Of a stretch of 64,000 nt of DNA, positions 1-64,000 are shown piece by piece; positions within the stretch are counted from its first letter, which is position 1; each line of letters opens with the position of its first letter. The stretch spans positions 3,183 through 67,182 of the forward strand of contig CALCZC010000016.1 of assembly GCA_937903605.1 (NCBI GenBank), written 5' to 3'. The translations under genes and the position numbers were made by a program. The notes beneath the pieces are model-generated. The model ran no database searches, was not told where the DNA came from, and saw only the letters and a program-made list of their open reading frames with translations. Source of the stretch: an uncultured bacterium (GTDB lineage: Bacteria > Patescibacteriota > Patescibacteriia > Magasanikbacterales > GWA2-37-8).

Positions 1-279
1 TAGAATGATCGATGATAAAACGGTCTGGAGATGGAATGTATTGTGCAGAAGGGCCATCATAGAATGGCAGCGGTGCATTCTGAATTACGACCGGGACGGG
101 ATGACCATTCATGTTGAAGCAATAGTATGAGTGCCTTGATCCTCCATCCCAATATGATTGTAGGTTCATAGGGTTGTCTGAGATTTCCACACGGATTTTG
201 TTGCCGTTATAATCGATGAGAGATGCGAATTTAGTGAAAATGGGTTGAGATTTATCGAGATAAATTGTCATTCTACTAC
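1..279 (-). CDS. hypothetical protein, partial (runs off window start); ATG at 277-279 preceded by GGAGG
   Basis: Reverse-complement translation from 279 is open to position 1 with no stop; SD GGAGGTAG sits 5 nt upstream. Confidence 0.45.
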
Positions 280-552
280 CTCCATTTTATTTTTATATTT
301 GTTGTAAAAAGATTTGATGGTGAGATGAGATCTCTTGAGGTATTCTTTGATTTGATCCTCTAAATCTCCACCTCTACCAACGCAACGATTATGATTAATA
401 CACCACAAAGAATCCCATGAGGTATTGTTGTCTAAATAAAAAGACAGAAATAGTCTATTATTAATTCCCTTGGCGTTGCACACTTGACAGGACCAAGGAT
501 ATTTTTCGACATAAACTCGATATCTTTGCCCGCCTAATTTTATAGTTTTCAT
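268..552 (-). CDS. small Cys/His-rich protein (CxxC ... CINHNRC), possibly HNH-like nuclease or Zn-binding
   Basis: Start trimmed to MKTIKLGG because AGGAGG lies 7 nt upstream; Cys/His motif spacing is only weakly HNH-like. Confidence 0.45.
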   Translation of the reverse strand: MKTIKLGGQRYRVYVEKYPWSCQVCNAKGINNRLFLSFYLDNNTSWDSLWCINHNRCVGRGGDLEDQIKEYLKRSHLTIKSFYNKYKNKMEVVE

Positions 553-723
553 GTTACTCAACCTCCTTTCTCGATAAATAAACGTCATGACCTTTATTAA
601 TGGCGTTAAGTATAAACTTTTGAGCATCCACAAAATTAGACACCTTAGATGTTTCGCCAGAATATGAATCGGTTATTTCAATCACCTTATTAGATTTAAC
701 AGCGTCGATATTTAACATAATTA

Positions 724-1095
724 TCACTCCTTTTTGTCAAAATTAAAAAGACAGTCTAACGTTGTGCCAGGGCGGATGTTGCATAACTCGATAGTATAGT
801 TGTAATACTCGTGTATAGCGATGCCATGCTTATGAAGGATGGCCTTAGCGTGGTCTTCATCTTTGGCCAGTACACAGAGATTATCTAAACCATCGCCACG
901 TTCCATGTCGGACACACGGCTAAATTGGTATAACTCCCACTGTGAGATGTTTCTGACGACTTCCATGTCTGTTTGAGTATCGACATTTAATGGCTTATAA
1001 TTGACGCCGAAATACTTAGCAAATTTCTCGGCATATTCTTCTTGGCTAAACAAATGAAATGAACCATCTGGGCATAAAACTGAATATACTTGCAT
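724..1095 (-). CDS. hypothetical early protein
   Basis: ORF with AGGAGG SD when start is trimmed to MQVYSV; lies in a co-directional packed operon. Confidence 0.5.
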   Translation of the reverse strand: MQVYSVLCPDGSFHLFSQEEYAEKFAKYFGVNYKPLNVDTQTDMEVVRNISQWELYQFSRVSDMERGDGLDNLCVLAKDEDHAKAILHKHGIAIHEYYNYTIELCNIRPGTTLDCLFNFDKKE

Positions 1096-1096
1096 T

Positions 1097-1321
1097 TTAA
1101 ATGGCCTCCTTTTTCGTTGAATAACGAGCCGTATTTTTAATGAACTCATCGAGATCGTCTTCGTCTACGATATCGAAATCCGATAAACATGGGTCTATCG
1201 GAACGATTTCGAAGATATCCATGGCCTTTAGAAACTGATGGGCTACGTCTAACTCGACGCGAACGGTATAATAGCCTATAGACTTCATGACCATGTAATA
1301 AATCCATATCCTTCCGTTCAT
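1097..1321 (-). CDS. hypothetical acidic small protein
   Basis: ORF with AGGAGG SD; stop/start abuts neighbouring genes. Confidence 0.5.
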   Translation of the reverse strand: MNGRIWIYYMVMKSIGYYTVRVELDVAHQFLKAMDIFEIVPIDPCLSDFDIVDEDDLDEFIKNTARYSTKKEAI

Positions 1322-1323
1322 AA

Positions 1324-1596
1324 TTACTCCTCCTTTAAAACGAGATTAAAAATGCGAGCATCGTCTGCCGGCTCGATATAGTCGAGACCACGATATCCGT
1401 CAACGGCTGAAGATATATTATGAAATAAGCCTGCATATAGTTGAAGAGATATGTCGTCTATATTTTTAGATAATATTATCGATTCAGTCTTTTCGAGAAT
1501 ACGCTCTATGTGCCATCGAGATAAATTTATAGATGATAAATCGGGAAACAAGTCCTTAACCACATGGCACTCTTTACGGTTTAATTCGATATTCAT
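1324..1596 (-). CDS. hypothetical protein
   Basis: ORF with AAGGAGGA SD. Confidence 0.5.
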   Translation of the reverse strand: MNIELNRKECHVVKDLFPDLSSINLSRWHIERILEKTESIILSKNIDDISLQLYAGLFHNISSAVDGYRGLDYIEPADDARIFNLVLKEE

Positions 1597-1598
1597 GG

Positions 1599-1886
1599 CT
1601 ATTCCTCCTTTAAGTATTCGGCTCTTTCTTGGAGCCAGTAATATTGTTCTTCTGATAACGGCCCGTCTTTTGGGACGTTAAAAGTGTTATTATAGAACCA
1701 ATAATGAGCACTTATATAATATGCGTCTTTACCCCTTACCTTCAAAATGCGATAGTCTGGACGGTCATACTCTCCATGACGAAGTGTATAGTTGCCGCCC
1801 TGTTGATAACGGATGATGTTATTTTTGTCTTTAAAAGATGTAAAGCCAGCATCTCTTAGAAGTTGCTGGAGATATTGTTTTTTCAT
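1599..1886 (-). CDS. hypothetical protein (start trimmed to MKKQYL)
   Basis: AAGGAGGG SD lies 6 nt before the ATG at 1886; a terminator hairpin sits just upstream. Confidence 0.5.
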   Translation of the reverse strand: MKKQYLQQLLRDAGFTSFKDKNNIIRYQQGGNYTLRHGEYDRPDYRILKVRGKDAYYISAHYWFYNNTFNVPKDGPLSEEQYYWLQERAEYLKEE

Positions 1887-1897
1887 AAATGCCCTCC

Positions 1898-1937
1898 TTA
1901 AAATTAAAAACCGCCACCACATTATTGTGATGACGGT
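1898..1937 (-). terminator. rho-independent terminator (11-bp stem with 2 G-U pairs, loop AAUAAU, U-run)
   Basis: Minus strand reads ACCGUCAUCAC-aauaau-GUGGUGGCGGU followed by UUUUUAAUUUU. Confidence 0.55.
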
Positions 1938-2076
1938 CTATGTTATTTTATAGCCTTAATCGCAGCGGCTAAATAGTCAGCAAAATTAGACGGTGCAGAT
2001 TTAACCGTCTTGACCTTGGTGGGTTTAGGTCTATAAGGCTGGTCAATTGCCTTAATGACCTGGGATATGGGTTTAA

Positions 2077-2298
2077 TCATTCTTCGACCTTTATAACCCG
2101 AATCTCTTTCGAGAAAGGGTTGAAGTCAGCCTTTATAAAGGCAGTCTGATTGATAAGACGTTTGGCCATAGAAAGAATGGTCCTGTCTGTCGATTTTAAT
2201 GACATGGCACAGCCAGGGTCAGTCATGTCGTGCCACTGCTCGATTATGAAAGAGTCTTTTGATACATAAGTAATTTCGGCCTTGATGTTGATTAACAT
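2077..2298 (-). CDS. hypothetical protein
   Basis: ORF with AGGAGGCAAT SD. Confidence 0.5.
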   Translation of the reverse strand: MLINIKAEITYVSKDSFIIEQWHDMTDPGCAMSLKSTDRTILSMAKRLINQTAFIKADFNPFSKEIRVIKVEE

Positions 2299-2318
2299 AA
2301 TTGCCTCCTAATTGCCTC

Positions 2319-2603
2319 CTAGAATTTTATCGGAACGTTATATTTGCAGTTGTCGCGGTGGCACGACGATAGGAGTCCCATCGGAAAGCACATTCCGCAG
2401 GGTTTGTCGCGTTCGGGCGCGATATACTGTTTTACACCGGCCCTGTCGTTGTAGAATACATGGTATGTATTCCACTCCGCGTCAAATTCTGTCCCGACAG
2501 TTATGTCAGGAGGGACAATCATTAGCAGACAGTTTTCAATGATACGTGCTTGGTTGCGCGTCTCAAACATTTTTGACAGTTTGATATCGGTTGTAGTCTT
2601 CAT
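2319..2603 (-). CDS. hypothetical protein
   Basis: ORF with AGGAGG SD. Confidence 0.5.
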   Translation of the reverse strand: MKTTTDIKLSKMFETRNQARIIENCLLMIVPPDITVGTEFDAEWNTYHVFYNDRAGVKQYIAPERDKPCGMCFPMGLLSSCHRDNCKYNVPIKF

Positions 2604-2642
2604 AATTACCTCCTAAGTTTAAAGACATTTCGGTCTATTGGA

Positions 2643-2897
2643 TTAATTGTTTTTAACGAGTCTAACAAGTCCCACAGCGCGAGGGCCATATCCAAGGTCG
2701 GGGAACATGTTATTTAATCTGCACGGTGATGTCCTGACGGTCAGGTCTCCGTTGGTTTTGATTTTAGTCTCAAGGATCAAACGAGCCAGAAGTGTCTCGT
2801 CTAATCCTAACTTGTGGACTGATACATAATCGCCCGTCTGATATGCAGTCCATAACATATTAAAAGCGTTATTCAGTTTGCGTCCAGCGTCTGTCAT
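2643..2897 (-). CDS. hypothetical protein (start trimmed to MTDAGRK)
   Basis: AGGAGGC SD before the ATG at 2897; the upstream part of the track ORF overlaps a terminator hairpin. Confidence 0.45.
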   Translation of the reverse strand: MTDAGRKLNNAFNMLWTAYQTGDYVSVHKLGLDETLLARLILETKIKTNGDLTVRTSPCRLNNMFPDLGYGPRAVGLVRLVKNN

Positions 2898-2919
2898 AAA
2901 ATGCCTCCTATTTATTTTT

Positions 2920-2959
2920 GATATTAAAATGACCGCCACTACATTTCTGTAATGACGGT
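2920..2959 (-). terminator. rho-independent terminator, paralog of 1898-1937 with compensatory stem changes
   Basis: Minus strand reads ACCGUCAUUAC-agaaau-GUAGUGGCGGU then CAUUUUAAUAU; CAC/GUG is replaced by UAC/GUA so pairing is kept. Confidence 0.55.
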
Positions 2960-3074
2960 CTCAAAAGAAAATATAAATCGGTATTTTATCTGTCTGTATC
3001 AATTGCCGATATACCAAAAGATACACGATACACTATTGTATCAACAATCGGATATGCAATTCATAGGTTGCCAG

Positions 3075-3165
3075 CCGTCTTCGCATACCGTCTATTACTA
3101 TTCAGGCAGCAAGGCCCGTCTATCGTCTTCGATTGGTCATTCCAATCCGACCAATAGCCGTCTAT
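3075..3165. repeat. CCGTCTAT iteron-like repeats (3 exact copies at 3088, 3116, 3158 plus CCGTCTTC/CGTCTTCG variants) and 7-bp inverted repeat ATTGGTC/GACCAAT
   Basis: Direct reading; the region 2960-3360 has no minus-strand ORF and no SD. Confidence 0.5.
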
Positions 3166-3479
3166 GCTAACCGTCGAGCCACATCTATTGTGGACTTCCC
3201 CATCTATCTTAAAACTGCAATGCAGCAATGATAGAATTATATCGTCTAGTTCCTGTAAGGGCGCAAGCGTATCAACCAGGCGGATTACTCAGCCGTCCAG
3301 CGGATCGTACAAGCTCGACGATACAACACGGAAAATATATCGAGGTCAATCATCGTGAGTTGGTTTAACACGGTGATATATTTTCCGTTCGCTTGCTTGT
3401 GTGTTTTATTTTTTTTTTTACACAAACTTACTTGCAACACAAACTAATACCCATTAGGTATTGTTTGTTTGCTTATTTC

Positions 3480-3745
3480 GCGCCCGTCTCTTATTGGCCC
3501 ATTTTTTCACTGCACCTGAGCTTTATCGCCCTGTTACAAGCCGCTTGTGGTAACCATAGTGGTTAGCACTAAGCGGGTCGTAACCCTCATTGCAACGCCC
3601 CTTATAATCGAGGTAGGCCAGTCGGCCGACTGGCTATATAAAAAAGCTACTGGCCTAATAACTTTGCGTCCCATCCGGCCTTGATGGAACGCCTATTTTA
3701 CGCCGCCCGCCCCGTTACAAGCGGGCCGGCGTGATATTGGTTTTT
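3480..3745. other. GC-rich structured noncoding segment with two GTTACAAGC-containing hairpins and an 18-bp perfect palindrome GCCAGTCGGCCGACTGGC at 3616-3633
   Basis: Local GC is far above the window average; hairpins at 3533-3560 and 3696-3730, the latter followed at a distance by T6. Confidence 0.4.
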
Positions 3746-4056
3746 TAGGCGTCAAATTTGACGCCGTCACGGGCGATATAGCTCGGATCCGTCAGGTAAC
3801 GGATTAACCTCGTCCGTGTTGTCTGTTTTCCGGCTTTGTTTGCCGCTTTAATAGCGGCGTTGTTTTCTGCGATGGAGATTTTCAGCTCGGCCCCTGCTAA
3901 GACCTCGTTAATCTCGAGACCGAAGGCCCGTTTGAAAAAATAACTCATGGAGGGCGCGCCCATTAATACGCCCTCTCTTGCTGCTGATACAGTAATCCCA
4001 GATGTCTTTAATTCTGTGATTAACCCCACGACCCTTGCTAATTCTGCTTTTTTCAT
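3745..4056 (-). CDS. HU/IHF-like histone-like DNA-binding protein, divergent (arm region shortened)
   Basis: N-terminal MKKAELARVVG and C-terminal FG.EI..V....ELKISIAENNAAIKAANKAGK match the HU pattern MNKxELI...GFGxFEV...GEEIEIPA..VPAFKAGKALKDA; GC is about 48 percent versus about 33 percent around it; AAGGTGGA SD. Confidence 0.35.
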   Translation of the reverse strand: MKKAELARVVGLITELKTSGITVSAAREGVLMGAPSMSYFFKRAFGLEINEVLAGAELKISIAENNAAIKAANKAGKQTTRTRLIRYLTDPSYIARDGVKFDA

Positions 4057-4109
4057 ATTGTTTCCACCTTTGCTTTTAATTTCAACGGTTTTGCCCCGCT
4101 GATATCTTA

Positions 4110-4138
4110 ATTATACCATATACCCATTTTATTGTCAA
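4110..4138 (-). promoter_or_regulatory. consensus sigma-A promoter for the HU-like gene: TTGACA-17-TATAAT with TGn
   Basis: Minus strand reads TTGACAataaaatgggtatatggTATAAT. Confidence 0.55.
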
Positions 4139-4582
4139 GTTATTTTTTTAATCATGAAACATATTGATTTTATTGCCATTTTCGGCATATTTTATTAATC
4201 AATTTTAAGTTTTTTTTTAAATATCTTTAAAAATTTAACACGATTTATTGACAACAAATAAATTTTATTGCAATTCAATTAATACTTTACATGATTAATA
4301 AATAAATAATTTATGATCCTGATATTATAATCCAGGCGCGGCATATCACAATATAATATATTAGCGTTATTGGAGATTGCAGTAGAATGAGCGTGTTTCA
4401 GACAGGGGAGTTTGTAATAGGCTGATTTTGCAGGGCAAGACGGGGGCTTAACAGTTCATCTTTACACGTGGCCCTCTTTTTCGAACCACCCTATCCGATA
4501 ATATTCCTTGCATATGCCCACACTTTCATTATCTCCCTACAGCCATAAACGTTTTGCCACATTTATCGCAATAACACATCTA

Positions 4583-4658
4583 TAAAAGTGCATGAAATGA
4601 TGCAGTGTTATTGTCTATAAATTATACTCAAAATATAAAAGTGCATGAAATCATGCAC
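4583..4658. repeat. two copies of ATAAAAGTGCATGAAAT(G/C)ATGCA 52 bp apart; second copy is a perfect 8+8 palindrome GTGCATGA-aa-TCATGCAC
   Basis: Direct reading; operator-like. Confidence 0.5.
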
Positions 4659-4675
4659 ATGTATATATAGTATAT

Positions 4676-4733
4676 GTTGCAAATTGCAACATCGACATTG
4701 CAAAATGCAACATAATACAGTTACATAATGTAA
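4676..4733. repeat. cluster of short palindromes GTTGCAAaTTGCAAC, TTGCAaaaTGCAA, TTACATaATGTAA
   Basis: Direct reading. Confidence 0.5.
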
Positions 4734-4778
4734 CGCAGAATCTTCTAAATTATCTAAACTCTTAAAATATGCATGTGG

Positions 4779-4851
4779 TAATTATCGTTTATCTTACCGA
4801 AACATTAATAAAGCGCAGCGTATTAATGTTGAGGTATAGTAAACGATAATT
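4779..4851. repeat. 73-bp nested inverted repeat: outer 12-bp arms AATTATCGTTTA/TAAACGATAATT enclosing inner 10-bp arms AACATTAATA/TATTAATGTT with symmetric 9-nt internal spacers
   Basis: Direct reading; no flanking T-run, so it is not a simple terminator. Confidence 0.55.
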
Positions 4852-4860
4852 GGGGTCGAT

Positions 4861-5110
4861 ATAGGGAGGTTATGGAAGATAGGCAACGCCATAGGTAAAT
4901 GGCAGGAAATAGCGTTATAATAGCGTTAATAAGGCCATAAATAAGGTAATGTAAGTATATTGAATAGTAACTGAATAGGAAGTGTATAGGTAAAAGAAAA
5001 GATGCTTAGAAATAGAAAATAGCCCTGTAAGGAGCGTAACAGAGCTATCTTCTTAGGAGGCAATCACCGTAAACAACAACCGAGAGGAAAGATGAATCTT
5101 AGGAGAAAAC
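4861..5110 (+). repeat. purine-rich tract (plus strand) with about 12 ATAGG/ATAAGG/ATAGCG motifs, several spaced about 11 bp; includes tandem ATAGCGTTA x2
   Basis: Direct reading; no ORF of 60 aa or more on either strand. Confidence 0.4.
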
Positions 5111-5191
5111 TAGATCTTCATCGAATCAATTCTAATCATAACATATAAAATTAGATATGTCAACAGTGATTAAAAAATAGACAAAGTTATT

Positions 5192-5443
5192 TTATTCTCC
5201 ATTGCTATTAATATAGATTACTTTTATCTCTTCGCAGGATATAATTAGCTCTCCGCCTTTGCCATCTATAAATATTCCTAAACCTGGACTAAGAGTTTCG
5301 CAGAATTTAAAATGCCATGTATCGTAGCCATCGTTATATAATAATGAATGATGATCGTTGACAGAATCAAGTTCTTCTTCTGTCTTTGCTGCTATAAAAG
5401 TTTGGATTCTATCTATTGTAACTGATAATTGATCTTTAGTCAT
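5192..5443 (-). CDS. hypothetical protein
   Basis: ORF with AAGGAG SD. Confidence 0.5.
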   Translation of the reverse strand: MTKDQLSVTIDRIQTFIAAKTEEELDSVNDHHSLLYNDGYDTWHFKFCETLSPGLGIFIDGKGGELIISCEEIKVIYINSNGE

Positions 5444-5445
5444 AA

Positions 5446-6012
5446 TTACTCCTTCATCAATGTAATGGTTTTGGGCTGTGGTTGGCTGGGAATAAACCTT
5501 ATATTTATCTCAGACACCGTGCGAGTATATCTTTCGGATGGAAGAGAATCAAACAAAATAACCCAACTTGTGTTATCCCTATTTAATTCCATGCTCGCCA
5601 TCATCTCGACAATACCTTCTCTTAAATTATTTGCCGCCTCAATAGCAGCATCTTCTTGAAGTCTATTGATAAGTTCGAACTCACGTAAAACCATATTCTC
5701 AAAACTTCCAATTTTCTGAAATATACTGCCCCGAGTAGAAAATAATTGAATAACTCCTAAAACTGTTTCATCTCTTTTATACCCAGTATAGGCATACTTC
5801 TTACTATTATCTGGACACTTATACTCCCAATTATAATATTTAGGTATAGAATCGGATTCCATTTCATTTTCTTCAATCTCCAGATACTTACAGATATAGA
5901 GATGATAGCAATATGGGTTAAAGGCAAGGAATATATCCATATAATTCAATTTGGAGTAAATAGTTTGAAAAAACATATTCGCGTTCGTTTTAATCTTTTC
6001 TTTAAAATCCAT
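5446..6012 (-). CDS. hypothetical protein (188 aa)
   Basis: ORF with AAGGAG SD. Confidence 0.5.
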   Translation of the reverse strand: MDFKEKIKTNANMFFQTIYSKLNYMDIFLAFNPYCYHLYICKYLEIEENEMESDSIPKYYNWEYKCPDNSKKYAYTGYKRDETVLGVIQLFSTRGSIFQKIGSFENMVLREFELINRLQEDAAIEAANNLREGIVEMMASMELNRDNTSWVILFDSLPSERYTRTVSEINIRFIPSQPQPKTITLMKE

Positions 6013-6029
6013 TTAAAATACTCCTTTAT

Positions 6030-6401
6030 CTATTTCATTTTCTTTCTATTGACATCTAATAACTTCTTTAACCCTGCCTTAGTTAACCCTTGATTTAATA
6101 CATTGCCTGGGAGAGGTGTTGAATAATAGCTGACCCACTCCCCTCTTTCTGAATTATTAACTGATATATGCAAAGATATAAACTCAGGGCTTATATTTAA
6201 AAATACTATATCTGCTATGGACTCGCTATCTCTGAAGTTTTTCGGCAATAACTTTTCGGAATCTTCAACATATTCAAATCTAACTCCTAATTCTTGTAAT
6301 AGTTCGATTCGTTCAAGAACATTAAATAAAAGAATGTTTTCAAGCGTATGCGCTGATTTTCTAAGATGTTGCAGCAATTTAAGCATTTCTATTGTGTGCA
6401 T
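6030..6401 (-). CDS. hypothetical protein
   Basis: ORF in the operon; weak SD. Confidence 0.45.
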   Translation of the reverse strand: MHTIEMLKLLQHLRKSAHTLENILLFNVLERIELLQELGVRFEYVEDSEKLLPKNFRDSESIADIVFLNISPEFISLHISVNNSERGEWVSYYSTPLPGNVLNQGLTKAGLKKLLDVNRKKMK

Positions 6402-6636
6402 TATTTTTCCTTTCGTAATACTTATTTAATTTAAACAGCTTTTTAATTGGTAGTTTGTTAAGATAATTTAGATCGATGTTGTTATTAAAAGATGCTATAT
6501 TCTGTATTAATTCCTGTTTCTTATTGCCTTTTACATTATCGTTGATATATTTAAGTCTTTTAAATGCTGCGTTAAAGTATTCTCTAAACTTGGGGTCTTC
6601 TAAGTTGCTTTTAAGATATTCATCAAAATCAATCAC
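6379..6636 (-). CDS. hypothetical protein, GTG start
   Basis: GGAGGT SD 6 nt before the GTG; overlaps the downstream gene by 23 nt. Confidence 0.4.
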   Translation of the reverse strand: MIDFDEYLKSNLEDPKFREYFNAAFKRLKYINDNVKGNKKQELIQNIASFNNNIDLNYLNKLPIKKLFKLNKYYERKNNAHNRNA

Positions 6637-6638
6637 AA

Positions 6639-6839
6639 TTATACCTCCACATTCTCAGGTGGCTCTATATGCTTTGATGGCATACAATGATCGGGTAATG
6701 GGCATTTTTCCCCAATTCCTTTATGAATATCTATTTGTTCATTAGTTTTTGAACATTTGTGATTAAACTGATATCCAATACTAAAGTAAGCAAATGGACA
6801 ATCTCCACATTTTTCAACTATCATCTCAAGTTTCTTCAT
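6639..6839 (-). CDS. small Cys-rich (CGDC ... C ... C) protein
   Basis: ORF; Cys spacing suggests metal binding. Confidence 0.4.
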   Translation of the reverse strand: MKKLEMIVEKCGDCPFAYFSIGYQFNHKCSKTNEQIDIHKGIGEKCPLPDHCMPSKHIEPPENVEV

Positions 6840-6848
6840 ATTTGCTCC

Positions 6849-7031
6849 TTAAAACTTTTTAATGGCCTCGTTTAATATTTCTTTGTAGTCTTCGTATAGT
6901 GCCTTATATAGTTCCTTCATCATCTTAAGTTCTGCCATTGCCCTTGCCGGCGTTATTGATCTGCCTTCTTTGGCATATATAAACTCTTCTATTTTATCTG
7001 CACATGAATCAAATACCTCAGTTGTTTTCAT
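6849..7031 (-). CDS. hypothetical small helical protein
   Basis: ORF. Confidence 0.4.
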   Translation of the reverse strand: MKTTEVFDSCADKIEEFIYAKEGRSITPARAMAELKMMKELYKALYEDYKEILNEAIKKF

Positions 7032-7033
7032 GT

Positions 7034-7252
7034 TTACTCCTTATCATTTAACCAATTAGTAAACGCTGCTTTAAATTGACATATGCAGTCAGCATATAGA
7101 AAATCATGATTATAATGAGCGTCTTCATTTCTACAATCTTTAATCCCTGCTACAAACATTTCTGGGTTAAAGTGACATGTTTCGCCGTAAGGGATAGACA
7201 TAAATTTATTGCACGCCACCTCACAACAAGCGTCTTTCCAAGTTCTATTCAT
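7034..7252 (-). CDS. Cys-rich small protein
   Basis: ORF with 8 Cys in 72 aa. Confidence 0.4.
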   Translation of the reverse strand: MNRTWKDACCEVACNKFMSIPYGETCHFNPEMFVAGIKDCRNEDAHYNHDFLYADCICQFKAAFTNWLNDKE

Positions 7253-7451
7253 CGTGGGCCTCCTCGGCGATAGGCTCTAACTTATGCAATTTATGAATAC
7301 GATCGCCATAACATCCCGATAATTTATTGCCACACATCGGGCAATAGAGAGTTCCTGGAGAATTAAGATGTTGCCCACCGTAGTCGCTAAATGTTCCGTG
7401 AAATTTAGATTTACATGCTTGACATCTAAAATTGGTCGTATATACTTTCAT
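7245..7451 (-). CDS. zinc-ribbon protein (CxxC ... CxxC)
   Basis: CQAC ... CPMC motifs. Confidence 0.45.
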   Translation of the reverse strand: MKVYTTNFRCQACKSKFHGTFSDYGGQHLNSPGTLYCPMCGNKLSGCYGDRIHKLHKLEPIAEEAHDE

Positions 7452-7828
7452 TTCCCCTCCTCGCTTTCTCTGCGCTGGCCCGCAGAACAGAAACTCAACA
7501 AATCAACTTCGCCAATGGCCGAATATTTAATTTCTTCATCACAGGCGCCGTCGTTCCAAATACAATCTTTGCAATAAACAACCTCCGGCCTCTTTTCCAG
7601 CTCGGCTTTGAGGCGGGAGATTTCATGTTTGTAGTATATTATTTCGTTGTTCAATGCACCGAAAGTTTCGGCAAGTCCAGAATTGGCTTTTTCTAACCGC
7701 TCAATCTCTGCGTCAATCTGCTCTACTGCCTTGGCAACTTTTTCTTGTATTGGCTTTCCGTCATCCACCTCATAATATCCATATAACAAATGTAAATATT
7801 TTTTAATTATCTCAAGGTCTTTGTTCAT
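7448..7828 (-). CDS. coiled-coil protein with C-terminal Cys cluster
   Basis: Heptad-like E/K-rich region; CKDC ... C. Confidence 0.45.
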   Translation of the reverse strand: MNKDLEIIKKYLHLLYGYYEVDDGKPIQEKVAKAVEQIDAEIERLEKANSGLAETFGALNNEIIYYKHEISRLKAELEKRPEVVYCKDCIWNDGACDEEIKYSAIGEVDLLSFCSAGQRRESEEGK

Positions 7829-7903
7829 TTATATAGCTCCTCATATATCCATTTATGCTCGGATAGCTTGGCATTCTCTTTTTATTCTTTTATTATCTTT
7901 GTT

Positions 7904-8398
7904 TTATCGTTTATCCCATGATATATCTAATAAAAAGGCATCGTCCTTGGGCGACAAGGCAATGGTATATCCCTTTTTGATAAGAATATTTAAAAATTCT
8001 TGCATAATTGAACTTTGTTGAGTTTCAGAATGGATAACGACAGAATAGGAATCCCTTCCAACTGAAGCAAGATGTTTAATTTTTTCAGAAATCATCAAAC
8101 AAAGATCTATGACACCCTTTTCGTTTGCCTTAGTTGCGATTTCAAAAGATTCTTTTGCTGATTTGAGGTTTATAAGATAATTTTTCATTATTATTGCCTC
8201 CTTAATATGGTCATATGCACTTACTCTTGCTTCACTAAGTTTTTCCTTTAACCGCTCATTCTCATCTGCCATTGCCTCTGCATTGGCCATAACAACATCC
8301 CAAAGGACAGGAACAAACAAAAGATAGAAATCGCCATCTTCCTGGTCCCAAACTTCCATAGGCTTATTGTCTTTGATTTGTTTAAGATAATCGTTCAT
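7904..8398 (-). CDS. hypothetical coiled-coil protein
   Basis: ORF. Confidence 0.45.
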   Translation of the reverse strand: MNDYLKQIKDNKPMEVWDQEDGDFYLLFVPVLWDVVMANAEAMADENERLKEKLSEARVSAYDHIKEAIIMKNYLINLKSAKESFEIATKANEKGVIDLCLMISEKIKHLASVGRDSYSVVIHSETQQSSIMQEFLNILIKKGYTIALSPKDDAFLLDISWDKR

Positions 8399-8406
8399 AA
8401 TGCTCC

Positions 8407-8697
8407 TTAAATCTTAATCCTACATGAAATATAAGTTACAAATTTAGTTTTAGTATTTTTAAACCTACGAATATCAGATGCCACTGGAATGCCTATATTA
8501 TCTTTTAATAGACATTCTAAGTGCAAAGAAAGAGCCTCTCTTGCCATCCTAATGCCATGAGGCAGGCTAAGGCCATAAGTGAAGATGCCTCCACCATCTG
8601 CTTCAAGGTCAGGAAAGCGAATATAAAACCCTTGCTCCTTTCCTGCTTTGTATTCAGTAAATTCCGCTGGATAGATAAACTGTTTAGTTTTTGCCAT
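8407..8697 (-). CDS. HicB-like / UPF0150 antitoxin-fold protein, with no adjacent HicA
   Basis: YPAEF ... GFYIRFPDL ... AREALSLHLE ... IP matches the HicB N-domain signature; AAGGAGCG SD. Confidence 0.5.
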   Translation of the reverse strand: MAKTKQFIYPAEFTEYKAGKEQGFYIRFPDLEADGGGIFTYGLSLPHGIRMAREALSLHLECLLKDNIGIPVASDIRRFKNTKTKFVTYISCRIKI

Positions 8698-8721
8698 AAG
8701 TAATCACGCTCCTTAATACTA

Positions 8722-8750
8722 ATCTTAACACATCATAAAAAGAATGTCAA
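8722..8750 (-). promoter_or_regulatory. sigma-A promoter TTGACA-17-TAAGAT (TGn) for the leftward early operon
   Basis: Minus strand reads TTCTTGACATTCtttttatgatgTGtTAAGAT. Confidence 0.5.
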
Positions 8751-9217
8751 GAAAATTCTTTTAATATTTTAATAAAGCCGAGACGAATGTAATGAGGCCG
8801 GCTAATGGGCGTAGCAGCGGAATCATTACAGTATGGCTATGCTATTCAAAACACTAATAAACACTATATTGATACTAAAATTAATTAAATGTCAAGAAAT
8901 ATTTATGCTTAATTTTTATACAGTATTTTTAAATAGATTACTGAGGGAAAAGAAAAATAAAAATATCCCCCGACATCCATGAGACGAGCGCGAGCGAGCG
9001 AATGGATGTTAAACATGATCTTACGGATAAACGGTAATGTTATTCTTTTGTGTTTTAAGAGGCATTAGTTTAAAGATTCGATAAAATGCTCATTTAAAAT
9101 ACAAAATCGTTTTTAGATACGTTTCTGATTGTTTTAGAGGCAATATAAATATTATTTCGGATATAAGTATAAGAGATATGATATATGATTATGATTGAGT
9201 TTATTACGTTACATAAT

Positions 9218-9345
9218 AGTTACGTAATAATTAATTATTATTAATTATTTATTTTTATTATTATACGCCATATTATTTATTTATTAATTATAATTATTTA
9301 ATTATTACGTAACTATTTATAACGTAATATTATTATTACGTAACT
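9218..9345. repeat. three copies of the 14-mer ATTATTACGTAACT (one inverted at 9218-9231, two direct at 9301-9314 and 9332-9345), each centred on the palindrome TTACGTAA
   Basis: Direct reading. Confidence 0.55.
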
Positions 9346-9350
9346 GTTAT

Positions 9351-9373
9351 TTATATATATGCGCGCGCGTATC
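9351..9373. repeat. alternating purine-pyrimidine tract TATATATATGCGCGCGCGTAT (potential Z-DNA or cruciform)
   Basis: Direct reading; the (GC)4 run is conspicuous in AT-rich DNA. Confidence 0.4.
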
Positions 9374-9379
9374 TATAGC

Positions 9380-9411
9380 AAAAATAAAAAAATTGGACCT
9401 GGAGTAGGTCC
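9380..9411 (-). terminator. hairpin GGACCT-ggagt-AGGTCC flanked by A/T runs; acts as a minus-strand terminator
   Basis: Minus strand: hairpin followed by AAUUUUUUUAUUUUU. Confidence 0.4.
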
Positions 9412-9427
9412 AAAAAAAATGAAAAAT

Positions 9428-9516
9428 GGACCTAAGACAGGTCACAAGGTCATCATTTTAAGGTCACAAGGTCAAAAAAAATATTAAAATTGGACCTATC
9501 TTAGGTCACAAGGTCC
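9428..9516 (+). promoter_or_regulatory. operator array: three AGGTCA-ca-AGGTCA direct-repeat dyads (9439-9452, 9461-9474, 9503-9516) with inverted GGACCT half-sites at 9428-9433 and 9492-9497
   Basis: Direct reading; located 30-120 bp upstream of the -35 at 9545. Confidence 0.55.
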
Positions 9517-9544
9517 AATTTTTTATAAATTGTTAAAATAGTTC

Positions 9545-9573
9545 TTGACATTCAATTCGTGTTATGTTAATAT
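9545..9573 (+). promoter_or_regulatory. sigma-A promoter TTGACA-17-TAATAT (TGn)
   Basis: TTCTTGACATTCaattcgtgttaTGtTAATAT, then GGAGGAGG SD and the ATG at 9596. Confidence 0.55.
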
Positions 9574-9595
9574 TAAAAATGGAGGAGGCGATATT

Positions 9596-9922
9596 ATGAA
9601 AAAGGAGCGACCATATTTAAGAGCAAGGGTGGATAAACATTTATTTGAGGCATTTCGTAGAAAAATCTATTTAGACAATTGCAGTGCAGCTATGGCTTTA
9701 AATTCTATTTTATCTAACTATTTTGTTTATCATCAAAAATATTTAAAACCAGAAAATTCTTATATTCCCGTTAATATACATCCATCTAATGCATTACAAT
9801 ATAAGAATTTTTATTATAACGACACAGAATATGATCCTGGTGATGGCAACAATTCGTATTTTGATGAGAATGGCAACAACGAGGGAGAAGGAGAACTGGA
9901 AGAGGGAGATAGCAATGATTAA
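9596..9922 (+). CDS. ribbon-helix-helix (CopG/Arc-like) regulator with acidic Asn/Gly/Glu tail
   Basis: PYLRARV strand followed by two helices (DKHLFEAFRRKI, SAAMALNSIL); start set at the ATG after GGAGGAGG rather than the track TTG at 9545. Confidence 0.5.
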   Translation: MKKERPYLRARVDKHLFEAFRRKIYLDNCSAAMALNSILSNYFVYHQKYLKPENSYIPVNIHPSNALQYKNFYYNDTEYDPGDGNNSYFDENGNNEGEGELEEGDSND

Positions 9923-10091
9923 GCCTTTATTAAGCGATGAAATTAAGGACGATCTATTTTTGATCGAAAACTATTCTCGAATAGCAATGAGACCTGTATC
10001 TTTAGATGAAGCCAAGAAAATGGATGAAATGTTTAAAGCATATCAGAGCGATTTAAGAATGAAACTATTTTTAAAGGAGCAAACTAAATGA
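9915..10091 (+). CDS. hypothetical small protein (MIKPLLSDE ...)
   Basis: ATG preceded by GAGGGAGA; overlaps the previous stop. Confidence 0.4.
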   Translation: MIKPLLSDEIKDDLFLIENYSRIAMRPVSLDEAKKMDEMFKAYQSDLRMKLFLKEQTK

Positions 10092-10579
10092 GACCTGAAA
10101 TCAAAAGAATGAATGAAAGATTGGGATATTTCTTACACGAATTAGATTTATGCAACGCCCATATTAATCACGCTGAGGAAGAAATAGATAGACTTAATCG
10201 TGAGTTAGCAGTTGTCCGAGAAAGCAATGATATACTAAGAGAGGCACTTAAAAAATCTGAAGAAGAAAACTCATTTTTAACCCAAACACTTAATACTGAA
10301 AACGATAGATTAGATCAAAACGAAGAATTAGAAAAAGAAAACGCAAAGCTAAGACTTAAAAATAATGCTCTTGAAAATGATATGGCCGATTTGGCATTTA
10401 GACTTAAATGGGCTATAACAGAAAATAAAGACCTTAACTTCAAGATAGAAGAAATGAACAAACTTAAATTAGGCCATTATTACTGCAAGTGTGGCGCTAT
10501 AGCGATATATCATCGTATGATAAATGGCGGAGAATATTATTGTGTTAACTGTTTTAAAAGAGATGTGGTTAAGTTATGA
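10088..10579 (+). CDS. coiled-coil protein with C-terminal zinc ribbon (CKCG ... CVNC)
   Basis: Heptad-rich sequence; AGGAGC SD. Confidence 0.5.
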   Translation: MRPEIKRMNERLGYFLHELDLCNAHINHAEEEIDRLNRELAVVRESNDILREALKKSEEENSFLTQTLNTENDRLDQNEELEKENAKLRLKNNALENDMADLAFRLKWAITENKDLNFKIEEMNKLKLGHYYCKCGAIAIYHRMINGGEYYCVNCFKRDVVKL

Positions 10580-10945
10580 AAATATCTCCTCCGCCGTTTC
10601 CAGAAGTTTGGGGAGTCATATTGGGAACTATCCTGGCGTTAATACATTTAATTTATATTGAATTTGTGAGGTGAACAATTCTGATTGAAACAATACGCAT
10701 AGAGCCAAGCATAAGGTCAGACCGGCCTGGATATACATTTGTAGTCAATGTAGTCAAACAGCCTCATGAGAGAGTGTGTAAAGAGGTTTTAGATGCCGGC
10801 CCATATGGAGGATTGTATCACTGCGAACAAGGGCATACAAATAAAAACACAAACAAACTAATAGATGCAATGATTGAGGCAGCAGAACAACATATTGATG
10901 AATGTAGACTGGCAATAGAGGAGTTAAGAAAGATAAGGTGCAAAA

Positions 10946-11305
10946 ATGAATAGTCTTATATCAATCGTAATAGGTTTTAATATAATGATATCACCAATGC
11001 CAGCACAAGAAACAAAGGAAGTAGAAACAGCAACACATCCAGCTATGTCAATCGAAGAATACATACAACCTATATTAGAGACGACAGGAGAGCTACAATT
11101 AGTCCCAAAGATGGGTTATGATGTTATAGAGTGTCAATCTAATATTGGTTCAGTTGAAATACAATCTCAATCAATAATAGGCGATGGATTTGAAACACAT
11201 CCATGCCCTCAGAACTATCCAGGCTGTATGGTGGTTAGATGGGAAGTAACAGAAGGAAAGATAACAACGATGTGTCACTTTCATAAAATTAAACATGAGA
11301 AATAA
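10946..11305 (+). CDS. hypothetical protein
   Basis: ORF. Confidence 0.45.
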   Translation: MNSLISIVIGFNIMISPMPAQETKEVETATHPAMSIEEYIQPILETTGELQLVPKMGYDVIECQSNIGSVEIQSQSIIGDGFETHPCPQNYPGCMVVRWEVTEGKITTMCHFHKIKHEK

Positions 11306-11314
11306 GGAGTAAAT

Positions 11315-11713
11315 ATGGGAACTAATTTCTATTTATATGTCGATGTATGCGAATGCTGTGGCCGGCCAGACCAGCAAGTGCATATTGGCAAGAGGTCAAT
11401 GGGCTGGACATTTGGTTTACAGGGATTTGCCGGACAGTGGGATTTTAGTGGCATATTTGCAAAGTTTCTTGAAGAGAATAAAATAACATCAATTAAATCC
11501 TGGGCAACATGGAAAAAGATATTTAAGAAGATGCCAAAGAATTGGTATATCGTTGATGAATATGGCAAGAGAGAAGATATAAAAGAGTTTATAAAAGAAG
11601 TGGAAGATTCGTATAAAGATAAGAAACGAAAGAATCATTCAAAGGAATATTACGATGAAAAGACATATTTAGACGATAAAGGTTATAGCATTTCAGAACA
11701 TTATTTTAGTTGA
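11315..11713 (+). CDS. hypothetical protein
   Basis: AAGGAG SD. Confidence 0.5.
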   Translation: MGTNFYLYVDVCECCGRPDQQVHIGKRSMGWTFGLQGFAGQWDFSGIFAKFLEENKITSIKSWATWKKIFKKMPKNWYIVDEYGKREDIKEFIKEVEDSYKDKKRKNHSKEYYDEKTYLDDKGYSISEHYFS

Positions 11714-11725
11714 GAGAAATAAAGA

Positions 11726-11756
11726 AGCGCCGGAGGACCGGCGCTTTATTCTTTTA
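11726..11756. terminator. bidirectional rho-independent terminator AGCGCCGG-agga-CCGGCGCT with T-run (and A-run upstream)
   Basis: 8-bp GC stem between convergent genes. Confidence 0.65.
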
Positions 11757-11759
11757 TAT

Positions 11760-11957
11760 TTATCTATTTTCTTCATCACAAGAACACAAAATAAAGTCGT
11801 TTTCTGTCCCACAATAGTATTCACATTTTAAACAGGCATCTCCAACATGTTTTAGAATGCCATCCATATTAAATGTTTGATATGGGCATATAGTTTGTAA
11901 TGGTTCTTTGAGCAAATTACTTTTAGTAAAACCTCGACGGAAGCGGAGCATTTTCAT
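11760..11957 (-). CDS. Cys-rich small protein
   Basis: ORF. Confidence 0.4.
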   Translation of the reverse strand: MKMLRFRRGFTKSNLLKEPLQTICPYQTFNMDGILKHVGDACLKCEYYCGTENDFILCSCDEENR

Positions 11958-11959
11958 TT

Positions 11960-12241
11960 TTATCTCCTATATTTATCTCTCACATAAATATATGTTTCTG
12001 GATGATATATTTGTAAATGTGTTAAAACATCAAAAGCATTAATTGGCTTATTGCACATGCGACACCTAACAAACTCATTGTTATCTAACATCTTCATTCG
12101 AACTGCATGTGCATCTCTACATGATTGAGAACAGAACTTGGCATCTTTACGTCTACCAATAAATACATCTCTGCATTCTTCCCATTGGCATATTAGTTCT
12201 ATTGGTTTTCTTTTAGCCGATCCGCTGCCTACGCCGCCCAT
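11960..12241 (-). CDS. zinc-finger protein (multiple CxxC)
   Basis: CQWEEC ... CSQSC ... CRMC. Confidence 0.45.
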   Translation of the reverse strand: MGGVGSGSAKRKPIELICQWEECRDVFIGRRKDAKFCSQSCRDAHAVRMKMLDNNEFVRCRMCNKPINAFDVLTHLQIYHPETYIYVRDKYRR

Positions 12242-12760
12242 TTAAATCTCCTTTGGATTAATAGATACTATTACTTTATTCGCTTGTATTGCTCGTTTAA
12301 CTGCATCTGCCGTACCACCTGTTTTATCTCCATTATAAACTGCCAATAAGACATCACAACGATTAATCATATATTGATTCCTATCTTGCATACAGCCATT
12401 AGAATAGGGTTTATTTGATACATGGACTATCTCATCTACTTTAGATAAAATATAAGCATATCTTTGACGGTCTACGTCGCACCAACGTGAATCTTGATTA
12501 AGACAAGGAACTGCTGCTATAAGTTTCATATTGTGGCAGGATTTCATTTCTATTATAGCTTCTGCAAATATTGTATCAACTCCAAGTGCCATGCCAGAAA
12601 TACATTCGATTCGCGTATCCGTTGGGTGGTGTTCATTCTCCCACCATATACGTACAATATCATGCATTATTATCTGTTTTAAAACAGTATATTTATGATG
12701 ATTTAAATCATATCCCCAGAGTTTATCAGGTCGATGGCCAGTGACTGATATTGAAATCAT
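12242..12760 (-). CDS. SLOG-superfamily protein of the YpsA/DUF1273 family
   Basis: Motifs ITGHRP..L, ISGMALGVD, AEAI, KLIAAVP, RNQYMINRCDVLLAVYNG..GGT match the Bacillus YpsA-family pattern. Confidence 0.5.
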   Translation of the reverse strand: MISISVTGHRPDKLWGYDLNHHKYTVLKQIIMHDIVRIWWENEHHPTDTRIECISGMALGVDTIFAEAIIEMKSCHNMKLIAAVPCLNQDSRWCDVDRQRYAYILSKVDEIVHVSNKPYSNGCMQDRNQYMINRCDVLLAVYNGDKTGGTADAVKRAIQANKVIVSINPKEI

Positions 12761-13002
12761 TCTCCCTCCTCGTTACTATCATTGCGTTCGTCTGCCTCGT
12801 TGCAACGTCCATCTTCGGCAATCGATATTTCATATGGAAATCCACATTTATTAATTATATTCCAAGAGCATTTTTTATTGTAACAAAACATTACTCTTCT
12901 TCTCCCATCACATCCATCTCTACTTGTGCAAAATCAATTAGTATTCCATCTTCCGCCCATGGAATAGGATATTCTATAAAAGGTAATGTAATTTGTATTG
13001 TT

Positions 13003-13464
13003 TTAATTAATTTCATTGACAATTCTTGCTGCTTGTTCTTTTGTTATATTTAAATACTGACAGGCCGTATATTTAATTGGAATATCGAATGTTAATGTTT
13101 CTCCATCAACTCTAAACATTTGGACATAGAATATATCAGGCTCTGGTTTGTTCATATAAACCATTATATATTTATTCTCTGCGATATGTTCAATTTTATG
13201 ACGATAGTGGCCGGCTGCATCATTAGAATAAATATGCCATGGTGATTTTGAATTTCTTAGTTTTATCTTGCCCTCGTTTGCTATAGTCATGATATAAAAC
13301 TTATTCATTTCCTCTCCTTCTGCCGCATGTGCTACTTCAACATATTTAATGAAGAAATAGATACATAATAAAATAATACATAGGGTTATAAATATTGTTA
13401 TGGCCTCTCGCATTTTTTCTTTTTTAGTTATGCGTTTGATGTAAATCTGCTCATATGGTTTCAT
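13003..13464 (-). CDS. membrane-anchored hypothetical protein (N-terminal TM helix)
   Basis: Hydrophobic segment ITIFITLCIILLCIYFFI. Confidence 0.45.
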   Translation of the reverse strand: MKPYEQIYIKRITKKEKMREAITIFITLCIILLCIYFFIKYVEVAHAAEGEEMNKFYIMTIANEGKIKLRNSKSPWHIYSNDAAGHYRHKIEHIAENKYIMVYMNKPEPDIFYVQMFRVDGETLTFDIPIKYTACQYLNITKEQAARIVNEIN

Positions 13465-13679
13465 TCTTTCCTCAACCTATCCTTCATATTGCTGTTTTTA
13501 TAACAATATCCATGAATAACGTCATTCACTTTATAAACTTCTTCCCTGGTCATTTCAATATCATCGGCGCATACGGAACAATAAACTGTTTCTGATTTAG
13601 ACTGAACTAACTTTTCTTTTTTAGATTTGCAAATGGGGCATGTATACTCAAATATGGGCATAAACCATCTCCTGTTCAT
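13461..13679 (-). CDS. zinc-ribbon protein
   Basis: CPIC ... CSVC. Confidence 0.45.
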   Translation of the reverse strand: MNRRWFMPIFEYTCPICKSKKEKLVQSKSETVYCSVCADDIEMTREEVYKVNDVIHGYCYKNSNMKDRLRKE

Positions 13680-13911
13680 CTAATTTGGCAAGTGTAAAGC
13701 GAAACATTTCTACATTATTAACTATAACACGTTCTAACCACATTTTCTGAGGTCTTGCCCATATGCGAGGCTCAGACATATCAGCACGGCGATATAGCAC
13801 CATTGACTCGTTTGTTTCTGAATGCGTGGCGAAACCCATAACTTCGTAGTAACAACCCTTGTAGTGTTTGTATATTTGTCCAGTTTTAATAATAGGAAGT
13901 TCAAGTTCCAT
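13648..13911 (-). CDS. DUF1653-like protein
   Basis: IYKHYKGCYYEV ... ATHSETNESMVLYR ... WARP matches the DUF1653 signature. Confidence 0.45.
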   Translation of the reverse strand: MELELPIIKTGQIYKHYKGCYYEVMGFATHSETNESMVLYRRADMSEPRIWARPQKMWLERVIVNNVEMFRFTLAKLDEQEMVYAHI

Positions 13912-13921
13912 AATGCCTCCG

Positions 13922-14287
13922 TTAAAATTCTTCAGTGGTATTAAAAACTATTGCGATCTCACTTGGTCTTTTATAAATAGTTTCAATCCAGAATTTATTT
14001 AATTGATTATGTTCAACGCTATTGCGTATTATGCGTTTTGTATTGCTGATGATATAGTCTTTAGTATCTGCACAGTATTCAGCTTGCCAGCCGCCATCAA
14101 ATATCTTTTTAAGTTTATCAATCCAGTGGTCAACTGTCGCGTCTAATGTATCAATATGTTTCACTTCAAATGTTTCATAGCGAGTAAGATTAGTTATGCG
14201 ATTATCATTATCTTTGAGCCATTGGTTGCATTCAATTTGGTTATTAAACACTGCATAAGGAACGCCTTCAAGAGTAAGTAATATCAT
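13922..14287 (-). CDS. hypothetical protein
   Basis: ORF. Confidence 0.45.
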   Translation of the reverse strand: MILLTLEGVPYAVFNNQIECNQWLKDNDNRITNLTRYETFEVKHIDTLDATVDHWIDKLKKIFDGGWQAEYCADTKDYIISNTKRIIRNSVEHNQLNKFWIETIYKRPSEIAIVFNTTEEF

Positions 14288-14544
14288 TTCATCAACTCTC
14301 TTTCAGTAATCCAATATACCATTCCATCTTTTTTTTTTTCTTTTCTTTTTTCGATATATTCTCGTGCTGCTTTTCTTGTTTTAAATGCATGATCTAATTT
14401 GCCGTGATTGCCACTTAAAAATAGAAAATCTTCTTCCTTCATTATAAGATATATTTTCATTTTAGAAAAGCACCTCGTATTCATTAATATAAAATATAAT
14501 TGGTGATTCTTTAATAAATATCTCTGCAGTTTCTTTCGTAGCAC
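14284..14544 (-). CDS. hypothetical basic protein
   Basis: ORF; start uncertain. Confidence 0.35.
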   Translation of the reverse strand: MLRKKLQRYLLKNHQLYFILMNTRCFSKMKIYLIMKEEDFLFLSGNHGKLDHAFKTRKAAREYIEKRKEKKKDGMVYWITERELMK

Positions 14545-14592
14545 AAACCGCTAATATGTCCTGCCAAATATTTGTAACAATCCATACTTTAT

Positions 14593-14838
14593 TCATTTCA
14601 TCACCGCCACTATAGGATCTATTGTTGCATAAATCGATAAGCCGGCCATCTTACATTCAGGACATTCATAATCTTCCCAGAAGTGTTTATCTGGCGTATG
14701 CGGATTTGTTTTAACTACTATCCTGTATAAACATCCACAATGACTACAGGCCGTTTCTATATGCCCAAGTTTAGATTTGCCAAGATAATTATTTATTGTC
14801 TTCATCACGCACCACCGTCTCTTTGGACGCTTGGTCAT
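14593..14838 (-). CDS. zinc-binding small protein (CSHCGC ... CPEC)
   Basis: ORF. Confidence 0.4.
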   Translation of the reverse strand: MTKRPKRRWCVMKTINNYLGKSKLGHIETACSHCGCLYRIVVKTNPHTPDKHFWEDYECPECKMAGLSIYATIDPIVAVMK

Positions 14839-15259
14839 AGAATATCTTGGCCTTGTCTGCGAAGTATTTAGCTATTGGCATCCAGAAAGTAATTATTGTT
14901 GCCTGTTCTATTGGAAGAGAAATGTCCTGCAACGAATCGATTAATATAATTAGCGTTGCCATAGGTCTATCCATAACAGGAACATCAAGCAAGTGAATAG
15001 TTTCTAACGATTTGATATGTTCCGCGCGGCGCAATGCAAACATTTGATATGCTTGGGTGGCAACACATAAATCTGATATTGCCTTTAACTCATTATAGAA
15101 TTCCATAAAATTATAGGTTTTGCTGTTGCTTCTGTAATTATCGGGGAAGTCTATTATCTTATTAAGAAATGTTTCTGTTAGTGCCATATAATCAGGCATG
15201 GGCCTATTATCTTCTTGGGGCTGGATGACTTCTAACGGGTAACTCTGTTTCTTTTCCAT
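14789..15259 (-). CDS. hypothetical protein
   Basis: AAGGAG SD; driven by the promoter at 15288-15316. Confidence 0.5.
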   Translation of the reverse strand: MEKKQSYPLEVIQPQEDNRPMPDYMALTETFLNKIIDFPDNYRSNSKTYNFMEFYNELKAISDLCVATQAYQMFALRRAEHIKSLETIHLLDVPVMDRPMATLIILIDSLQDISLPIEQATIITFWMPIAKYFADKAKIFYDQASKETVVRDEDNK

Positions 15260-15287
15260 ATCTGCTCCTTTTTATATTCTTAATCTC

Positions 15288-15316
15288 ATTTTAACATATA
15301 CTATTTTGAATGTCAA
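15288..15316 (-). promoter_or_regulatory. sigma-A promoter TTGACA-17-TAAAAT (TGn)
   Basis: Minus strand reads TTCTTGACATTCaaaatagtataTGtTAAAAT. Confidence 0.5.
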
Positions 15317-15401
15317 GAACTATTTTTAACTTTCTGGAAATAAAAAATAGGCCCACTAGGAGAGCCTATTAGTCGGGCATTTACTCGGACATTATGTCCT
15401 A

Positions 15402-15563
15402 TTAGTTTTTATGCAGAAATTCCATGATAAGCATACGAGTGAGGGTGCCAACGCCAACGCCTTTATCATCTGCTATCTTCTCGAATTTAGCATAATCTTC
15501 GTTCTTCAGTTTAGTAGAGAACTGTTTATCTACTTTCAGAAGAGGGTCGATTTTCTTATTCAT
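15402..15563 (-). CDS. ribbon-helix-helix (CopG/Arc-like) small regulator
   Basis: Start trimmed to MNKKID because the track ORF overlaps the tRNA; FSTKL strand plus two helices (NEDYAKFEKIADDKG, VGTLTRMLIMEFL). Confidence 0.45.
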   Translation of the reverse strand: MNKKIDPLLKVDKQFSTKLKNEDYAKFEKIADDKGVGVGTLTRMLIMEFLHKN

Positions 15564-15590
15564 ATCACACCACCTTTTGTTTTGTTTTAA

Positions 15591-15664
15591 TCCGAATTGC
15601 CCGACTTGAACGGGCGGCCTCCTGGACCCAAACCAGGCGCTCTGGCCAACTGAGCTAAATTCGG
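15591..15664 (-). tRNA. tRNA-Pro (anticodon UGG), 74 nt, no encoded CCA
   Basis: Cloverleaf folded by hand: acceptor CCGAATT/AATTCGG, D-stem GCTC/GAGC, anticodon stem CCTGG/CCAGG with loop TTTGGGT, T-stem GCCCG/CGGGC with loop TTCAAGT, discriminator A. Confidence 0.85.
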
Positions 15665-15689
15665 GCAATAGGTCCAATAAATATCTGCA

Positions 15690-16000
15690 AACATTTATCA
15701 GTAAATATTTATAAGTTTGCGAAGGAGGGCAAACAAATTATAAATAACCCTATTTTAAGTTTGGTCGAGGGGCCAAGACGACTACTCTTGGCTTCTAACA
15801 AGAGCTACTTGTTCGCATTCACATGTCTTTATGCTACTCCTCGATTTTTAAAGCAAGCGCGGCTGGAATCGGACCAACATTGGAGGAACCAAAACCGTCC
15901 CATCAAACTTATGAAAATCGTTTTAAGTGACTTTCTGTTGATTTCGCACTTCATCCAGACTGCGGTTGGACTCCATAGGATTCTCTCGTCTTACATTCTG
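15690..16000 (-). ncRNA. candidate TnpB omega-RNA (reRNA) region: 3' end of tnpB plus downstream right-end region; guide expected just 5' of the tRNA
   Basis: Positional inference from the known IS200/IS605 TnpB architecture; boundaries not determined. Confidence 0.3.
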
Positions 16001-17125
16001 TCCATGCGCGTTAATTCCCGTAGAACTTACGGTATAGTAATCCCTTATATTCTTTGAAGCATTCCAATCCCTGTTATCAATGTTTCCGCACTTCTCACAG
16101 TTATAAACTCGTTCATTCATTCCCAAAGTTTCTTTTACATTTCCACATTTATTGCATGTTTTAGAGGACGGATAGAAGCGTGGAACTTGAGCTAAAAGGA
16201 TTGAATTCCATTCAGTTTTATAACTGAGCTGTCTCCCGATTTCCGATAGGGAACTGTCGGCTAATGCTTGGGCTAACTTATGGTTCTGCATCATATTCTT
16301 TAAAGATAAATCTTCCATCATTATTACGCTTGGTTTGGTTTTCACTAAGCTCGTAGTGATTTTATGAAGATTATCCTTACGGGTATTGGATATTTTATAA
16401 TGAAGTTTTGCTACCCGTTTCCTTGATTGTTCTCGGCGGTTACTCCCCTTCTGCCTACGACTTAACTCTCGTTGAAAGCGTTTAAGTTTACGAAGATAAT
16501 ACTTCAATACCTTCGGATTATTAAAGATTTCATTATTGGAAGTATGAATTAGATTAGTAATTCCGAGGTCTATTCCGATGATTTCTCCTGTGGTTTGTTG
16601 TTCTGGGATTTCAAACTCAAAAGAAGTTGATATAAACCAATGCCCTGCTTTCTCTGAGATAACCACTGACTTTATTGGAAGGTTCGGAATGTAATCTTTT
16701 TCCTTTAAACGAATCCATCCAAGACGAGGAAGTTTAATCCTGCCCGATTCGATATGAAAACTTCCGTCAAGGTAGAATGAATTGGAACTTTTATGTTTGG
16801 ATTTGAACCTTGGAAATCCGGCTTTAATGCCTTTCTTCAAATCGCGGAAGAAGTTTTTGAATGCTCTGTCTACATTTCTTATCGCTTGCTGTGGAGCGCA
16901 TTTACTAACTTCATACATCCACGGAAATTCAGTTGCCTTCAATTCATTTAATATTTTATGCTGTTCAATGGGTGAGATTGATTTCTTTTCGGATTCATAA
17001 AGTTTAATTCGCTCATTCAATGCCCAGTTATAAGTAAATCGTGCCGTGCCCGAATGCTTTTTCAGTAACGTTTTTTGTTTATTATTCGGTTTCAATTCAA
17101 CCTTATAACTTTTGGATATCTTCAT
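15923..17125 (-). CDS. tnpB: TnpB (IS605 OrfB-family RNA-guided nuclease), catalytic triad apparently intact
   Basis: N-terminal KVELKPNNKQKTLL ... ARFTYNWAL; RuvC-I IGIDLGITN; RuvC-II MEDLS; zinc finger CNKCGN ... CEKCGN; RuvC-III NRDWNASKNI. Confidence 0.85.
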   Translation of the reverse strand: MKISKSYKVELKPNNKQKTLLKKHSGTARFTYNWALNERIKLYESEKKSISPIEQHKILNELKATEFPWMYEVSKCAPQQAIRNVDRAFKNFFRDLKKGIKAGFPRFKSKHKSSNSFYLDGSFHIESGRIKLPRLGWIRLKEKDYIPNLPIKSVVISEKAGHWFISTSFEFEIPEQQTTGEIIGIDLGITNLIHTSNNEIFNNPKVLKYYLRKLKRFQRELSRRQKGSNRREQSRKRVAKLHYKISNTRKDNLHKITTSLVKTKPSVIMMEDLSLKNMMQNHKLAQALADSSLSEIGRQLSYKTEWNSILLAQVPRFYPSSKTCNKCGNVKETLGMNERVYNCEKCGNIDNRDWNASKNIRDYYTVSSTGINAHGQNVRRENPMESNRSLDEVRNQQKVT

Positions 17126-17198
17126 TTGCTTCTCCTGTTTTAGTAATTATTCATAACTTTTCATAAGATTTAGGTCAACTGTTGACAACCCTCTGTTC

Positions 17199-17236
17199 TA
17201 CCTTTGAACTACGCGCCTGTAGAATAAAATATTGCA
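17199..17236 (-). other. tRNA-like 5' half (acceptor, D-arm and anticodon stem-loop with GUC-type anticodon) truncated after position 38 where the IS left-end hairpin begins
   Basis: Minus strand reads AGGCGCG-TA-GTTC-AAAGGTA-GAAC-A-GAGGG-TTGTCAA, then CAGTTGACC of the IS hairpin; no matching 3' half found. Confidence 0.35.
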
Positions 17237-17491
17237 TATATAGCCCTGTATGAATAGCGCCTCAAACTTATTATCAGGATAAAGTTTTCTCAAGGATTTT
17301 GAATAAAATTAATCTTTACAAATTTAATCTTTAATCAACAACTTTTAAGTCTTAAAACTTTATCTTTGACCGTTATTCTTTAAACTTTAATGAGCATTTT
17401 ACTGATGCCCAACAGTGCTTCAATGCAGTGGAGCATACGCTGCCCCGTGCGAATAAGTGTTGCCGTTCTCATATATGCAATATTTTATTAT

Positions 17492-18112
17492 TTAGATTTC
17501 AATAAACGTTTTAGCGTTGCTTTCGGACAAAACAAAGTCTATCTCTGATTCAAACTTCGATATTTCTTCATCCAATTTCTGTATTTGTGCTTTAACATTA
17601 ATAGGATCGAATATTTCATAGCAATTCATCTTGCGGTATAAACCAATAAATTCATCAAGACTTGTGGATTTTTTATCCGTTCCAACTCCCTGGGCCTGTA
17701 ATACTCTCTCTAGTGATTCTTCTACTTTCTTATTTGCATCTTTTGCCAATTTATCGGTATTAATAAGCTGCGCCGCCAATATATCTCTTAACATCTTTTT
17801 ATCTGCCATATTTTTCTTTTTTTCTATGCAAGCAGATACAGATAGATTTTCTCCATTGAAGTTTATTATAGTATTTGTGTTAGATAGTATAATTGCTGTT
17901 TTTATCTTATGCCATCTGTTAATTAAGGCATTTATGCTATCAAGAGCCGCTTTCGTGTCAGAGCCAAACTGATTCTTATTCTGATTATTATAGGTTTTAT
18001 CTCCATCGTTTCTGGCTATTGATACAAATGCTGTTGAATTAATGGTATCGTGAATACGCTTTGATATTGTTTTTAATTCTGATAGGCCACGAGTTATTGT
18101 AATCTTTTCCAT
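17492..18112 (-). CDS. hypothetical protein (206 aa)
   Basis: AAGGAG SD; promoter at 18155-18183. Confidence 0.5.
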   Translation of the reverse strand: MEKITITRGLSELKTISKRIHDTINSTAFVSIARNDGDKTYNNQNKNQFGSDTKAALDSINALINRWHKIKTAIILSNTNTIINFNGENLSVSACIEKKKNMADKKMLRDILAAQLINTDKLAKDANKKVEESLERVLQAQGVGTDKKSTSLDEFIGLYRKMNCYEIFDPINVKAQIQKLDEEISKFESEIDFVLSESNAKTFIEI

Positions 18113-18154
18113 TTCGATTGCTCCTTTTTATTTTTTGTTACCTCTCATATTCTA

Positions 18155-18183
18155 ATTTTACTATGCCATTAATTAAATGTCAA
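18155..18183 (-). promoter_or_regulatory. sigma-A promoter TTGACA-17-TAAAAT
   Basis: Minus strand reads TTCTTGACATTtaattaatggcatagTAAAAT. Confidence 0.5.
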
Positions 18184-18451
18184 GAACTATTTTAAAATTA
18201 TTTTATAACTATATGTATAATTTTTATACAGCAAAATATGGCTCTGAAGAATGGCCATGGTGGCCTATTTTAAAAACACCAACAATAATAATGAGAGTAT
18301 ACCCCCCCTTACTCTATCTCTATATATATCTTAACTTGTATATATGTTTATATTATATAGATAGATAGTTATTAAAAATAGTATATGTTAAATTATTAGC
18401 TTAATTTTAACATGTATATAGAAAATATTTTTTAATATTTTTAAAAAGTTC

Positions 18452-18480
18452 TTGACATTCATTTTGTAATATGTTAAGAT
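18452..18480 (+). promoter_or_regulatory. sigma-A promoter TTGACA-17-TAAGAT (TGn); same 60-bp promoter/leader family as 9545
   Basis: TTCTTGACATTCattttgtaataTGtTAAGAT, then GGAGGCG and an ATG. Confidence 0.55.
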
Positions 18481-18501
18481 AACATTATGGAGGCGATAAA
18501 T

Positions 18502-18681
18502 ATGAAACAGAAAGCATTAGCGGCAATACAGGCATATAAGATTATGGATGCTAAGGCATCAGCAATGGCATCACAGATGTCTAATTCTGATCCGTTATAT
18601 ATGGCGGCAGATTATGCTGGCATGGTAGTTAATGTTTATGTTTACATGTTTATTAATTGGATAGAAAACAAATTAAAGTAA
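18502..18681 (+). CDS. hypothetical small protein (MKQKALAA ...)
   Basis: Start after the GGAGGCG SD. Confidence 0.4.
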   Translation: MKQKALAAIQAYKIMDAKASAMASQMSNSDPLYMAADYAGMVVNVYVYMFINWIENKLK

Positions 18682-18697
18682 AAGGAGCGGATATCTT

Positions 18698-18931
18698 TTG
18701 AGTAAAGTTTCGGCAGAGTTAATTACTGGTTTATTTAAAGAGAAGTTGGACATCGACACAAGCAATCTTAAGCAGACTTATATTGCTCCTCGTCCTATTG
18801 TTTGCAAAGAATGTAATCTTAAATTTCAATCTATTGATGTTGCATGCTTTGACTACAACCCTGATAGAGTATTAGTCCACTGTCCTCAGTGCAAAACACA
18901 AAATCTAATTCTTAAAAGGAAAATGTTATAA
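18698..18931 (+). CDS. zinc-ribbon protein (CKEC ... CPQC)
   Basis: TTG start after AAGGAGCG. Confidence 0.4.
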   Translation: MSKVSAELITGLFKEKLDIDTSNLKQTYIAPRPIVCKECNLKFQSIDVACFDYNPDRVLVHCPQCKTQNLILKRKML

Positions 18932-19998
18932 TGGCATCATCTCTTGATATTTCGTTAGGTAGAATTAAAAAAGAGCTTCCAACTCTATGGCCTGGACAAA
19001 TGCCGGCAACAATAGATGAGTTTTTATATTCGTCTAAAATCCCTAACACTACGCAAATAGATTATGAAAAGACCTTTAGGGATTTATATATCTTCCTTCG
19101 TAATGTTAAAAAGCGTAATGAGGCAGATATTATCGTATGGTTATTTGTTCGCGAAAAGATGTTTGATATATATCAACAGCATGGCGATAATCCAAGAGAT
19201 TTTAACACTGCAATTAAGCGCTCATTTGGTTACGACCGTTCAAGGCCAGATGAAGATTGGGCAGGACAGACTGGCAGAGAGGCAATAAAAGATAGACTTG
19301 ACCGCCAAGAAGATAATATTATTAAGATGCAGAATATTGATAAACATGCGCCAAAAGTTGATAAACAATTAAGCGACCTTCGCGAGATACCAAAAGAAGA
19401 CCTTGATAAAATACTTTGCCTTGAACCAGATACTGAGGCAATAATAAAAGATCCAGAAACATTTGAGTATGTAAGAGAACGCGATTATTATTTTAAACGC
19501 AAAAACGAATATCGTGATGCTTACAATTTGAATAGTAGCGCAGACGCTCCGTTGCTTAATGAAGTCGTTATGCGCGAAATACAATTATCTAGATTCGATG
19601 AATACATGGCCAAAAACCATAATAGATTCGTTGGTGACGCAAGAGATCGAGTATTTGAGGGATTATGTAAGGCGCAGAAATCTTTGGGCATATCAAGAGA
19701 GCAGCGTATCGAGGCAGAAGGCGTTGCAAAAGATACGATAGCAGATTTGGCAGATACATTTGAGGCTTATATACAGGAACACCATATCGATCTATCAAAT
19801 CTATTTGCTCTTGAGGAAATCGAAGTATTATTGCAGAAATATGACCGTGGTGAATTTAGAGGAACCAAAGAATTATCAGAACATTCTTTTAAATATCTGA
19901 CTAAGGGAACTACTGTCGAAGAAGCAAGAAAGATATTGGAAGAGAATAGGTCATTAATGGATGAATTAGACAAACAGGCAAGTCAAATAAAATTTTAA
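18931..19998 (+). CDS. hypothetical helical protein (355 aa)
   Basis: ORF. Confidence 0.5.
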   Translation: MASSLDISLGRIKKELPTLWPGQMPATIDEFLYSSKIPNTTQIDYEKTFRDLYIFLRNVKKRNEADIIVWLFVREKMFDIYQQHGDNPRDFNTAIKRSFGYDRSRPDEDWAGQTGREAIKDRLDRQEDNIIKMQNIDKHAPKVDKQLSDLREIPKEDLDKILCLEPDTEAIIKDPETFEYVRERDYYFKRKNEYRDAYNLNSSADAPLLNEVVMREIQLSRFDEYMAKNHNRFVGDARDRVFEGLCKAQKSLGISREQRIEAEGVAKDTIADLADTFEAYIQEHHIDLSNLFALEEIEVLLQKYDRGEFRGTKELSEHSFKYLTKGTTVEEARKILEENRSLMDELDKQASQIKF

Positions 19999-20009
19999 AG
20001 GAGCAATAA

Positions 20010-20231
20010 ATGGAACTTGAAGCAGTTATATCTGAACAATCATATAGTTATCAGCCACCATATAAAAAATATATTATAAATTTTGATTCAGTAAAAACAA
20101 TCGAGGATGTGAAAATACTTCTAGCAGCAATGAATTTGTCATTTCATGTTTATCGTTGTGATGAGAAGAAAACAGATATGGAGAGATTTATTAATTCAAA
20201 CCAACATTTGTTTATAGAGGCAAAGGAGTAG
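20010..20231 (+). CDS. small protein, paralog of 20405-20620
   Basis: Shared PYKKYxIN...KTxEDVK...LFIExKE. Confidence 0.45.
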   Translation: MELEAVISEQSYSYQPPYKKYIINFDSVKTIEDVKILLAAMNLSFHVYRCDEKKTDMERFINSNQHLFIEAKE

Positions 20232-20234
20232 TTA

Positions 20235-20395
20235 TGGCCAAGAAAATATTATGTGAAGATTGCACGGTTGATATTACCAATGAAAACAAGTATAACGTTA
20301 AACGATTGGGCATTAAAGATTATGTGTGTCAGAAATGTTACACTAAGAAGTTAGATAAGATAAAGAAACAGGAATTAAAGAAAAGAGCAATGTAA
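20235..20395 (+). CDS. 53-aa zinc-ribbon protein (CEDC ... CQKC), not in the ORF track
   Basis: ATG after AAGGAGTAG; lies between two paralogous genes. Confidence 0.35.
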
Positions 20396-20404
20396 GGAGC
20401 GATT

Positions 20405-20620
20405 ATGGAAAAAGAAGAATATGGACAAGCTATAGACCAAACTGCGATAGTTCATTTGCCATATAAAAAATATAAAATTAATATTGAAAACATAAAGACG
20501 GTTGAAGACGTTAAAATGGTCTTTAGAATAATGGATATATCCTTATTTACATACGCAAATACTGATATGATGAAAGAAATAGATTTACATAAAGACCTAT
20601 TTATAGAAATAAAGGAGTAA
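20405..20620 (+). CDS. small protein, paralog of 20010-20231
   Basis: As above; AAGGAGCG SD. Confidence 0.45.
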   Translation: MEKEEYGQAIDQTAIVHLPYKKYKINIENIKTVEDVKMVFRIMDISLFTYANTDMMKEIDLHKDLFIEIKE

Positions 20621-20729
20621 TTATGAAAGAAAATATTGGTTTTATTAAATAAGATACAAGTTATATAATTAAACCTATAATACCAATTCCCATTAAAATA
20701 ATAAAAATAAAAGAAAAGGGGCAAAAATA

Positions 20730-21851
20730 ATGTTTAAGGCAGAGGTTAAAACAGGTGAATTTTCAAGGCAGTTGAAAAGATGTTCGGAAATAGTTCCTTC
20801 TTCAGTAGCGTCTCCTATATTACAGAATGTAAAGGTATCATTTAATAAAGACAGTTTAAAACTATTTGCTACTGATATGGAAGCATTTGTTGATATATCA
20901 GTTGCGATGATAGGCGATAATGATGTTCAGTATTCTGCGTTGTTCAATGTTAATTTATTGTGCCAGATAATGAACGCGATCCAGGCGCCTAAAACGGAAA
21001 TATGTTTTGATTCAGAAACTGTAACGCTTTATCTCTCAACCCCTAGGCAGAATTATGAAATAAGAGGGTTTAAAGCAGAAGACTTCCCAACTATTCCGGC
21101 TGTAAATGGCAACGCAGTGCTTGAAGAAACTGAATATGACGTAGACGCATTTCAGCGCATGATTAACGCAACTGCATGGGCGCTTCCCAAAAAAGAACAT
21201 ATTGAATATTGCTGGTTCTATTTTAGAGGCAGCGAAGGCGCATTAACTTGTTATACAACTTGCCGTGAAGCGATATCTAAATATGCAATTAACAATGGCT
21301 GGAGTGGAGAAGATGTTGAGTTTATTCTTCCCCCGAAGATGTTGCTTAAGATTGCAAAATATAAAGCCCATGAAAAGAATATTACGATTTCTGTATTTAG
21401 CGATTATACTTGCTTGCGTTTTGATAATGCAACATATATAATAAGAACATCGGCATCATCATTCCTTCCTTTCGATAGCATAATGGAACAGCAGATGGCG
21501 ACTACAAACATCGCAACTGTTTCATCAGTATTAATAAACGCAGATGTTAAGTCGATATTGCCGTTAACTGGAAATGGAGAGTTTTGCTGGATAGAACTTG
21601 AAAGCGATGGCGATGATAAGCTCGTAATGAAGGCAACATCAATGTCACAGAGTCATGGTTCGATAAGAACTGCGGCCAAAGTAAATGGCGAATTAAAAGG
21701 CAAATACTCAGATACAAAATTAAAATCAGCTCTTGAGAGTATGTCGGCAAATGAAGTCAAACTTAAACAGGGTCCAGTTGCGCTGATAATGGAAGCAGAT
21801 TATGGCGATGGCGCAGAGAGTGCTACGAATATGATAGGAATTAAAAAATAA
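20730..21851 (+). CDS. dnaN: DNA polymerase III beta sliding clamp homolog
   Basis: 373 aa; N-terminal pattern L..L..V..I.....ILQNV.V..N.D.L.L.ATD.E.. resembles the beta clamp. Confidence 0.55.
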   Translation: MFKAEVKTGEFSRQLKRCSEIVPSSVASPILQNVKVSFNKDSLKLFATDMEAFVDISVAMIGDNDVQYSALFNVNLLCQIMNAIQAPKTEICFDSETVTLYLSTPRQNYEIRGFKAEDFPTIPAVNGNAVLEETEYDVDAFQRMINATAWALPKKEHIEYCWFYFRGSEGALTCYTTCREAISKYAINNGWSGEDVEFILPPKMLLKIAKYKAHEKNITISVFSDYTCLRFDNATYIIRTSASSFLPFDSIMEQQMATTNIATVSSVLINADVKSILPLTGNGEFCWIELESDGDDKLVMKATSMSQSHGSIRTAAKVNGELKGKYSDTKLKSALESMSANEVKLKQGPVALIMEADYGDGAESATNMIGIKK

Positions 21852-21865
21852 TAGGAGAGTGGAAT

Positions 21866-22204
21866 ATGAGTTTAGACCAAACAAAAAAGGCAATCGGAAA
21901 TCACAAAAACAAAAATTTGGCGTTGGGCAAGACAGATGTAAGCGATTTTATTAATATGGGACCAGAAGGCAAAACTCTTGTTTTTAAAATACAAGATGGA
22001 CCTATTAAAGAATATGGATTAAATGGGTGCCAAGTCTCCGATATTATCGAGATCGCCACAGATATAATTCGCCAGCTTAATGAATTATATCCTTGTCGCG
22101 AAAATGCTATAACTATAACAAAATTGGAAGAAGCATTAATGTGGCAAGAAAAAAGAACTCAAGATAGAATAATTCGAAATGTTGAAGGCAAAAATATAGA
22201 ATAA
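21866..22204 (+). CDS. hypothetical protein; position is compatible with a small terminase subunit
   Basis: Position only. Confidence 0.4.
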   Translation: MSLDQTKKAIGNHKNKNLALGKTDVSDFINMGPEGKTLVFKIQDGPIKEYGLNGCQVSDIIEIATDIIRQLNELYPCRENAITITKLEEALMWQEKRTQDRIIRNVEGKNIE

Positions 22205-22218
22205 AATAGGATGTGAAT

Positions 22219-22238
22219 GGCGGGGCTTAGTCCCCGCC
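22219..22238 (+). other. GC hairpin GGCGGGG-cttagt-CCCCGCC inside the SD-to-AUG spacer of the terminase gene
   Basis: AGGA at 22207-22210; the hairpin ends 4 nt before the ATG at 22243. Confidence 0.45.
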
Positions 22239-22242
22239 TATA

Positions 22243-24021
22243 ATGGCAATACTTAGTCAATTTAAAAATCATGCAGTTAAAATAGATTGGAATACTAAGA
22301 AGCGATATTTGAAGATGATATGGTTCTTCAGAACATATCCTCATATCGCCGCTCGTATGCTTTTAGGGCTTAGATTGGCCCCTCATCAACGAATTGCTAT
22401 TAATACGGCATGGCAGACGCCAAGATGTATATGGCAATTCTCTCGTGGTATGGCGAAGACCTTTACTGAGTCAACCATGATTACCCTTTTAGAAATGTTA
22501 TATCCTTCGTATAAAATACAATCAACTGCTGGCGGTTCATTTAAACAGACCGAACAGACTTTTGATTATATTGAGTCTATCGTTAAAAGCGAAGTGTTAG
22601 GGCAGAGCGAAAAACATTATGCCAGAAAATTATTGCCAAAACAGGATAGAGTTATAACTAAACAGCCTTCTAATTGGTCGATGAAGATGGCCAAGGGAAT
22701 AAGCAGGGGTTTAGCGATCAAGGGAGGTAATAGAGGTTTCCGTGCTAACACGCTAACTGTCGGCGAAGCGAATGATATTGAACGCGAAACGATGGATAAG
22801 GTGCTTAGACCGTTCCTAAACGTCTTGTATGACCCAATGAATTTTGATAGACGCACTAAGTTTTGTCCTGTGCCTGGATTTAGAGACAGAAGAAAAGAAA
22901 AGAACTTCTTGCTATTGTCTGGAACTATTTCCTATGATTTCACATATTATTTTCAGTTAATAAAAGAATATCAGCAACGAATGCTCGATGGAGATTCGGA
23001 ATATGCTGTTATCTTTTTTGATTTTGAAGACAGTTATATTGGCGAACAGAGTATCGATCCAAATGTTCCGCCAGTTGTCCATAAGGTTTATTATGGAATG
23101 GATTTGGGAGAAATACTCGCGCCATTAAAAGAAGAGAATGTAAGTTATGAGCATTGGCTTGCAGAACAGAAAAATATCCCTGTTGCATCTGAAGGCAAGT
23201 TCTATCCGCCGGCGCTCGTTTATGATAGCTATAAACTAAAGAATGGTAATGACTCCATGGCATGCCTTAAATTTGAATCACAAGGCATATGCTTCATGGG
23301 AATTGACCCATTCTATGGAAGCGCTAAAGGCCAGAAGACTCAAAATAAGAACGCAGAGTTTGGCTTAACTATTTTGGAGTTAATGGAAGACCATGCTCAG
23401 TTAGTGCATTGCATAGGCGTAAGGAATATAGATTATAGCGGCGCAACACAGATTATCCTTGATTATATGAAGAAGTTTTCAAGGATACATTTAATTGGAA
23501 TGGACGCTCGTGGTGGCGGTATCCCTATAAGAGATAACTTAAGGTCTGGCAAGTTTGGAAACATCCCTATTATAGATCCAACTGACCCAGATAATGCGCC
23601 ATTTCTTGAACAGAATAATTGCTCTCCTTATTTGGATTGCTTGAGGCTTGTATCGCCCACTGATGAGTTTAATACAATGCATAATGAATCATTAAAAAAT
23701 ATGTTGCAGATGAGAAATATAATTATTCCATTTACAACACACGGCCATTTCGATTATGATAGAGATAACCGCATTCCGCAATATGAAAAAAGACCGGAAG
23801 CAGATATAGATAAATTATATCGTGATTTACATGTATTAAAGACGCAGTTAACATCTGTCGAGACGGAAGCGACAAGTAATTATCTTAAATTCTTTGTTCG
23901 CTCTGGGCAGAAAGATAGATATTCATCTTTCGTATATGCGGCTGCAATGTATTGGACCTGGAGACTAAATCATTTAAATATTACATCGCGTACTAATGTC
24001 CCAGGCGCGGCGTGGAGATAA
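22243..24021 (+). CDS. terminase large subunit
   Basis: 592 aa; ATPase-like N-half (SRGMAKT, VIFFDFED) and a C-terminal RNase-H-like nuclease region (MGIDPFYGSAKG); lies upstream of the portal. Confidence 0.65.
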   Translation: MAILSQFKNHAVKIDWNTKKRYLKMIWFFRTYPHIAARMLLGLRLAPHQRIAINTAWQTPRCIWQFSRGMAKTFTESTMITLLEMLYPSYKIQSTAGGSFKQTEQTFDYIESIVKSEVLGQSEKHYARKLLPKQDRVITKQPSNWSMKMAKGISRGLAIKGGNRGFRANTLTVGEANDIERETMDKVLRPFLNVLYDPMNFDRRTKFCPVPGFRDRRKEKNFLLLSGTISYDFTYYFQLIKEYQQRMLDGDSEYAVIFFDFEDSYIGEQSIDPNVPPVVHKVYYGMDLGEILAPLKEENVSYEHWLAEQKNIPVASEGKFYPPALVYDSYKLKNGNDSMACLKFESQGICFMGIDPFYGSAKGQKTQNKNAEFGLTILELMEDHAQLVHCIGVRNIDYSGATQIILDYMKKFSRIHLIGMDARGGGIPIRDNLRSGKFGNIPIIDPTDPDNAPFLEQNNCSPYLDCLRLVSPTDEFNTMHNESLKNMLQMRNIIIPFTTHGHFDYDRDNRIPQYEKRPEADIDKLYRDLHVLKTQLTSVETEATSNYLKFFVRSGQKDRYSSFVYAAAMYWTWRLNHLNITSRTNVPGAAWR

Positions 24022-24045
24022 AATGAAAATAAATTTAAAAAACAG

Positions 24046-24074
24046 TTGACATCCTATTTATTTATGATTAGAAT
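24046..24074 (+). promoter_or_regulatory. sigma-A promoter TTGACA-17-TAGAAT upstream of the portal gene
   Basis: Direct reading. Confidence 0.45.
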
Positions 24075-24128
24075 ATAAATAGGATAATGCTGTATTTTTG
24101 TACACTTAATTTTGGATTGGAGGACTAC

Positions 24129-25973
24129 GTGGCTAGTAAAACCGTTAGTATTAAATCGGTAACGCCTAAAGGCGACATAGAGACTGTCATTGGTCGCATG
24201 ACTGATATTGAAGTCACTCCGTCCATTAACTACTTAAATACACTAGATGATTTTAATTGTTCTATTACACAAGGAACATTTTCTGAACCTATAATCAGAA
24301 ACTGCATATTGCTCTCTAATAAATTATATCTTATGGGTGGCGTTTCATCTACTGTTATTGATTTACAAGTTACAATGGCAAATACGATAATGGAAATTGA
24401 AACTGATAATGAAGAACTCAATAAGATAATGGCTCATATTATGGATTGGGTTAATTATAATAATCCAAGAACTATGATGGGCCGTAGACAATTGCATGAA
24501 GAAATGTTTTTAGGATTGCTCCTTGATGGTAATGTGTTTCCATATGAATATTGGGAAACGAGGAAAATAAAAGGCAAATCCTATTTCTTGCCGATGGGAA
24601 TTATGCCTCTTAATCCGCTTTCAATTTCGATCAAACCCACTAAAGATTTAATGGGCGAGATAGTTACATATAGAAACGGATATAATAATTATTTAGGCAA
24701 TTCAAATATCAATAAAAGTTCAGAAGGCGAACAGATTATACGCAAGATGAATATGCACAGAATAACTCGCCGTGGCAGACAGTATTTTTTTTGGGGAGTC
24801 CCCTTTTTAACGAGAGCATTTCCCGCGCTTGCTGCTAAAGAAAGATTGAAACAATTAGATGAATTTACAACTCAAGGATTAATTTCTTTGATAACGATAT
24901 TTTCGCTTTATGATGATAAAGCTGGCACTGTAGCTGATTCACAAGTAGTAAACGCATTTGCGAATATGTTAGATGGTCGTCCTGGACAGGCAAGGTATTT
25001 AACTTGGGGCGGTCAGGTGAAGATGATACAGGCTGGCCCTAATGGAGAGATACTTAAGTATGATGAAAAGTATCATAGCAAAGATAAGGACATAGCAGAG
25101 GCATTGGGTTGCCCTATGTTTTTGGTTAATGGTCAGCTTCAAGGCGGCACTAATGGCGCTGATTATTCGGTTAAGCCGTTTAAGACTAATCTTGAAGACT
25201 GCCAGAATAATATAGGTGACTGGTGGAAGTATTTAACTTATAAGATCGCAGAGTTAAACAATCTTGAAGTTAATATGGTTGAATATAGATTCTCCGCCGT
25301 TAACCTTGATAACGATGCAGTATTAATTAGTAAAATTGATAATATGCGCGACCGCGGATTGCTTTCAGATACAAGTGCTGCTCTTAAACTTGGAGTAAGT
25401 TCCAAATTGGAACAGGCTCTTGTAAGTAAAGAAAGAAAAGAACAGGAAGATAACGAAGATTATAAATTTGGAACTCCGCCTCCTGTGCCGTTCCAAGGCC
25501 CAACTGCTGCCGGGAATCCAACACAGACAACCAAGAATGGTGGCAATGGCAGACCTAAAGCAACTGAACCAACGCAGACAAAAGATAAAGTACAGAAGCA
25601 GAATGAAAGCCAGAAACGTAAAGTTGACGTTAAAGCTAACTTAATGGAAATATCTACTGATTTAGTAGAAGCAATGCTTAATAATATTTCGCAGAGTGAC
25701 GATGTGCAGAAGAAATTGGAATTTCCATTAATAACTGCTTGCCAAGTGGCTAATTTATTTTGTTCTAAAATATCTGACGAGATTGATTCTCCTAAAGAGT
25801 TTTTTGAAGTAGCAATGGCAAAATGCAATGAGTTCTCGATTGATATACAACAAGATATAATCGCAGGATCTGTTTCTAAAGATAAAGTAAACAATATGAC
25901 CTCTGCGCTTGTTGATGATTTATATACTAAATACTTGGCCAAATTAATAGGCCATACCGTGGAGGTCAAATAA
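24129..25973 (+). CDS. portal protein (GTG start after GGAGGA)
   Basis: Size and position after the terminase; the track ATG at 24087 lies within 12 nt of the -10 box and has no SD. Confidence 0.55.
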   Translation: MASKTVSIKSVTPKGDIETVIGRMTDIEVTPSINYLNTLDDFNCSITQGTFSEPIIRNCILLSNKLYLMGGVSSTVIDLQVTMANTIMEIETDNEELNKIMAHIMDWVNYNNPRTMMGRRQLHEEMFLGLLLDGNVFPYEYWETRKIKGKSYFLPMGIMPLNPLSISIKPTKDLMGEIVTYRNGYNNYLGNSNINKSSEGEQIIRKMNMHRITRRGRQYFFWGVPFLTRAFPALAAKERLKQLDEFTTQGLISLITIFSLYDDKAGTVADSQVVNAFANMLDGRPGQARYLTWGGQVKMIQAGPNGEILKYDEKYHSKDKDIAEALGCPMFLVNGQLQGGTNGADYSVKPFKTNLEDCQNNIGDWWKYLTYKIAELNNLEVNMVEYRFSAVNLDNDAVLISKIDNMRDRGLLSDTSAALKLGVSSKLEQALVSKERKEQEDNEDYKFGTPPPVPFQGPTAAGNPTQTTKNGGNGRPKATEPTQTKDKVQKQNESQKRKVDVKANLMEISTDLVEAMLNNISQSDDVQKKLEFPLITACQVANLFCSKISDEIDSPKEFFEVAMAKCNEFSIDIQQDIIAGSVSKDKVNNMTSALVDDLYTKYLAKLIGHTVEVK

Positions 25974-26131
25974 TGCCGGCGATTGTTAAAACTAAAGAAG
26001 ACGAAAAGAAATGGCAAGAGGCCAAAGATAGCATTATAAAACAGTATCCAGATAGAAAATTAGAAACATTGTATCCATTGATTATGGATTTATTTATGAA
26101 GATGACAAAAAAGGACAAGGAGAAGAAGTAA
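25973..26131 (+). CDS. hypothetical 52-aa protein, TAATG-coupled on both sides
   Basis: ATGA start overlaps the portal stop; its own stop overlaps the next ATG. Confidence 0.3.
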   Translation: MPAIVKTKEDEKKWQEAKDSIIKQYPDRKLETLYPLIMDLFMKMTKKDKEKK

Positions 26132-27021
26132 TGAAGATAGATTTCGAAAATTATGAAATAACTGTTGCAGACGGCCTTGGCGTCATATATGCATCTGAGG
26201 ATATTAAGGCTAAATGCAAAGAATGGCTTAAAGGCAAATGCAAAGATAAAGCCAAACGGATGATTGAAGAAAAAAATGCTGAAGTCCCGAAGGATATTTT
26301 AGACCATATGTCGGCACTTAAAGATGAAGATTGGGATGAAATGAGCAAGGCTAATATCTTTATGTTTAAGCCTTATGATGAAACCGAAATGCAATCTATG
26401 GATGAAATGATGGAACAAGTTAGCTGGGGCTTTAATCCTGTTGTTGGCGCATTTACGGTTGGTCATTCGTTACTTAAATTTGGAGACAAGAATCTTAATC
26501 AAGACATTATCCCTGTTGATAAAGCCGACTATTATACAAAAGCAGTGTGTGGCCAAGCTTGCACTTGGGAACACGAGATGGATATATTGATCGGTGCTGT
26601 TATGAATGCAACGACACATTATCCTTCTGGAACACTTTTGATGAATACAAGGTTTTGGGAAGCAAGGCCCGAATCGGCTGGATTTGTAGAAGAAGTTAGA
26701 AAAAGATATGCAAATAAAGATTTGAAATTTAGTTTTGAAGTTATGACGGCAAAGGTGGCTTGCTCTAGTTGTGGAAATGAATATCCCGCAAGAGTCGCTG
26801 GAAAAACAGACCATTATTGTTCATGCTTGAAGTCTCGTTTCGAGGCTGGGTCACAAGTAGGAAGAATTATGGTGGATTTTATTCCAATCGGTGAAGGCGT
26901 TGTAAGCACTCCCGCATTTAGTGGAAGCAAAGCATTAATCGCGGCCAATAAGACAGAAGTTGCGCGTTTAGCGCAAGCAGTTAACGAACTGAATAACTTA
27001 CTTAAATCTAAAATAAGATAA
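26131..27021 (+). CDS. head morphogenesis protein (function unclear; contains CxxC ... CxC)
   Basis: Position between portal and scaffold. Confidence 0.4.
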   Translation: MKIDFENYEITVADGLGVIYASEDIKAKCKEWLKGKCKDKAKRMIEEKNAEVPKDILDHMSALKDEDWDEMSKANIFMFKPYDETEMQSMDEMMEQVSWGFNPVVGAFTVGHSLLKFGDKNLNQDIIPVDKADYYTKAVCGQACTWEHEMDILIGAVMNATTHYPSGTLLMNTRFWEARPESAGFVEEVRKRYANKDLKFSFEVMTAKVACSSCGNEYPARVAGKTDHYCSCLKSRFEAGSQVGRIMVDFIPIGEGVVSTPAFSGSKALIAANKTEVARLAQAVNELNNLLKSKIR

Positions 27022-27030
27022 GGTGATACA

Positions 27031-27621
27031 ATGGAAAACTTCGAAGAAATATTAGCTAAAATAGCAGAGAATACGAAGATGCTTGAAGGCAAAGTCGTCA
27101 TTGACCCCGTTGTTTTTGACGAACTTAAAGCTAGCAACGCAAAATCGATTGAAACTGTTACTGCTGCTAATGCAGAAATCGAAAAGTTGAAATCAGAACT
27201 TGAAACTGTGTCTGCTAAATGCGAAACATTCGAAACCGAAAAAGTTATAAGCGAATGCGTTGCATATGTAGAGAAAACGGAAAAAGAACTGGTTGAGGCT
27301 GCGGCTAAAGCAGAGGCAGAAAAGAATCGTAGAAAAGAAGAACTGACTAAGGCCGGCATTGCCGATGAAAAAATAATCGAAACGGCACTTACCGTTGACG
27401 AAAAAAGTTTTCAGGCAATTATCGCATCTGCTGTTAATGCAGTAGAAGTCGCCAAAGCGGCTGCGATTAAAGAGAAACAGGAAGAAATTAAAAAAGAGCA
27501 GGAAGCTATGGGCAAAACCGTGGCCAGTGCTGACGGAATAAGCGAAATGAATTTAGACAACAAACCGTTCTCTGAAAGACTCAGGACGGTTGTTAAAAAA
27601 ACCTATACTACTAAAAAGTAA
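27031..27621 (+). CDS. scaffolding protein
   Basis: Acidic, A/E/K-rich coiled coil, immediately upstream of the capsid genes. Confidence 0.55.
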   Translation: MENFEEILAKIAENTKMLEGKVVIDPVVFDELKASNAKSIETVTAANAEIEKLKSELETVSAKCETFETEKVISECVAYVEKTEKELVEAAAKAEAEKNRRKEELTKAGIADEKIIETALTVDEKSFQAIIASAVNAVEVAKAAAIKEKQEEIKKEQEAMGKTVASADGISEMNLDNKPFSERLRTVVKKTYTTKK

Positions 27622-27642
27622 ATGAAAGTGAGTGAGAAGTAA
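27622..27642 (+). other. 6-codon upstream mini-ORF MKVSEK whose TAA overlaps the next ATG (TAATG)
   Basis: atg aaa gtg agt gag aag taa tg. Confidence 0.4.
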
Positions 27643-28082
27643 TGAGACTTTTAAACGAACCTAAAAATGAAAAAAGCGTTATAGCAGCTGGTGCTATGAT
27701 TTCTGGCGACTTTGTATATATCGACTCCAATGGCAAAGCCGCTCGCCCTACTGATGCAACGACCGCTGCAAAATCTACTTTTGTAGCCGTAAAGAATCCT
27801 GAATATTCGTGCCAGTATGCTGGTTTTTCGAATGTTATCTCCGCTGGCGACTATGTTCGCTTAGTAAATGGTTGCAAAGTTGAATTTAGCACCCCGAATC
27901 TTAACCTTGCAGATAACTTCGCATCGGCAACCAAAGGCGATTACCTTGGCATTACCAATTCCGGTAAAGTTGCTGCTGTTGACTCTTCGGCTGTTAATAC
28001 TACTACTTTCCTTCGTTTCGAATCGTTTGTTGGCGATACCAACTCTGGTATTCTGACTGCATTCGTAGACTACATGATATAA
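27642..28082 (+). CDS. capsid-associated protein (possible decoration or minor capsid protein)
   Basis: Position between scaffold and major capsid protein; beta-rich composition. Confidence 0.4.
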   Translation: MRLLNEPKNEKSVIAAGAMISGDFVYIDSNGKAARPTDATTAAKSTFVAVKNPEYSCQYAGFSNVISAGDYVRLVNGCKVEFSTPNLNLADNFASATKGDYLGITNSGKVAAVDSSAVNTTTFLRFESFVGDTNSGILTAFVDYMI

Positions 28083-28093
28083 TGAATTAATTA

Positions 28094-28114
28094 ATGAAAG
28101 TGAGTGAAATATAA
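28094..28114 (+). other. second 6-codon mini-ORF MKVSEI, TAATG-coupled to the major capsid gene
   Basis: atg aaa gtg agt gaa ata taa tg; 16-nt identity with the copy at 27622. Confidence 0.4.
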
Positions 28115-29034
28115 TGAGAACCAATTACTTAACCAAAAGCGAAATCGCTAACGTAGAAAAAGTTATGGCGTCCCTTAAAAACGTCGTTAAAGACGCAGAT
28201 ACCGCTTCGTATGACGAACTGGTAAAAGCCGGCACGTTTGTAGTTAATGACTATATCGCAGAGAACCCCTCGCTGCTCGACCTTAGCTCGTTACTGTTTA
28301 ATCCTGGTCAGGTCAATGGCGACGTTCTTGATGTCGAAATCGGACATGGCGGCGTAGCGTACATGCATGCGATTGGTTCGCAGGCTGTACTGTCTCAGGC
28401 TTACATCGAAAGAGTTTCGACGAAAATGAACCGTTTTTCGTTCGCAAGCAAAATCGATGTTAACGCAGTTCGCACTCAGAATGTTGTAAAACTTCTGGAA
28501 GACGCTGCTGAAATCAGATTCAAACTTGGTCTGAAGAAATTCAGATACATATGGGACCTCGTAAAAGCTACGATAACCACTGGCGACCCGATATACATTT
28601 CGGCTGCTACCGTTAACAAAACTAACCTCGACTCGATAATGAACACTATGATGGACACTTCGGGTTCGGTTAAAGCGATAATCGGTCGCGAATCGCTTGT
28701 TACCCAGATAATGGGCTTCAGCGGATGGTCGGAAGTCACCCTGCGCGAAATCGAAACCGGCGTATTCGGTCAGTATCGTGGCGCTCGTCTCGTTGGTATC
28801 AAGAACTATGAAACCACCATCGTTGACGCAGCTGGCACCAAATTCGATACGGCTCAGATCCCTGCTGACCAGCTTATACTGCTCGGCGAAAAATGCGGTT
28901 ACGACGGCGAGAACCCCGTTCAGACGCTTGCTGGCACTGACGTTCTCCTCGGCGCAGAAGTAAAAAATACCTTCTTCGATTACGCTGCTATCATAGTAGA
29001 CGAAAAGAAGATAGGCGTTTACAACATCGCTTAA
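28114..29034 (+). CDS. major capsid protein
   Basis: 306 aa, follows the scaffold, strong terminator downstream. Confidence 0.55.
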   Translation: MRTNYLTKSEIANVEKVMASLKNVVKDADTASYDELVKAGTFVVNDYIAENPSLLDLSSLLFNPGQVNGDVLDVEIGHGGVAYMHAIGSQAVLSQAYIERVSTKMNRFSFASKIDVNAVRTQNVVKLLEDAAEIRFKLGLKKFRYIWDLVKATITTGDPIYISAATVNKTNLDSIMNTMMDTSGSVKAIIGRESLVTQIMGFSGWSEVTLREIETGVFGQYRGARLVGIKNYETTIVDAAGTKFDTAQIPADQLILLGEKCGYDGENPVQTLAGTDVLLGAEVKNTFFDYAAIIVDEKKIGVYNIA

Positions 29035-29069
29035 TTAACCTAACATAACGGACTCTATATCCGTAAAAC

Positions 29070-29105
29070 GGCTCACAGACATATTTCTGTGGGCTGTTTT
29101 TATTT
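29070..29105 (+). terminator. rho-independent terminator after the capsid gene
   Basis: GGCUCACAGA-cauauuu-UCUGUGGGCU (with G-U pairs) followed by GUUUUUAUUU. Confidence 0.55.
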
Positions 29106-29114
29106 AGAATTATC

Positions 29115-29143
29115 TTGACATTTATTAAATTGTTTGATAGGAT
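29115..29143 (+). promoter_or_regulatory. sigma-A promoter TTGACA-17-TAGGAT (TGn)
   Basis: Direct reading. Confidence 0.45.
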
Positions 29144-29183
29144 TGTATATGATAAAACAATTCACTTAAAGGAGTGTATCAAA

Positions 29184-29660
29184 ATGAGAGCATGGTCAGA
29201 TAGAAACCCCCATATAACTAAAGCACAGAAAAAATGGTATTTGTTTAATCCGGCGGCGGCAGAGCATGATATGATAGGTTTTGATAAGTTAGACGGACAG
29301 GGCAGTATAACTCTTGTGCCTGGCGATCTTATCGAACTAACTGAAATCGAGGTCGCGGCTAATATGCACCGTTCGATTATGAGAGATGGCACAGTAACTG
29401 TTATAGACGAGAAGAAGCTTAAACAGATGATGAATCCGACCTATAATGATGTTGCGGAAAATGTAGACTTCTCTGATGATAGTAATTTAGAAGCGCTTTT
29501 AATGTTAGACGATGTAGATTTTCTTAATAAAGTGGCTAATATTAAAAAGAAAACATTTCTCCGTAGAATCTATCAGATGATACAGGATGATAAATATAAA
29601 AAACTCTATAGTACGATTAAGCGCGTTAAGCAGTATGTGGATGAAGCGAAGGTGAGATAA
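29184..29660 (+). CDS. hypothetical protein (start trimmed to MRAWSD after AAAGGAGTG)
   Basis: ORF with SD. Confidence 0.45.
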   Translation: MRAWSDRNPHITKAQKKWYLFNPAAAEHDMIGFDKLDGQGSITLVPGDLIELTEIEVAANMHRSIMRDGTVTVIDEKKLKQMMNPTYNDVAENVDFSDDSNLEALLMLDDVDFLNKVANIKKKTFLRRIYQMIQDDKYKKLYSTIKRVKQYVDEAKVR

Positions 29661-29661
29661 C

Positions 29662-29844
29662 ATGGCTGGAGAATGGATTAAGGACGATAAATTCGTAAAA
29701 GAGAAATATGATACTACATCTAATACCAATAAACATTTTAAACAGATGTTTCCGACTTATGAATCGTTTTGTGAAAGTGTTCATCCCGCATTAAAGAAAC
29801 AGGAATCAGCGCCAGCAAATAAAGAGGGTGGAGATAAACAGTAG
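29662..29844 (+). CDS. hypothetical small protein
   Basis: ORF. Confidence 0.3.
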   Translation: MAGEWIKDDKFVKEKYDTTSNTNKHFKQMFPTYESFCESVHPALKKQESAPANKEGGDKQ

Positions 29845-29892
29845 ATAAATTAATGGACATAAATGAGTAATGAGTAATAAAGTGAGTATAAA

Positions 29893-31038
29893 ATGTTAAG
29901 AAGTTATAAAACAGAGATAAAGCCGTCAACAGAACAAAGAGAGAAAATAAATCGAACAATTGGAACGTGTCGATTCATTTATAACTTCTTTATAAAACAT
30001 AATAAAGAGCAATATCTTCAAACAAAGAAATTTGTTACCGGATATGATTTCTCAAAATATCTCAATAACGAGTTCATTCCTAACAATCCAGACTTTAAGT
30101 GGATAAAGGAAGTAAGTTCAAAAGCAGTAAAGCAATCGATAATGAATGCAGAACAGTCGTTTAAAAACTTCTTTAAAACGAAAAAAGGATTCCCTAAATT
30201 TAAAAAGAAACATAACTCGATAGTTAAAGTTTATCTTCCTAAAAATAGTGATACTGATTTGTTAGTTGAACGTCATAGAGTTAAAGTTCCAACGTTCGGA
30301 TGGATAAATTTAAAAGAAAAAGGATACATTCCAGTTGATAAGTTAGTTAAAAGTTGTCGTATCGAAAAGAAAGCGAATCGTTACTTCATCTCTGTACTTG
30401 TCGAAACGGGAGTTGAAATCAATTCCTCAAGCAATTCACTGAAGGGCATTGGAATCGATTTAGGGTTGAAAACCTTCGTAACTGTAAGTAATGGAGAAAC
30501 TTTTCCAAATATAAATAAAACAAGAGAAGTTAAAAAATTAGAAAGGAGAATAAAGTCGGATCAAAGGAAATTATCAAGGAAATTGAAAAATAAAAAGAAA
30601 GGAGAGTCTACTAAGAATATAGATAAGCAAAGGTTAAGATTACAGATAGCACATCAGAAACTTACGAACAAGAGACATGATTACTTGAATAAAGTTGTCA
30701 GGTCACTGGCGATAACCAAGCCAGCATTTATAACAATCGAAGATTTGAATGTAAGTGGTATGATGAAAAATAGGCATTTATCTCGCAGTATTGCATCCAT
30801 GAATTTCAGTAGATTTCGTAATCTATTAACCCAAAGGAGTAAAGTTAATTCTTTTGAGTTACGAATAGCAGATAGATTCTTCCCTTCCAGCAAGAAATGT
30901 TGTCAGTGTGGCAATATAAAGAAGGCATTAAGTTTGGCAGAAAGAATTTATGTCTGTGAAATTTGTGGAAACGAAATTGATAGGGATTTAAATGCTGCAA
31001 AGAATCTTGAAAAATTAGAAGTTTATCGAGTCGCGTAG
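29893..31038 (+). CDS. tnpB: TnpB (IS605 OrfB-family RNA-guided nuclease), second copy; about one-third identical to the first; catalytic residues present
   Basis: KTEIKPSTEQREKINRTIGTCRFIYN; IGIDLGLKTF; IEDLNVSGM; CCQCGN ... CEICGN; DRDLNAAKNL. Confidence 0.85.
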   Translation: MLRSYKTEIKPSTEQREKINRTIGTCRFIYNFFIKHNKEQYLQTKKFVTGYDFSKYLNNEFIPNNPDFKWIKEVSSKAVKQSIMNAEQSFKNFFKTKKGFPKFKKKHNSIVKVYLPKNSDTDLLVERHRVKVPTFGWINLKEKGYIPVDKLVKSCRIEKKANRYFISVLVETGVEINSSSNSLKGIGIDLGLKTFVTVSNGETFPNINKTREVKKLERRIKSDQRKLSRKLKNKKKGESTKNIDKQRLRLQIAHQKLTNKRHDYLNKVVRSLAITKPAFITIEDLNVSGMMKNRHLSRSIASMNFSRFRNLLTQRSKVNSFELRIADRFFPSSKKCCQCGNIKKALSLAERIYVCEICGNEIDRDLNAAKNLEKLEVYRVA

Positions 31039-31196
31039 CGATAAGATAAGAATACGGTGGGCTACATCGGAATTTAAGTCTGTGGACTGTTAAAAACCGT
31101 AGTAGATGGAAGCGATTCTTTCGAGGCGGAACAGAATGAAGCAGAAAACAATCTTAATATATTCATTAGTGTCTATATTTTAAGTAGCAGATAATA
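30950..31196 (+). ncRNA. candidate omega-RNA region of the second TnpB
   Basis: Positional inference; 158 nt of noncoding DNA lie between the tnpB stop and the next gene. Confidence 0.3.
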
Positions 31197-32423
31197 GTGG
31201 AGCAACAGACGAAAAGAAAAACTAAAGTATTATATGTAGGCGATTATAACCGCCCTACGGGATTTGGAGAAGTAAGCAAGAACCTATTACATCGTTGGAT
31301 GAATGATGACGAATTTGAATTTACAGTATTAGCATGTAATTATAATGGGCAGTCACCTGTTTATCCGGCACATTTCCCTGTTTATGCTTGCCATAGCGAT
31401 TATGCATTAAATGAGATAGCGCATGTATTTGATATAGTACAGCCAGATATTCTTATTACACTTAATGACGGCTATGTAATGCCGAGTTACGTGCGACAGC
31501 TCGGAGCTCGCCTTAATAACTGTTGGTGGATTGGATATGTTGTCTTTGATGGCACTCCTATTGCAAGATGGAGAGAGGCGCTTAAGCATATTGACTTAGT
31601 AGTATTTCCGACAGAATGGCAAGCGCAGGAAATGGCTAAAGTTATGCCTGATTTTAAGTGCGCCGTAGTAAGTCATGGCGTTAATTTAGATGTTTACAAA
31701 CCCGTGGAAAAGACCGGGATTAAACAATATAAAATGGCAGCACTTGGCGAAAAGAATGCAGACGCTTTTATATTTGGCATGATAGCGAAGAACTTTGAAC
31801 GCAAGAGATATCCAGAATTAATACAGGCTTTCGCTATATTCAAGTATAAGAGTGGCATTGAATTTAAGCGCAATCCAATGCTGATGTTGTATCAGACAAC
31901 GGAGCGTGGAGAATTTAACCTTGAAAACCTTGCTAAAATAGCAGGATGTAAAGATGGAGATGTTGCGATTATAACGGCTCCAGATAATCAAGGATTAACA
32001 GACAATGAAATGAATTTACTCTATAATTCGTTTGATGTTAACTGCCTTATCTCGATTGGCGAAGGATTTGGGTTGCCTACAATTAATGCGGCGGCTTGTG
32101 GCAAGTTAACAATGGCCATGAATAACTCAGTTCAGCCGTCACTTGCTAAATACTTTCCTATGTATTTAGTCCCTTGTGATAATCAATCTCCTGTGTGGTT
32201 CGGAAAAGATATGGAACAGATTCGTTTTATTCCAGATTGCAAGAAACTTGCACAGGCAATGTGCGAAGTATATGTTAAGATGAACGAACCTGGCTTCGCT
32301 GAACAGATTGCTAAAGAGGCAATGACAAGTGCTAAAGAATTTACTTGGGATATTATGGCAGATGATTTCATGTCATTGGTGAAGCCTTATGTTGGACAAT
32401 CCAAGAAGGCCCAGGTGATTTAA
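31197..32423 (+). CDS. GT4-family (GT-B) glycosyltransferase
   Basis: GEGFGLPTINAAACGK motif; GTG start. Confidence 0.55.
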   Translation: MEQQTKRKTKVLYVGDYNRPTGFGEVSKNLLHRWMNDDEFEFTVLACNYNGQSPVYPAHFPVYACHSDYALNEIAHVFDIVQPDILITLNDGYVMPSYVRQLGARLNNCWWIGYVVFDGTPIARWREALKHIDLVVFPTEWQAQEMAKVMPDFKCAVVSHGVNLDVYKPVEKTGIKQYKMAALGEKNADAFIFGMIAKNFERKRYPELIQAFAIFKYKSGIEFKRNPMLMLYQTTERGEFNLENLAKIAGCKDGDVAIITAPDNQGLTDNEMNLLYNSFDVNCLISIGEGFGLPTINAAACGKLTMAMNNSVQPSLAKYFPMYLVPCDNQSPVWFGKDMEQIRFIPDCKKLAQAMCEVYVKMNEPGFAEQIAKEAMTSAKEFTWDIMADDFMSLVKPYVGQSKKAQVI

Positions 32424-33529
32424 TGAATATACTTTGGATTTATGGACTCACTGAAAGCTCTGGATATGCAAGAAACTCAAGAGAGTTTATCAAGGCGCTC
32501 AATGCAAATGGCGTTACTACTAAGTTCTTAAGCCTTGGGCATAGCAAATACCCAGAGAAAGCAATAATGGGTAAATGGGAAGCGGAAACTGGTTATTCAT
32601 ATGATTTAGTAGTACAGAATTGTGTTCCTCCTGCGTTTAAAAAGTTCGGTAATAAAAAGAATATCTTAATGACCGTGGCAGAAACTGATAGCGTTTCTCA
32701 AGAATGGGTTAAATGCTGCAATACTGCGGATGAAGTATGGACTATGAGTTATTATAGTCAGGCAGCGTTTATTCATTCGGGAGTTACTGTTCCTGTAAGA
32801 GTCGTATTGATGCCGATTGATATTCAGGCGATACAAAGCGCCGGTCGTATTAAAAGCCCAGAGATAGCAGAGCAGCTTAATAAATTTAGAGCAAAATGTA
32901 GCTTTATTTTCATGGCAAATTCAGAATGGACTCCGCGCAAGGGATGGGACATCTTATTGCATTCTTTTTGTAAAGTATTCGCTCCATACGAAGACATCGG
33001 ATTAATGATTAAAACATGTTGTTTCTCTGGCGTTGAAACATCGCAATCTATGGCAAGATTAGTTAAACAGATTAAAGAGCAGTATGACGCGAAATGTCCT
33101 GTATTCATAATAAATGATGTTATGGATATTGAAGACGTATGGACGCTATATAAGTTCGCTGATGCGTTTGTATTGCCATCTCGTGGCGAGGGATGTGGTA
33201 TTCCATTTTTAGAAGCAATGTCCATGGGGTTGCCAACGGTAATGCCCTCTCACGGGGGTCAAGTGGACTATGCTAATGATATGCTTTGCACAAGGGTTAA
33301 GTCATATTTAAGGCCGGCCCATAGATTCCCTCATAATCCTAACTATGACGAAACAATGTTATGGATCGAGACGGACCAAAATGAGCTTTCAGATAAACTA
33401 ATGAGCGTTATAATGAATCATAATAAAGAAAGAAATGAGCTTGGCAGAGGTCAGTTCATAGAGACGTTTTCTTATGATGGAACTGCAATAAAAGATTTTA
33501 TCAAAATAGCGGAAGTGGTGATTAAATGA
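32423..33529 (+). CDS. GT4-family glycosyltransferase
   Basis: SRGEGCGIPFLEAMSMGLPTV (EX7E motif). Confidence 0.6.
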   Translation: MNILWIYGLTESSGYARNSREFIKALNANGVTTKFLSLGHSKYPEKAIMGKWEAETGYSYDLVVQNCVPPAFKKFGNKKNILMTVAETDSVSQEWVKCCNTADEVWTMSYYSQAAFIHSGVTVPVRVVLMPIDIQAIQSAGRIKSPEIAEQLNKFRAKCSFIFMANSEWTPRKGWDILLHSFCKVFAPYEDIGLMIKTCCFSGVETSQSMARLVKQIKEQYDAKCPVFIINDVMDIEDVWTLYKFADAFVLPSRGEGCGIPFLEAMSMGLPTVMPSHGGQVDYANDMLCTRVKSYLRPAHRFPHNPNYDETMLWIETDQNELSDKLMSVIMNHNKERNELGRGQFIETFSYDGTAIKDFIKIAEVVIK

Positions 33530-34674
33530 AATATATAATTTATGGAAATATTTATTCAGCAACATCGTTTTCAAATGTAATTCTTCATATGGCATACTAT
33601 TTAAGAAAATCTGGCAATGAGGTAGTTTTAAAATCAACCGAATTACTAAATGAACCTGAAGAGACGCTAATTGCTAAATATATGTCTCATATGCCCGATT
33701 CAAATGATTTATTAAAGAACTGCCTGTACAAAGACCAAAATGATTTTGATGTTGCTATATATTTCTTGGTCGATCCATTAGTCCATGCTCCAAATAAATC
33801 TATACGGGCCAAGAAACATATTTTCTATACTGTTTGGTCACATAATAACTATCCGATTAAATGGGCAGAAGCATTAAATCAGTATGATGAAGTATGGACT
33901 CCATCTCATGCTAATTCTGATGCCATTGTTAAAACTGGCAAGTGCAATAAACCTATTATTGTAATGCCACATGGATACGAACCATTGGTGTTTAATAATT
34001 TAGATAGGCATAAAAATAAGACATTTAAAATAGGCATGTGTAACTCTATATGCAACTTCAAGGGCGCTGATGTAGCCCTTGAGGCGTTTATGGAGTCATT
34101 CGATTATGGGGATGATGTTGAATTATGGCTTCAATCTACTGTGTCAGTAAGAAATAATCATGGTGATAAACATGGGCAATATTATAAAGAATACATTGAT
34201 ATACTGAATAAATATCCTGATAAGCAATTAAAAACATTCTATTATCAGAAAGACTGCAATATATCTGAAATGGCAGATTTTTATAGGTCATGTGATTTGA
34301 TATTATCTCCTCATCGTGGCGATGGATTTGGGCTTGTAGGGCTTGAAGCAATGGCATGTGGGGTTCCCGTTGTAATATCAAATTATCATGGGCCAAAAGA
34401 TTATATATCAGAGGCATATCCATATTGGTTGTGTGGCTCAATGGATTGGGTTAATCATTTTAGCAATAAACCGCATTGGCCTGATGGTGGCGATAAAGAA
34501 GAGATATACATGTTTTTCAATCCCGATAAAGAACATTTAAAAAAGATTCTATTGTCAGCTTATAGTGATTGGCAACATGATATAACATTGGAATGCAAAC
34601 AGTATTTTAAAGGACAATCATGGCAGAGCATAGTAGACTTTGTAGAGAGGTTGTGTAATGGAAAAAGTATTTAA
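33526..34674 (+). CDS. GT4-family glycosyltransferase
   Basis: HRGDGFGLVGLEAMACGVPVVISN. Confidence 0.6.
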   Translation: MKYIIYGNIYSATSFSNVILHMAYYLRKSGNEVVLKSTELLNEPEETLIAKYMSHMPDSNDLLKNCLYKDQNDFDVAIYFLVDPLVHAPNKSIRAKKHIFYTVWSHNNYPIKWAEALNQYDEVWTPSHANSDAIVKTGKCNKPIIVMPHGYEPLVFNNLDRHKNKTFKIGMCNSICNFKGADVALEAFMESFDYGDDVELWLQSTVSVRNNHGDKHGQYYKEYIDILNKYPDKQLKTFYYQKDCNISEMADFYRSCDLILSPHRGDGFGLVGLEAMACGVPVVISNYHGPKDYISEAYPYWLCGSMDWVNHFSNKPHWPDGGDKEEIYMFFNPDKEHLKKILLSAYSDWQHDITLECKQYFKGQSWQSIVDFVERLCNGKSI

Positions 34675-35290
34675 TGATATATTTTTGTATAAAGGATGGC
34701 AGGGGGAGGGGACAATTTCTGGCCCTGGCTCTACAATCGAAGCAACCAAAAATATTCGAAGATTCTTATCTAACCTTGGACAGATAAATATTATTGATTG
34801 TCCTTGTGGGGATTTTAATTGGATGAAGTTAGTGGCTGAAAAATTTAATAACTATTATGGCATAGATATTGTAAAGGATATTATCAATAATAACAATAAG
34901 AGATATTCAAAAGATAATATTTACTTTATACATGGAAGCCTTGATAATTATGATTTTTCGACCATTAATGCTGAATATATGCTAATACGAGACTGCCTAG
35001 TACATATGTCGCTTCAAGACATTATATCTGTCTTTAAAAATATTATAAAAAGTAATGCTAAAAAAATAATGATAACGCATTTTAATGATAATAGATTATT
35101 TAAAGACATTAATACTGGCGAATGGCGTCCTATAAATTTTTGTATGCCTCCATTTAATTTTCCGTCTCCACATTATTTACTTAACGAAGAGTGCAAGGAG
35201 TGCAATGGCATATTCGCAGACAAATCCATTGGAGTATGGGATATGCAAGTAATTAAAGATTTTATTGCAAAATATGATAAAATAAAGTAA
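34658..35290 (+). CDS. class I SAM-dependent methyltransferase-like protein
   Basis: IIDCPCGDFNWM (motif I-like) and YGIDIV (motif II-like). Confidence 0.45.
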   Translation: MEKVFNDIFLYKGWQGEGTISGPGSTIEATKNIRRFLSNLGQINIIDCPCGDFNWMKLVAEKFNNYYGIDIVKDIINNNNKRYSKDNIYFIHGSLDNYDFSTINAEYMLIRDCLVHMSLQDIISVFKNIIKSNAKKIMITHFNDNRLFKDINTGEWRPINFCMPPFNFPSPHYLLNEECKECNGIFADKSIGVWDMQVIKDFIAKYDKIK

Positions 35291-35313
35291 AATACATATG
35301 GAAGGTGATTTAA

Positions 35314-35883
35314 GTGAAAATATCAGTAATTACTTTTAAGGATAATATTTTAGACATTCTTGACGCTAGACGTCAATTTAAATATGACCATATCGAAGTT
35401 TATGCTCCCGCAGAAAAAGAACGCGCGTTTCGCAAACAGGCCAAAGGATCAGACGTAAGAATTAAGTTCTTGCATGAGCTGATGTATGGCAATGATATTC
35501 TGGTCTTTATTGGCTGCACAACTGATTTTATACAGAACAATATTACCAAAGGCAAAGAAGTATTAATGACCAACGATAAGGTTATTGCAGTTGGTGCGAA
35601 AGAAGTGCTTGGACCTTATATGATTGGTGGCGTATCTTATTTTAAATTTAAGCCTCTTCAGATTCTTACTAAGCCGATAGAGGTAAAGTCTGAGATAAAA
35701 ATTGAGCCAGTTAAGATAGAGATTCCTATTGAAGTTTCTATTGAAAAAATAGTTGAAGTTGGGCCTATTAAGGCTATTGTCGAAGAGCCTAAAAAAGAGG
35801 AAATTGTTATTAAGGCTGAAGCTCCTATTGAACCTCCCGTTGCAGAAGTTAAAAAGATTCTGCCCAAAAGGGGCAGAAGATAA
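35314..35883 (+). CDS. hypothetical protein with a P/E/K/I-rich repetitive tail ending KRGRR
   Basis: ORF; low-complexity (PIEV/KIE)n. Confidence 0.4.
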   Translation: MKISVITFKDNILDILDARRQFKYDHIEVYAPAEKERAFRKQAKGSDVRIKFLHELMYGNDILVFIGCTTDFIQNNITKGKEVLMTNDKVIAVGAKEVLGPYMIGGVSYFKFKPLQILTKPIEVKSEIKIEPVKIEIPIEVSIEKIVEVGPIKAIVEEPKKEEIVIKAEAPIEPPVAEVKKILPKRGRR

Positions 35884-36413
35884 TGAACAAGTTTGATAAG
35901 TATTGTGGTATGCATGCGTGGATTCCTGCGCCAAACTTATCAAATGGATTTCATGGGATTCTCTTTCAATATATTAAAGAATATTATCAAGATAGAAATT
36001 CGTTGCTTATGATTGCAGAGAATGATAATGTAAATAATATATTTGAAAGAGAGTTTCGCAATATTTCGATTAACAATAACTCATATTCGGGAAGTAAGGG
36101 CGAGCAGTTTATCGACTTGAATATAAAATTAAATTGGGAGTCTAAATTTGATTTTGTATTAAGTCAGGCTTTATTAGAACATGTCTGCCGCCCATGTATT
36201 GCTTTAGAGAATATGGTTGATGCGACGAAGATAGGCGGCAAAATAATAATACATACTCAAAATGCCCAGATGGGATATCATGCCGTACCGATTGACTGTT
36301 TAAGGTTTTTTAAAGATTGGTTTGTTGATATGCAAAAATATCTTCCAATTAAGTTAATTGCATGGAACGAATTTGGGCCACATTTGTTTTGCATGTATGA
36401 AAGGATTAATTAA
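35883..36413 (+). CDS. methyltransferase-like (FkbM/class I-like) protein
   Basis: FDFVLSQALLEHV ... GGKIIIHT; weak. Confidence 0.3.
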   Translation: MNKFDKYCGMHAWIPAPNLSNGFHGILFQYIKEYYQDRNSLLMIAENDNVNNIFEREFRNISINNNSYSGSKGEQFIDLNIKLNWESKFDFVLSQALLEHVCRPCIALENMVDATKIGGKIIIHTQNAQMGYHAVPIDCLRFFKDWFVDMQKYLPIKLIAWNEFGPHLFCMYERIN

Positions 36414-37144
36414 TGAACATTGCGGTTATAATGTGTTATTGTGGTAGGAATGAGAGATGGCTCTATCAATCAATATGCTCGTTAAAATCAGAGAAACATA
36501 ATGTTGATGTTTATTTGCATTTAGACGGATGTCAGAGGCCAGTTTCTTTTGTGTTTGCCGATAATATTAAAGTTGTTCAATCGCCATCTCGCTTAGGTTA
36601 CGCGAATGGCATTAATAAATGTGTTCTTGCAATCGCCCAGTCTGGCAAACATTATGATTATATTGCTCGAATGGATGATGATGATGTTAGCGCTGATGAT
36701 AGATTGGATAAACAAGTTGAGTTTTTAGAGCAGAACAAAAATATTGATTTTTGCGGTTGCTTGCTTACTGTTATTGATGATGCAGGAAAAGTAACGGATA
36801 ATACATGGATGGCCCAAGCAAATAATGGAATTGATTGGTCAACTCGTTTTTTAAATGGTGGTTGTTATATTGCCAATGGCACTGTAATGTTCAGATCAAA
36901 AATATTATATGAGGGACACCTTTGGTATAATCCATTGTATCTTGTAATTGAAGATTATGAACTATGGTTTAGATTATTTCGACAGGGTTATAGATACGAT
37001 GTAGTTCCAGAAAGATTGTATTTGTATAGAGTTCACGCTGGACAAGAAACACAAAGGCATTCAGAGCATAATAAGAAAATGGCAATGGCAGATGAGATAC
37101 ATCAGTTTTATGTAAAGAATTGGAGCAAGTTTTTAGTAAAATGA
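36413..37144 (+). CDS. GT2-family (GT-A) glycosyltransferase
   Basis: DxD cluster ARMDDDDVSADD and the EDYELWFRL motif. Confidence 0.55.
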   Translation: MNIAVIMCYCGRNERWLYQSICSLKSEKHNVDVYLHLDGCQRPVSFVFADNIKVVQSPSRLGYANGINKCVLAIAQSGKHYDYIARMDDDDVSADDRLDKQVEFLEQNKNIDFCGCLLTVIDDAGKVTDNTWMAQANNGIDWSTRFLNGGCYIANGTVMFRSKILYEGHLWYNPLYLVIEDYELWFRLFRQGYRYDVVPERLYLYRVHAGQETQRHSEHNKKMAMADEIHQFYVKNWSKFLVK

Positions 37145-38274
37145 GCAAAGAGCAAGAAGAAATAGATATTATAAATAAATTCGTCCAGCGTCATAAGGTC
37201 GAAGGGAATACTCCATTTAGTTATGGGAAGATATTTCATCACTTAGATGTTTTACATGAAATAAAACATCGTCCAGAAGACGTATGTCCCGTAACTCTGG
37301 AATTACATTTGACAAATAAGTGTTCGCATAATTGCTTATTCTGTATGTATAAAAAAGAGATAAGAGAAAGCAATATTTGTTCGGCAGAGATTCCGTTTGA
37401 TATAGCTGAATCTATAATAGACGATGCTGCAAGAATGGGAGTTAAGGCAATTACTTATAGCGGTGGAGGGGAGCCGACATTACACCCTCAGTTTAAAGCT
37501 ATATCTACGATTGGCAGTGACTATTCAATAGACCAGGGGTTAATTACTAATGGAAGTATGCTGCATCACAAAGATATATGTGAACATATTGTAAATAATT
37601 TTAAATGGGTTCGCATATCTGTTGATGCCGGTTCGGATTCAGTATATAAAATATTGCATGGCAACTGTTGTGATTTTAGCAAAACAATAGACGGAATTAA
37701 GCAATTATGCGTTATAAATAACAATAGAATCAAAATAGGCATTTCCTTTTTATTGACATCATTTAATTCTTGTGATATGATTAAATTGTATGATATTTTG
37801 TCTTCCATTGGCGTTGATTACCTACAGATAAAGCCCATGATTATGTCTAAAAATCAAAAAAGCATACATAACAATTATATTACACAGGCAATCGTAGATG
37901 ATATTGAGACGCTAATACAGAAGGCAGAGAAAGACAATAAGATAAAAGTATATGTATTATTCGACCAGTTTAAAAATATTATAGGCAACGAACATACTTT
38001 TGATAAATGCCATGGACATGCGTTATATCCAGTTATATCGGCGATACAGGAAATCTTTGTCTGCTGCATGCATTTACATAATGACTCAATGAAATATGGA
38101 AAAATAACTAAAAATAATTCGTTTTATGATATATGGCGTAGTAAAAAAAGATTCCAGATTGGCGACAACATTGATTTAAGCAAATGCCCAAAATTATGCC
38201 GATTGGCGAAGACAAATAACATTTTAGACATGATAGATAAAACTACTAATTTAGATATTAATTTTTTAAATTAA
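37120..38274 (+). CDS. radical SAM enzyme with C-terminal Cys-rich (SPASM/twitch-like) extension
   Basis: CSHNCLFC (CX3CX2C), SGGGEPTLHP glycine motif; C-terminal CHGH ... CC ... C ... C. Confidence 0.65.
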   Translation: MEQVFSKMSKEQEEIDIINKFVQRHKVEGNTPFSYGKIFHHLDVLHEIKHRPEDVCPVTLELHLTNKCSHNCLFCMYKKEIRESNICSAEIPFDIAESIIDDAARMGVKAITYSGGGEPTLHPQFKAISTIGSDYSIDQGLITNGSMLHHKDICEHIVNNFKWVRISVDAGSDSVYKILHGNCCDFSKTIDGIKQLCVINNNRIKIGISFLLTSFNSCDMIKLYDILSSIGVDYLQIKPMIMSKNQKSIHNNYITQAIVDDIETLIQKAEKDNKIKVYVLFDQFKNIIGNEHTFDKCHGHALYPVISAIQEIFVCCMHLHNDSMKYGKITKNNSFYDIWRSKKRFQIGDNIDLSKCPKLCRLAKTNNILDMIDKTTNLDINFLN

Positions 38275-38283
38275 GGGGGTTAC

Positions 38284-38721
38284 ATGCATTCAGTTACTCA
38301 GACAATAATAGATAAAATAAAGCGTCAGGTTACAGTTGGCACTGATACGGATGCTACTATCGCGCTTAAAATAGGCGATACTTTTGATGATATTTATAAC
38401 GATACTGGCGTTTCTTTATCATTTGTCGATGAAACTGATTATGAGATAACTCCAAGTATAGCCGGCACCGCTAACGGATCGTATCGTTTGGCGATATTCT
38501 ATAAAGTAAAGGCATATTACTTAATTAAGGCCAAGGATGCCGCTACAGCGAAAGCAGTTAGGGTTAAGTCTGGTCGCGATGAGGTTGATACAACTAAGGC
38601 AGTTGGCGGATATGAGAACTCGATTAAAGATAATGCGACTGACTATAAGAAATGTGTTAATAAGATTAATTCGGTGTTAGGCGGAAGACTTGCTGATGTC
38701 AGCGAACAGGATGAGGTATAA
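38284..38721 (+). CDS. head-tail connector or neck protein (hypothetical)
   Basis: Position; GGGTTACATG SD. Confidence 0.4.
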   Translation: MHSVTQTIIDKIKRQVTVGTDTDATIALKIGDTFDDIYNDTGVSLSFVDETDYEITPSIAGTANGSYRLAIFYKVKAYYLIKAKDAATAKAVRVKSGRDEVDTTKAVGGYENSIKDNATDYKKCVNKINSVLGGRLADVSEQDEV

Positions 38722-39257
38722 TGGCTATAGTAGAACCTGAGTTACTAACAGATGATATTATAGAAACATATCAAAGCAATATCACGGCGATCAAGCATCA
38801 ACTTGGAACGCTTGCGGATATTGTATGGAACGAAGAAGAGGTTAAATGTCCTAACTGCTTCTATGATTCTGTTAATAAATCGTCTACTGGCAGATATAGG
38901 CCATCTGGACCTATAGTGTTTACGACAGGCACTTGTCCGTATTGTTCTGGAAAGGGAATGCTGACGAATACTGGCAAACTTAGCATAAAGGGAAATGTAT
39001 TCTATCCTGGCTTATTTACACACGATAGAGAGCCTGAGCCTGGATATGTATTTGATAATCAGAACGCTAATATATCATTTTTAAAAAGCGAATGCTATAT
39101 AAGCGAAGGACAATATAGTGGTAAGCTGGTTTTTGATGTAATGAGATATATGGAGTTTGATTCCCAGAAATGGGTATTGGATGGCATGCCAATGTGGACA
39201 GGCTTAGGCGAAAGATTCGTAATAGAGGCTAAAATAAAAAGAACGAATAAGGTGTAA
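38721..39257 (+). CDS. neck/head completion protein with zinc ribbon (CPNC ... CPYC)
   Basis: Position. Confidence 0.4.
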   Translation: MAIVEPELLTDDIIETYQSNITAIKHQLGTLADIVWNEEEVKCPNCFYDSVNKSSTGRYRPSGPIVFTTGTCPYCSGKGMLTNTGKLSIKGNVFYPGLFTHDREPEPGYVFDNQNANISFLKSECYISEGQYSGKLVFDVMRYMEFDSQKWVLDGMPMWTGLGERFVIEAKIKRTNKV

Positions 39258-39258
39258 T

Positions 39259-40209
39259 ATGGCGGAAGATTTTATTAAATTTGAATCTTTTTTACGAAAA
39301 TTTCAAATGGGAAAGTTCGTTGAATTAGACCTAACTGGACTCAAGAAAGCATTTAATAAGATAAGGGGAGAGCGTGGAAGATTTATCGGCAAGTCTGCCG
39401 CTTTCGCTAAGTTATTAGAGGCTGTCAATGTTGGCAGCGAGTTCGGGATTAAAGATGTTGCATATAAGATTTATGAAGAGTATAAAAAAACTCTTAAAAG
39501 GTCAAGTAATCCAATTGTTGCATCTGTTTTAGAATCGTTGGGCGCGATATGTGAAGAGATGCAGATGAACCCTAAAAAATATTTTAATATAAAGATAGTT
39601 AAAGAAGACCAAATAGAAGTAAGAGCCAGACCGTTTAATATGACATTATTTAATAAGAGCACGATAAAAGATAGACAATCATATTATCGGCCACGCGGTA
39701 TTGTTAGAACTAAATATAAAGACTATGATATAAAGCCGCTATTCATAACAAACCCGATGTATGGCAGAAACTCGTCGCATGTGGGCATGGGCGTTTTGTT
39801 TGAATTTGGCAGGGCCAGCGCTGGCACGATTCGGCCAGGACAAGAAGCGAAGGAAACAATTTATAGAACCAAACCTAAATCAAAAGGCAAAAAACCAGAG
39901 TATCGTAAGAGAAAAATAAAAGGCTCAGAGTCGTTTGCATATTACACTGTACTGCCACAGCAATCAGTTTTAAAAGAAACCAAAAAGGGTTTAGCTTTTG
40001 GTGGACAAAAACGCGCTCTTTTGATTCCTGTTAGTTCAAGGGAATATGTTTTTAGGTCGCAATCTCGCTGGGGAAAAACAAAGGGTATGAATAAGATATA
40101 TGAACAGCAAAACGTCATTCGGGATAAATATGTTAAGGCTTTTATTGAAGCGATAGAAGTATCTTTAAAAAACTTTGGATTTAATAAATTTTCAGTAACA
40201 AGGGCGTAA
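39259..40209 (+). CDS. neck/tail completion protein (hypothetical)
   Basis: Position. Confidence 0.4.
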   Translation: MAEDFIKFESFLRKFQMGKFVELDLTGLKKAFNKIRGERGRFIGKSAAFAKLLEAVNVGSEFGIKDVAYKIYEEYKKTLKRSSNPIVASVLESLGAICEEMQMNPKKYFNIKIVKEDQIEVRARPFNMTLFNKSTIKDRQSYYRPRGIVRTKYKDYDIKPLFITNPMYGRNSSHVGMGVLFEFGRASAGTIRPGQEAKETIYRTKPKSKGKKPEYRKRKIKGSESFAYYTVLPQQSVLKETKKGLAFGGQKRALLIPVSSREYVFRSQSRWGKTKGMNKIYEQQNVIRDKYVKAFIEAIEVSLKNFGFNKFSVTRA

Positions 40210-40211
40210 AT

Positions 40212-40754
40212 ATGGAATTAAGAAGAATGGCAATAATTAATTTATGTTTTGAGGCAAAGCGTATTATTGAATCAGTAATAGGCAGAGATGATTTTACATA
40301 TTTACTTGAAATGCCAGATGATGATAAACAAATAGTATTTCCTGTTGATTATCAAGAAGGACTTAACTATAAGATGCCAGTTTGCGTTGTAGACGCAGAT
40401 TTCTTTGAGATGGAACCAGTTGAAATAGGCGGTTCTTTTTGGGATATAGCGCATGTAACAATAGACATAATATGCGTAACAAAGGCAGAAAGTATGGATA
40501 TTGCTGAAACTATTCTTAAGAATTTAGTAAGCAATCATAATTTTTATGATTTTAATGCAGACGCAGATATACCAGACATCAACGAACCCTTTGACCCAGG
40601 GCTGTTGCCGTCTACGGTATTAACTCAATGGGATGTGACGAGCGAGGAAGATTTTTCTCAATCGACACTGAAACTAACTAATTCTACAGAGCCGAATTAT
40701 GCAAAGCGATATCAAAGTACGCTTGCAGGAACTATTCGGTACATCAGAAACTAA
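40212..40754 (+). CDS. tail completion / head-tail joining protein (hypothetical)
   Basis: Position. Confidence 0.4.
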   Translation: MELRRMAIINLCFEAKRIIESVIGRDDFTYLLEMPDDDKQIVFPVDYQEGLNYKMPVCVVDADFFEMEPVEIGGSFWDIAHVTIDIICVTKAESMDIAETILKNLVSNHNFYDFNADADIPDINEPFDPGLLPSTVLTQWDVTSEEDFSQSTLKLTNSTEPNYAKRYQSTLAGTIRYIRN

Positions 40755-40774
40755 TTTAACAGGACGGTGTTAAA

Positions 40775-42109
40775 ATGAGTGTAACAACCCAAATTCAAGG
40801 CAAGGGTCAAGCGATATTCATGAACAATGATATCCTTAAAAGAGTGCAGAATGTGGACCTTGGTGCAGACTTGGCAGTTGAAAACATAGAAGAACTCGCA
40901 AATGCGGGCTATGTTGAAAAACTTGCCGATCTTCCTAAAGTTTCCGTTTCAATAGAAACTAATGATGTTGGCTCGATGGCAAACTTAGTGCTTCTGAAAA
41001 GCGGCACCCAGCTTCCTTCGACCCCGACTGCTTATGGCGTTAACAGAGGTACGACTGGTATATATGTAGGAACTTATTCGGGCAACGATGTTGTCACGAT
41101 GTTAGACCCTACTTATGACCTCGACCATCAAAAATGCCCTTCGTTTGTATTTAAAATAAGCGAATTTAATAACACTACGCTCGACAGAAGCTGCCACTTA
41201 CAGGGAACTTATCTCGATGCAGTAGAATTTGCATATGAGGTTGGCGGTCTCGCAAAAGAAAACTATCGTTTCTCTGGCGACCATAAAGTATGGTATTTCG
41301 GCACGAAGAAAGATATAGCGCTTGATTTCGCAACTTATTCGGATGCTTCAAATGCAACGACTACGGTTAATATGACTACTTTAGGTCTTACGCTTGAAGC
41401 AGTATTCCTTAATAAAGAAGAAATATATAATGATGCCAAATCATTAGATACTTATTCGATAACTTGGGCTGGCACTACGCTTACGGCTGGCACTGGAACT
41501 CCGTTCCTCTCTGGCGACCGTATCGAAGTGGTTTACAGCTACAATACTGCTCGCGAATTCCCGAAACTGAATACGACTAATACTGGTACTCGCGGTGGTC
41601 TTCGCAGGGGTTGTATCAAAGTGTACGCATGGAAAAATGGCGATACTGGCGATAAAGAAAAATTACTCCGTTGCCAGAGCGTAAGCGGTTCGTTAGATTT
41701 CGGCAGACAGGAAATATACGAACTTGGCACTCAGCGCTACATCGATAAACCAACTACTTATCCGCTGAATGTTAGATTCGACCTTACCTTCAACCAGGCC
41801 GATCTTAAAACGATGGCAATAGCACAGGGTAAGTTCGCATCTGGCGCCTCTCCCAATTGGGAAGATGGAACTCTGACTACTATGGATGTTAAAGACTTCA
41901 TAGATAATTGCGACGTTCAGGTTGAAATCTACAAAGACGCTCATACTGCAACCGCGTCTACCCTCGCTAAAACGATAACTTTTGCTAACTGCAAAATAGT
42001 TACCGAAGGCGACTCGGCGCGTGTTGGCAATACGGCTGGCCAGTGGAGAGCAACCCTTCAGACTGATAACATCGTATGGTCTGGAAGCGGCAATAATCTC
42101 GATAGCTAA
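40775..42109 (+). CDS. major tail protein (siphovirus-type)
   Basis: 444 aa, immediately before the G/GT chaperones and the tape measure; strong terminator after it. Confidence 0.45.
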   Translation: MSVTTQIQGKGQAIFMNNDILKRVQNVDLGADLAVENIEELANAGYVEKLADLPKVSVSIETNDVGSMANLVLLKSGTQLPSTPTAYGVNRGTTGIYVGTYSGNDVVTMLDPTYDLDHQKCPSFVFKISEFNNTTLDRSCHLQGTYLDAVEFAYEVGGLAKENYRFSGDHKVWYFGTKKDIALDFATYSDASNATTTVNMTTLGLTLEAVFLNKEEIYNDAKSLDTYSITWAGTTLTAGTGTPFLSGDRIEVVYSYNTAREFPKLNTTNTGTRGGLRRGCIKVYAWKNGDTGDKEKLLRCQSVSGSLDFGRQEIYELGTQRYIDKPTTYPLNVRFDLTFNQADLKTMAIAQGKFASGASPNWEDGTLTTMDVKDFIDNCDVQVEIYKDAHTATASTLAKTITFANCKIVTEGDSARVGNTAGQWRATLQTDNIVWSGSGNNLDS

Positions 42110-42113
42110 TTGC

Positions 42114-42142
42114 TTGACATTCGTAATTTAATACGATAAAAT
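42114..42142 (+). promoter_or_regulatory. sigma-A promoter TTGACA-17-TAAAAT
   Basis: Direct reading. Confidence 0.45.
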
Positions 42143-42188
42143 GGTAGTGATGGTAGAGTAATTTCTGCTGTCACTATCATTTTTTTTA
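42141..42188 (+). terminator. rho-independent terminator (13-bp stem with G-U pairs followed by T8), overlapping the promoter -10 and start site
   Basis: AUGGUAGUGAUGG ... CUGUCACUAUCAU then UUUUUUUU. Confidence 0.5.
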
Positions 42189-42200
42189 GGAGGATTCCAA

Positions 42201-42878
42201 ATGGAAGAAATTAAGGTAGCACAACAAGAAGCGAAAGACATGGAGCAGATGGCAGAATCGAAGGCAGTATTAACTAATGGCGCTAAAGAGTTTACTTTTG
42301 ATGGCACTAAAGTGTATGTAAGGTTTCCTCGTTTAAAGGAAAAGAATCAGCTTGATAAAGAATATTCGTTAAAATATCTTAAGATGGTTCGCGATAAACA
42401 GTTCCCTACGATGAGAGCATGGAAAAAAGAACTGGAAGTCAATGGCATGTGGACTCCCGAGGATGAAAACGAATTTATCGAAAGCCAGAAGATGTATATG
42501 GAATCATATAAAGAATGGTATTCGTTTCCATACGATCAGAGATTAGATAATCCTGCATTTGATGATGCAGATAAAAATTATACTCAGGCGACGATTAACT
42601 ACATGAAATTATTCACTGAAAGAGAGAGCATGTTCGCTCATACGATTGAGAAGATATTAGAAAATGAACAGATCGTAAAACAAGTTATAATGTGTGTATT
42701 TAAAGATGAAGGATTTAAAGAACCTTTATTCAAAGACGAAAATGACCTTGAAAATTATCCCAATGGCGAGGCAGTAGTATCTCTTGTAAGAGATTGCACT
42801 ACCTTCTGGATGGGAGTTGGTGAGCGTTTTTTAGAGCAATTGCCCGCGAACATATCTGGCAACGCAAGTACGAATTAA
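42201..42878 (+). CDS. tail assembly chaperone (gpG-like)
   Basis: Acidic 225-aa protein upstream of the tape measure; slippery site near its 3' end. Confidence 0.55.
   Translation: MEEIKVAQQEAKDMEQMAESKAVLTNGAKEFTFDGTKVYVRFPRLKEKNQLDKEYSLKYLKMVRDKQFPTMRAWKKELEVNGMWTPEDENEFIESQKMYMESYKEWYSFPYDQRLDNPAFDDADKNYTQATINYMKLFTERESMFAHTIEKILENEQIVKQVIMCVFKDEGFKEPLFKDENDLENYPNGEAVVSLVRDCTTFWMGVGERFLEQLPANISGNASTN
42827..42833 (+). promoter_or_regulatory. -1 programmed ribosomal frameshift heptamer T TTT TTA in the chaperone frame
   Basis: The -1 frame is open from 42824 through 43099; canonical X XXY YYZ site. Confidence 0.55.
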
Positions 42879-43099
42879 CTCGTAAAGACTTAGGCAGTAT
42901 GTTTGATGGGTGTGTCTCAGAATGGGATTTGAATAAAACGCTATTCTTAAGTTGGTGCAAGTTTTACTATGATTTAAGAGAAATGAGTCCTAAAGAAAGG
43001 CCGGCTCCAGATGTAGTCGAGAATGACTATGAATTGGATAGGCACATGGACGATATAATAAATAAACGGAAAGTCGAAGAGTTCAAAGACAAATTCTGA
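42833..43099 (+). CDS. T-extension of the G-T tail chaperone fusion, reached by the -1 frameshift (track ORF 42899-43099 is its ATG-delimited tail)
   Basis: Frame arithmetic: 42899 is 2 mod 3 relative to 42201; the reading frame is open upstream back to the slippery site. Confidence 0.45.
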   Translation, partial: RAIAREHIWQRKYELTRKDLGSMFDGCVSEWDLNKTLFLSWCKFYYDLREMSPKERPAPDVVENDYELDRHMDDIINKRKVEEFKDKF

Positions 43100-43124
43100 G
43101 AAACGAAAGGACGGAAAGGGACAT

Positions 43125-46100
43125 ATGGCATCTCAAGACGCTAATATAAAACTTCTTATAGAATCTCAAGTTAATACGACTAAGGCCATTGCAGATTTAC
43201 AATCATTTGCAAATCAAGCGAAAACAGAGGCCAAAAATCTTAATAAGGTTTTAGAGGCCGCTTTTACTTTGCCAAGTAAAACTGGTCGCGGTGGCGGTAT
43301 ATTTGGAAGCATGCTTCAAAGTATTAAAGAGATGAATAAGAGCGTTAATACTGTATCCACGACTATGCGTGAAAGCATGGGAGAAGTTAAGGGTGCAGTT
43401 GATAGCGTAAAAGATTCTATTATGGCCCTTTCTGATTCTATTAAAGGATTAACTGGAAAGAAGCATAAAGTACAGATTGAGCAAGAGATAGTAACCAAGG
43501 GTGGGACTGTATTAGATGATGCGGTTTCTGATTCTGGCGGTACAACTGGAGGCAAGAAGAAATTACCAGCGAATTTACTTTCAGCCCGTGGAGAAATAAC
43601 TCAAAAAATAAGCAAAGTTAAAAATCCGTCTCGTGCGGCAATAGAATCTATAGTTCGGGGAACTAAATTAAGTACGGGGAAAACTATAGGGGATGCCTTT
43701 AATAAAGAAGTTATTAATAGATTCATAGATAAATTAACCATGGAAACTGCCGCAGAAACATCCATGGGGATTAAAAATTTCTCAGATGATATTCGAAGGT
43801 GGGCTTCTGAAAATAGAAAAGGACTTACCTATCAAAAGATTAGATCGCAATTAGATACGTTGGCTATGTCTGGCGGATATTCATTTGGAAAAACAGATAT
43901 AAGCCCTGCTGTATTAGATAAAATGGCACAGAGGGTTGCGTCAGCGCAAATGGTCCAAATTCCTGACACTGGGGCCAATAAATTCAAGGAAACAATCGCC
44001 TCAAAGGAAGTTTCTAATATATTAAGAACAAGACTTAAAGATGTGCCAACTTCTGGTGTATCTGTAGGTCAGTCCGTTGCGGCAGAAAATATATTGGCAT
44101 CGTTAAGAGGAGTAAAAGGGTCTAAGGGTAGATTTAAAATAAATATTAGCGATTTAGAAAAACTTGGCATAGACTTAACCCAGCTTGATACCTTGCCACA
44201 GTTTAAACAAATGGGCCAGGGCGGGAGGACTCCGCAAGAAATTAAAGAGGAAATAGTTTTAAGATTTACTAGGTCAATTAATAGACAATTAGATACTGTT
44301 GCCAGGAAAATTATTAAAGATTTTGAATCTCAACAGACTGGCGCTCCTAGTGGCCCAGAACTAAAAGGACAATTCTCAAGATTGCCAAAGGGATATCTTG
44401 ACCAAGCCAGATGGAAACAAGGCTCTTTTAAGAGCGGAGACGCTTTTATTTCAGACGCTAAGGCATATATGCAATATGCAATTAAAGACCTTGGCATGTC
44501 CTTAAAAGACGTTTTGTCTACGCTAAAAATGGCTCCTGAAATCCAATCTAAAGGGTCATATGTTAATCCAATGTTTGGAATGATAGGTGCAAAAAGCGAA
44601 CAGGGTAGAATGCTACAAATGTTAGCAGACTACGGCGCTCAGATAACTGGAGCAAAACGCCCCGTAGATGAAATGGGTAAAAGTCTTGGAATTGTTAATG
44701 ATTTAATGAGAAAACAAGGCGAGGCTGTCTTAAGGCTCGGAAGATATTATACTTCGTTCTTCCTTATTACATCTAGTATTCAACAGATGAATGAAATGTG
44801 GCGCCAATCTGTTTTAGTTCAAGAACAGATGCTTGAACTTCAAAAGTTTTTGCCACAAGGCTCGAATGTCGGCGCGTTACGCGGTGGGATATATAATCTC
44901 GCTTCTGACTTTGGTGTTCCTATCGATACTGTTCTTGGTGCATATACTGAATTTGCAAAGCAGGGTAAACAGGCAAACGAGATTATAGAATTAACTCGTG
45001 CGGCCTTACTTGGCGTTAACGTCGCATCTACTGATTTTGGAACTACTGTTACATATCTAACAACTGTTACAAATGTTTGGAAAGATCAATTCTCTGACAC
45101 AACTAGGCTGATTGATAAGCTCGCGATTGTACAGGCGAAATCATCAGCATCTTCTGAAGTTTTAATATCGGCAATGCAGCGTTCTGCTTCAATGGCAAAG
45201 GCGATGGGCGTTAGCATTGACCAATTATTTGGCTATATTGGTGCGGTATCAGAAAAAACGCAATTAAGTGGCGAAGTAATTGGAACCTCTTTAAGAACAA
45301 TTTTTGAGCGCTCTCGCAGAGACAAGACTATAAATATGTTAGAGGCAATACCGGCCATAGGAAAAGCTGGATTGCGAACCCCTATTACTCAAGAATTAGC
45401 ATCCGCCCCGCAAATATTAGAATTGGTCGCGCAGAAATGGGATAAGTTAACAGATGTTCAACAAAGGAATATCGCCTTTCAAATGGCTGGCGGTCGTCAG
45501 ATAAACTCATTTATGGCACTAATGGAGAACATGGGCAGGGCATCTGAATTAACAGCCAACTCCATTGATTCATTAAATTATGCATTTAACGCGAATAACC
45601 TTGAATTAGAAAAGTTTTCTAAATCATTTGAATCGCTAAGAACGAGAACATATGAATTAGCGACCTCAGCCATTTTACCAAGCGTTAAATATCTTAGCAT
45701 GTTTATGAACGCTATGACCTCTGTTATCTCCTTAGGCGGGTCATTTAATAAATTGATAACTGGCATGTCTATGGGAGCTGCTGCGTTTTCTGTGGTATCA
45801 GTATTAGCATCTCGCGGTCTTGGTTTATTTATTAAGGCATTAGCAATAGCGCCTGTTATCGGAACAGCAGTTAGTGCTATAGGCGGAATAATTAAATCAA
45901 TAATAACGCTTAACACAACAGCCCTTATGGCCTCTTCCGGTATGCAATCCATGGCCAGGTCGTGGGGCCAAGTTGCTCGTGGCTTCTCTCAAATTGGTGC
46001 GGCAGGATATGGCCTTGTAGGGGTAAGAAATATCTTAAGCGGATTTGGTGGGTTATTAGGCCCAATAGGGCTTGCTGTTGCGGCAATTGGGACCGGAATC

Positions 46101-49100
46101 GCCGCATGGAATTCAAGTACAGAAAGCACCGCGGAGAAACAACAAGTTCTTAATGAAAAGTTACAGCAAGCTCTTAATTTGCACAAGCAAATAAATAAAG
46201 CGCAAACGGAATCATCTAGGGAAGATATTGCTTATCAAATGAGCAAAGATTTTACTACAGAAGAGTTTTCGCAGAAGAATTTCCCTGCCGAATGGAGCAA
46301 GAAATATAATAGATATATATTCCCATTTTCTAGCGCCGAAGAACTTAAGGCAGTTGGACCAGTGTTACAGGGGGCTAAAGTCTCATCAGTTGAACAAACC
46401 GCTATTTCTGATAAGGCACTTGGGCAGTGGCTTAATGCTTTTATGCCGCAGGTTGAGAAGGCACTTGGCAAAGAATTTATCTCTAAGCCTGATGAATTAG
46501 AAAGATTATTAAAGTTGCTTTATGAATCAACTGGCAAAACTACTGCGGCTTTTGCGGGGAGACAAATATCTGATATATCTCAATATCCTCCTACTCAGTC
46601 AACGCTTAAATATCTTCGTAATGCTCAAAATAGGGGCATAGAAATGCCCTTATCTCCAGCGCAGTATTTATTGTTAAAACAGCAAGACCAAACGTCTCAA
46701 ACATTACAAGAGCTTAATGCGCCTATTATCGAAAAGATATTTAGCTCTAAGTTGCTTTCTAGTGAATTAAATAAGGCATTAGAGTCGGTTAAGCCAATAT
46801 CCTTTAATAAGCTATTTGACGGCAAGGGCATTATTGAAGAAATAAGTAGATATAGATCAGCTTTTGCGACGGAAGAGCCGGCTAAACTTCTTGATGCCGA
46901 ACAGCAAAAACAGGAAATAGAAAAATATAAAAAGAATATAGATGAAGTTACATTCTTAAAGAGAAAGCAATATGAAGAAGAGGCAAAAGCTCAAAGAGAT
47001 AACTTGGCCATAACCAGATCGACTTCAAATGCTCAAATGTCAGAAATGATAGTTGGCCTTAAAGATATTGCAAAATTAAAGAAACAATTACGAGATGAAG
47101 AAATAAAAGCTAAAAATTCTTTTTATGAGGGTGCAACTGGCGAAGAAGATAAATCAGACGAAAAAATTGAAAATATCAAAAAAGAATTAATAGCTGGGCA
47201 AAAGGCTCTTAGTGATATTACTGGCGGAAAATCGCCGACGGATATTGCTAAAGGCTATATGGAGTTTATTAAAAAAACTCTTTCATCGGCCCCTGCGGAA
47301 AGTGTTAAAATATATGAAGATTGGGCTATGAACCAAGTCGAGCTTCTCAAAAACTCGCTTAAGGCATCGGTGTCTGCGGGACAAGTAGATGAGACGATGT
47401 CGCCAGACATTATTAAGAGGAATCTTAATATTCAAATGATGTCTGACCAATTTCAGCAGGAAATAATGGCGACAAGAAAAGCAAGAGAAGATGCTCTTAG
47501 GGCGCAACAGTTAGATATTAAGTATGCTAAAGATGTATATTTATCTGTTGTAAAATATGGAATGGATGTAGATAAAAAAATACAAGAATATGTTTCTCGT
47601 CCAAATCTTAATATCGAGGGCATGAGCAGATGGATTCAGGCATATGACCAAGAAACTAAAAATATGACTGAATTAATGCAGAGCCGTGAGCAAGTATTAA
47701 AAGAGAACCAAGATAAAATATCTGCTCAAGAGGCTGCAAAAGAACGAGCCAAGATACAAGAAATGAAGGGCCAGATTGAGAAACGTACTAGCGCAAGAGG
47801 TCGTATCCCTGGCATAGTATCTTTGGACTCTTCTGATACGGCAGAATTTACTAAATTTGCGCTGGAGCAGGGGAAAATACTCTCTGATAATATAGAAAAG
47901 GGAATATCGCCTAACTTCCTTAATAAATTAAACGACCAAATAGAAAAGGTCCAGTTTAATATAATGGCAAATCAAGCAGAGATAGATGCTATATCTCAGA
48001 AAGGGTTGCCAGAGGCGTCAATAGCTCCGCTAAGAAAAAAGGTTGCATTATTAGAACAAGAGAAAACCCTTTTGAGCGCAAACTTGCAAATAGCAGAAGC
48101 ATATCAATATAGAATGGCTCCCGCTGAAGCCGAGAAACAGGCTCTTGACCTTATAGCACAAAAAGTAGACCTCAAGAGGCAAGAGATGTCGCTTAATGGG
48201 GAGTTGCTTGGCACTGCAAGCTCGTTGCTTAATTATAATATTGCTGAGAAAGAAATACATGTTCTTAAGAATCAACTATTAACAGAGCAAGAGAGAAAAA
48301 ATGCATTGTTATTGCAGGGGAAAAATACTGAGGCCAATAAAATGGACGCAGATATTCAAGCACTGCAAAATTTAATTGGATACTGGGAAAAATATCGGGA
48401 TAGCATATATAATGTTACTCCGGCTATCACTTCTTTTTCTTCTTCATTTTTGCAGTCCTTACAGAATATTCAGCAAGAGACTCAAACAGGAATTTCTTTT
48501 ATAGATAATCTATCTAGTCGTCTTTATGCGTTAGCTGGTCAAGTGTTTAATATAGCAATTAACTTTGTTATATCTAAAACTGGAGATACAGGAGACTTTT
48601 TAGGCGGTATCGTTAACGGAGTGTCTGGTGCAGTTGGAAAAGCGGTTGACTTTACTAAACGAAAATCTGACTTAGAAAAGAATTTTAAAAAGTTAGATAA
48701 CGAAACAAAAAAGGTAATGGCGGGAACATTTCAGTCTGCCGCCCTTGCAAATCTTCAGAATTTCGCTAAATCAATTGGAATAAAAGAGGGAGATTTAGAC
48801 CCCAATGACCCTCGTGTGCAAGCGTATTTAAAACAGATAGAAGATGCTAAAAAAACATTTACAGCCCCCGACCAAAGTGGAGCTAGAGCAGCACAGCGCG
48901 ACCGTGAATCCACTGCCCATTATAATGCCCTTGAGCGCCTTAAAAAAGCAGAAGCTGACTTCCAGAAGCAGCAGCAGATGTCTTCATACTGGGAAGCTAA
49001 AATGCCTGATAAGTATATGCTTAAATATGATGCTGAAACACGCAAATATCAGGCAGAGTTACAGGCGAAACAAGCTGCTTTAGATTCAGAAAGAGCTAAT

Positions 49101-50777
49101 CTTAAACCTGAAGAAGTCAAGAGATATGAAGAAGAAATAGCAGTATTAGATGAAAAAGTTAAACTTCAAGGAAAATATAAACAACAAGCGCAAGAAATTG
49201 CTGCATTTGAAAAGTGGCAGAGTGATAATCGTGTTGGCTTAGAAAGATTAAGAACTGAATTATCTCTCAAAACTGAAATGTATGAGATGGAATATGCGGC
49301 TATTTATAGCCCTTCAAGAGCAGAAGAAAAAGCATATATGGAATGGAAGATAAAAGCCGGATTAACTGAACTTGAGGCGCAAAGAATAGTTACAGTTGAA
49401 GAACAGCGAAGAGTCGCTATGAAGAACGGCATGAACGAAGCAGATGCTATGGCCCTTGCTTTATCAACCGAAGAAGTTCAATTACTCGATATTAAAATAC
49501 AGAAAGAACAAGCATTACTTGGATTAGTTGATAGGCAGTTAGAACTTAAACAGAAACAAAAAATAAATGAGCAAGTTAGAGAAGTACAAGGCATTTTATC
49601 TTCTGGTATATTTGATGCACTGTCGCTTAAATCGCGTAATGAACAGAAGAAGCAGATTGCCGAAATAGCAAAAGAACTCAGCAAGTTAGGCACTGAATCT
49701 GAAACTGCATCATATGGAATTGCACAGGCTGAATCTATGGGAAATATTGACGCTATCAATTCTGCAAGAGATAAATGGAATGAGGTCAATAAACAGATAG
49801 ACGAAGCTCGTAAGAAAATGGATGAAGTTAAAGATTCGACTAATAAATGGAAAGAAGTATTACAGAATATTGGCGATAGCGTTCTTAAGAAATTAGCAGA
49901 TAAATTCGCTGAAATGTTGATAAATAAAACTGGCTTAGGCGATATGCTTGGCATGGTATTTGGTGGAATAGATGGAATCAATACAGGCGGAAAAGGTGTA
50001 AAAGGCCAGGCTCTTCCTGCGGCTGGTTCTGCTCTCGCGGCGTTATCATTAAAATCTCCTCAGCAATCATTAAAGATGGCTCAGGAAATGATGGGTTTAA
50101 TGGTCCCTGGCTCAAGTGGCTCAACGAATTATAATGTGTCGGTTGCTGGCGGAGCAGGAAATCCTCTTGGTGCATTACTTGGTGGGGGACTTAAGTTTGG
50201 TGGAGCCGGAACATCTGCGCTTGGTGGCGGATTCGCTGGAAGCAAACTTGGCGCTAACGCTGGATTCGGGAAGACAGCAGCATCAACTGCCGCTAAATAT
50301 GGCACAGCGCAATATCTTACTTCCGCGATGTTGGGTTATGCAATCGGGTCGTCAACGAGTAATAGAGCAGTTGGTGTGCTTGGTGGCGCAGCAGCTGGCT
50401 TCTTAACTGGAGGTCCGGTGGGGGCGATATTAGGAGCTATTGGTGGGTTATTCGGCAGAAAGAAAGGCGGAGACGAGGCGCCACCGCCGCCGCCTCCCCC
50501 GAGAGAATTTTATCCGCTATTTGCTAACACAAATGCGCTGGACAGAAATACAAGCGCCCTAATGCGCCTATCTGATGGGGTTTTCGGGGCGCCGTCCGTT
50601 TTCGAAGTCAACAAACTTCAAGCAGAAAGAAATATGACAGCCCCTGTTTTTAATATTACTATTAATGCCGCGAGCAACTCTCCGAAAGCCATCGCCTCAG
50701 AGGTTAATGCCGCAGTTAGCAATGCGTATCAATCATCAATGGGGAAAATGTCAACTTCAACATCTAATTGGGGTTAA
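43125..50777 (+). CDS. tail tape measure protein, 2550 aa
   Basis: Very long, mostly helical and coiled-coil protein with a Gly-rich C-terminal segment and a PPPPPPP run; located after the G/GT chaperones. Confidence 0.8.
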   Translation: MASQDANIKLLIESQVNTTKAIADLQSFANQAKTEAKNLNKVLEAAFTLPSKTGRGGGIFGSMLQSIKEMNKSVNTVSTTMRESMGEVKGAVDSVKDSIMALSDSIKGLTGKKHKVQIEQEIVTKGGTVLDDAVSDSGGTTGGKKKLPANLLSARGEITQKISKVKNPSRAAIESIVRGTKLSTGKTIGDAFNKEVINRFIDKLTMETAAETSMGIKNFSDDIRRWASENRKGLTYQKIRSQLDTLAMSGGYSFGKTDISPAVLDKMAQRVASAQMVQIPDTGANKFKETIASKEVSNILRTRLKDVPTSGVSVGQSVAAENILASLRGVKGSKGRFKINISDLEKLGIDLTQLDTLPQFKQMGQGGRTPQEIKEEIVLRFTRSINRQLDTVARKIIKDFESQQTGAPSGPELKGQFSRLPKGYLDQARWKQGSFKSGDAFISDAKAYMQYAIKDLGMSLKDVLSTLKMAPEIQSKGSYVNPMFGMIGAKSEQGRMLQMLADYGAQITGAKRPVDEMGKSLGIVNDLMRKQGEAVLRLGRYYTSFFLITSSIQQMNEMWRQSVLVQEQMLELQKFLPQGSNVGALRGGIYNLASDFGVPIDTVLGAYTEFAKQGKQANEIIELTRAALLGVNVASTDFGTTVTYLTTVTNVWKDQFSDTTRLIDKLAIVQAKSSASSEVLISAMQRSASMAKAMGVSIDQLFGYIGAVSEKTQLSGEVIGTSLRTIFERSRRDKTINMLEAIPAIGKAGLRTPITQELASAPQILELVAQKWDKLTDVQQRNIAFQMAGGRQINSFMALMENMGRASELTANSIDSLNYAFNANNLELEKFSKSFESLRTRTYELATSAILPSVKYLSMFMNAMTSVISLGGSFNKLITGMSMGAAAFSVVSVLASRGLGLFIKALAIAPVIGTAVSAIGGIIKSIITLNTTALMASSGMQSMARSWGQVARGFSQIGAAGYGLVGVRNILSGFGGLLGPIGLAVAAIGTGIAAWNSSTESTAEKQQVLNEKLQQALNLHKQINKAQTESSREDIAYQMSKDFTTEEFSQKNFPAEWSKKYNRYIFPFSSAEELKAVGPVLQGAKVSSVEQTAISDKALGQWLNAFMPQVEKALGKEFISKPDELERLLKLLYESTGKTTAAFAGRQISDISQYPPTQSTLKYLRNAQNRGIEMPLSPAQYLLLKQQDQTSQTLQELNAPIIEKIFSSKLLSSELNKALESVKPISFNKLFDGKGIIEEISRYRSAFATEEPAKLLDAEQQKQEIEKYKKNIDEVTFLKRKQYEEEAKAQRDNLAITRSTSNAQMSEMIVGLKDIAKLKKQLRDEEIKAKNSFYEGATGEEDKSDEKIENIKKELIAGQKALSDITGGKSPTDIAKGYMEFIKKTLSSAPAESVKIYEDWAMNQVELLKNSLKASVSAGQVDETMSPDIIKRNLNIQMMSDQFQQEIMATRKAREDALRAQQLDIKYAKDVYLSVVKYGMDVDKKIQEYVSRPNLNIEGMSRWIQAYDQETKNMTELMQSREQVLKENQDKISAQEAAKERAKIQEMKGQIEKRTSARGRIPGIVSLDSSDTAEFTKFALEQGKILSDNIEKGISPNFLNKLNDQIEKVQFNIMANQAEIDAISQKGLPEASIAPLRKKVALLEQEKTLLSANLQIAEAYQYRMAPAEAEKQALDLIAQKVDLKRQEMSLNGELLGTASSLLNYNIAEKEIHVLKNQLLTEQERKNALLLQGKNTEANKMDADIQALQNLIGYWEKYRDSIYNVTPAITSFSSSFLQSLQNIQQETQTGISFIDNLSSRLYALAGQVFNIAINFVISKTGDTGDFLGGIVNGVSGAVGKAVDFTKRKSDLEKNFKKLDNETKKVMAGTFQSAALANLQNFAKSIGIKEGDLDPNDPRVQAYLKQIEDAKKTFTAPDQSGARAAQRDRESTAHYNALERLKKAEADFQKQQQMSSYWEAKMPDKYMLKYDAETRKYQAELQAKQAALDSERANLKPEEVKRYEEEIAVLDEKVKLQGKYKQQAQEIAAFEKWQSDNRVGLERLRTELSLKTEMYEMEYAAIYSPSRAEEKAYMEWKIKAGLTELEAQRIVTVEEQRRVAMKNGMNEADAMALALSTEEVQLLDIKIQKEQALLGLVDRQLELKQKQKINEQVREVQGILSSGIFDALSLKSRNEQKKQIAEIAKELSKLGTESETASYGIAQAESMGNIDAINSARDKWNEVNKQIDEARKKMDEVKDSTNKWKEVLQNIGDSVLKKLADKFAEMLINKTGLGDMLGMVFGGIDGINTGGKGVKGQALPAAGSALAALSLKSPQQSLKMAQEMMGLMVPGSSGSTNYNVSVAGGAGNPLGALLGGGLKFGGAGTSALGGGFAGSKLGANAGFGKTAASTAAKYGTAQYLTSAMLGYAIGSSTSNRAVGVLGGAAAGFLTGGPVGAILGAIGGLFGRKKGGDEAPPPPPPPREFYPLFANTNALDRNTSALMRLSDGVFGAPSVFEVNKLQAERNMTAPVFNITINAASNSPKAIASEVNAAVSNAYQSSMGKMSTSTSNWG

Positions 50778-50792
50778 AATAAAAAATAATGT

Positions 50793-50820
50793 TTGATATT
50801 TTATTTCCGTATGTTATAAT
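50793..50820 (+). promoter_or_regulatory. sigma-A promoter TTGATA-16-TATAAT (TGn)
   Basis: Direct reading. Confidence 0.4.
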
Positions 50821-50826
50821 ATAAAT

Positions 50827-51222
50827 ATGCGAGCAAAATATAAAATTGATGACACACAATTGGCACTTGGGCCTTCAAATATAAATGAAACCTTGCCTCA
50901 AGATGGAGAATTTAAACCATCTAGGGGCAAGGCAATTTTATTTCCAGGAGTTTATTTTAATGGCACTCGTGTTGCAAATAGAGAACAGCAATGGGTTTGG
51001 GATTTACTTATAGAGGATACAGACACATATGATGCTCTTGTTGCAATTGACCATGCCGGCGATGATATTAAATTAGAAACAAAATATGGCGAACACATTT
51101 CAACGTGGCAAACATATTCAGGTCAAGTGTCAGATTGTTTGTTTGAATTACACGAAGGCATGGTATTTAAAGGAAATAAGCGTGGTTATAGATGCACATT
51201 AATAGTAAATTGTCATAGTTAA
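50827..51222 (+). CDS. distal tail component (hypothetical)
   Basis: Position after the tape measure. Confidence 0.45.
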   Translation: MRAKYKIDDTQLALGPSNINETLPQDGEFKPSRGKAILFPGVYFNGTRVANREQQWVWDLLIEDTDTYDALVAIDHAGDDIKLETKYGEHISTWQTYSGQVSDCLFELHEGMVFKGNKRGYRCTLIVNCHS

Positions 51223-51233
51223 AGGATTTATTT

Positions 51234-51617
51234 ATGCCGTATGTATGGAGTTTCGTTGATGGTTCAACTCAATATGTTTTGCCTTATGGCCCTAAGACAG
51301 TAGATTATATTATTGTTTCTGGCGCTATGCGTAAAAGATATAACATAACTAAAGTGCCTCTGACTGGCAAAACACCTGATGTTTTAACACACATAGAAGA
51401 TTATCCAATTTATACTTTATATTGGCCTTTAGTTACATCAGCTTTATTTGCTAAACTGTCTCCACTGCCTATGCATAAAACAATAGTGTTTACTGATGGT
51501 GTTGAGAATGTTCAATTTAATATTCAAATAAACGGCAAAGCATTTAATAATTTAAAGACGATAAATAATGGCGAAGTGATAAGGTCGGCGGCAATAACAT
51601 TTAGATTGGTGGCGTAA
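51234..51617 (+). CDS. distal tail component (hypothetical)
   Basis: Position. Confidence 0.45.
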   Translation: MPYVWSFVDGSTQYVLPYGPKTVDYIIVSGAMRKRYNITKVPLTGKTPDVLTHIEDYPIYTLYWPLVTSALFAKLSPLPMHKTIVFTDGVENVQFNIQINGKAFNNLKTINNGEVIRSAAITFRLVA

Positions 51618-51618
51618 A

Positions 51619-54600
51619 ATGCAAACAAAAAATGATTCAACAATAAATAGTGTTCTATCTTTAAATGATGTTAGTTATGCAAAAACTGCTCGTCCCGCCG
51701 AATATATAGAAGTATTTGAGGGAAGCATTTATGAATGGCAAGCTGATACAGTTAATGCTACTTGGAATAGAATAGATTGCTCTATTCTTAATTTAAACTT
51801 TCAGCAAGGACAATCTAAAACAGTCTCGGCTCAGGTTTCTATTGAATTATTTAGAAATTCTGGTGGACAGTTAGAGTATAATTATGATACGGGCATTTAT
51901 ACATCAACGACAGGATTGCACTTATCAAAAGGATATTTAATTCGCGCATACACAGGCTATTGTGAGAATGAAGCGCCATATACAGAGCATGTTAAGTTAA
52001 GATTTACAGGAATCATTGAAAGCATTTTACCGAATGATGATGGGATAATAGAAGTCAATGGCGTTGATTTCTCTGTTATATTTATGAATGCTCTTAATTA
52101 TAACTATCCAGATATTAATTCATATAGAGATTTACCATGGGAAATAACCAGTGCTCAATTAGCAGCAGATATTGATGATTCGGCTATTTCTTTTAATGTT
52201 TTAAACAATAGCGGATCAATCACATTAGGAGCAAAAATTAAAATTGATTCAGAAATTATGTTAGTCCTTGATGTCAGCGTTGCGGGAGAGATAACAACAT
52301 TAACAGTGCAAAGACTTTCTGGAGTATCTATGCATCTGCGGGATACATATTTATATACTGGAGACGAATTTCTTGTAATGCCTGACGATGTTTATAATAA
52401 TGGGTTATTAAACAAATATGTTCCCGCTTATGATAACTGGAGACTTGATTATGCACTGCGAGATTTATGTATTAAATCAAAATTTCCGCTTGGATTATTT
52501 TCTATAGCGTATAATGATTCTTCGACGATAAGACTTGGAAGGTCAGATAAATACCCATATATGCAGTCAAAATCTATATTCGAAAAAATGGCGCAATCTA
52601 GTGCCATATCTGTTCCTATATTTGATAATGAAAAATATGATAAAACTTCCTCTATTAGCTATACATCAGTCGTTGAAAGAAAAGTATATGCAGGAATAGA
52701 CGAAGAGCTATTGAATGGGGCCAAATTTAAATTAGAATTTGGACAATCATTATGGGATTGCATATTATCTCTCGTTGATGGGTTCGGGTTCAAGGTTTTT
52801 TTTAATGAAAGCGGAGTTTTAGTAATTAAATCAATTAGGCAATACGAATGGCTGGCTCCTTATAATATATCTGAAAATGCAGTTGAAATTATAGAAAATC
52901 ATGTTTGGTCTTGGGAAGCCTGGGACATCGCCTCTCATCCGAGCAAAAGATATACTTTCTTGCTTACTTCTGCAAATATTCCTACGGTTGCTAATATAAG
53001 AAACTTAAAAGTAAGATTTATCTCTAATTCTGAGGATACCGATAGCGCATATATTCAACTAAGGAAAAATAATTCTGGAACTTGGCAAGATGTTGGGCTT
53101 CCAATTCTTATTCCAGCTTTAAAAAAATATCAATATTATGAGTCAGAAATATATAGAGCCGCAACTTCAGATACTATTTTTATAGAGGGAGAATATGGAA
53201 TAGAGATGGTATCATCTCCATCTGAGGCTCCATATTTCAACGGATTGATGTATTTAGACACTAATGATGAAGTAATATGTTTTGAGTGTGATTCTACAAC
53301 AAACGCGATAATTTCTTCAGCAGTTAATTCGGCGGCAGAGGTTAGAAATCAAATGACGGTCATTGGGCTTCCTGAAAGTCCACAGCCTATAATATCAAAA
53401 TCAGTTGACACATCTTCTATATATGGTGGCAAGAATATTATAAAAGGAGGATGGACAGGAAAAGATTCTTTTGTTTCCTCCGACCATCCTTTTATGGACG
53501 GAAGATATGATAAATATGAGCTATTTAAAGGGACCGATGGACTTGGGGTTAGGGTTTACTCTTTAAAGGCCAATTGGAATTTAATTCACATTGCTTTTAA
53601 ACCACAAACAACTCCAATTGGGGAGACGATTTGGGTTACAAATTCAACAGGAACGGAGGTAATATGTGGAGAACATATTATTACTGATAATGATTTAACA
53701 TCATTTGGGGTATGGTTAAAAATTCCTAAAACATATAATGAATCTATGGTGAGAATATATTCTTCTATAGATTTATATGTTTCAGAGATTGAATGTTTTG
53801 AGAGCGACCCATCTTTTAACTTTGTTGGACATTTAAAAGAAACAATCGTTATAAAAAAGAATATATCTGATAAGGCAACCTCAGACTGGATATCTCTTAC
53901 ACAATTAGAGATGCATAGGCGCAATGTTAAACAATTTCAGATATCCAGTTTGAGTAATCCATATATAGAAATTGGAGACTGTATTGTTGTTTCTGCTCCA
54001 GAGGTGGGCCTATTTAATGATACTCGCGTATGGGTGACTGGCATTGGAAGTGAAATAAGTAGAGTAGGGGCAATAGATAATTTAACAGTTGTTGCTCTGC
54101 CTCCGATGCAATCATACATAAAACCGCCAGACCCAACGCCTAGGTTTTTAACCAATAGCGCCCACGGTTTTTCAATATCCAGAAAGTCTGTAGAGACAAA
54201 TCAGGAAATAGGAAGCGCAACGGAGTTCGAAGAACACGGAGATATAAAAACAGCGTATAATTTAGACGCCTCGCAGACTAATATTTCCGTTTTTTGCCAA
54301 GACGAATTTAGTATTTCTCCCGGTCAATTGGTCCAAATAGATTCAGAGTTTATGCTTGTGTCGCATGCAATAATAGATTATGATGTTAATATTGGGAACT
54401 GGTATGGAGCATTAACAGTTATTCGTGGAAGCAATTATACAATAGCATCGACCCATGTTGAAGCATCCCTTGTAATTGCAAATAAAGTATGTACCGGGTT
54501 TCAGCCTCCAAATGAATATTTAACCTTTAATTTTGCGTTAACAAGGCCACAAAAGGTTCAAATAGTGGTTGGGATATTACACCGCAATCATACTTTAGCC

Positions 54601-56214
54601 TATGTTATGGAAGAAAAGATATTAGATGCTGGTGTTTATAAAAGAGAGAATGGCATCCGATGGGATGGAGGCATTAATTTCGCTAAAGTATGGCCAGAGA
54701 GTGTTAATAAGATATATCTTATGCCAAATGATAGTTTTAATTATATGTATAATAGAATGTTTCATATTGGGGCAACGGCCTCTTGGGAAGACCCTAAATT
54801 TAACTATTATCTTTGGAATTTCGACCAAGATATTACTGCCAATTATCCAAATGCTGGAAGCGCAAGTGCTACATCAGCTGGATGGTCAAAAACTCCTAGC
54901 CAATATGATGCCTCTTTAATAATTAAGCCCGTACTTAATGGATTTTCTGGAAGCATAAGTATCGTTAAAACAGAAAAAAAGACTATATCAATTAAAACAA
55001 TATGTCCAACGTATAAATTAAAATGGCAAAGCCCAATCCCTTTAGATAACCACAAATCCTCTTTTCAGCCAGTTTCGATTCCAATTAAAATATCGAAAGA
55101 TGGGGCTGATGAATATATTAATGATGCAGTATATTTTGACGCATATGTTTGTGGAGAAGATGGTAGTAATATTAATTTTATGAATGCCAGCAATCCTGGA
55201 CCCGAAACCGCTAGGAGATGGGTATCTCCTATTGGATTAAATCAAATAATACAATGGGATTTTACAGATAGTCAGGGTAAAATGGTAAAAACGGCAGCTA
55301 GTCCTGGCTATAAATATAAAGCACAAATATTAAATGTTTTTGATATATACGGGGAAGGCGTAGAGGTAATAAAAGATAATATTATAAATTTAATAGATGG
55401 AAGAATAAAAACGGCTTCAAATTCATATGTATTGTCTTATTCTAGCCCAAGCGATTCTCCGTCTAATTCTTGGTCAGTTATATCTCATGGATATGGGGCA
55501 TATAGTGAAACAAAACACCAGAATAAGGCTCAAGGACCATGGAAAATTCAGCTTACCCCATGGACTTTCTGCAGTCCATTATATTCTCAAAACAGAATAC
55601 ATCATGTATTCAGTGCTATATCAAAATATTCATTTACTAAATTTATATTTTATAAAAACGTTGCTGTATCCAATCCATTATGGTCTAAAAGCAACTTATT
55701 AACTGCTCCGGCATCCTTAAGGAATACTTTATCCCAAGCGATAAAGATTGATTTTTCGCAAGAATATTATTACTTTAGATTATTCTTTTTGTCAGAATAT
55801 TTAGCAAATCATATGGCGCCGTCGGGAGTTACTGTTTCTCAGATCTGGAACCCATACATATTTATAGAATATAGAGATAATACTTCTAAGAGAGAATGTA
55901 AAATAAAATATTTTCCAATATCTTTTTCAAATATAAGGAATACATGGACTTCTTCTTCTTATATTTTTAATGTAAATAATGATTTTTTAGATATTGACAT
56001 TATACAGGCAATAGGAGTAGAATTTAGATGTTTAGATTCATCTTGCCCACAAGTATTGCTTAACACATATGTAGACAATAGAATGAATGGTTCGATTGAA
56101 GAATATTTATCAATAGATAAATTTGAATTTGGCAAGGGAAACGTAATTCTCCCTGATTATCAAGACTCTAATGGAGACCCAAGAAGTAGTGGCACTTTTT
56201 ATTTTATGGACTAA
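51619..56214 (+). CDS. large tail tip/baseplate structural protein, 1531 aa
   Basis: Size and position; S/T/N-rich beta-type composition. Confidence 0.55.
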   Translation: MQTKNDSTINSVLSLNDVSYAKTARPAEYIEVFEGSIYEWQADTVNATWNRIDCSILNLNFQQGQSKTVSAQVSIELFRNSGGQLEYNYDTGIYTSTTGLHLSKGYLIRAYTGYCENEAPYTEHVKLRFTGIIESILPNDDGIIEVNGVDFSVIFMNALNYNYPDINSYRDLPWEITSAQLAADIDDSAISFNVLNNSGSITLGAKIKIDSEIMLVLDVSVAGEITTLTVQRLSGVSMHLRDTYLYTGDEFLVMPDDVYNNGLLNKYVPAYDNWRLDYALRDLCIKSKFPLGLFSIAYNDSSTIRLGRSDKYPYMQSKSIFEKMAQSSAISVPIFDNEKYDKTSSISYTSVVERKVYAGIDEELLNGAKFKLEFGQSLWDCILSLVDGFGFKVFFNESGVLVIKSIRQYEWLAPYNISENAVEIIENHVWSWEAWDIASHPSKRYTFLLTSANIPTVANIRNLKVRFISNSEDTDSAYIQLRKNNSGTWQDVGLPILIPALKKYQYYESEIYRAATSDTIFIEGEYGIEMVSSPSEAPYFNGLMYLDTNDEVICFECDSTTNAIISSAVNSAAEVRNQMTVIGLPESPQPIISKSVDTSSIYGGKNIIKGGWTGKDSFVSSDHPFMDGRYDKYELFKGTDGLGVRVYSLKANWNLIHIAFKPQTTPIGETIWVTNSTGTEVICGEHIITDNDLTSFGVWLKIPKTYNESMVRIYSSIDLYVSEIECFESDPSFNFVGHLKETIVIKKNISDKATSDWISLTQLEMHRRNVKQFQISSLSNPYIEIGDCIVVSAPEVGLFNDTRVWVTGIGSEISRVGAIDNLTVVALPPMQSYIKPPDPTPRFLTNSAHGFSISRKSVETNQEIGSATEFEEHGDIKTAYNLDASQTNISVFCQDEFSISPGQLVQIDSEFMLVSHAIIDYDVNIGNWYGALTVIRGSNYTIASTHVEASLVIANKVCTGFQPPNEYLTFNFALTRPQKVQIVVGILHRNHTLAYVMEEKILDAGVYKRENGIRWDGGINFAKVWPESVNKIYLMPNDSFNYMYNRMFHIGATASWEDPKFNYYLWNFDQDITANYPNAGSASATSAGWSKTPSQYDASLIIKPVLNGFSGSISIVKTEKKTISIKTICPTYKLKWQSPIPLDNHKSSFQPVSIPIKISKDGADEYINDAVYFDAYVCGEDGSNINFMNASNPGPETARRWVSPIGLNQIIQWDFTDSQGKMVKTAASPGYKYKAQILNVFDIYGEGVEVIKDNIINLIDGRIKTASNSYVLSYSSPSDSPSNSWSVISHGYGAYSETKHQNKAQGPWKIQLTPWTFCSPLYSQNRIHHVFSAISKYSFTKFIFYKNVAVSNPLWSKSNLLTAPASLRNTLSQAIKIDFSQEYYYFRLFFLSEYLANHMAPSGVTVSQIWNPYIFIEYRDNTSKRECKIKYFPISFSNIRNTWTSSSYIFNVNNDFLDIDIIQAIGVEFRCLDSSCPQVLLNTYVDNRMNGSIEEYLSIDKFEFGKGNVILPDYQDSNGDPRSSGTFYFMD

Positions 56215-56222
56215 GGAGATTT

Positions 56223-59200
56223 ATGGATACAAGAAATCTATATACAAGCCTACCAGAGAAAATTAATCGTCAAATTGAAAAGAAAACACAGACGAATAAT
56301 ATTAACATAACTTCTGTAGAAAGTGTTGCTAATGATGGAGTAATACCATTATATCTTTCTGAGTTAAGCGCCCCCTTCGATTCTAAAATACCTCCCGCTA
56401 CCCCTGAAATAAGATGGCAAACATATTATGAAGGCGGATACCCTGTAGTTCGGGTGGAAATTATATTTTCTGGCAGAGATAAATTAGGGCATGAGATGAA
56501 TGTGCCTGTGATGGCAGATATATATCGAGATAAGAATAATGATGGCGTCTTCGAAGATGATGAATATATAAATTCTTTGGATTTAAAAATTTCAAATATA
56601 TTTATAGACCGAGATGTTCCCAAGGACTCAATTATCCGGTATAAAATATTATTAAAAGCTGGGAATAAACAGCAAACATGGAGTGAACCAGTTATCGTAT
56701 CTACTAGCGATAATATAATTCCCGCAATCCCCGCAGTTGGAGTTGACCCTGATTCTGGATTAGATAATATAGTTGTATTAACAGACAATTTAAATTCTAT
56801 TACAAATGGGGACAATTGTAATGCTGTTTTAAAAATAAAACAACATAATGACGACGATTTTAAATTATTTGAAATACGATACAGAGTCGTGGGACAAAGC
56901 AAATGGGAAAAGCATGTAGATATACTATCCGGCGCAGCAGAACAAGATGGCTACTATTATGTTGGCCTTAAGAATTTAATTCGTGGGCAATTCTATGAGA
57001 TACAAGTAAGAGCGCAACGTAATTCTGGGTCGGCATCTGATTGGTCAGCATCGATTCAATTCCGTGCCGGCGATTATATCGGACCGCAGAAGCCAGAGAA
57101 CGTATATGCAATAAATGTAAGCACCGATGTAGCGCTTGGCCTTCAAGTATGTTGGAGTGCTCCTGCGGCTACTGGCAATACTGGTATTAAATATTATCGG
57201 GTTTATAGATGGGAATATGACAATACAACATCTCTTTATGTCGATGGTACGAAAACTCTTATAGGAAATTTTGATACATCTTCATTCCCATATATGACTA
57301 CATGGGGGCATATAGACGAGACAGTAGTGGAAGGAAGATATTACGCATATGAAGTATCTGCAATATCTGACGATACAGATAGCAATCCATCATCTGCTGT
57401 TTGGACTTATCCCGATTTAGTCGCATATATCTCTGATAGTCCTATTTTAACTACATCATTTGTTAATAGAGATAATAATTTCCCTATATTGATTGACTGG
57501 ACTGGTTATGCCGGAGGATATCATGGAACATATATTGCTTTCCGTGAATTAGATAGGGATAAGAGAACTTTATTTCGTAAAGATTTTAAATCATCAGTTC
57601 AATCGTATACGTTAACTCTTCAAGACTTCGCCGAAGAGGATGCCAGAGACTTTATGGATATCGATCCTATGCTTGGGCTTAATCCTGGCGATGTTAATTA
57701 TTCTATTGAAGTTGGAGCGGTTTATAATGCTACATATGCAGGAACAAGGCGCACTCGTGCTGGCAAAGATACGATATTGCTTAATCCTAAACCAGCAAAT
57801 GTTCAGAATTTTGAAGCTACATATGACGCTCTTCGCCATCAGATAGACTTTAAGTGGACTAAAAATGCAGATGCATTTCTTACTGGCTATGAAATAAAAT
57901 CGATAACAGAGGCAAACTATCTTTTACTTTTAGCCACTACTGGAGAAACGGAAGAGGATAATTTAATAAGAAGAACCATATGGACAAATGGCGAAACATT
58001 AGCAAATACGACTGTATTGAATAAAAACATAATTAACTGGACATGGCAAATGCCAATAGGCGTTACTCCAAGCCCAGAAGCACCGAGTGCTTATTATTTC
58101 TTAATTAAAGCAGTTGGCGATTTCTTCATTGATTATAAATATCGTAGTGCAGAATTAGAAAAGATTATCTACTCAAAAGAATCTGATACTGCAACTACAA
58201 CGGTATTACAGAAACTTCCCGCGCCTACAGTTGATACGGTCTCATATACCTCTGCTGTTTTAGATGGCAAAGTAATGAGAATGAACTGGACTATAACTTT
58301 AACTGAAGCACAGAAAAGACAATTTAAAGAGTTCTGGCTTTATATGTCAACTACTGCGACAGATGTTGATAGTTTCAACCCAACATATCGTGTTTGGCGT
58401 GGCGCTGATTTAACTACAGTATTAGAGAAAGACCATTTAGGCAATGCTCTTAATTATGCAACTACTTATTATTTTAGAGTAGTGGCAGTTGACCAGTATG
58501 ATAACCCTGGCAATTTATCAGAAAGATTTACTAACTATCCTGCTGGGTCGCTATCTGTTTTACCACAGTGTCGTATAACTGGCGCAACTGTTATTAGAAG
58601 CGTTCCTGTTGAGCTTAACAGCCAAAGCGAAACTCCATTCCACGATAGCACATTAGTTGATGTTTATAACACGCGCTCAATGCAATTCGAGATACCAGTA
58701 TCATTTACGAAGAACATGTATGTTGACCGCATCAGATGGTATGTGTCAACGAGTGGTGGAGCGTATACGCTCGTTACTGAAACATTCTTCGATAAAGAGA
58801 AGGTTAATCAAGCTGTTACAATATCAGCTGGTTTTAAACAATCATATTCGTTCTCTACAGATAAGACATTATTCCAAGTTAAGGCAGTACAATATCGTCC
58901 TGATGGCGCAGAGGGAAGTTTAGTTGCCACAACGGCATCAAGATATTCTAAGATTGATACTTTGCCGCCAGCCATTGATATACAGAAAGTTTTATATCAT
59001 GTAGATGGCACTAATGCTATCAACAAGAATGGATATATAAACAAAAAGATAACTGATAGTGGAATTGATATATATTTTAGATCTTATGAAAAAGAAAGCA
59101 ATTCTGGTATTCAGAAAACAGAATATACAGTTGATGGCGCGACTTGGACATCTTGTATATCTCCGCTTAATATAACAAATGTAATGCTGGGCGCAGATAC

Positions 59201-62200
59201 CGCGAATGGGTTATATCGTGACTTTGAAATTAAATTAAGAGCATATGATAATGCAGACAATGTTATCGAACAGATTATTAAGTTTAAAAAAGATACAATT
59301 GGTCCTTCGGCAAGCGATTTGCCTACATCTTTGACATGGGCATTTGGTCGTGATGTTAAATTATCATGGACTAACCCAACTGTAAGCAACCGAAACCTTT
59401 ATGATGGATTGAAGTTGTTTATAGGCGGAATTTTAGAAGACGCTCAGGAATACACTTTAGATAGCAATCCGTTTATATTTAGACCAGCTTTAGAGCCAGA
59501 AGAAGATTCAGTTGAATTATATCTCGCTGCATTTGATATAGCAGATAACTATACATATTTAGATGAGAATGGCGCTGTTCAAAGCGGTCCATATAAAATA
59601 ACACTTGTTAATTATCCGCCGGCTGCTCCTGCAAACTTAACCGTAGAACAGGCAATTAGTGGCGTTAAAGCCAAATGGGACGCTGTAACAACTGATACTA
59701 ATGATGGCGCAGAGGAAGTAGAGAAATATCAAGTCTCTTATGGCCTTGGCGAAACAGAGGGTGGAGTTTCGGTATGGAATGATGCTGGATATTTCTATTC
59801 TACTGAGGCGTCTATTACTTTATCATCTTCTGATATGGCTTTATGTGCCGCAAATACTAACTTATATTTATTTGTTAAAGTAAGAGCATATGACTATTGG
59901 GGATTAGATGGTGCATATTGTTCTGCGAATGGCGCTCGTCCTCGCGAGATCACTGCTGTTGATATGGAAGGCAATATATTTGACTTTGAAGTATCTTTTG
60001 GTGGCGGAGCAACAATGACGGGCGGAGGCAGTTCTCCTGCTAATGCTTATGACTTAGTTGATGCCGACTATGATAATGCAAGATATGTTCGCATTAATAA
60101 TACATCTGCTTATAATGGCTATGTTCAGATAGATTTTAAAAAGGCAGAATGGCTTCCTGAGATTAAAATTAAATTAAAATATGGTATTCCAGTTAATTTC
60201 TTTATTGAATATCAAGAAAAAACTGCTGGTACTGTGTCATGGGGACATTACTTAGTCCCTACAAGTGGTCATACTTTTAATACAGTGGGCAGTATTACAA
60301 AAACTGCAACGAAACCATCAGTTAGTGATGAAAAGTATTTTAGCCACAATGAAGTCGGGCCTGGCGAAGAATATAATGCATTATTTACAAGATTAAACTT
60401 TGCAAGTGATACGAGAGCATTGTTTGTTCAAGGCATTAGAGTCTATTTTGTAACAGAAGGAAATATTGATGTAGTCGAAGTTCAGCCGATCATAGAAAGT
60501 ATTGCAAACATATTTTATGGCTCCGAGATTAATTTAGATAAGTTAGTTTCTATAAGAAGCAATGCAGACAGCATTAACTATATATATCTTACAAAATTGG
60601 GCCTAACAATATATGGGAATAATGGGTCTGGTGTATCTGAGCAAAAAGTTACGATTGGATATCTTGACACGAATATATATGGAGCTTGGCTTAGAGACAG
60701 GGTATATATTGGCGGAAGCTCTTACAGTAATGCTCCGATTCAGATTGTAGGAGCGTCTGCTTCTATTAATCTCGGAGGGCTATATGCGACCCCAAGTCAG
60801 TCTTATATTAGTGGGGCCAATGGCAGTTTCTCTACGGGCAATGGTCTATCCACTAATTATCTATCTGCAACTGCATCTGGATCTACAATGGGGCCAACCG
60901 ACAGTCAAGTGTCTTCTACATCCGCTGGAACAGAAATAAAACAAAAAGTTAGCGTTGATACAACAAAAGGGTGGTCGCAATATAATAATTATTATATCCA
61001 ATTTGGAGTCGGATTAACATATGGGGCCGAGGTTCGCGCTCAATTGGGAAGGCTCGCTGCTAACGTTTATGGGTCATGGTTAACCAATGGCGTATATATT
61101 GGGGGAACATCTTATGCCAATTGCGAGTTAAGATTAACTGCGTCTACACTTGAAATGGGGTATATTTCCGCCGACGTCTATAATATGACACTAACTTCTT
61201 CTGCGTTATCTGTTGGCAGAACAGGAAGTTATTATAATGCTAAATTTGAATCAGCAGCTATATCGTTAGGATATCATATAAATGGATATGCGATTATCGT
61301 TGGGGCTTCCGAAATTAAAATGAAGCTTCCCTCTGAAACAACATATAATCTATCTATTACATCTGGACAGATAGGACTTGGATATACGGGTGGGTATTAT
61401 AATACTAAAATAACAGGCGGAGCAATATCAATAGGGCATCTTAGTGGCGGAACAAATTATGCCTTAACTATGGATTATTCCGTTGCAGAAGCAAATAGAT
61501 ATTTTAGTATTAAGGGCATGACACTTGTAGAATTTTTCCGTGTTGGAAGAGTAACATATGGCGCATATACTAGAGATATAACTTGGACAAACAGAATGCA
61601 TCTTGGAAAAGATTATACTACGGCTATGACTGACCCTGGGTTAGTAGACTCAACTTTATCTATAAAAATATATGATACAGATAATCTTTTCGGGATTGGC
61701 ATTTGCGGTAGCGCAATATCTGGTGGAAGTGCCATTCGAATAAATACAACATGCCCTGGGATGGAGATAGATACTGGCTCTTATCAATCAATAACTGCCG
61801 ACAGCAGTTATGCTGGCGGGACAATACATGGCGTAAATACAAATGCAAATGGATTTGGCGTTTATGGCTCTCATACCACGAATACTGGTGTTCGCGGCGT
61901 TAGTACAAGTGGATATGGCGTTTGGGGAGAATCCACATCTAATCATGGCATATGCGGGGAGACGGACAAAACTGATTCAAACTTAATAGCCGGAGTTTGT
62001 GGCAAGGCCACAAGTGCAATTGGCGTTTATGGAGAGACAACGACAAAATATGGAGTATTGGGAAACGCAACAACGGGCTATGGCGTGAAAGGAGAAAGCA
62101 CCTCAAGCTATGGAGTTTATGGTTATAGTGCGAATGCCACTGGCACCTATGGAGAAGGAAAGCTATATGGTGTATATGGGTATAGCTCTACTGCAATTGG

Positions 62201-62633
62201 AGTCCTTTGTGGGTCTGGGGGGGAAACATCTTTTCGCAGTTTGAAGGGTGCAGAGTTTAATTCGACTATACTTTCTGCGAGTATAGGGGCTAGCACCGGA
62301 ACGGCCCTTATTCTCGATGGAAGCGGATATATTCGAACCCTTTCTTCTTCAATTAGATACAAAACAGATGTTATAGATATTCCTATTAAATATTCAGTCG
62401 ATAGCCTACATCCCGTTGAATTTACTTTAAAAGAAACTGGACAAAGAAATATTGGTTTGATCGCAGAAGAAGTAGAACAAATTTATCCTGAAATCGTATC
62501 ATATCTTAATGGAAGAGTCGAATCAGTTAAATATACAGATATAATCCCGATCTTAATTAAAGAAATTCAAGTTTTAAAAAAATCTTTAAACGAACTTAAG
62601 ATTAAAGTTGACAGTTTGACCAAAACAGAGTAA
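56223..62633 (+). CDS. tail fiber/spike protein, 2136 aa, with Gly-rich YGV repeats and a C-terminal peptidase-S74 intramolecular chaperone domain
   Basis: C-terminal LSSSIRYKTDV ... GLIAEEVEQIYPEIV matches the endosialidase-type intramolecular chaperone auto-cleavage domain; FN3-like segments; repeated GVYGxS motifs. Confidence 0.7.
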   Translation: MDTRNLYTSLPEKINRQIEKKTQTNNINITSVESVANDGVIPLYLSELSAPFDSKIPPATPEIRWQTYYEGGYPVVRVEIIFSGRDKLGHEMNVPVMADIYRDKNNDGVFEDDEYINSLDLKISNIFIDRDVPKDSIIRYKILLKAGNKQQTWSEPVIVSTSDNIIPAIPAVGVDPDSGLDNIVVLTDNLNSITNGDNCNAVLKIKQHNDDDFKLFEIRYRVVGQSKWEKHVDILSGAAEQDGYYYVGLKNLIRGQFYEIQVRAQRNSGSASDWSASIQFRAGDYIGPQKPENVYAINVSTDVALGLQVCWSAPAATGNTGIKYYRVYRWEYDNTTSLYVDGTKTLIGNFDTSSFPYMTTWGHIDETVVEGRYYAYEVSAISDDTDSNPSSAVWTYPDLVAYISDSPILTTSFVNRDNNFPILIDWTGYAGGYHGTYIAFRELDRDKRTLFRKDFKSSVQSYTLTLQDFAEEDARDFMDIDPMLGLNPGDVNYSIEVGAVYNATYAGTRRTRAGKDTILLNPKPANVQNFEATYDALRHQIDFKWTKNADAFLTGYEIKSITEANYLLLLATTGETEEDNLIRRTIWTNGETLANTTVLNKNIINWTWQMPIGVTPSPEAPSAYYFLIKAVGDFFIDYKYRSAELEKIIYSKESDTATTTVLQKLPAPTVDTVSYTSAVLDGKVMRMNWTITLTEAQKRQFKEFWLYMSTTATDVDSFNPTYRVWRGADLTTVLEKDHLGNALNYATTYYFRVVAVDQYDNPGNLSERFTNYPAGSLSVLPQCRITGATVIRSVPVELNSQSETPFHDSTLVDVYNTRSMQFEIPVSFTKNMYVDRIRWYVSTSGGAYTLVTETFFDKEKVNQAVTISAGFKQSYSFSTDKTLFQVKAVQYRPDGAEGSLVATTASRYSKIDTLPPAIDIQKVLYHVDGTNAINKNGYINKKITDSGIDIYFRSYEKESNSGIQKTEYTVDGATWTSCISPLNITNVMLGADTANGLYRDFEIKLRAYDNADNVIEQIIKFKKDTIGPSASDLPTSLTWAFGRDVKLSWTNPTVSNRNLYDGLKLFIGGILEDAQEYTLDSNPFIFRPALEPEEDSVELYLAAFDIADNYTYLDENGAVQSGPYKITLVNYPPAAPANLTVEQAISGVKAKWDAVTTDTNDGAEEVEKYQVSYGLGETEGGVSVWNDAGYFYSTEASITLSSSDMALCAANTNLYLFVKVRAYDYWGLDGAYCSANGARPREITAVDMEGNIFDFEVSFGGGATMTGGGSSPANAYDLVDADYDNARYVRINNTSAYNGYVQIDFKKAEWLPEIKIKLKYGIPVNFFIEYQEKTAGTVSWGHYLVPTSGHTFNTVGSITKTATKPSVSDEKYFSHNEVGPGEEYNALFTRLNFASDTRALFVQGIRVYFVTEGNIDVVEVQPIIESIANIFYGSEINLDKLVSIRSNADSINYIYLTKLGLTIYGNNGSGVSEQKVTIGYLDTNIYGAWLRDRVYIGGSSYSNAPIQIVGASASINLGGLYATPSQSYISGANGSFSTGNGLSTNYLSATASGSTMGPTDSQVSSTSAGTEIKQKVSVDTTKGWSQYNNYYIQFGVGLTYGAEVRAQLGRLAANVYGSWLTNGVYIGGTSYANCELRLTASTLEMGYISADVYNMTLTSSALSVGRTGSYYNAKFESAAISLGYHINGYAIIVGASEIKMKLPSETTYNLSITSGQIGLGYTGGYYNTKITGGAISIGHLSGGTNYALTMDYSVAEANRYFSIKGMTLVEFFRVGRVTYGAYTRDITWTNRMHLGKDYTTAMTDPGLVDSTLSIKIYDTDNLFGIGICGSAISGGSAIRINTTCPGMEIDTGSYQSITADSSYAGGTIHGVNTNANGFGVYGSHTTNTGVRGVSTSGYGVWGESTSNHGICGETDKTDSNLIAGVCGKATSAIGVYGETTTKYGVLGNATTGYGVKGESTSSYGVYGYSANATGTYGEGKLYGVYGYSSTAIGVLCGSGGETSFRSLKGAEFNSTILSASIGASTGTALILDGSGYIRTLSSSIRYKTDVIDIPIKYSVDSLHPVEFTLKETGQRNIGLIAEEVEQIYPEIVSYLNGRVESVKYTDIIPILIKEIQVLKKSLNELKIKVDSLTKTE

Positions 62634-62670
62634 AATAAAGTTAGTATAATAATATTATAAGGAGTTTAAA

Positions 62671-62949
62671 ATGGATATAATTACTTACAAATGTGACGAA
62701 TGCAAATCTTTAAATCAGACTGAAGTTTATAGACAAAATCCTAAAAATTTTGATGATATAAAAGTTGAAGTTAATGGAATACAGACTGCGTCTCAAGGCG
62801 TTATTCGCTTATATCATAATTTTAAAGTTTGCAAAGAATGCCAAGCCAAAGAAACTAACTTTAAAAAATCTCTTGAAGCACTAATAGCGCCTTTAAAACA
62901 AAATCAAACCGATATGGCCGCAGAACAGAGCGCAATAATTAATTCATAA
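62671..62949 (+). CDS. zinc-ribbon small protein (CDEC ... CKEC)
   Basis: AAGGAG SD. Confidence 0.4.
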   Translation: MDIITYKCDECKSLNQTEVYRQNPKNFDDIKVEVNGIQTASQGVIRLYHNFKVCKECQAKETNFKKSLEALIAPLKQNQTDMAAEQSAIINS

Positions 62950-62967
62950 TAAATAGGAGTGAGCGAA

Positions 62968-63240
62968 ATGAACGGGAACAATATTGAAAAAGTAAAAGAA
63001 ATAATTAAAGAGACGACATCGTTTATTAATAACATTACTTTAGAAGAAGGTAAGGCTCCCGATAAAGGAGCTATTGTGTTTAAGTTTGATGGCGGCAAAA
63101 TGCTTTCCCCTATTATTATTGGCTCTGCTGATTTACTTAAATCAAAACAAGCACTTGATTTTATAATTAAAAATATAGAAATGGAACGAGACCTTGGCGC
63201 AATGCCAGAAGATGTTAGAAATAGTTTGATGCAAAAATAA
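62968..63240 (+). CDS. hypothetical small protein (start at the ATG after AGGAGTG)
   Basis: ORF. Confidence 0.4.
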   Translation: MNGNNIEKVKEIIKETTSFINNITLEEGKAPDKGAIVFKFDGGKMLSPIIIGSADLLKSKQALDFIIKNIEMERDLGAMPEDVRNSLMQK

Positions 63241-63261
63241 TTATAAAAGGCGGTTGGCAAG

Positions 63262-63975
63262 ATGGCAGAACCTAATTTAATATCTGCGTTGTTTCCTGCT
63301 TCTACAGATATATTTCCTAAGCAGAACAACTCGTACAAATATGGCGGGCTAACACTTGCCGCCGACATAACCATTGATGCAGTATCAATAGGAATAGTCT
63401 TGCCGACGGGTAAGACTATTTCTGATATTGAATATCCATGTTGGATGAGCATTGACGAAGAAATAATATGGGTAGAAACTGTTGCTGATGTTGGCGGAGT
63501 AATAACGCTTCAATCGTGTCAACGAGGGCGAGGCGATTCAATCGCTACAGATCATATAACTGGCGCTTATGTAAGACAACCATTTATTTCTGGTCATTAT
63601 AAACTATTATCAAATGCAATAACAGCAATAGAAAACTCAGTCGCAGAAGGTTATGCTTCGGTTGTCGAAGTCGCAATTGACTCTGATCCATTCGTTTATT
63701 CTTATTCAGGTCGCTTATCATCAATTTATAATATAGCCTTATCAATTACTAATTCAGGCAGCGCAGATATTTTGAATAGAGGATATACAATAAGCCATTA
63801 TTCTGGCAGAACACCAAGTTATTATGAAGGTTTTACTTTTGAAACAAATCCAGGTAGTATAAGTGCATCATTAGAAAACTTTGTAGCAGGAAATAATTAT
63901 TTTGATATAAGAGTAACTGGCGCTAATGCCGGCAGTATGAGTATTAGCTTTAAGGGAGAAGGTGCAAGTAAGTAA
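63262..63975 (+). CDS. hypothetical tail-associated protein
   Basis: ORF. Confidence 0.45.
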   Translation: MAEPNLISALFPASTDIFPKQNNSYKYGGLTLAADITIDAVSIGIVLPTGKTISDIEYPCWMSIDEEIIWVETVADVGGVITLQSCQRGRGDSIATDHITGAYVRQPFISGHYKLLSNAITAIENSVAEGYASVVEVAIDSDPFVYSYSGRLSSIYNIALSITNSGSADILNRGYTISHYSGRTPSYYEGFTFETNPGSISASLENFVAGNNYFDIRVTGANAGSMSISFKGEGASK

Positions 63976-63977
63976 TG

Positions 63978-64000
63978 AAAAAGTTTATAATTAGTTTAAT
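63978..64000 (+). CDS. start of a further gene (MKKFII ...), partial at the window end
   Basis: ATG after GGAGAAGGTG; truncated. Confidence 0.3.

Follow-up and report, generated by a model that had tools for sequence, protein, structure and literature searches.

The locus studied lies in a 64-kb stretch of DNA (64,000 nt, hereafter the window) and reads along the minus strand from a consensus promoter through a leader hairpin into an ORF for a 103-aa protein, and then through a noncoding tail towards the next gene, which starts at 2897 (Table 1). The tail covers 847 bp (2898-3744), a length that replaces the ~270 bp given in the first-pass annotation, and all six of its frames are interrupted by TAA, TAG and TGA. 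With the frames broken by all three stops and no conservation signal in tblastx searches of the tail, hidden coding and recoded stops were rejected. A small ORF spanning the hairpin H5 was likewise rejected as a gene, being frame-shifted in L002, the closest relative.

Promoter and terminator calls are consensus matches throughout. The promoter previously described as perfect and as driving the gene holds as such a match: it is the sole 12/12 match in the window, has a TG upstream, and a near-identical promoter precedes every homologous gene in three related loci (L002, L003 and L004). The host probably uses sigma-A/sigma-70 promoters, and the host of the phage is likely a Firmicute. The leader hairpin occupies an equal position in five of five leaders (window, L002, L003, L004 and L009), with stems that differ in sequence. 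In Gram-positive mRNAs, 5′ hairpins act as stabilisers. Downstream of 4110, the gene strand has no further consensus promoter match before the next gene begins, which makes read-through from the promoter at 4138-4110 plausible.

Table 1. Positions and properties of the features at the locus; energies are given for the gene strand and for the opposite strand
Feature	Position	Strand	Energy, gene strand/opposite (kcal/mol)	Description
Promoter	4110..4138	-		Consensus sigma-70/sigma-A match, TTGACA-17-TATAAT, 12/12, extended -10 TG
Leader hairpin	4078..4106	-		5′-terminal; core 4082-4102, loop GGCAAAA; followed by AAAUUAAAAG and a Shine-Dalgarno sequence
103-aa ORF	3745..4056	-		Basic (pI 9.85), predicted all-helical, orphan family
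Variable (swapped) cassette	about 3395..4398	-		~1 kb, bounded by shared noncoding blocks
H1	3700..3732	-	-24.3/-20.9	GC-rich hairpin 12 nt past the stop codon, GTTACAAGC in the loop region, no U-tract after
H2	3666..3692	-	-16.5/-11.3	10-bp hairpin
H3	3640..3665	-	-5.0/-0.6	Weak AU-rich hairpin ending in U6
H4	3617..3634	-		18-bp perfect palindrome GCCAGTCGGCCGACTGGC, 7-bp stem GCC...GGC, unique in the window
H5	3533..3584	-		22-bp hairpin, two C.C mismatches 10 nt apart, bulged A, invariant AGUGC
Inverted repeat	3328..3388			14 bp, perfect, 33-nt spacer; framework adjoining the cassette
AGAC[CG]G array	2956..3163	-		Consensus ATAGACGG on the gene strand, copies in the same orientation; extra copy at 3484-3489
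Terminator-like hairpin	2931..2960	-	-21.1/-11.5	13 bp followed by AUUUUAAU, 34 nt ahead of the next gene start

A swapped cassette between conserved noncoding blocks

The segment 3360-4060, first noticed as a GC-rich island, has indeed a GC content of 0.469 (46.9%) against a mean of 0.366 for the window (z 2.6). Only 1.6% of 701-nt windows reach this value, and the segment ranks as the third island, behind 50003-50703 and 28257-28957. The maximum (0.52-0.53) is found across 3480-3900. In all homologous loci, the promoter is AT-rich and the gene and tail behind it are GC-rich, with the same GC contrast in L002-L005.

Related phages keep noncoding blocks on either side of the cassette, at 4493-4398 and about 3390-2894. 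Three of them (L011, L014 and L015) align to the window at 4493-4398 and 3341-3262, and carry between both blocks an unrelated promoter, a 185-aa gene and a terminator. Another, L013, aligns to 3349-3262 only, because its contig ends before the first block. Homology with L006-L010 starts at 2960 or 2961 in the four loci that reach there (the contig of L008 starts later, at window position 2937), and this start coincides with the terminator-like hairpin at 2931-2960. Shared flanking blocks with a different promoter-gene-terminator unit between them identify the island as a swapped cassette of ~1 kb. Since the slot is occupied in the relatives by a different cassette, and is not empty, the exchange is a replacement rather than an insertion. 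Horizontal acquisition, proposed at first on composition, is thus supported by relatives that share the noncoding flanks around a different gene cassette, and by homologous cassettes with the same GC pattern. On balance we favour, with some reserve, the view that the GC-rich patch constitutes an exchangeable early-gene unit, complete in itself, of a ~117-kb siphovirus. As a swapped early-gene cassette between conserved cis-acting noncoding frameworks, the island is a clean case of phage mosaicism at defined junctions, with nothing surprising in kind; for a phage, its only component out of the ordinary is a conserved hairpin that is inherited along with the gene.

In lambdoid phage genomics, units of promoter, gene and terminator with a composition unlike that of their neighbours are known as morons and accessory early-gene cassettes. 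Like them, the cassette has its own consensus promoter match directly 5′ of a single small gene and a downstream hairpin or putative terminator, its base composition differs from that of the flanks (GC 0.48-0.53 versus the window mean of 0.366, or 10-16 points above the surroundings), and its mosaic junction is bounded by conserved sequence. Unlike them, it replaces a different cassette, it belongs to an early lytic region and not to a prophage late operon, its terminator is non-canonical in the window copy, and it bears the extra conserved hairpin H5.

A slot that is a recombination hot spot between phages, with hairpins and repeats in a noncoding region, could also recall an attP site whose core recurs in a tRNA or tmRNA gene of the host, as had been suggested. 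The analysis gives this suggestion no support and leaves it highly improbable: no gene within +/-10 kb matches an integrase/recombinase Pfam family, and neither ARAGORN nor Rfam detects anything tRNA- or tmRNA-like in 2500-4600, even at E<=10. Moreover, no prophage copy was seen, since neither the gene nor the neighbouring conserved hairpin has a relative in GTDB genomes. Three further candidates were discarded. A multi-copy element (a MITE, or IS200/IS605 ends tied to TnpB genes of the window) is at odds with a tail that is similar to nothing else in the window. Integron attC-like core sites fail because the GTTACAA/GTAAC ends misfit GTTRRRY/RYYYAAC and are not kept in L002. Inverted flanking TTACAA motifs do not make a convincing invertible switch, with only an 11/15 match and downstream copies that are not conserved. 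The window contains two TnpB genes.

The 103-aa protein and its family

The protein starts with MKKAELARVVGL and carries a conserved Arg cluster, TTRTRLIR, at residues 79-86 in its C-terminal part. Only three relatives exist among billions of database proteins, P0002 (83% identity), P0003 (54%) and P0005 (38-43%), and all family proteins are small and basic (pI 8.9-9.9). Further relatives of the gene are absent from IMG/VR, JGI metagenomes and GTDB genomes. Apparent distant hits to the proteins P0004 and P0006-P0010 were judged spurious, with 0 or 3-6 weak matched stretches each: P0004 (4786 aa) has zero, and P0006-P0010 are repeat proteins with Glucodextran_B-type beta-sandwich repeats.

The gene had been labelled HU/IHF-like, and the label proves wrong. 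Beyond the small size and basic character of the protein, the only sequence likeness to an HU/IHF-type nucleoid protein is the start MKKAEL..., which resembles MNKTEL... of HU proteins. Against this, searches of Pfam, NCBIfam, PHROG and PDB and BLASTP find no similarity, the Pfam family PF00216 is not matched even at E<=1, and BLASTP against HBsu of B. subtilis gives no alignment at E<=100. Both AF2 models, of low confidence (pLDDT 60-69), have six helices, zero strands and none of the beta arms, and Foldseek retrieves no HU structure or other fold match from PDB and BFVD. At the level of sequence and predicted fold, HU/IHF identity is therefore refuted, and a nucleoid protein of this type is hardly conceivable.

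Hairpins of the noncoding tail

Compared with shuffles, the tail folds with z -4.4 on the gene strand and -3.1 on the opposite strand; together with the compensatory changes in the conserved hairpin H5, this supports the proposal that the noncoding tail is structured. Outside the hairpins, the tail is nearly unalignable even with the relative of 83% protein identity, which indicates that most of it is not under sequence constraint. A known RNA family was sought with Rfam 15 over 2500-5250, and no match reaches the gathering threshold; the best hit, a flavivirus stem-loop, has 24.2 bits against a cutoff of 38.3 bits. Hairpins H1, H2 and H3, and also the hairpin at 2931, fold more stably on the gene strand than on the opposite strand, by 3-10 kcal/mol.

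The absence of a U-tract after H1 is common to the window and L002. A hairpin 9-24 nt past the stop codon is found in L002, L003 and L004, and L009 and L014 also have one behind their different genes; a U-run comes after it in L003, L009 and L014. H3 may be a leaky intrinsic terminator, one that was not called in the terminator scan; L002 and L004 likewise have a U-rich tract just ahead of the next hairpin. For H4, the palindrome noticed at the outset is exact and occurs once in the window. At its position, L002 (CGCCCCUG-GGA-CAGGGGCG) and L004 (GCCGU-CAUCGU-ACGGC) have a short GCC...GGC hairpin of other sequence.

Two hairpins built on a shared motif, GTTACAAGC, had been described, and this description stands in part. 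The motif is repeated, as part of a 15-mer CGCCCYGTTACAAGC present at 3527-3541 and 3708-3722 with 14/15 identity, and a repeat like this one appears in one of 60 shuffles of the tail. On the other hand, it is not conserved in L002, and the hairpin proposed at 3533-3560, while real, is only the 3′ half of the 22-bp hairpin H5.

Between the window and L002, 95% of the cells of H5 are paired and four pairs are compensatory, whereas slid controls reach 26-43% paired. In a structure-guided alignment of three loci (window, L002 and L004), made by hand and scored by script and hence biased toward that structure, 56 of 56 cells are paired and 9 of 24 pairs are compensatory. The covariance model built from the window and L002 retrieves the L004 copy as the top match in that locus, at a marginal score (11.9 bits, E 0.25), and has no match in L006-L015. 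Thus, in three sequences in total, H5 recurs in the two family loci where it is traceable, with compensatory changes, two invariant C.C mismatches and a bulged A, and it is missing from phages with the other cassette. A DNA-pattern search for further copies found none. As judged from these sequences, H5 is co-inherited with the 103-aa gene.

The conserved H4-H5 module comes after a U-rich tract in three loci. In a region so structured, this order would suit an RNA that acts in trans, either the product of a small RNA gene of its own or a stable 3′ UTR-derived sRNA. Such an RNA is quite unlikely, as no promoter match lies ahead of H4 on either strand, no terminator follows H5, Rfam gives no match and the H4-H5 module is found only beside the 103-aa gene.

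Processing in cis is another possible role of H5. Hairpins processed by RNase III are known in polycistronic early mRNAs of phages, among them those of the T7 early region. Like them, H5 is a stem of ~22 bp with small mismatches and a bulge, situated between early genes and downstream of strong host-type promoters; its 22 pairs, two single mismatches and one-base bulge correspond to the ~two helical turns and small internal loops of RNase III substrates. Unlike them, it is one hairpin only, with no H5-like copies between the other early genes. By analogy, its shape matches the description of classic RNase III sites of B. subtilis as a ‘relatively stable stem-loop with small internal bulges’ (PMC4838370), a source that also cites the early mRNA of phage SP82 as an RNase III substrate. 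The invariant C.C mismatches and AGUGC suggest a recognition that may be more specific than RNase III needs.

Collectively, the best reading of the tail is a set of 3′ RNA elements of an early transcript, serving end formation and protection and including a hairpin for processing or for protein binding. Transcription by the host RNA polymerase would initiate from the consensus promoter (4138-4110), and the transcript would open with the 5′ hairpin, a putative stabiliser, and encode the small basic helical protein, followed by a GC-rich 3′ region of ~270 nt. On the gene strand, this 3′ region would form an ordered row of hairpins from H1 to H5. H1 and H3 may retard transcription or terminate it, and may shield the 3′ end, and H5, preceded by H4, may be the recognition hairpin, either as an RNase III-type processing site or as a binding site for the protein of the cassette. 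Either role could set the share of transcripts that continues via the iterons and the hairpin at 2960-2931 into the next early genes.

Terminator-like hairpins, iterons and the inverted repeat

The hairpin at 2931-2960 has a second copy at 1910-1938 (about 1939-1908), with a compensatory C-G to U-A change. At the level of patterns, both terminator-like hairpins (2960-2931 and 1939-1908) stand directly ahead of ribosome-binding sites. Such an arrangement brings to mind phage lambda and its layouts PL-nutL-N-tL1 and PR-cro-nutR-tR1. By analogy, the protein and an RNA site could form a pair for processive antitermination, in which the protein would bind H5 or the leader hairpin and RNA polymerase would pass the hairpins at 2960-2931 and 1938-1910 into delayed-early genes. 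Several properties speak for this. The gene is the first behind the strongest early promoter and, as in lambda, encodes a small basic early protein of ~100 aa, the basic character extending across the family (pI as above). The same transcript would contain a conserved hairpin, marked by mismatches and a bulged A, that is inherited together with the gene, protein and hairpin being exchanged as one between relatives, and two conserved terminator-like hairpins stand directly ahead of downstream genes with no promoter match between. Against it, the gene strand contains no GCTCTT-type boxA in 2898-4140, the N-terminal arginine-rich motif is missing and the cluster TTRTRLIR is C-terminal, the prediction gives a folded, helical protein instead of a disordered one, and this protein is unrelated in sequence to N or to any known antiterminator. 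Further, H5 is far bigger than boxB, and the same terminators are present, without H5, in relatives that carry the other cassette. Antitermination of the N/nut type is therefore unlikely.

The same low probability attaches to the wider proposal that the 103-aa protein and H4-H5 are a new co-evolving protein-nucleic-acid pair, in which the bulged A, AGUGC and the invariant C.C mismatches, spaced by one helical turn, would serve as recognition features. If true, the pair could represent a new class of controllers of phage early transcription in Gram-positive hosts (an antiterminator or an RNA-stability switch), and in other phages the slot would hold a functionally analogous, unrelated gene. The first gene behind the strongest early promoter typically has a host-takeover or anti-defence function. 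This position, and an orphan basic protein that always comes with a specific hairpin, make the cassette a reasonable experimental target.

Next to the cassette, the framework has repeats of its own. The arms of the inverted repeat covary in L014 (AAACCATATATC/GATATATGGTTT) and in L009, and an A/T run lies nearby, at 3405-3420. The word CCGTCT occurs 23 times versus 10.8 expected, with copies clustered at 2956-3163. Five loci (window, L006, L007, L009 and L010) each have 5-8 sense and 0-2 antisense copies of the iteron, against a background of 0.3 per kb, and the array is kept across them although the surrounding DNA is unalignable. A literature search for the iteron word ATAGACGG returned primer sequences only.

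H5 is favoured on neither strand, and because it is equally stable on both, a DNA-level role (a cruciform or palindromic binding site) is possible. On this basis, the hairpins could act as DNA in a cis site (a replication origin, a packaging site or a site like the iss of T5) together with the inverted repeat and the iterons, the small protein binding the site. Arguments in favour are the strictly oriented array, conserved in motif but not in sequence over five loci, the inverted repeat with covarying arms kept across relatives beside the A/T run, the perfect palindrome H4 and the resemblance, in general character only, to the untranslated repeat region of T5-like phages. However, H1-H3 favour the transcribed strand, and relatives keep the iterons and the inverted repeat without H4, H5 and the 103-aa gene; as both repeats lie outside the cassette, the hairpins of the cassette are not needed for such a site. 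Moreover, there are no DnaA boxes nearby, no replication or packaging gene is recognised within +/-10 kb, and GC skew in the window tracks gene orientation with no origin-type switch. A DNA site that includes the hairpins is thus unlikely, and transcribed 3′ elements are retained as the best reading of the tail.

The hairpins provide no specific support for the replication-origin component first imagined at this place; the iterons and the inverted repeat lie immediately outside the range then flagged, at 2956-3390. Among the usual elements of an iteron origin, the direct-repeat array is present, outside the cassette, no initiator gene was recognised among the neighbours, and DnaA boxes and a skew switch are missing. 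The ATAGACGG array is nevertheless a better origin-like candidate than the hairpins, and the array, the inverted repeat and the terminator-like hairpins may point to an origin, or to some other site essential to these phages, which form an uncharacterised group.

Among the first genes of T5-like phages lies a large untranslated stretch in which repeats and palindromes abound (10.1101/866236). The present phage is alike in being a large siphovirus of ~120 kb with noncoding stretches better conserved than the neighbouring ORFs. It differs in having neither DnaA boxes nor homologues of A1, A2 or dmp, and it shows no sign of two-step injection or of terminal repeats. Such likeness as there is belongs to the framework (2931-3390 and 4398-5163) more than to the cassette itself.

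Cassette replacement among related phages

The island is a real feature of an ordinary kind, a mosaic early-gene cassette that encodes an orphan protein. The segment 3360-4060 is indeed GC-rich, as the first-pass annotation had described (GC 0.469 against a window mean of 0.366, z 2.6, with peaks of 0.52-0.53), and ranks third in the window. The two richer islands, 28257-28957 (GC 0.50) and 50003-50703 (GC 0.52), are coding sequence, namely a 306-aa gene of unassigned role and the final part of the tape-measure gene. The promoter described as perfect does match at 12 of 12 positions (4138-4110, minus strand), carries an upstream TG and is the sole perfect match in the window. Upstream of it lies an extremely AT-rich stretch (4140-4300, 14-22% GC) with three TTTTATTGNCA repeats, which on the gene strand read as -35-like TTGNCAATAAAA and could act as promoters in tandem or as operators.

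Horizontal acquisition, previously suggested by composition, is now backed by the comparison of loci. The 84-aa gene that comes next has homologues of 85-90% identity, which led to related-phage loci L006-L010; in the four whose contigs extend that far, the alignment to the window starts at 2960 or 2961, the foot of a terminator-like hairpin. Used as a DNA pattern, this hairpin retrieved five IMG/VR contigs, one of 117.7 kb. Non-coding blocks of the window align in three further loci (L011, L014 and L015; Table), which carry, between the blocks 4493-4398 and 3341-3262, a different unit comprising a separate TTGATA-17-TATAAT promoter, a gene for 185 aa with a canonical terminator, and a spacer rich in A and T. 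The 185-aa product is unrelated to the family of the 103-aa protein encoded in the island, matches no known family and shows 37% identity to the 196-aa gene occupying the same slot in L009. Since another unit stands between shared blocks, the island is a replaceable cassette of ~1 kb (about 3395-4398).

The cassette keeps its layout at every homologue: an AT-rich upstream region with a consensus promoter, a leader, a GC-rich gene and a GC-rich tail without called genes. The leader opens with a hairpin found at the same position at each locus, with differing stems. The non-coding block upstream (4337-4493, minus strand) is also conserved, with counterparts at L003 1-115, L004 20-75 and L014 463-557; its motif TATTACAAACYCCCCT stands a constant 33 nt from a GTTA motif at four loci, and L003 matches its segment 4337-4364 (28 nt) with 100% identity, whereas identity between the proteins is only 54%. 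Coding was weighed as an explanation for this block and found inconsistent.

Positions of aligned blocks, tail hairpins and motif arrays (window positions unless a locus is named)
Feature	Position	Strand	Remark
Aligned block	4861-4741		84%, non-coding; L011, L014, L015
Aligned block	4493-4398		75%, non-coding; L011, L014, L015
Aligned block	3341-3262		78%, non-coding; L011, L014, L015
Aligned block	2960-2894		82%, non-coding; L011, L014, L015
H1	3700-3732	gene strand	hairpin
H2	3666-3692	gene strand	hairpin
H3	about 3640-3665	gene strand	hairpin, ends in U6
H4	3617-3634		the palindrome
H5	3533-3584	gene strand	hairpin
AGAC[CG]G array	L006 375-913
AGAC[CG]G array	L007 4-320
AGAC[CG]G array	L009 1296-1706
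AGAC[CG]G array	L010 333-742

The orphan protein

The ORF at 3745-4056 (minus strand) encodes a basic protein of 103 aa (pI 9.85; family range 8.9-9.9). It is not HU, contrary to the earlier designation as HU-like: Pfam (E<=1), NCBIfam and PHROGs gave nothing relevant, and BLASTP against B. subtilis HBsu returned zero alignment. PDB sequences likewise gave nothing, and two AlphaFold models, both all-helical (pLDDT 68.6 and 60.4), have no structural neighbours in PDB or BFVD. A search covering 5.8 billion clustered proteins and 1.8 billion representatives yielded only three relatives (83%, 54% and about 40% identical), all from short metagenomic contigs. The remaining hits, proteins of 432-4786 aa that match weakly over 3-6 stretches or over none, were judged spurious; the five that were scanned are repeat proteins.

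The non-coding tail and its hairpins

The tail, put at first at about 270 bp, measures 847 bp and extends to where the next gene really starts (2897, with AGGAGG as ribosome-binding site); no reading frame stays open in it, and each of the three stop codons is present. The 18-bp palindrome is perfect and unique in the window. The motif said to be shared by two hairpins is present twice, but is really a 15-mer with 14/15 identity (3527-3541 and 3708-3722), and a comparable repeat arises in one of 60 shuffles of the tail. The hairpin placed at 3533-3560 is half of the longer hairpin H5. Folding of 3470-3745 gives -108.6 kcal/mol on the gene strand (z -4.4), versus z -3.1 on the opposite strand, and arranges the segment as successive hairpins, H1 to H5 (Table). 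Owing to G.U pairs, stability on the gene strand is gained by H1, H2 and H3 (3-5 kcal/mol) and by the downstream hairpin at 2931 (about 10 kcal/mol). H4 and H5 are strand-neutral in folding energy and could conceivably act at the DNA level.

Outside the hairpins the tail hardly aligns, even to L002, the locus of the closest homologue, while identity of the gene DNA is 77%. A post-stop hairpin occurs in all relatives. It also stands after the unrelated genes in L009 and L014 and there, together with a U-run, constitutes a canonical terminator; the versions in L003 and L009 are clearly homologous. On sequence comparison, H5 is the sole tail element with real comparative support. Between the window and L002, 95% of its cells are paired, with four compensatory pairs and two one-sided changes, against 26-43% paired in slid controls. 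When a covariance model built on this pair is run on L004, its top match there is the corresponding hairpin (only 11.9 bits, E 0.25), on the sense strand and as far from the stop codon as in the window. In a three-copy hand alignment, structure-guided and hence biased towards structure, 56 of 56 cells are paired and nine of 24 pairs are compensatory; a bulged A, AGUGC and two C.C mismatches 10 nt apart are invariant. H4, a short GCC...GGC hairpin with a U-rich tract before it, precedes H5 in all three loci. The model has no match elsewhere in the window or in loci carrying the alternative cassette. H5 is a candidate new motif, drawn from three sequences only.

The reading retained here is that the tail acts as RNA. 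H1 and H3 would contribute 3'-end formation, pausing and protection, and H5 with H4 would serve for recognition, the simplest option being a hairpin site of RNase III type for processing or stability. In its size and its minor internal irregularities, H5 is like the B. subtilis RNase III sites that have been described, and RNase III is known to act on SP82 early mRNA (PMC4838370). N/nut-like binding of H5 by the cassette's own basic protein is an attractive alternative, as the gene and H5 are co-inherited, but neither a boxA nor an N-terminal arginine-rich motif is present. For a tail acting as RNA, the consequences may extend downstream: no promoter match occurs on the gene strand from 4110 to the next gene, and this gene is preceded by the terminator-like hairpin, so that the fate of the cassette transcript could set the expression of the following early genes.

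Neighbouring non-coding framework and phage setting

An array of same-orientation AGAC[CG]G motifs (consensus ATAGACGG) spans 2956-3163 on the gene strand, with an extra copy at 3484-3489. Motif and orientation are kept in L006, L007, L009 and L010, in DNA otherwise unalignable, with 5-8 sense copies per locus versus a background of 0.3 per kb. It is a candidate for an array of iterons or of protein-binding sites, whether in an origin, a pac site or a regulatory site. Nearby, a perfect 14-bp inverted repeat (3328-3341 / 3375-3388) encloses a 33-nt spacer. At the same place in L014 and L009, the arms differ yet are mutually complementary; this covariation indicates that structure or symmetry is conserved. 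The array and inverted repeat, rather than the cassette, are the better candidate for an origin or other cis-acting site. Neither DnaA boxes nor an initiator gene were seen near them, and their resemblance to the iss region of T5 is no more than a lead. The terminator-like hairpin exists in two copies (2931-2960 and 1910-1938, minus strand; 13-14 bp, GACCGTCATYACA..AATGTRGTGGCGGT, then a U-run), each just upstream of a gene's ribosome-binding site and differing by a single compensatory C-G to U-A change; the first is the exact start of homology with related phages.

A second strong promoter, TTGACA-17-TATGAT at 5163-5135 (minus strand), precedes ~500 nt without a convincing ORF. This stretch has a strong excess of pyrimidines on the transcribed strand, and at its end stand two terminator hairpins that are nearly identical (4658-4641 and about 4607-4590); it includes a nested-hairpin block (4741-4861) with 84% identity in IMG/VR relatives. 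Region 4590-5163, which has no Rfam match, may be a conserved non-coding early RNA. At the contig end of L006 (1-180), a run rich in G and A and of low complexity (GGGGCGGGG, GAAGCC units repeated) is probably an assembly artefact, not biology.

The window is the reverse strand of part of a ~116.8-kb metagenomic phage contig (ENA ERZ724078 NODE_175), whose end lies 3467 nt from window position 1 and within a gene. The phage is a siphovirus, given its 2550-aa tape-measure protein, and the genes in window 1-9000 are small and all on the minus strand. Near-consensus TTGACA-17-TATAAT promoters occur more often than expected (8 versus 1.2), ribosome-binding sites are AGGAGG, and the terminase has only distant similarity to those of Bacillus and Clostridium phages. 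Collectively, this points to a likely host using sigma-A/sigma-70-type promoters, probably a Firmicute. The phage also carries two transposase genes (PHROG phrog_506; 15923-17125, minus strand, and 29893-31038, plus strand), candidates for TnpB-like proteins. The first adjoins the sole tRNA gene, tRNA-Pro (15591-15664, minus strand). The second is followed by a RAGATH-18 RNA (Rfam, 50.3 bits; 31079-31147, plus strand), a placement that fits a putative IS605-type guide-RNA 3' region.

What the first reader, a model, noticed from the sequence alone, without database searches (positions are those of the whole stretch)
29845..31196. Intact TnpB nuclease embedded in the late structural operon and carrying the phage's own translation leader
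The second tnpB keeps all RuvC and zinc-finger residues and is co-oriented with the capsid and glycosylation genes. About 10 nt upstream of its start it carries the same AAAGTGAGT leader motif found before the 146-aa capsid-associated gene and the major capsid gene. It leaves only 158 nt before the first GT gene, which is room for an omega-RNA whose guide would derive from the GT 5' flank. This looks like a TnpB that is expressed with late genes and is possibly domesticated, for homing, inter-phage competition or as the vehicle that delivered the island, rather than a silent IS remnant.
Basis: partly seen in the sequence, partly recalled or inferred. Interest (0 to 1): 0.62.

Follow-up and report, generated by a model that had tools for sequence, protein, structure and literature searches.

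The report
IS607 TnpB element splitting a phage gene's ribosome site
This is an ordinary mobile insertion sequence that has lost its transposase but keeps an intact RNA-guided nuclease (TnpB) and its known guide RNA (RAGATH-18), and it landed between the ribosome-binding site and the start codon of a phage glycosyltransferase gene, rather than being a nuclease the phage has recruited.

Summary
Window 29893-31038 encodes an intact 381-aa TnpB. It is 54% identical to the solved IS607 nuclease ISFba1 (PDB 8IAZ), with RuvC D189/E283/D365 and both CxxC pairs present. A RAGATH-18 RNA, the known IS607 guide-RNA core, lies 41 nt after the stop codon.

Alignment with copies elsewhere defines a discrete 1357-bp element, 29834-31190. 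The left end follows TGGAG and the right end is ...AAGTAGCAG. The predicted guide, ATAATAGTGGAGCAACAGAC, contains the GTG start of the first glycosyltransferase (GT1).

Related phages have the same capsid-to-GT synteny without the element. Removing it restores a Shine-Dalgarno site plus 6 nt plus GTG, and the homologous tail of a small upstream protein.

The GT island therefore predates the element. The AAAGTGAGT "leader" lies inside the element and recurs in copies elsewhere. Co-orientation follows from a family rule: at 70 of 94 distinct sites the right end lies 3-13 nt before a start codon.

No TnpA was found. The likely function is the known TnpB homing into element-free copies, which is inferred, not shown. 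This is a new member of a known kind, and domestication is not supported.

The parts
29824..29833 (+). GAGGGTGGAG, the original Shine-Dalgarno of GT1. Its last five bases, TGGAG (29829-29833), are the TAM-like flank abutting the left end.
   Evidence: Removing 29834-31190 gives ...GAGGGTGGAG-ATAATA-GTG. This aligns with the SD + 5-7 nt + start arrangement of GT1 in the related phages L086, L088 and L091. In other copies the left-end flank is NGGAG. The published TAM of IS607 TnpBs is AGGAG or GAGGG (PMC11061315).
29834..29892 (+). Left end of the IS607-family element (59 nt). It holds three direct repeats (A/G)TGAGTA at 29863, 29870 and 29882. The third repeat overlaps the AAAGTGAGT 'leader' (29879-29887).
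   Evidence: Homology with L002, L003 and L004 starts here and the flanks are unrelated. Both junctions share AGATAA, so the boundary is ambiguous by up to 4 nt, but the length of 1357 bp is fixed. Directly repeated motifs in IS607 ends are described in PMC6188088. That these particular repeats bind TnpA is inference.
29893..31038 (+). tnpB, 381 aa, an RNA-guided RuvC nuclease of the IS607 clade
   Evidence: Pfam architecture. 8IAZ match with E 1.6e-123 and 54% identity. D189/E283/D365 and two CxxC pairs are intact. dN/dS is 0.08-0.11 against the 71-84% identical relatives.
31039..31190 (+). reRNA (omega RNA) scaffold and right end. The RAGATH-18 core is at 31079-31147, and the terminus is ...TTTTAAGTAGCAG.
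   Evidence: Rfam RF03064 at 50.3 bits, above the gathering score of 44.9. Conservation across 5 copies stops exactly at GCAG. Of 24 consensus pairs, 11 covary across 13 copies, and the window row, read off the printed alignment, forms a standard pair at each. The region is 86-91% identical to relatives, against 74-82% for the CDS, with dS about 1.1.
31191..31210 (+). Predicted guide ATAATAGTGGAGCAACAGAC. It is flanking phage DNA transcribed after the scaffold and includes the GT1 start codon GTG at 31197.
   Evidence: The position follows the family architecture, with the guide directly 3' of the scaffold and 20 nt optimal (PMC11061315). The window holds no second target. The self site is preceded by AGCAG rather than NGGAG. 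Expression and length were not measured.
31197..32423 (+). GT1, the first GT4 glycosyltransferase, now separated from its Shine-Dalgarno by the element
   Evidence: Pfam Glycos_transf_1. The GTG start and N-terminus align with GT1 of L086, L088 and L091. The sequence now upstream of the start, AAGTAGCAGATAATA, has no SD.
29662..29844 (+). Small ORF (60 aa) whose C-terminal tail was replaced by the insertion
   Evidence: The reconstructed ORF has 68 aa and ends ...NKEGGDNSGATDEKKN*. This is homologous to ...NKEGSDGNGTKKD* in relatives, where the ORF overlaps the GT1 start.
29065..29143 (+). Context: a terminator hairpin after the capsid gene (29065-29100), then the promoter-like site TTGACA-17-TAGGAT (29115-29143) that probably drives the unit containing the element
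   Evidence: Fold energy -26 kcal/mol with z -6.4. Promoter scan scores 10 of 12 with a TG extension. The true start of the next gene is ATG 29184, preceded by AAAGGAG. Function is inferred.
27624..27635 (+). Phage leader GAAAGTGAGTGA before the 146-aa gene. A second copy lies at 28096-28107 before the capsid gene.
   Evidence: Both copies are conserved as an exact 12-mer in the related phages L086, L088, L089 and L091; L087 holds only the copy before the capsid gene, because the contig starts inside the 147-aa gene. This leader is not part of the element and is listed because the finding invoked it.

Best explanation
Window 29834-31190 is a 1357-bp, TnpA-less (non-autonomous) IS607-family insertion sequence. 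It consists of a 59-nt left end, an intact tnpB and a RAGATH-18-type guide RNA (reRNA) gene that ends at the right terminus.

It inserted in this phage lineage right after the GGAG of the GT1 Shine-Dalgarno, 6 nt before the GT1 GTG start. This is the position that this IS family occupies at most of its sites.

The element is read in the same direction as the surrounding genes. Transcription probably comes from the promoter-like site at 29115. TnpB is translated from the element's own SD-like AAAGTGAGT.

TnpB would bind the reRNA, whose 3' guide is the first ~20 nt of flanking DNA (ATAATAGTGGAGCAACAGAC). By analogy with characterised IS607 and IS605 TnpBs, the complex would cleave a copy of the phage genome that lacks the element, where TGGAG is joined directly to that sequence. 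Recombination with an element-bearing genome would then copy the element in, either as retention after excision or as homing during co-infection.

Shown here: the anatomy, the boundaries, the empty sites in relatives, the intact catalytic residues, and the conserved and covarying reRNA. Inferred: expression, cleavage, TAM tolerance for T at position -5, homing, and the effect on GT1 translation.
For: - Protein: domain architecture, a 54% identical solved homologue and intact catalytic residues.
- RNA: RAGATH-18 above the gathering score, with conserved and covarying flanks.
- Boundaries: the right-end boundary is shared by 5 copies, and the left end lies 59-62 nt after GGAG in 4 contexts.
- Mobile unit: similarity to L002, L003 and L004 is confined to window 29853-31190.
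- Empty sites: six contigs of related phages (L086-L091, three distinct sequences) are syntenic from the capsid genes (L090 only from the gene after them) into the GT island and carry no tnpB.
- Reconstruction: precise removal restores SD + 6 nt + GTG and the homologous tail of the 68-aa protein.
- Family rule: the right end is followed 3-13 nt later by a start codon at 32 of 47 viral sites and 38 of 47 bacterial sites, against 12% for random positions. The left-end flank is NGGAG in 10 of 10 cases where the motif was not required by the search.
- Selection: dN/dS is 0.08-0.11, and the reRNA is more conserved than the CDS.
- Published biochemistry: IS607 TnpB with RAGATH-18 reRNA is a TAM-dependent (AGGAG or GAGGG) RNA-guided DNase (PMC11061315). 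IS607 TnpB drives homing into empty donor joints, and the right end differs from the TAM by one base, which prevents self-cleavage (PMC10690162). Here the right end reads AGCAG against NGGAG.
Against: - The flank is TGGAG, not AGGAG. In ISFba1 any single TAM change abolished cleavage, so this copy may be unable to cut its own empty site unless its specificity differs. Its residue at the contact for position -5 is Ser, not Asn.
- No TnpA was found in the window, so excision, and therefore restorative homing, may never occur.
- No near-identical element-free phage was found.
- The 3' flank of the reRNA is 41 nt, against 64 nt in ISFba1, and activity of this short class was not checked.
- The single-sequence fold energy is not better than shuffles (z 0.2).
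- There are no expression data.
Confidence: 0.85

Rival explanations
1. The TnpB-reRNA has been taken over by the phage. It would be expressed late through a capsid-type leader and used as a weapon or gene drive against co-infecting relatives, or to modulate GT1, with the nuclease tuned to the phage's own TGGAG site.
For: - The 9-mer AAAGTGAGT is shared with the two capsid-gene leaders, all just upstream of ATGs.
- The close TnpB clade (71-84% identity) was seen only on metagenomic contigs, at least one of them phage-like (L004 carries an Amidase_2 gene). It is absent from 185,579 species genomes, where the best match is 59%.
- Only the window copy in its clade has N to S at the residue that contacts TAM position -5, and only it has T at -5. 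Two other TGGAG-flanked copies also lack Asn there.
- TnpB and the reRNA are under purifying selection.
Against: - The motif is inside the element and predates this insertion: L003 has it exactly and L002 has it with 1 mismatch.
- The phage's conserved motif is a 12-mer that the tnpB leader matches at only 9 positions.
- The ends, the flank and the insertion position are those of ordinary mobile copies.
- The related phages on record differ from the guide throughout the seed, so they would not be targets.
- A KNG variant with an AGGAG flank (L118) breaks the residue-to-TAM correlation.
- Selection was measured across the clade, not in this phage.
Confidence: 0.1
2. The element is a silent passenger. 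It would be a stranded copy that is neither expressed usefully nor able to cut anything, because of its non-consensus TAM and missing TnpA. Its main effect would be to damage GT1 translation and to truncate the small upstream protein.
For: - The flank is TGGAG, and ISFba1 is strictly intolerant of TAM changes.
- No TnpA is present in the window.
- GT1 has lost its SD, and the 68-aa ORF has lost 10 residues.
- No element-free sibling was detected.
Against: - There is no inactivating change in tnpB or in any reRNA pair.
- TGGAG and GGGAG flanks occur at other natural copies, so position -5 is tolerant at least for insertion.
- GT1 and the downstream GT genes remain intact ORFs.
Confidence: 0.1
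3. The element is an IStron-like or nuclease-dead regulatory derivative. It would either be spliced out of the mRNA by a group I intron or act as a TldR-type RNA-guided repressor.
For: IS607-family IStrons exist in Clostridia, and TldR repressors are phage-encoded (PMC10690162). The element does sit inside a 5' UTR.
Against: - No intron or ribozyme family matches 29000-32000 even at E <= 1.
- Only 59 nt precede tnpB, which is too short for a group I ribozyme.
- The RuvC triad is intact, unlike in TldR.
- The window holds no TAM plus target site for DNA binding.
Confidence: 0.02

Closest known systems
ISFba1 TnpB with its RAGATH-18-derived reRNA (IS607 family; Ren et al., Cell Res 2024, PMC11061315; PDB 8IAZ)
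   Same: The protein has the same architecture and is 54% identical. The RuvC triad, the zinc finger and 7 of the 8 listed TAM or heteroduplex contact residues are conserved. A RAGATH-18 core lies downstream of the stop codon with conserved 5' and 3' flanks. The guide follows directly after the scaffold. The flank is G-rich and of the NGGAG type.
   Different: No TnpA is present. The reRNA 3' flank is 41 nt against 64 nt, so the distance from stop codon to right end is 152 nt against 187 nt. Position -5 of the TAM is T instead of A, and its contact residue is Ser119 instead of Asn122. The element sits in a phage genome. Activity was not tested.
ISCbt4 of Clostridium botulinum phage c-st (AP008983, annotated OrfA + OrfB)
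   Same: It has the closest annotated phage-borne TnpB (55% identity). It belongs to the same short reRNA class (151 nt), has the same right terminus ...GAGTAGCAG, and a start codon lies 7 nt after the right end.
   Different: ISCbt4 keeps its serine-recombinase OrfA. The window element has the left end fused directly to tnpB.
CboIStron and other IS607 TnpB homing systems (Zedaveinyte et al., PMC10690162)
   Same: The element belongs to a serine-recombinase family. The TAM equals the TnpA target. The last bases of the scaffold repeat the end of the TAM, and one mismatch in the right end (AGCAG against NGGAG here, TCGG against TGGG there) protects the occupied site. The proposed role is to cut the empty site and copy the element back.
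   Different: There is no group I intron here. The TAM differs (NGGAG against TGGG). There is no TnpA, so only non-restorative homing between genomes is conceivable.
Free-standing homing endonucleases of T-even phages (SegF, SegB, Mob)
   Same: If active, the element would bias its own inheritance and that of flanking markers during mixed infection by cutting the element-free allele.
   Different: Recognition would be RNA-guided, and self is distinguished from non-self by the presence or absence of the element. This is an analogy only, and nothing here tests it.

Membership tests
IS607-family TnpB / RAGATH-18 reRNA (OMEGA) element | TnpB protein with an N-terminal HTH, an OrfB_IS605 (RuvC) domain and a C-terminal zinc-ribbon domain | tested here: met
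   Pfam PF12323, PF01385 and PF07282 all score above their cut-offs.
IS607-family TnpB / RAGATH-18 reRNA (OMEGA) element | Intact RuvC D-E-D triad and two CxxC pairs | tested here: met
   D189, E283 and D365 align with ISFba1 D194, E290 and D371. The cysteines are C336/C339 and C355/C358.
IS607-family TnpB / RAGATH-18 reRNA (OMEGA) element | Sequence membership in the IS607 TnpB clade rather than the IS200/IS605 clade | tested here: met
   The match to 8IAZ (ISFba1) has E 1.6e-123, against 5.7e-44 for ISDra2 TnpB. The closest annotated relative, ISCbt4, has a resolvase-type OrfA.
IS607-family TnpB / RAGATH-18 reRNA (OMEGA) element | RAGATH-18 motif directly downstream of tnpB on the same strand | tested here: met
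   RF03064 matches 31079-31147 (+) at 50.3 bits, above the gathering score of 44.9, over the full model.
IS607-family TnpB / RAGATH-18 reRNA (OMEGA) element | Conserved, structured 5' and 3' flanking motifs completing the scaffold | tested here: met
   Of 24 consensus pairs, 11 covary in 13 copies, and the window row, read off the printed alignment, forms a standard pair at each. The 3' flank is shorter than in ISFba1 but matches the ISCbt4 class.
IS607-family TnpB / RAGATH-18 reRNA (OMEGA) element | TAM (AGGAG or GAGGG) abutting the left end | tested here: inconclusive
   The flank is TGGAG, which matches at 4 of 5 positions. Natural flanks in relatives are AGGAG (most), GGGAG and TGGAG. Cleavage specificity was not measured.
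IS607-family TnpB / RAGATH-18 reRNA (OMEGA) element | Same dinucleotide at both junctions and no target-site duplication, the serine-recombinase signature | tested here: inconclusive
   AG is present at both junctions (GGAG| and GCAG|). In the window, however, the identity extends to AGATAA, in L002 to AGTAGT and in L004 to AGGCA, which is unexplained.
IS607-family TnpB / RAGATH-18 reRNA (OMEGA) element | Adjacent tnpA encoding a serine recombinase (needed for autonomous copies) | tested here: not met
   tnpB starts 59 nt after the left end. tblastn with four IS607 TnpA sequences finds nothing better than E 0.29 in the window. The published survey finds that about 20% of such loci lack TnpA, so this makes the copy non-autonomous rather than a non-member.
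IS607-family TnpB / RAGATH-18 reRNA (OMEGA) element | reRNA-guided, TAM-dependent dsDNA cleavage | not testable with these tools
   This needs biochemistry or an interference assay.
TldR-type domesticated TnpB repressor | Loss of RuvC catalytic residues, with a guide matching a promoter elsewhere | tested here: not met
   The triad is intact. The guide has no second match in the window.
IStron (IS + group I intron) | Group I ribozyme at the 5' end of the element | tested here: not met
   No intron family matches 29000-32000 at E <= 1. The left end is only 59 nt long.

The most novel reading that the evidence does not exclude
The element would be more than a stranded passenger. A phage-restricted TnpB clade would act as an RNA-guided gene drive between co-infecting phages. 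It would cut element-free siblings at the GT1 ribosome-binding site, with the TAM-reading residue changed (N to S) to fit this phage's TGGAG. Its AAAGTGAGT leader would have converged on the capsid-gene leader to give late, high expression.
Probability: 0.12. Interest if true: 0.6.

Novelty: new member of a known kind. Interest (0 to 1): 0.3.

Why it matters
For this window, the result removes a tempting story. The nuclease was not recruited by the phage and did not deliver the glycosylation island. It is a recognisable IS607/RAGATH-18 element, and its position and orientation follow from where this family inserts.

Two by-products may be of wider use.

First, across 94 independent sites in phages and bacteria these elements sit between a Shine-Dalgarno sequence and the start codon (74% against 12% background). 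Their known AGGAG TAM is in effect the ribosome-binding site. Every such insertion is therefore co-transcribed with a gene, strips that gene of its SD and puts the gene's start codon into the guide. I found no statement of this in the searchable literature. It raises a testable question: how are the downstream genes still translated?

Second, the phage group has a strictly conserved GAAAGTGAGTGA leader on its two capsid genes, and its function is unknown.

Tried and rejected
- Near-identical phage in the GenBank phage set: megablast gave only 45-bp matches inside the tnpB genes of Staphylococcus phages.
- Relatives of GT1 and of the 158-aa protein in IMG/VR: none useful.
- Look-up of contigs encoding the identical TnpB (P0001): not on record.
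- Exact 20-mer scan for the reconstructed empty site: 3 hits in JGI metagenomes and 0 in IMG/VR. The hits have unrelated flanks and no tblastx similarity, so they are chance matches.
- IS607 TnpA anywhere in the window: none.
- Single-sequence folding of the reRNA: no better than shuffles (z 0.2), so the case rests on covariation instead.
- Link between the residue at ISFba1 position 122 and TAM position -5: 3 of 3 TGGAG copies lack Asn, but a KNG/AGGAG copy (L118) and a KTD/AGGAG copy exist, and a wider automated survey returned too few rows. The result is inconclusive. The left flank of the other KNS protein (P0006) is cut off by the contig end.
- Descent of the leader from the tnpA 3' end (GTAAGTATAAAA): the alignment is ambiguous, so no such claim is made.
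- RAGATH-18 downstream of the other tnpB (15923-17125, minus strand): none even at E <= 5.
- A conserved mini-ORF in the right end that could couple translation to GT1, checked by eye on the sequences printed: present in the window only and not in L002, so dropped.
- Literature searches linking the IS607 TAM to ribosome-binding sites: nothing found.
Full report
**What is there**

The ORF at 29893-31038 (+) encodes a 381-aa protein with the three Pfam domains of TnpB: HTH_OrfB_IS605, OrfB_IS605 and Cas12f1-like_TNB. Its best solved relative is chain 8IAZ_A (E 1.6e-123, 54% identity). ISDra2 TnpB scores far lower (E 5.7e-44). 8IAZ is the ISFba1 IS607 TnpB bound to its RAGATH-18-derived RNA and target DNA (PMC11061315).

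Mapping the published functional residues gives D189, E283 and D365 for the RuvC triad. The zinc-finger pairs are C336/C339 and C355/C358. All listed TAM and heteroduplex contacts are conserved except N122, which is Ser119 here. The second tnpB in the window (15923-17125, minus strand) is only 39% identical and belongs to a different type.

**The guide RNA**

Rfam places a full-length RAGATH-18 match at 31079-31147 (+), at 50.3 bits against a gathering score of 44.9. This is 41 nt after the tnpB stop. RAGATH-18 is the core of the reRNA (omega RNA) of IS607 TnpBs. In ISFba1 the scaffold starts 13 nt after the stop and is followed directly by the guide.

An alignment of 13 copies gives a consensus fold with 24 pairs, 11 of which show compensatory changes. 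The window sequence, read off that alignment, keeps every pair. The 152-nt stop-to-terminus region is 86-91% identical to the closest relatives. The CDS is 74-82% identical and synonymous divergence is about 1.1, so the RNA is under strong constraint. The 3' flank of the scaffold is 41 nt rather than 64 nt, as in ISCbt4 and several other copies, which form a short class. The fold energy of the single sequence is not informative.

**Boundaries**

The closest TnpBs (84, 82 and 71% identity) lie on metagenomic contigs L003, L002 and L004. By tblastx they resemble the window only between 29853 and 31190.

Downstream, five copies including ISCbt4 of phage c-st stay alignable up to ...T(T/A)(A/G)AGTAGCAG and diverge immediately after it. 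In the window that right end is 31190. Upstream, all four stand-alone copies have GGAG 59-62 nt before the ATG. In the window it ends at 29833.

The element is therefore 29834-31190, 1357 bp. Both junctions share AGATAA, so the cut points can slide by a few bases, but the length and the empty-site sequence do not change. No TnpA is encoded: the left end runs straight into tnpB, and tblastn with four IS607 TnpAs finds nothing in the window.

**Empty sites**

GT1 homologues of 57-66% identity lie on contigs L086-L091. These contigs reproduce the window's gene order. The longest of them (L088, L091) run from the 592-aa and ~614-aa (613-614-aa) proteins (628 aa in the window) through the 146/147-aa protein, the 306-aa capsid protein, a 156-aa protein and a 63-66-aa protein into GT1 and GT2; the shorter ones cover only part of that order. 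None has a tnpB.

Deleting 29834-31190 from the window gives ...AAAGAGGGTGGAG-ATAATA-GTGGAGCAA.... This is a Shine-Dalgarno, a 6-nt spacer and the GTG start, and it matches the arrangement in the relatives. The same deletion extends the 60-aa ORF to 68 aa, ending ...NKEGGDNSGATDEKKN*. That tail is homologous to the tails in the relatives (...NKEGSDGNGTKKD*) and overlaps the GT1 start as theirs do.

The GT island therefore predates the element. The element is an insertion that cut off the small protein's tail and separated GT1 from its ribosome-binding site.

**Why it sits there and points that way**

The published TAM of these TnpBs is AGGAG (18 of 22) or GAGGG (4 of 22). In IS607 elements the TAM equals the TnpA target.

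I took 47 distinct right-end flanks from IMG/VR loci and the first loci fetched. In 32 of them the start codon of an ORF of at least 50 aa lies 3-13 nt after the terminus. In 47 distinct sites from species-representative bacterial genomes the figure is 38. Random positions in the same loci give 12%. Left-end flanks are NGGAG in 10 of 10 cases found without requiring that motif. The counts are AGGAG 7, GGGAG 3 and TGGAG 2 in a related sample, whose search did require GGAG.

The family therefore sits, as a rule, between a Shine-Dalgarno and its start codon and in the gene's orientation. The window copy simply follows that rule. The pattern may arise from target preference, or from AGGAG sites outside genes being mostly ribosome-binding sites combined with purging of intragenic insertions. 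My counts cannot separate the two.

**The leader motif**

AAAGTGAGT does occur three times, and each copy ends 5-8 nt before an ATG. Two of the copies belong to a longer phage motif, GAAAGTGAGTGA, which precedes the 146-aa gene and the capsid gene. It is conserved as an exact 12-mer in the related phages: at both genes in L086, L088, L089 and L091, and at the capsid gene alone in L087, whose contig starts inside the 147-aa gene. It is a real phage feature.

The third copy lies inside the element's left end. It matches only 9 of the 12 positions. It is present exactly in L003 and with one mismatch in L002, both in unrelated contexts. It aligns with the GAAGGAGAT Shine-Dalgarno region of tnpB in other family members. 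It is also the third unit of a triple direct repeat (A/G)TGAGTA in the left end, and IS607 ends are known to carry directly repeated motifs.

The motif was therefore brought by the element. Both sequences read like AAAGGAG with the core disturbed, so convergence on a similar initiation signal is possible, and adaptation to the phage cannot be excluded. The clade of 70% identity or more was not found in 185,579 species genomes or in IMG/VR. That absence is compatible with a phage-borne lineage but does not show one.

**Expression context**

A strong hairpin with a U-run follows the capsid gene (29065-29100). A TTGACA-17-TAGGAT site with a TG extension follows at 29115-29143. The next gene really starts at ATG 29184. 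No terminator-like site lies between there and GT1. Co-transcription of tnpB and the reRNA with the GT unit is thus plausible but inferred.

**Mechanism and its weak points**

By homology, TnpB-reRNA should cut TGGAG + ATAATAGTGGAGCAACAGAC, which is the element-free allele. The occupied site is protected because the right end reads AGCAG. The window has no other target. The relatives on record differ from the guide throughout, so only near-isogenic element-free phages could be hit. None was found, and the three exact 20-mer hits are chance matches.

The T at TAM position -5 is a real concern, because ISFba1 tolerates no TAM change. Three TGGAG-flanked copies carry S, C or G at the contact residue while their AGGAG-flanked relatives carry N. 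Exceptions exist, so this correlation stays inconclusive.

How GT1, and the many bacterial genes in the same situation, are translated without their Shine-Dalgarno is unexplained.

**Verdict**

This is a new member of a known kind: a non-autonomous IS607-family TnpB/RAGATH-18 element in a novel phage. RAGATH-18 and transposase genes have already been annotated in virulent Staphylococcus phages, and TnpB relatives are common in phage records. Domestication, acquisition of a phage leader and delivery of the island are not supported. Homing remains the default inferred function.

Noticed in passing
Loci L001-L071 and L096-L175; in the window, 31190/31197: RAGATH-18-type IS607 elements sit between a Shine-Dalgarno (NGGAG flank) and the start codon. 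At 70 of 94 distinct sites an ORF start lies 3-13 nt (most often 7 in the genome set, 7-8 in the viral set) after the right end, against 12% for random positions. I found no mention of this in the searchable literature. How the downstream genes keep being translated is unclear.
   Followed up: partly
Window 27624-27635 and 28096-28107; L086, L088, L089 and L091 at the homologous positions (L087 at the capsid gene only): The 12-mer GAAAGTGAGTGA lies 5-6 nt before the ATG of the 146/147-aa gene and of the 306-aa capsid gene. It is strictly conserved in relatives whose GT1 proteins are only 57-66% identical to the window's (capsid region about 78-85% by tblastx). It reads like the extended Shine-Dalgarno AAAGGAGGTGA with the GGAG core replaced. 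Its function (translation signal, late promoter or regulator site) is unknown.
   Followed up: partly
Window 29828-29839 and 31185-31196; L002 and L004 junctions: Junction identity extends beyond the expected 2-nt crossover: AGATAA at both junctions in the window, AGTAGT in L002 and AGGCA in L004, but only AG in L003. This is too frequent to be chance and is not expected for a serine-recombinase element without target duplication. It remains unexplained.
   Followed up: no
Window 29893-31038, codon 119 (AGT): The residue that contacts TAM position -5 in ISFba1 (N122) is Ser in the window only, within its clade, and only the window has T at -5. Two other TGGAG-flanked copies have Cys or Gly there. 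Counter-examples exist (L118 KNG with AGGAG, L018 KTD with AGGAG).
   Followed up: partly
Window 15591-17125 (minus strand): A second, 400-aa TnpB (39% identical) has no RAGATH-18 downstream, even at E <= 5. It is followed about 258 nt later by a tRNA-Pro(UGG) gene on the same strand. Its ends and guide RNA were not defined.
   Followed up: partly
Window 29065-29190: A strong terminator hairpin follows the capsid gene and is itself followed by a sigma-70-like promoter. The listed 181-aa TTG ORF really starts at ATG 29184 (158 aa), as in the relatives.
   Followed up: yes
Window 31197-38274 compared with L086, L088 and L091: The glycosylation island between the capsid and tail genes is syntenic in relatives, but its content varies. 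L088 and L091 carry an NAD-dependent epimerase after GT2 that the window lacks. The window and L086 carry a different set of methyltransferase-like genes and a radical-SAM gene.
   Followed up: no
L004 and L086 (both from sample SRR30949865): A 71% identical copy of the element, next to an Amidase_2 gene, and a related phage with an empty GT1 site occur in the same metagenome. The element lineage and this phage group therefore co-occur in nature.
   Followed up: no

Follow-up and report, generated by a model that had tools for sequence, protein, structure and literature searches.

Cytoplasmic glycosylation of virion proteins has precedents in actinophages and in chloroviruses. The capsids of the F1 phages Che8 and Rita are glycosylated according to a report relayed in a later article (PMC11256854 citing Freeman 2023), and Corndog of Cluster O encodes between its portal and protease genes a cassette of an O-methyltransferase, two glycosyltransferases (GTs) and a GlcNAc-transferase. 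The chlorovirus PBCV-1 uses soluble GTs devoid of signal sequences and membrane segments, including a GT4 member, and its machinery comprises a methyltransferase activity for the terminal sugar as well as a GDP-mannose 4,6-dehydratase of its own; glycan variants define antigenic classes among chloroviruses (PMC5408694). In addition, similar cassettes lie in the head modules of cyanophage S-CBS4, in the order portal-GT-GalT-MT, and of podovirus MAG MW202801, in the order MCP-hyp-rSAM-GT-PhyH(dioxygenase)-MT-NodB(deacetylase)-GT. The radical-SAM homologue of MW202801 lies one gene after the capsid gene and is identical to the enzyme described below at 27.5% over 90% of the query. These last two cassettes show that the theme recurs, not which function it serves.

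How does the present locus compare with these systems? Its source is an uncultured phage with a genome of probably ~117 kb, and the window, that is the whole 64-kb stretch analysed, is part of this genome (116.9 kb), of which ~53 kb lie beyond it. The phage appears to be lytic, and the scan of window ORFs brought up no integrase. Low-GC, Bacillota-like signals point to a probable host phylum unrelated to that of actinophages. All features discussed here are on the plus strand. Positions 31197-38274 hold an island of eight co-directional, overlapping ORFs, in which neighbours overlap or are separated by at most 23 nt and whose 3' end is 9 nt away from the next structural gene. The island lies within one plus-strand block of >44 kb that extends from upstream of the large terminase gene through the tail fibres, and no terminator-like site above chance was found inside it. 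Its translation is coupled to that of the late structural operon, and we infer that it is expressed late. The first-pass annotation had counted seven genes in a co-directional island; the common direction stands, and the count rises to eight with the 189-aa ORF without family at 35314-35883.

The island is flanked by a genuine morphogenesis module, four genes of which have homology support. The large terminase (TerL, 22243-24021) matches annotated large terminases, the portal (24087-25973) gives a weak match to the portal of phage Amboise, and the tape measure protein (43125-50777) matches Pfam PhageMin_Tail (3.8e-26). The family profile of the major capsid protein (28114-29034; 42 sequences) matches PDB 6wkk_A 'Gp27 major capsid protein' over its full length (E=5.6e-12), 13 of the 42 family members match phrog_2522 'major head protein', and the product of the gene in capsid position in Clostridium phage Amboise is 25% identical; the capsid gene also has the region's highest GC3 (0.52). 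It is followed by a conserved gene of ~150-180 aa (29115-29660), whose homologues come after the capsid gene in all relatives, the island-less L028 among them. On the right, two conserved genes of 145 and 178 aa (38284-39257), which gave no match in family searches, are presumed from their position to serve head-tail joining, and their homologues lie directly 3' of the island in all relatives. The location first claimed, between the capsid gene and neck and tail genes, is thereby borne out by profile matches for the capsid, the neck and tail genes (38284 to 42878) being assigned by position only. Among these, a protein of 444 aa (40775-42109) encoded upstream of the tape measure with a raised GC of 0.44 is presumed to be the major tail protein, for which homology searches gave no support; 3' of its gene lies a terminator-like hairpin (42139-42182), whose 20-bp stem precedes a T-run.

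For the genes of the island, Pfam calls were judged against curated cut-offs and PHROGs served as a second family search. GT4a (31197-32423, GTG start) passes PF00534 Glycos_transf_1 with 28.7 bits (cut-off 26.4) and matches phrog_2170 at 6e-30; its EX7E motif reads E..N, and its homologues are found in cyanophage S-CBS4, Tetrasphaera phage TJE1 and others. GT4b (32423-33529; PF00534 49.2 bits, PF13692 49.9 bits) has the canonical EX7E motif and is 47-62% identical across the relatives having it. For GT4c (33526-34674; PF00534 50.5 bits, PF20706 44 bits), the closest homologues among cultured phages are paired glycosyltransferases encoded by Streptomyces and Rhodococcus phages. A GT2 enzyme (36413-37144; PF00535 Glycos_transf_2, 42.5 vs 23.3 bits) with a DDDD/DxD motif shows no membrane segment by hydropathy. 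The original assignment of three GT4 enzymes and one GT2 thus survives, all four being above the Pfam cut-offs and all three GT4s matching phrog_2170. Two methyltransferase-like genes had also been proposed. One of them (34658-35290) does encode a class-I SAM methyltransferase (Methyltransf_25 29.6 bits vs 27; phrog_3382 4e-30); the product of the other (35883-36413) lies below every Pfam cut-off (best 20.7 vs 27) and has a degenerate SAM motif I. The former is accessory, as it is missing in the L002/L014 group and split in L010, and the latter co-occurs with a GT2 of the 243-aa type and the radical-SAM gene in L015, L016, L021 and L025. The catalytic motifs of the island are intact, and its gene families, operon structure, fixed position and cassette variation are directly observed.

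The last gene (37141-38274) encodes a radical-SAM enzyme (PF04055 Radical_SAM, 56.1 bits vs 29.5) that probably starts at ATG 37141 (377 aa) rather than at TTG 37120 of the mechanical ORF. Its earlier description as a radical-SAM/SPASM enzyme is right in its first half; a full SPASM domain is not recovered, as the match stays below cut-off (18.3 vs 21.5). The invariant Cys of the alignment are C61/C65/C68 and C290/C308/C349/C353, and since only four C-terminal Cys are invariant, the enzyme has one auxiliary cluster in a twitch-like domain. In a fold search with the AF2 model (pLDDT 91), DesII, whose substrate is a nucleotide sugar, is the top solved match (E=2e-15, TM 0.64), and BlsE, viperin and MoaA are further matches that act on nucleotides. 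No NCBIfam equivalog was reached at cut-off. In other phages and in bacteria, homologues of the enzyme sit in glycan gene clusters. Directly beside 76 viral homologues lie mostly genes for GT2, GT47, RXYLT1 and methyltransferases, a Lachnospiraceae homologue adjoins a DegT aminotransferase within a GT-rich cluster, and one homologue is a fusion with a cytidylyltransferase domain.

Two further proteins go with the island. A small ORF of 60 aa (29662-29844), with a conserved N-terminal half and a variable acidic, Ser-rich tail, lies just upstream of or overlaps the first GT4 at all junctions examined (L002/L005, L010, L012, L014, L015, L016, L018, L021, L025, L027) and is absent in L028. The 189-aa protein (35314-35883) is a clade-specific core protein that consists of an N-terminal domain (~120 aa) containing a KGSD motif, a linker that is variable and rich in P/E/V/I/K, and a basic C-terminal tail where an invariant Gly is in every case surrounded by five basic residues (K/R-R/K-G-R/K-R/K); it has no match in Pfam, PHROG or NCBIfam and falls into only 10 clusters among 5.8 billion proteins, 0 of them named. 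Between the 60-aa ORF and the first GT lie a TnpB gene (IS605 OrfB, 29893-31038; Pfam HTH_OrfB_IS605, OrfB_IS605, Cas12f1-like_TNB) and the 3' RNA of the element, RAGATH-18 (31079-31147; Rfam RF03064, 50.3 bits vs a gathering score of 44.9). Alignment to the insert-free L014 places the extra DNA within about 29806-31222, and by this comparison the TnpB gene and its RNA are an independent selfish insertion. The idea that TnpB marks the left boundary of the island or served as its vehicle has to be given up, as other relatives have alternative inserts there (an HNH in L002, none in L014, TnpB elsewhere in L010). Since the element sits upstream, GT4a has no evident RBS, and with its usual RBS lost to the insertion the window copy may be under-expressed.

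About eight related metagenomic phage lineages with capsid identities of 37-85% have the island at the same site. The relatives stem from groundwater and activated sludge. In L028 (capsid identity 44%), the order is capsid gene, 155-aa gene, one short unmatched ORF (126 aa) in place of the island, then the homologues of the 145- and 178-aa genes. The neighbourhood comparison suggested by the first-pass annotation thus finds a site-specific island, which relatives with capsid identities as low as 37% still have and a single relative lacks, and its recurrence in about eight independent lineages indicates that this arrangement is not due to chance. Across lineages the core GT4-GT4-GT4-unknown-GT2 is conserved, and a GDP-mannose dehydratase, methyltransferases and the radical-SAM gene are variably present as cassettes; the GDP-mannose 4,6-dehydratase inside the relatives' islands is bona fide (452 bits), and the radical-SAM gene always accompanies the GT2 and the methyltransferase-like protein. 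Compared with relatives of close backbone, the island is less conserved (50-62% identity) than its flanks (75-89%), whereas against the distant backbone of L015 the GT2 (89%) and the radical-SAM enzyme (70%) exceed the capsid protein (59%). Such a mosaic fits a diversifying surface trait.

What could such an island make? The best-supported reading, with about an even chance of being right, is that virion proteins are glycosylated in the cytoplasm, on the pattern of actinophages and chloroviruses. To this point, indirectly, the tight coupling to late structural genes, the lack of export machinery and the similar head-module cassettes of Corndog, S-CBS4 and the podovirus MAG. On this reading, a late-expressed cytoplasmic glycan-assembly line would decorate at least one virion protein while heads and tails are built. 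The four soluble GTs (three GT4, one GT2) would add sugars stepwise from nucleotide sugars to the virion protein. O-methylation of a sugar would fall to the class-I methyltransferase, and the radical-SAM enzyme would remodel a sugar, likely at the level of the nucleotide sugar, by radical chemistry such as oxidation, deoxygenation or epimerisation (compare DesII or BtrN). The 60-aa ORF product and the 189-aa basic-tailed protein may be clade-specific helpers. Relatives exchange the 3' cassette for methyltransferase-rich ones or gain the GDP-mannose 4,6-dehydratase, and the lineage would therefore show different 'glycotypes', akin to O-antigen loci. The capsid sequence comparison gave no signal of an acceptor protein or site, with neither a Ser/Thr-rich C-terminal extension on the capsid protein nor a distinctive capsid loop in island-bearing phages as compared to the island-less relative. 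The proposed role as an immune shield finds no support here: it was borrowed from phages studied in a mammalian context of antibody recognition, and the habitats of the present relatives are groundwater and activated sludge. DNA bases, and cell-wall polymers on the cytoplasmic side, are further acceptors of soluble GT2 and GT4 enzymes, and the GT family therefore does not fix the acceptor.

One such acceptor would be the host envelope, where a cytoplasmic-side change of a wall polymer or surface glycan could block superinfection or the sticking of progeny to debris. The top named matches of the GTs are cell-envelope enzymes (EpsE, TuaG/TuaC, BshA, LTA-anchor GTs; all weak and far below cut-off), PHROGs classes the GTs as 'moron, auxiliary metabolic gene', and cellular radical-SAM homologues lie in bacterial polysaccharide-type clusters. 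The island has no membrane-spanning segment, flippase, polymerase or lipid-carrier-priming transferase by Pfam, NCBIfam and hydropathy, which speaks against envelope remodelling, albeit peripheral wall-polymer GTs such as TarM, TarS and TarP require no membrane segment. Moreover, morons are usually sporadic and separately transcribed, whereas this island is embedded in the late structural operon of an apparently lytic phage, has kept its capsid-adjacent position across deep divergence and follows a pattern that recurs in unrelated phages, all of which renders envelope remodelling unlikely. Alternatively, the glycan made by the GTs might sit on a base of the phage DNA, hydroxymethylated or activated in another way, as protection against restriction, with the methyltransferases and the radical-SAM enzyme tailoring the sugar. 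In phages, 5hmC is glycosylated by GT-A and GT-B enzymes that are relatives of those for LPS and teichoic acid, and their clusters can be found near genes for structural proteins, terminases and epimerases (bioRxiv 10.1101/2023.12.21.572611). A region of GT4c matches 'GT4 in conflict systems' (44 bits), and TET-associated (DNA) glycosyltransferases make up 4 of the 149 neighbours of viral radical-SAM homologues. However, nearly all window ORFs of at least 100 aa, within 64 kb of the 116.9-kb genome, were covered and gave no thymidylate-synthase-like hydroxymethylase, TET/5mYOX or DNA methyltransferase, the island methyltransferases belong to small-molecule class-I families and not to DNA methyltransferase families, and four GTs together with the relatives' GDP-mannose dehydratase imply a glycan that exceeds in length the mono- to trisaccharides reported for DNA, so that DNA hypermodification is rather improbable.

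A protein substrate of the radical-SAM enzyme, in a virion protein or in the 60-aa ORF product, would require a RiPP-type thioether, epimerisation or cross-link with subsequent glycosylation by the GTs. The top-scoring solved sequences in a profile search are SkfB, MoaA and CteB and the fold search adds SuiB, of which SkfB, CteB and SuiB are peptide-modifying SPASM/twitch enzymes, and upstream of the island there is always the conserved small ORF whose tail varies. Yet this ORF is kept in relatives without the radical-SAM gene (L002, L014), the radical-SAM gene co-varies instead with the GT2 and the methyltransferase-like gene, the family neighbourhoods are overwhelmingly sugar enzymes, and with one auxiliary cluster and neither a RiPP recognition element nor a leader-type partner this route is very improbable. 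Hardly more can be said for a soluble glycoconjugate or an altered host nucleotide-sugar pool ('auxiliary' metabolism) with no virion or DNA acceptor, with which radical-SAM homologues of T4-like cyano- and pelagiphages, in variable regions beside heptose or UDP-glucuronate synthesis genes and away from head genes, would agree, as four transferases stand there with no pathway product in view, and the island's strict tie to the head-neck junction and its diversification by cassettes point to a displayed polymer and not to a metabolite.

Returning to glycosylation of virion proteins and its described counterparts, the actinophages share with the island phage-encoded soluble GTs and a methyltransferase in or linked to the structural operon, and the GT pairs nearest to GT4c among cultured phages are theirs; the phage lineage is unrelated, and the island phage's capsid protein has no visible C-terminal acceptor tail. 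The chlorovirus resemblance, which includes the GDP-mannose 4,6-dehydratase of this phage's relatives, is functional analogy and not homology of the system. The chlorovirus is among the giant viruses of eukaryotes; its genes lie scattered and are expressed early, its capsid has another fold, and it has no radical-SAM enzyme. S-CBS4 and MW202801 likewise have GT and methyltransferase cassettes inside the head module, on unrelated backbones and with different accessory enzymes (dioxygenase, deacetylase). The 5hmC-glycosylation clusters also bring GT-A/GT-B enzymes, epimerases and methyltransferases together in phage genomes, sometimes near structural genes, but scans of the 64-kb window brought up none of their defining base-activating enzymes (5mYOX/TET, ThyS-like hydroxymethylase, C5-methyltransferase). 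With DesII, BlsE and BtrN the phage radical-SAM enzyme has in common the CX3CX2C core and one auxiliary 4-Cys site, and besides DesII also BlsE and the twitch domain of BtrN are matched, although identity is only 12-17% and the RiPP maturases SkfB, SuiB and CteB score about equal to the DesII-type matches. DesII is paired with DesI, an aminotransferase encoded beside the radical-SAM gene; bacterial homologues similarly adjoin a DegT-type aminotransferase, which is absent in the island. Finally, the Corndog cassette lies between portal and protease, whereas the island lies 3' of the capsid gene at the head-neck junction and has twice the size, with four GTs, the radical-SAM enzyme, the clade-specific protein and the small ORF. 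Of the early claim that the cassette is larger and adds methylation and radical chemistry, size and radical chemistry therefore remain, and methylation drops out, as Corndog and S-CBS4 already have methyltransferases. If glycosylation of virion proteins is the correct reading, a known trick, the sugar coat on a virus particle, would be found here in a larger version equipped with a radical-SAM enzyme.

Positions 31197-38274 hold eight plus-strand ORFs between the capsid gene and the presumed neck and tail genes, one more than the seven that the first-pass annotation had counted in a glycosyltransferase, methyltransferase and radical-SAM island; the enzyme families it listed are borne out, with five corrections. 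Three consecutive genes, GT4a (31197-32423), GT4b (32423-33529) and GT4c (33526-34674), encode GT4 glycosyltransferases (GT-B fold) in which the C-terminal Rossmann domain exceeds the gathering threshold of Pfam Glycos_transf_1 (28.7, 49.2 and 50.5 bits, respectively, versus 26.4), and all three match phrog_2170 'glycosyltransferase' (6e-30 to 4e-34) in PHROGs, which is independent of Pfam. As read from the translation, the nucleotide-sugar-binding EX7E motif is canonical in GT4b (GEGCGIPFLEAM), carries N in place of the second E in GT4a (GEGFGLPTINAA) and D in place of the first E in GT4c (GDGFGLVGLEAM). The next gene (34658-35290) encodes a class-I methyltransferase of 210 aa (Methyltransf_25, 29.6 versus 27 bits; phrog_3382 'methyltransferase', 4e-30) with an intact motif I (IIDCPCGDFNW), followed by a 189-aa protein without family (35314-35883). 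The product of 35883-36413, previously counted as a second methyltransferase, is degenerate: its best Pfam match (20.7 versus 27 bits) spans only the C-terminal half of the fold and LLMIAENDN replaces the glycine-rich motif I, so that it falls short of class I on both counts, and this methyltransferase-like protein may be non-catalytic. The GT2 glycosyltransferase (36413-37144; GT-A fold; Glycos_transf_2, 42.5 versus 23.3 bits) carries a DxD motif within RMDDDDVS, and the radical-SAM ORF (37120-38274; PF04055, 56.1 versus 29.5 bits) closes the series. The catalytic motifs of the island enzymes thus appear largely intact, with EX7E variants in GT4a and GT4c. None of the eight ORFs reaches an NCBIfam equivalog cut-off, the best named matches (EpsE, TuaG, BshA, MshA, W-cofactor maturase and viperin) all scoring far below theirs. 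Neighbouring genes overlap by 1-17 nt or are separated by at most 23 nt, only 9 nt lie between the end of the radical-SAM gene and the next structural gene, and no internal terminator-like signal exceeds shuffled expectation.

For the adjoining gene at 28114-29034, searches of Pfam, PHROG and the PDB with the single sequence gave nothing usable, and an AlphaFold model built from a 9-sequence alignment reached a pLDDT of 37. It could be identified only with a deeper profile of its family: 1.84 billion representatives, searched in full with HMMER, yielded a small set of 44 proteins of ~300 aa; the profile of 42 members matches PDB 6wkk ('Gp27 major capsid protein') over the whole length (E=5.6e-12), in agreement with the major capsid gene proposed at this place, and 13 of the 42 match phrog_2522 'major head protein'. 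Moreover, the product is 25% identical to that of the capsid-position gene of Clostridium phage Amboise. Upstream, the product of 22243-24021 resembles proteins annotated as large terminases in Bacillus phages (24-25% identity, about 1e-10), and 24087-25973 weakly matches the Amboise portal. To the right of the island, where neck and tail genes had been claimed, the tape measure is confirmed by a PhageMin_Tail domain in 43125-50777, whereas 38284-42878 qualify as neck and tail genes by position only. No relatives of the latter genes were detected in cultured phages or Pfam, tblastn with the portal-position ORF and the 444-aa and 178-aa proteins found no cultured relatives, and scanning the neck and tail ORFs against Pfam at permissive settings returned noise only. 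The positional assignment is helped by the gene of the 444-aa presumed major tail protein (40775-42109), which has a raised GC content and is followed by a strong terminator-like hairpin. A giant tail protein of 1531 aa (51619-56214, plus strand) has no Pfam match, and the 2136-aa product of 56223-62633 (plus strand) combines fn3 and Ig-like repeats with a C-terminal Peptidase_S74 endosialidase-type intramolecular chaperone, a predicted domain set typical of tail fibres or spikes. The plus strand holds all genes from about 18.2 kb to 62.6 kb. Megablast against phage records matched only 45 nt in a TnpB gene, an IMG/VR scan with the single capsid protein gave no match, two IMG/VR relatives coming up later through a radical-SAM scan, and no prophage relatives were found in the species genomes scanned with the capsid alignment.

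Several features elsewhere in the window deserve mention. An identical 12-mer, GAAAGTGAGTGA, stands just 5' of the start codons of the gene for a 146-aa protein and the capsid gene (27624-27635 and 28096-28107); these are its only two exact copies in the window, and it may serve highly expressed head genes as a common signal for translation initiation or regulation. Just 5' of the large terminase gene, 21866-22204 (plus strand) encodes a 112-aa protein with a Pfam Acb2/Tad1 hairpin domain (E=3.6e-7), a candidate cyclic-nucleotide sponge acting against CBASS or Thoeris. A 172-aa YpsA SLOG family protein (12242-12760, minus strand; E=3.5e-21) lies in a leftward gene block that presumably comprises early genes. 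In addition, 2940-3740 (minus strand) contains no ORF of 75 aa or more, has a GC content of 0.42-0.47 against a window mean of 0.366 and forms, as RNA, several GC-rich hairpins with a folding stability far above that of shuffled controls (z=-5.7); Rfam gives no significant match, and structured non-coding RNA, one species or several, may be encoded here.

How stable is the island among related phages? Relatives were gathered from the protein database and contig look-ups, from a metagenome scan and from look-ups via the radical-SAM protein and distant capsid homologues, and their layouts were established by ORF-by-ORF BLASTP against the window. The locus L025 (capsid 83% identical to that of the window) has the methyltransferase, the methyltransferase-like gene, a GT2 of the 243-aa type and a 3'-terminal radical-SAM gene like the window, and also a GDP-mannose dehydratase, which is absent from the window. 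L002, L005 and L014 (capsid 83-84%) have the dehydratase, lack the methyltransferase and the methyltransferase-like gene, carry another GT2 (31-48% identical to the window GT2) and end with a 279-aa protein, a methyltransferase and an FkbM-type methyltransferase. L016 (59%) repeats the layout of the window, as does L015 (59%) except for a split methyltransferase-like gene; L021 (59%) has the dehydratase, the methyltransferase-like gene, the 243-aa-type GT2 and the terminal radical-SAM gene and lacks the methyltransferase. L018 and L010 (both 57%) have neither dehydratase nor methyltransferase-like gene and carry the other kind of GT2; the methyltransferase is present in L018, which ends with a 278-aa protein and a methyltransferase, and split in L010, which ends with a methyltransferase. 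The relatives' 'epimerase' is this GDP-mannose 4,6-dehydratase (PF16363 at 452 bits); its gene separates GT4b from GT4c in L025 and the L002 group and comes after the clade-specific protein in L021. All these loci carry a clade-specific protein of the 189-aa type, and in all of them a small ORF (29662-29844 in the window, 60 aa) stands at the head, followed by GT4a, GT4b and GT4c. The small ORF, although upstream of 31197-38274, therefore belongs with the island. L027 (capsid identity 37%) shows the same island start up to the contig end. L028 (44%) lacks the small ORF and all island genes, its order being portal, 274 aa, 161 aa, 141 aa, capsid, 155 aa, a 126-aa ORF and homologues of the genes at 38284, 38721 and 39259. 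A comparison of gene neighbourhoods, which the first-pass annotation had called for, thus finds the island at the same junction in relatives and absent between the same flanks in L028. The 126-aa ORF at the island's site (L028 4258-4638) has no BLASTP match to window proteins and no Pfam match.

These comparisons mark the island as an ancient accessory block tied to a single junction and not as a recent import: its GC content (0.352 versus 0.366 for the window) is not distinctive and no flanking repeats were found. Compositional foreignness was rejected on the same values, and the search for a discrete mobile island with flanking repeats gave short imperfect matches only. The small ORF, the three GT4s, the clade-specific protein and a GT2 form the conserved core, and the methyltransferase, the dehydratase and the 3' cassette are exchangeable, the cassette consisting either of the methyltransferase-like gene, the 243-aa GT2 and the radical-SAM gene or of the other GT2, the 279-aa protein and methyltransferases. 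Compared with the close backbone of L025, the flanks are 75-83% identical and GT4a-c 56-62%, the methyltransferase 45%, the clade-specific protein 31% and the radical-SAM protein 55%. Compared with the distant backbone of L015, TerL is 58%, the portal 48% and the capsid 59% identical, and GT2 reaches 89%, the radical-SAM protein 70% and GT4c 68%. These values suggest separate histories for island and backbone, with mosaic exchange as in diversifying surface traits.

A TnpB element had been placed at the left boundary of the island. The element itself is confirmed: 29893-31038 (plus strand) matches the HTH, OrfB and TNB Pfam domains of TnpB/IS605 OrfB proteins, a RAGATH-18 RNA (31079-31147) begins 41 nt past its stop codon, and no TnpA was found nearby among the window ORFs. 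It marks no boundary: L014 has no insert, and when the two are aligned the additional sequence in the window falls within about 29806-31222, after the small ORF and before GT4a, hence inside the conserved unit. In the L002 group the gap separating the 156-aa gene from the small ORF houses an HNH/RRXRR endonuclease; L010 carries a TnpB at this same place, which differs from the insertion spot in the window, and L003, L009, L012, L014, L015, L016 and L025 have no insert. From these differing or missing inserts the spot is best taken as a landing pad for selfish elements and not as a mobility device of the island; mobilization of the island by TnpB was rejected, since relatives show the insert to be independent and variable. 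The start codon of GT4a is GTG, and no Shine-Dalgarno sequence is recognisable in 31148-31200, where the TnpB element abuts, whereas L014 has AGGAGG before an ATG, and the insertion may lower GT4a expression in the window genome. A second TnpB gene (15923-17125, minus strand; 400 aa, all three Pfam domains) adjoins tRNA-Pro(UGG) at 15591-15664 (minus strand), with no RAGATH-type RNA detected beside it. The closest cellular relatives of the first TnpB (49-59% identity; species genomes L112-L191) are almost all from Bacillota, namely Lachnospiraceae, Clostridium, Erysipelotrichales and Negativicutes, which hints weakly at a host of that phylum, in line with the remote similarity of terminase and capsid to proteins of Bacillus and Clostridium phages.

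The radical-SAM enzyme carries the CX3CX2C and GGE-type SAM motifs of its superfamily, with PF04055 above threshold, and an alignment of 29 homologues shows no variation at C61, C65, C68 and GGG(E)P. Its start is probably the ATG at 37141 rather than the ORF start at 37120, since the database protein also has 377 aa. Full SPASM enzymes, to which it had been assigned, combine a C-terminal seven-Cys motif binding two auxiliary clusters with PF13186 above threshold; here PF13186 scores 18.3 against a cut-off of 21.5 bits, C290, C308, C349 and C353 are the only C-terminal cysteines invariant across the 29 homologues, and the C-terminus is better described as twitch-like with one putative auxiliary 4-Cys site. 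A prokaryotic viperin was rejected (NCBIfam NF038283, 60.9 versus 180 bits). The predicted structure is confident (pLDDT 91), and among solved folds it comes nearest to the TDP-sugar enzyme DesII (E=2e-15, TM 0.64), with the peptide maturases SuiB and SkfB as well as BlsE, viperin and MoaA close behind. A profile search returned a comparable mixture plus the BtrN twitch domain. The modelled fold alone does not settle the substrate, and the genomic context of the family is more informative. A Lachnospiraceae homologue (31% identity) adjoins a DegT/DnrJ/EryC1 aminotransferase amid GT2, GT8 and methyltransferase genes, and another homologue is fused to a cytidylyltransferase domain. Viral relatives occupy at least 486 loci in IMG/VR. 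Among the 149 immediate neighbours at 76 of the best 80 of these loci, the commonest families are GT2 (22), exostosin GT47 (10), RXYLT1 (9) and class-I methyltransferases, and DegT proteins, sugar epimerases/dehydratases and four TET-associated glycosyltransferases also occur. In cyanophage SynMITS9220M01 the homologue adjoins heptose-synthesis genes, a methyltransferase and a glycosyltransferase; in pelagiphage HTVC008M it adjoins a glycosyltransferase, a methyltransferase, a carbamoyltransferase and a UDP-glucose dehydrogenase. Furthermore, the podovirus MAG MW202801.1 has a six-gene cassette one gene past its capsid gene (19640-24303), comprising a radical-SAM enzyme (27.5% identical to that of the window across 90% of the query), a glycosyltransferase, a PhyH dioxygenase, a DREV methyltransferase, a NodB-like deacetylase and a second glycosyltransferase, and this cassette, in an unrelated virus, seems to represent a separate occurrence of the theme. 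From the glycan-gene context of its homologues we read the window protein as a putative sugar-directed radical-SAM enzyme outside every curated family.

In the clade-specific 189-aa protein, the N-terminal domain bears a KGSD motif, the linker is variable and rich in Pro, Glu, Val, Ile and Lys, and the basic C-terminal tail always sets five basic residues about an invariant Gly (K/R-R/K-G-R/K-R/K). A profile search matched clade members only, in 10 clusters of which none is named, and a docking or tethering role is only a guess.

What does the island do? The most economical reading, which we would put at about even chances, takes the island for a late-acting pathway that attaches glycans to virion proteins in the cytoplasm. 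It is favoured by the operon coupling, by the fixed head-neck position over deep divergence, by the lack of export machinery, by cassette-type diversification and by precedents. Soluble phage-encoded glycosyltransferases linked to structural genes, the Che8/Corndog-type arrangement, are found here. For Corndog, whose cassette lies within the structural operon, capsid modification is suspected (PMC4351075), and capsid glycans of Che8 and Rita are reported in a passage of PMC11256854 citing Freeman 2023. Against this reading, candidate virion proteins show no Ser/Thr-rich acceptor tails, and no capsid feature separates island-bearing from island-less phages. The immune shield originally suggested stems from mammalian-associated phages, and these contigs come from groundwater and activated sludge, where the gain would more likely be defence against proteases or grazers, greater particle stability or attachment to host polysaccharide.

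Glycosylation of phage DNA bases is a live alternative: phage GT-A and GT-B enzymes decorate 5hmC, and their clusters can lie near structural genes (bioRxiv 10.1101/2023.12.21.572611), but no 5mYOX/TET protein, ThyS-like hydroxymethylase or C5 DNA methyltransferase (the enzymes that characterise these clusters) was found among nearly all ORFs of at least 100 aa in the 64 kb of the window, part of a genome some 53 kb longer. Remodelling of the host envelope by the island enzymes is weakened by the structural-operon context. Hydropathy shows no membrane-like segments in the eight products, the highest 19-residue value (1.69) falling on a GT4 catalytic motif, and no GtrB-type C-terminal membrane helices in GT2. 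Pfam and NCBIfam find no priming phosphoglycosyltransferase, flippase/transporter or polymerase in the island, which is thus no Wzx/Wzy- or ABC-type locus. The first-pass annotation had named glycosyltransferases of capsular or teichoic-acid pathways with export signals as evidence against a virion glycan; what was found are envelope-enzyme matches far below cut-off and proteins free of membrane segments. Envelope remodelling nevertheless keeps a low probability, because peripheral wall-polymer glycosyltransferases also lack membrane segments. Action of the radical-SAM enzyme on a peptide is unlikely, as its gene co-varies with GT2 and the methyltransferase-like gene and not with the small ORF.

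Virion glycosylation can be elaborated into a rather doubtful but specific proposal. The uncharacterised viral radical-SAM family would make unusual sugars (deoxy, keto or epimerised), which its GT2 and methyltransferase-like partners would place at the tip of the virion glycan. Tip cassettes of the radical-SAM or the methyltransferase/FkbM type, with or without GDP-mannose dehydratase, would be swapped at the fixed head-neck locus, giving virion 'glycotypes' that would parallel bacterial O-antigen serotypes, and the basic-tail clade-specific protein would dock the enzymes on assembling particles. If virions are indeed glycosylated by the island, the enzymatic trait would reach beyond actinophages into an uncultured groundwater and sludge lineage that is unrelated to them and probably infects Bacillota, would be seen evolving through cassette exchange at a fixed structural locus, and would bring radical-SAM sugar chemistry into the repertoire of phage glycosylation. 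Whatever the acceptor, the radical-SAM family, common in viral contigs and nearly always beside glycosyltransferases, is a testable candidate for new nucleotide-sugar chemistry.

A literature search found no published description of radical-SAM enzymes associated with phage glycosylation cassettes. What is new is how large and modular the island is, that it keeps to one head-neck locus throughout an uncultured clade not described before, that it has two clade-specific partners and that it regularly includes a radical-SAM enzyme from a family frequent in viral contigs but uncharacterised. Already known are virion glycosylation itself and cassettes of glycosyltransferases and methyltransferases in phage structural modules: cyanophage S-CBS4 provides a precedent for such a cassette in the head module, and MW202801 one for a radical-SAM, glycosyltransferase and methyltransferase cassette near the capsid gene. 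The closest functional analogy is the chlorovirus system, in which soluble viral enzymes including a GDP-mannose dehydratase build a capsid glycan bearing methylated deoxyhexose (PMC5408694).
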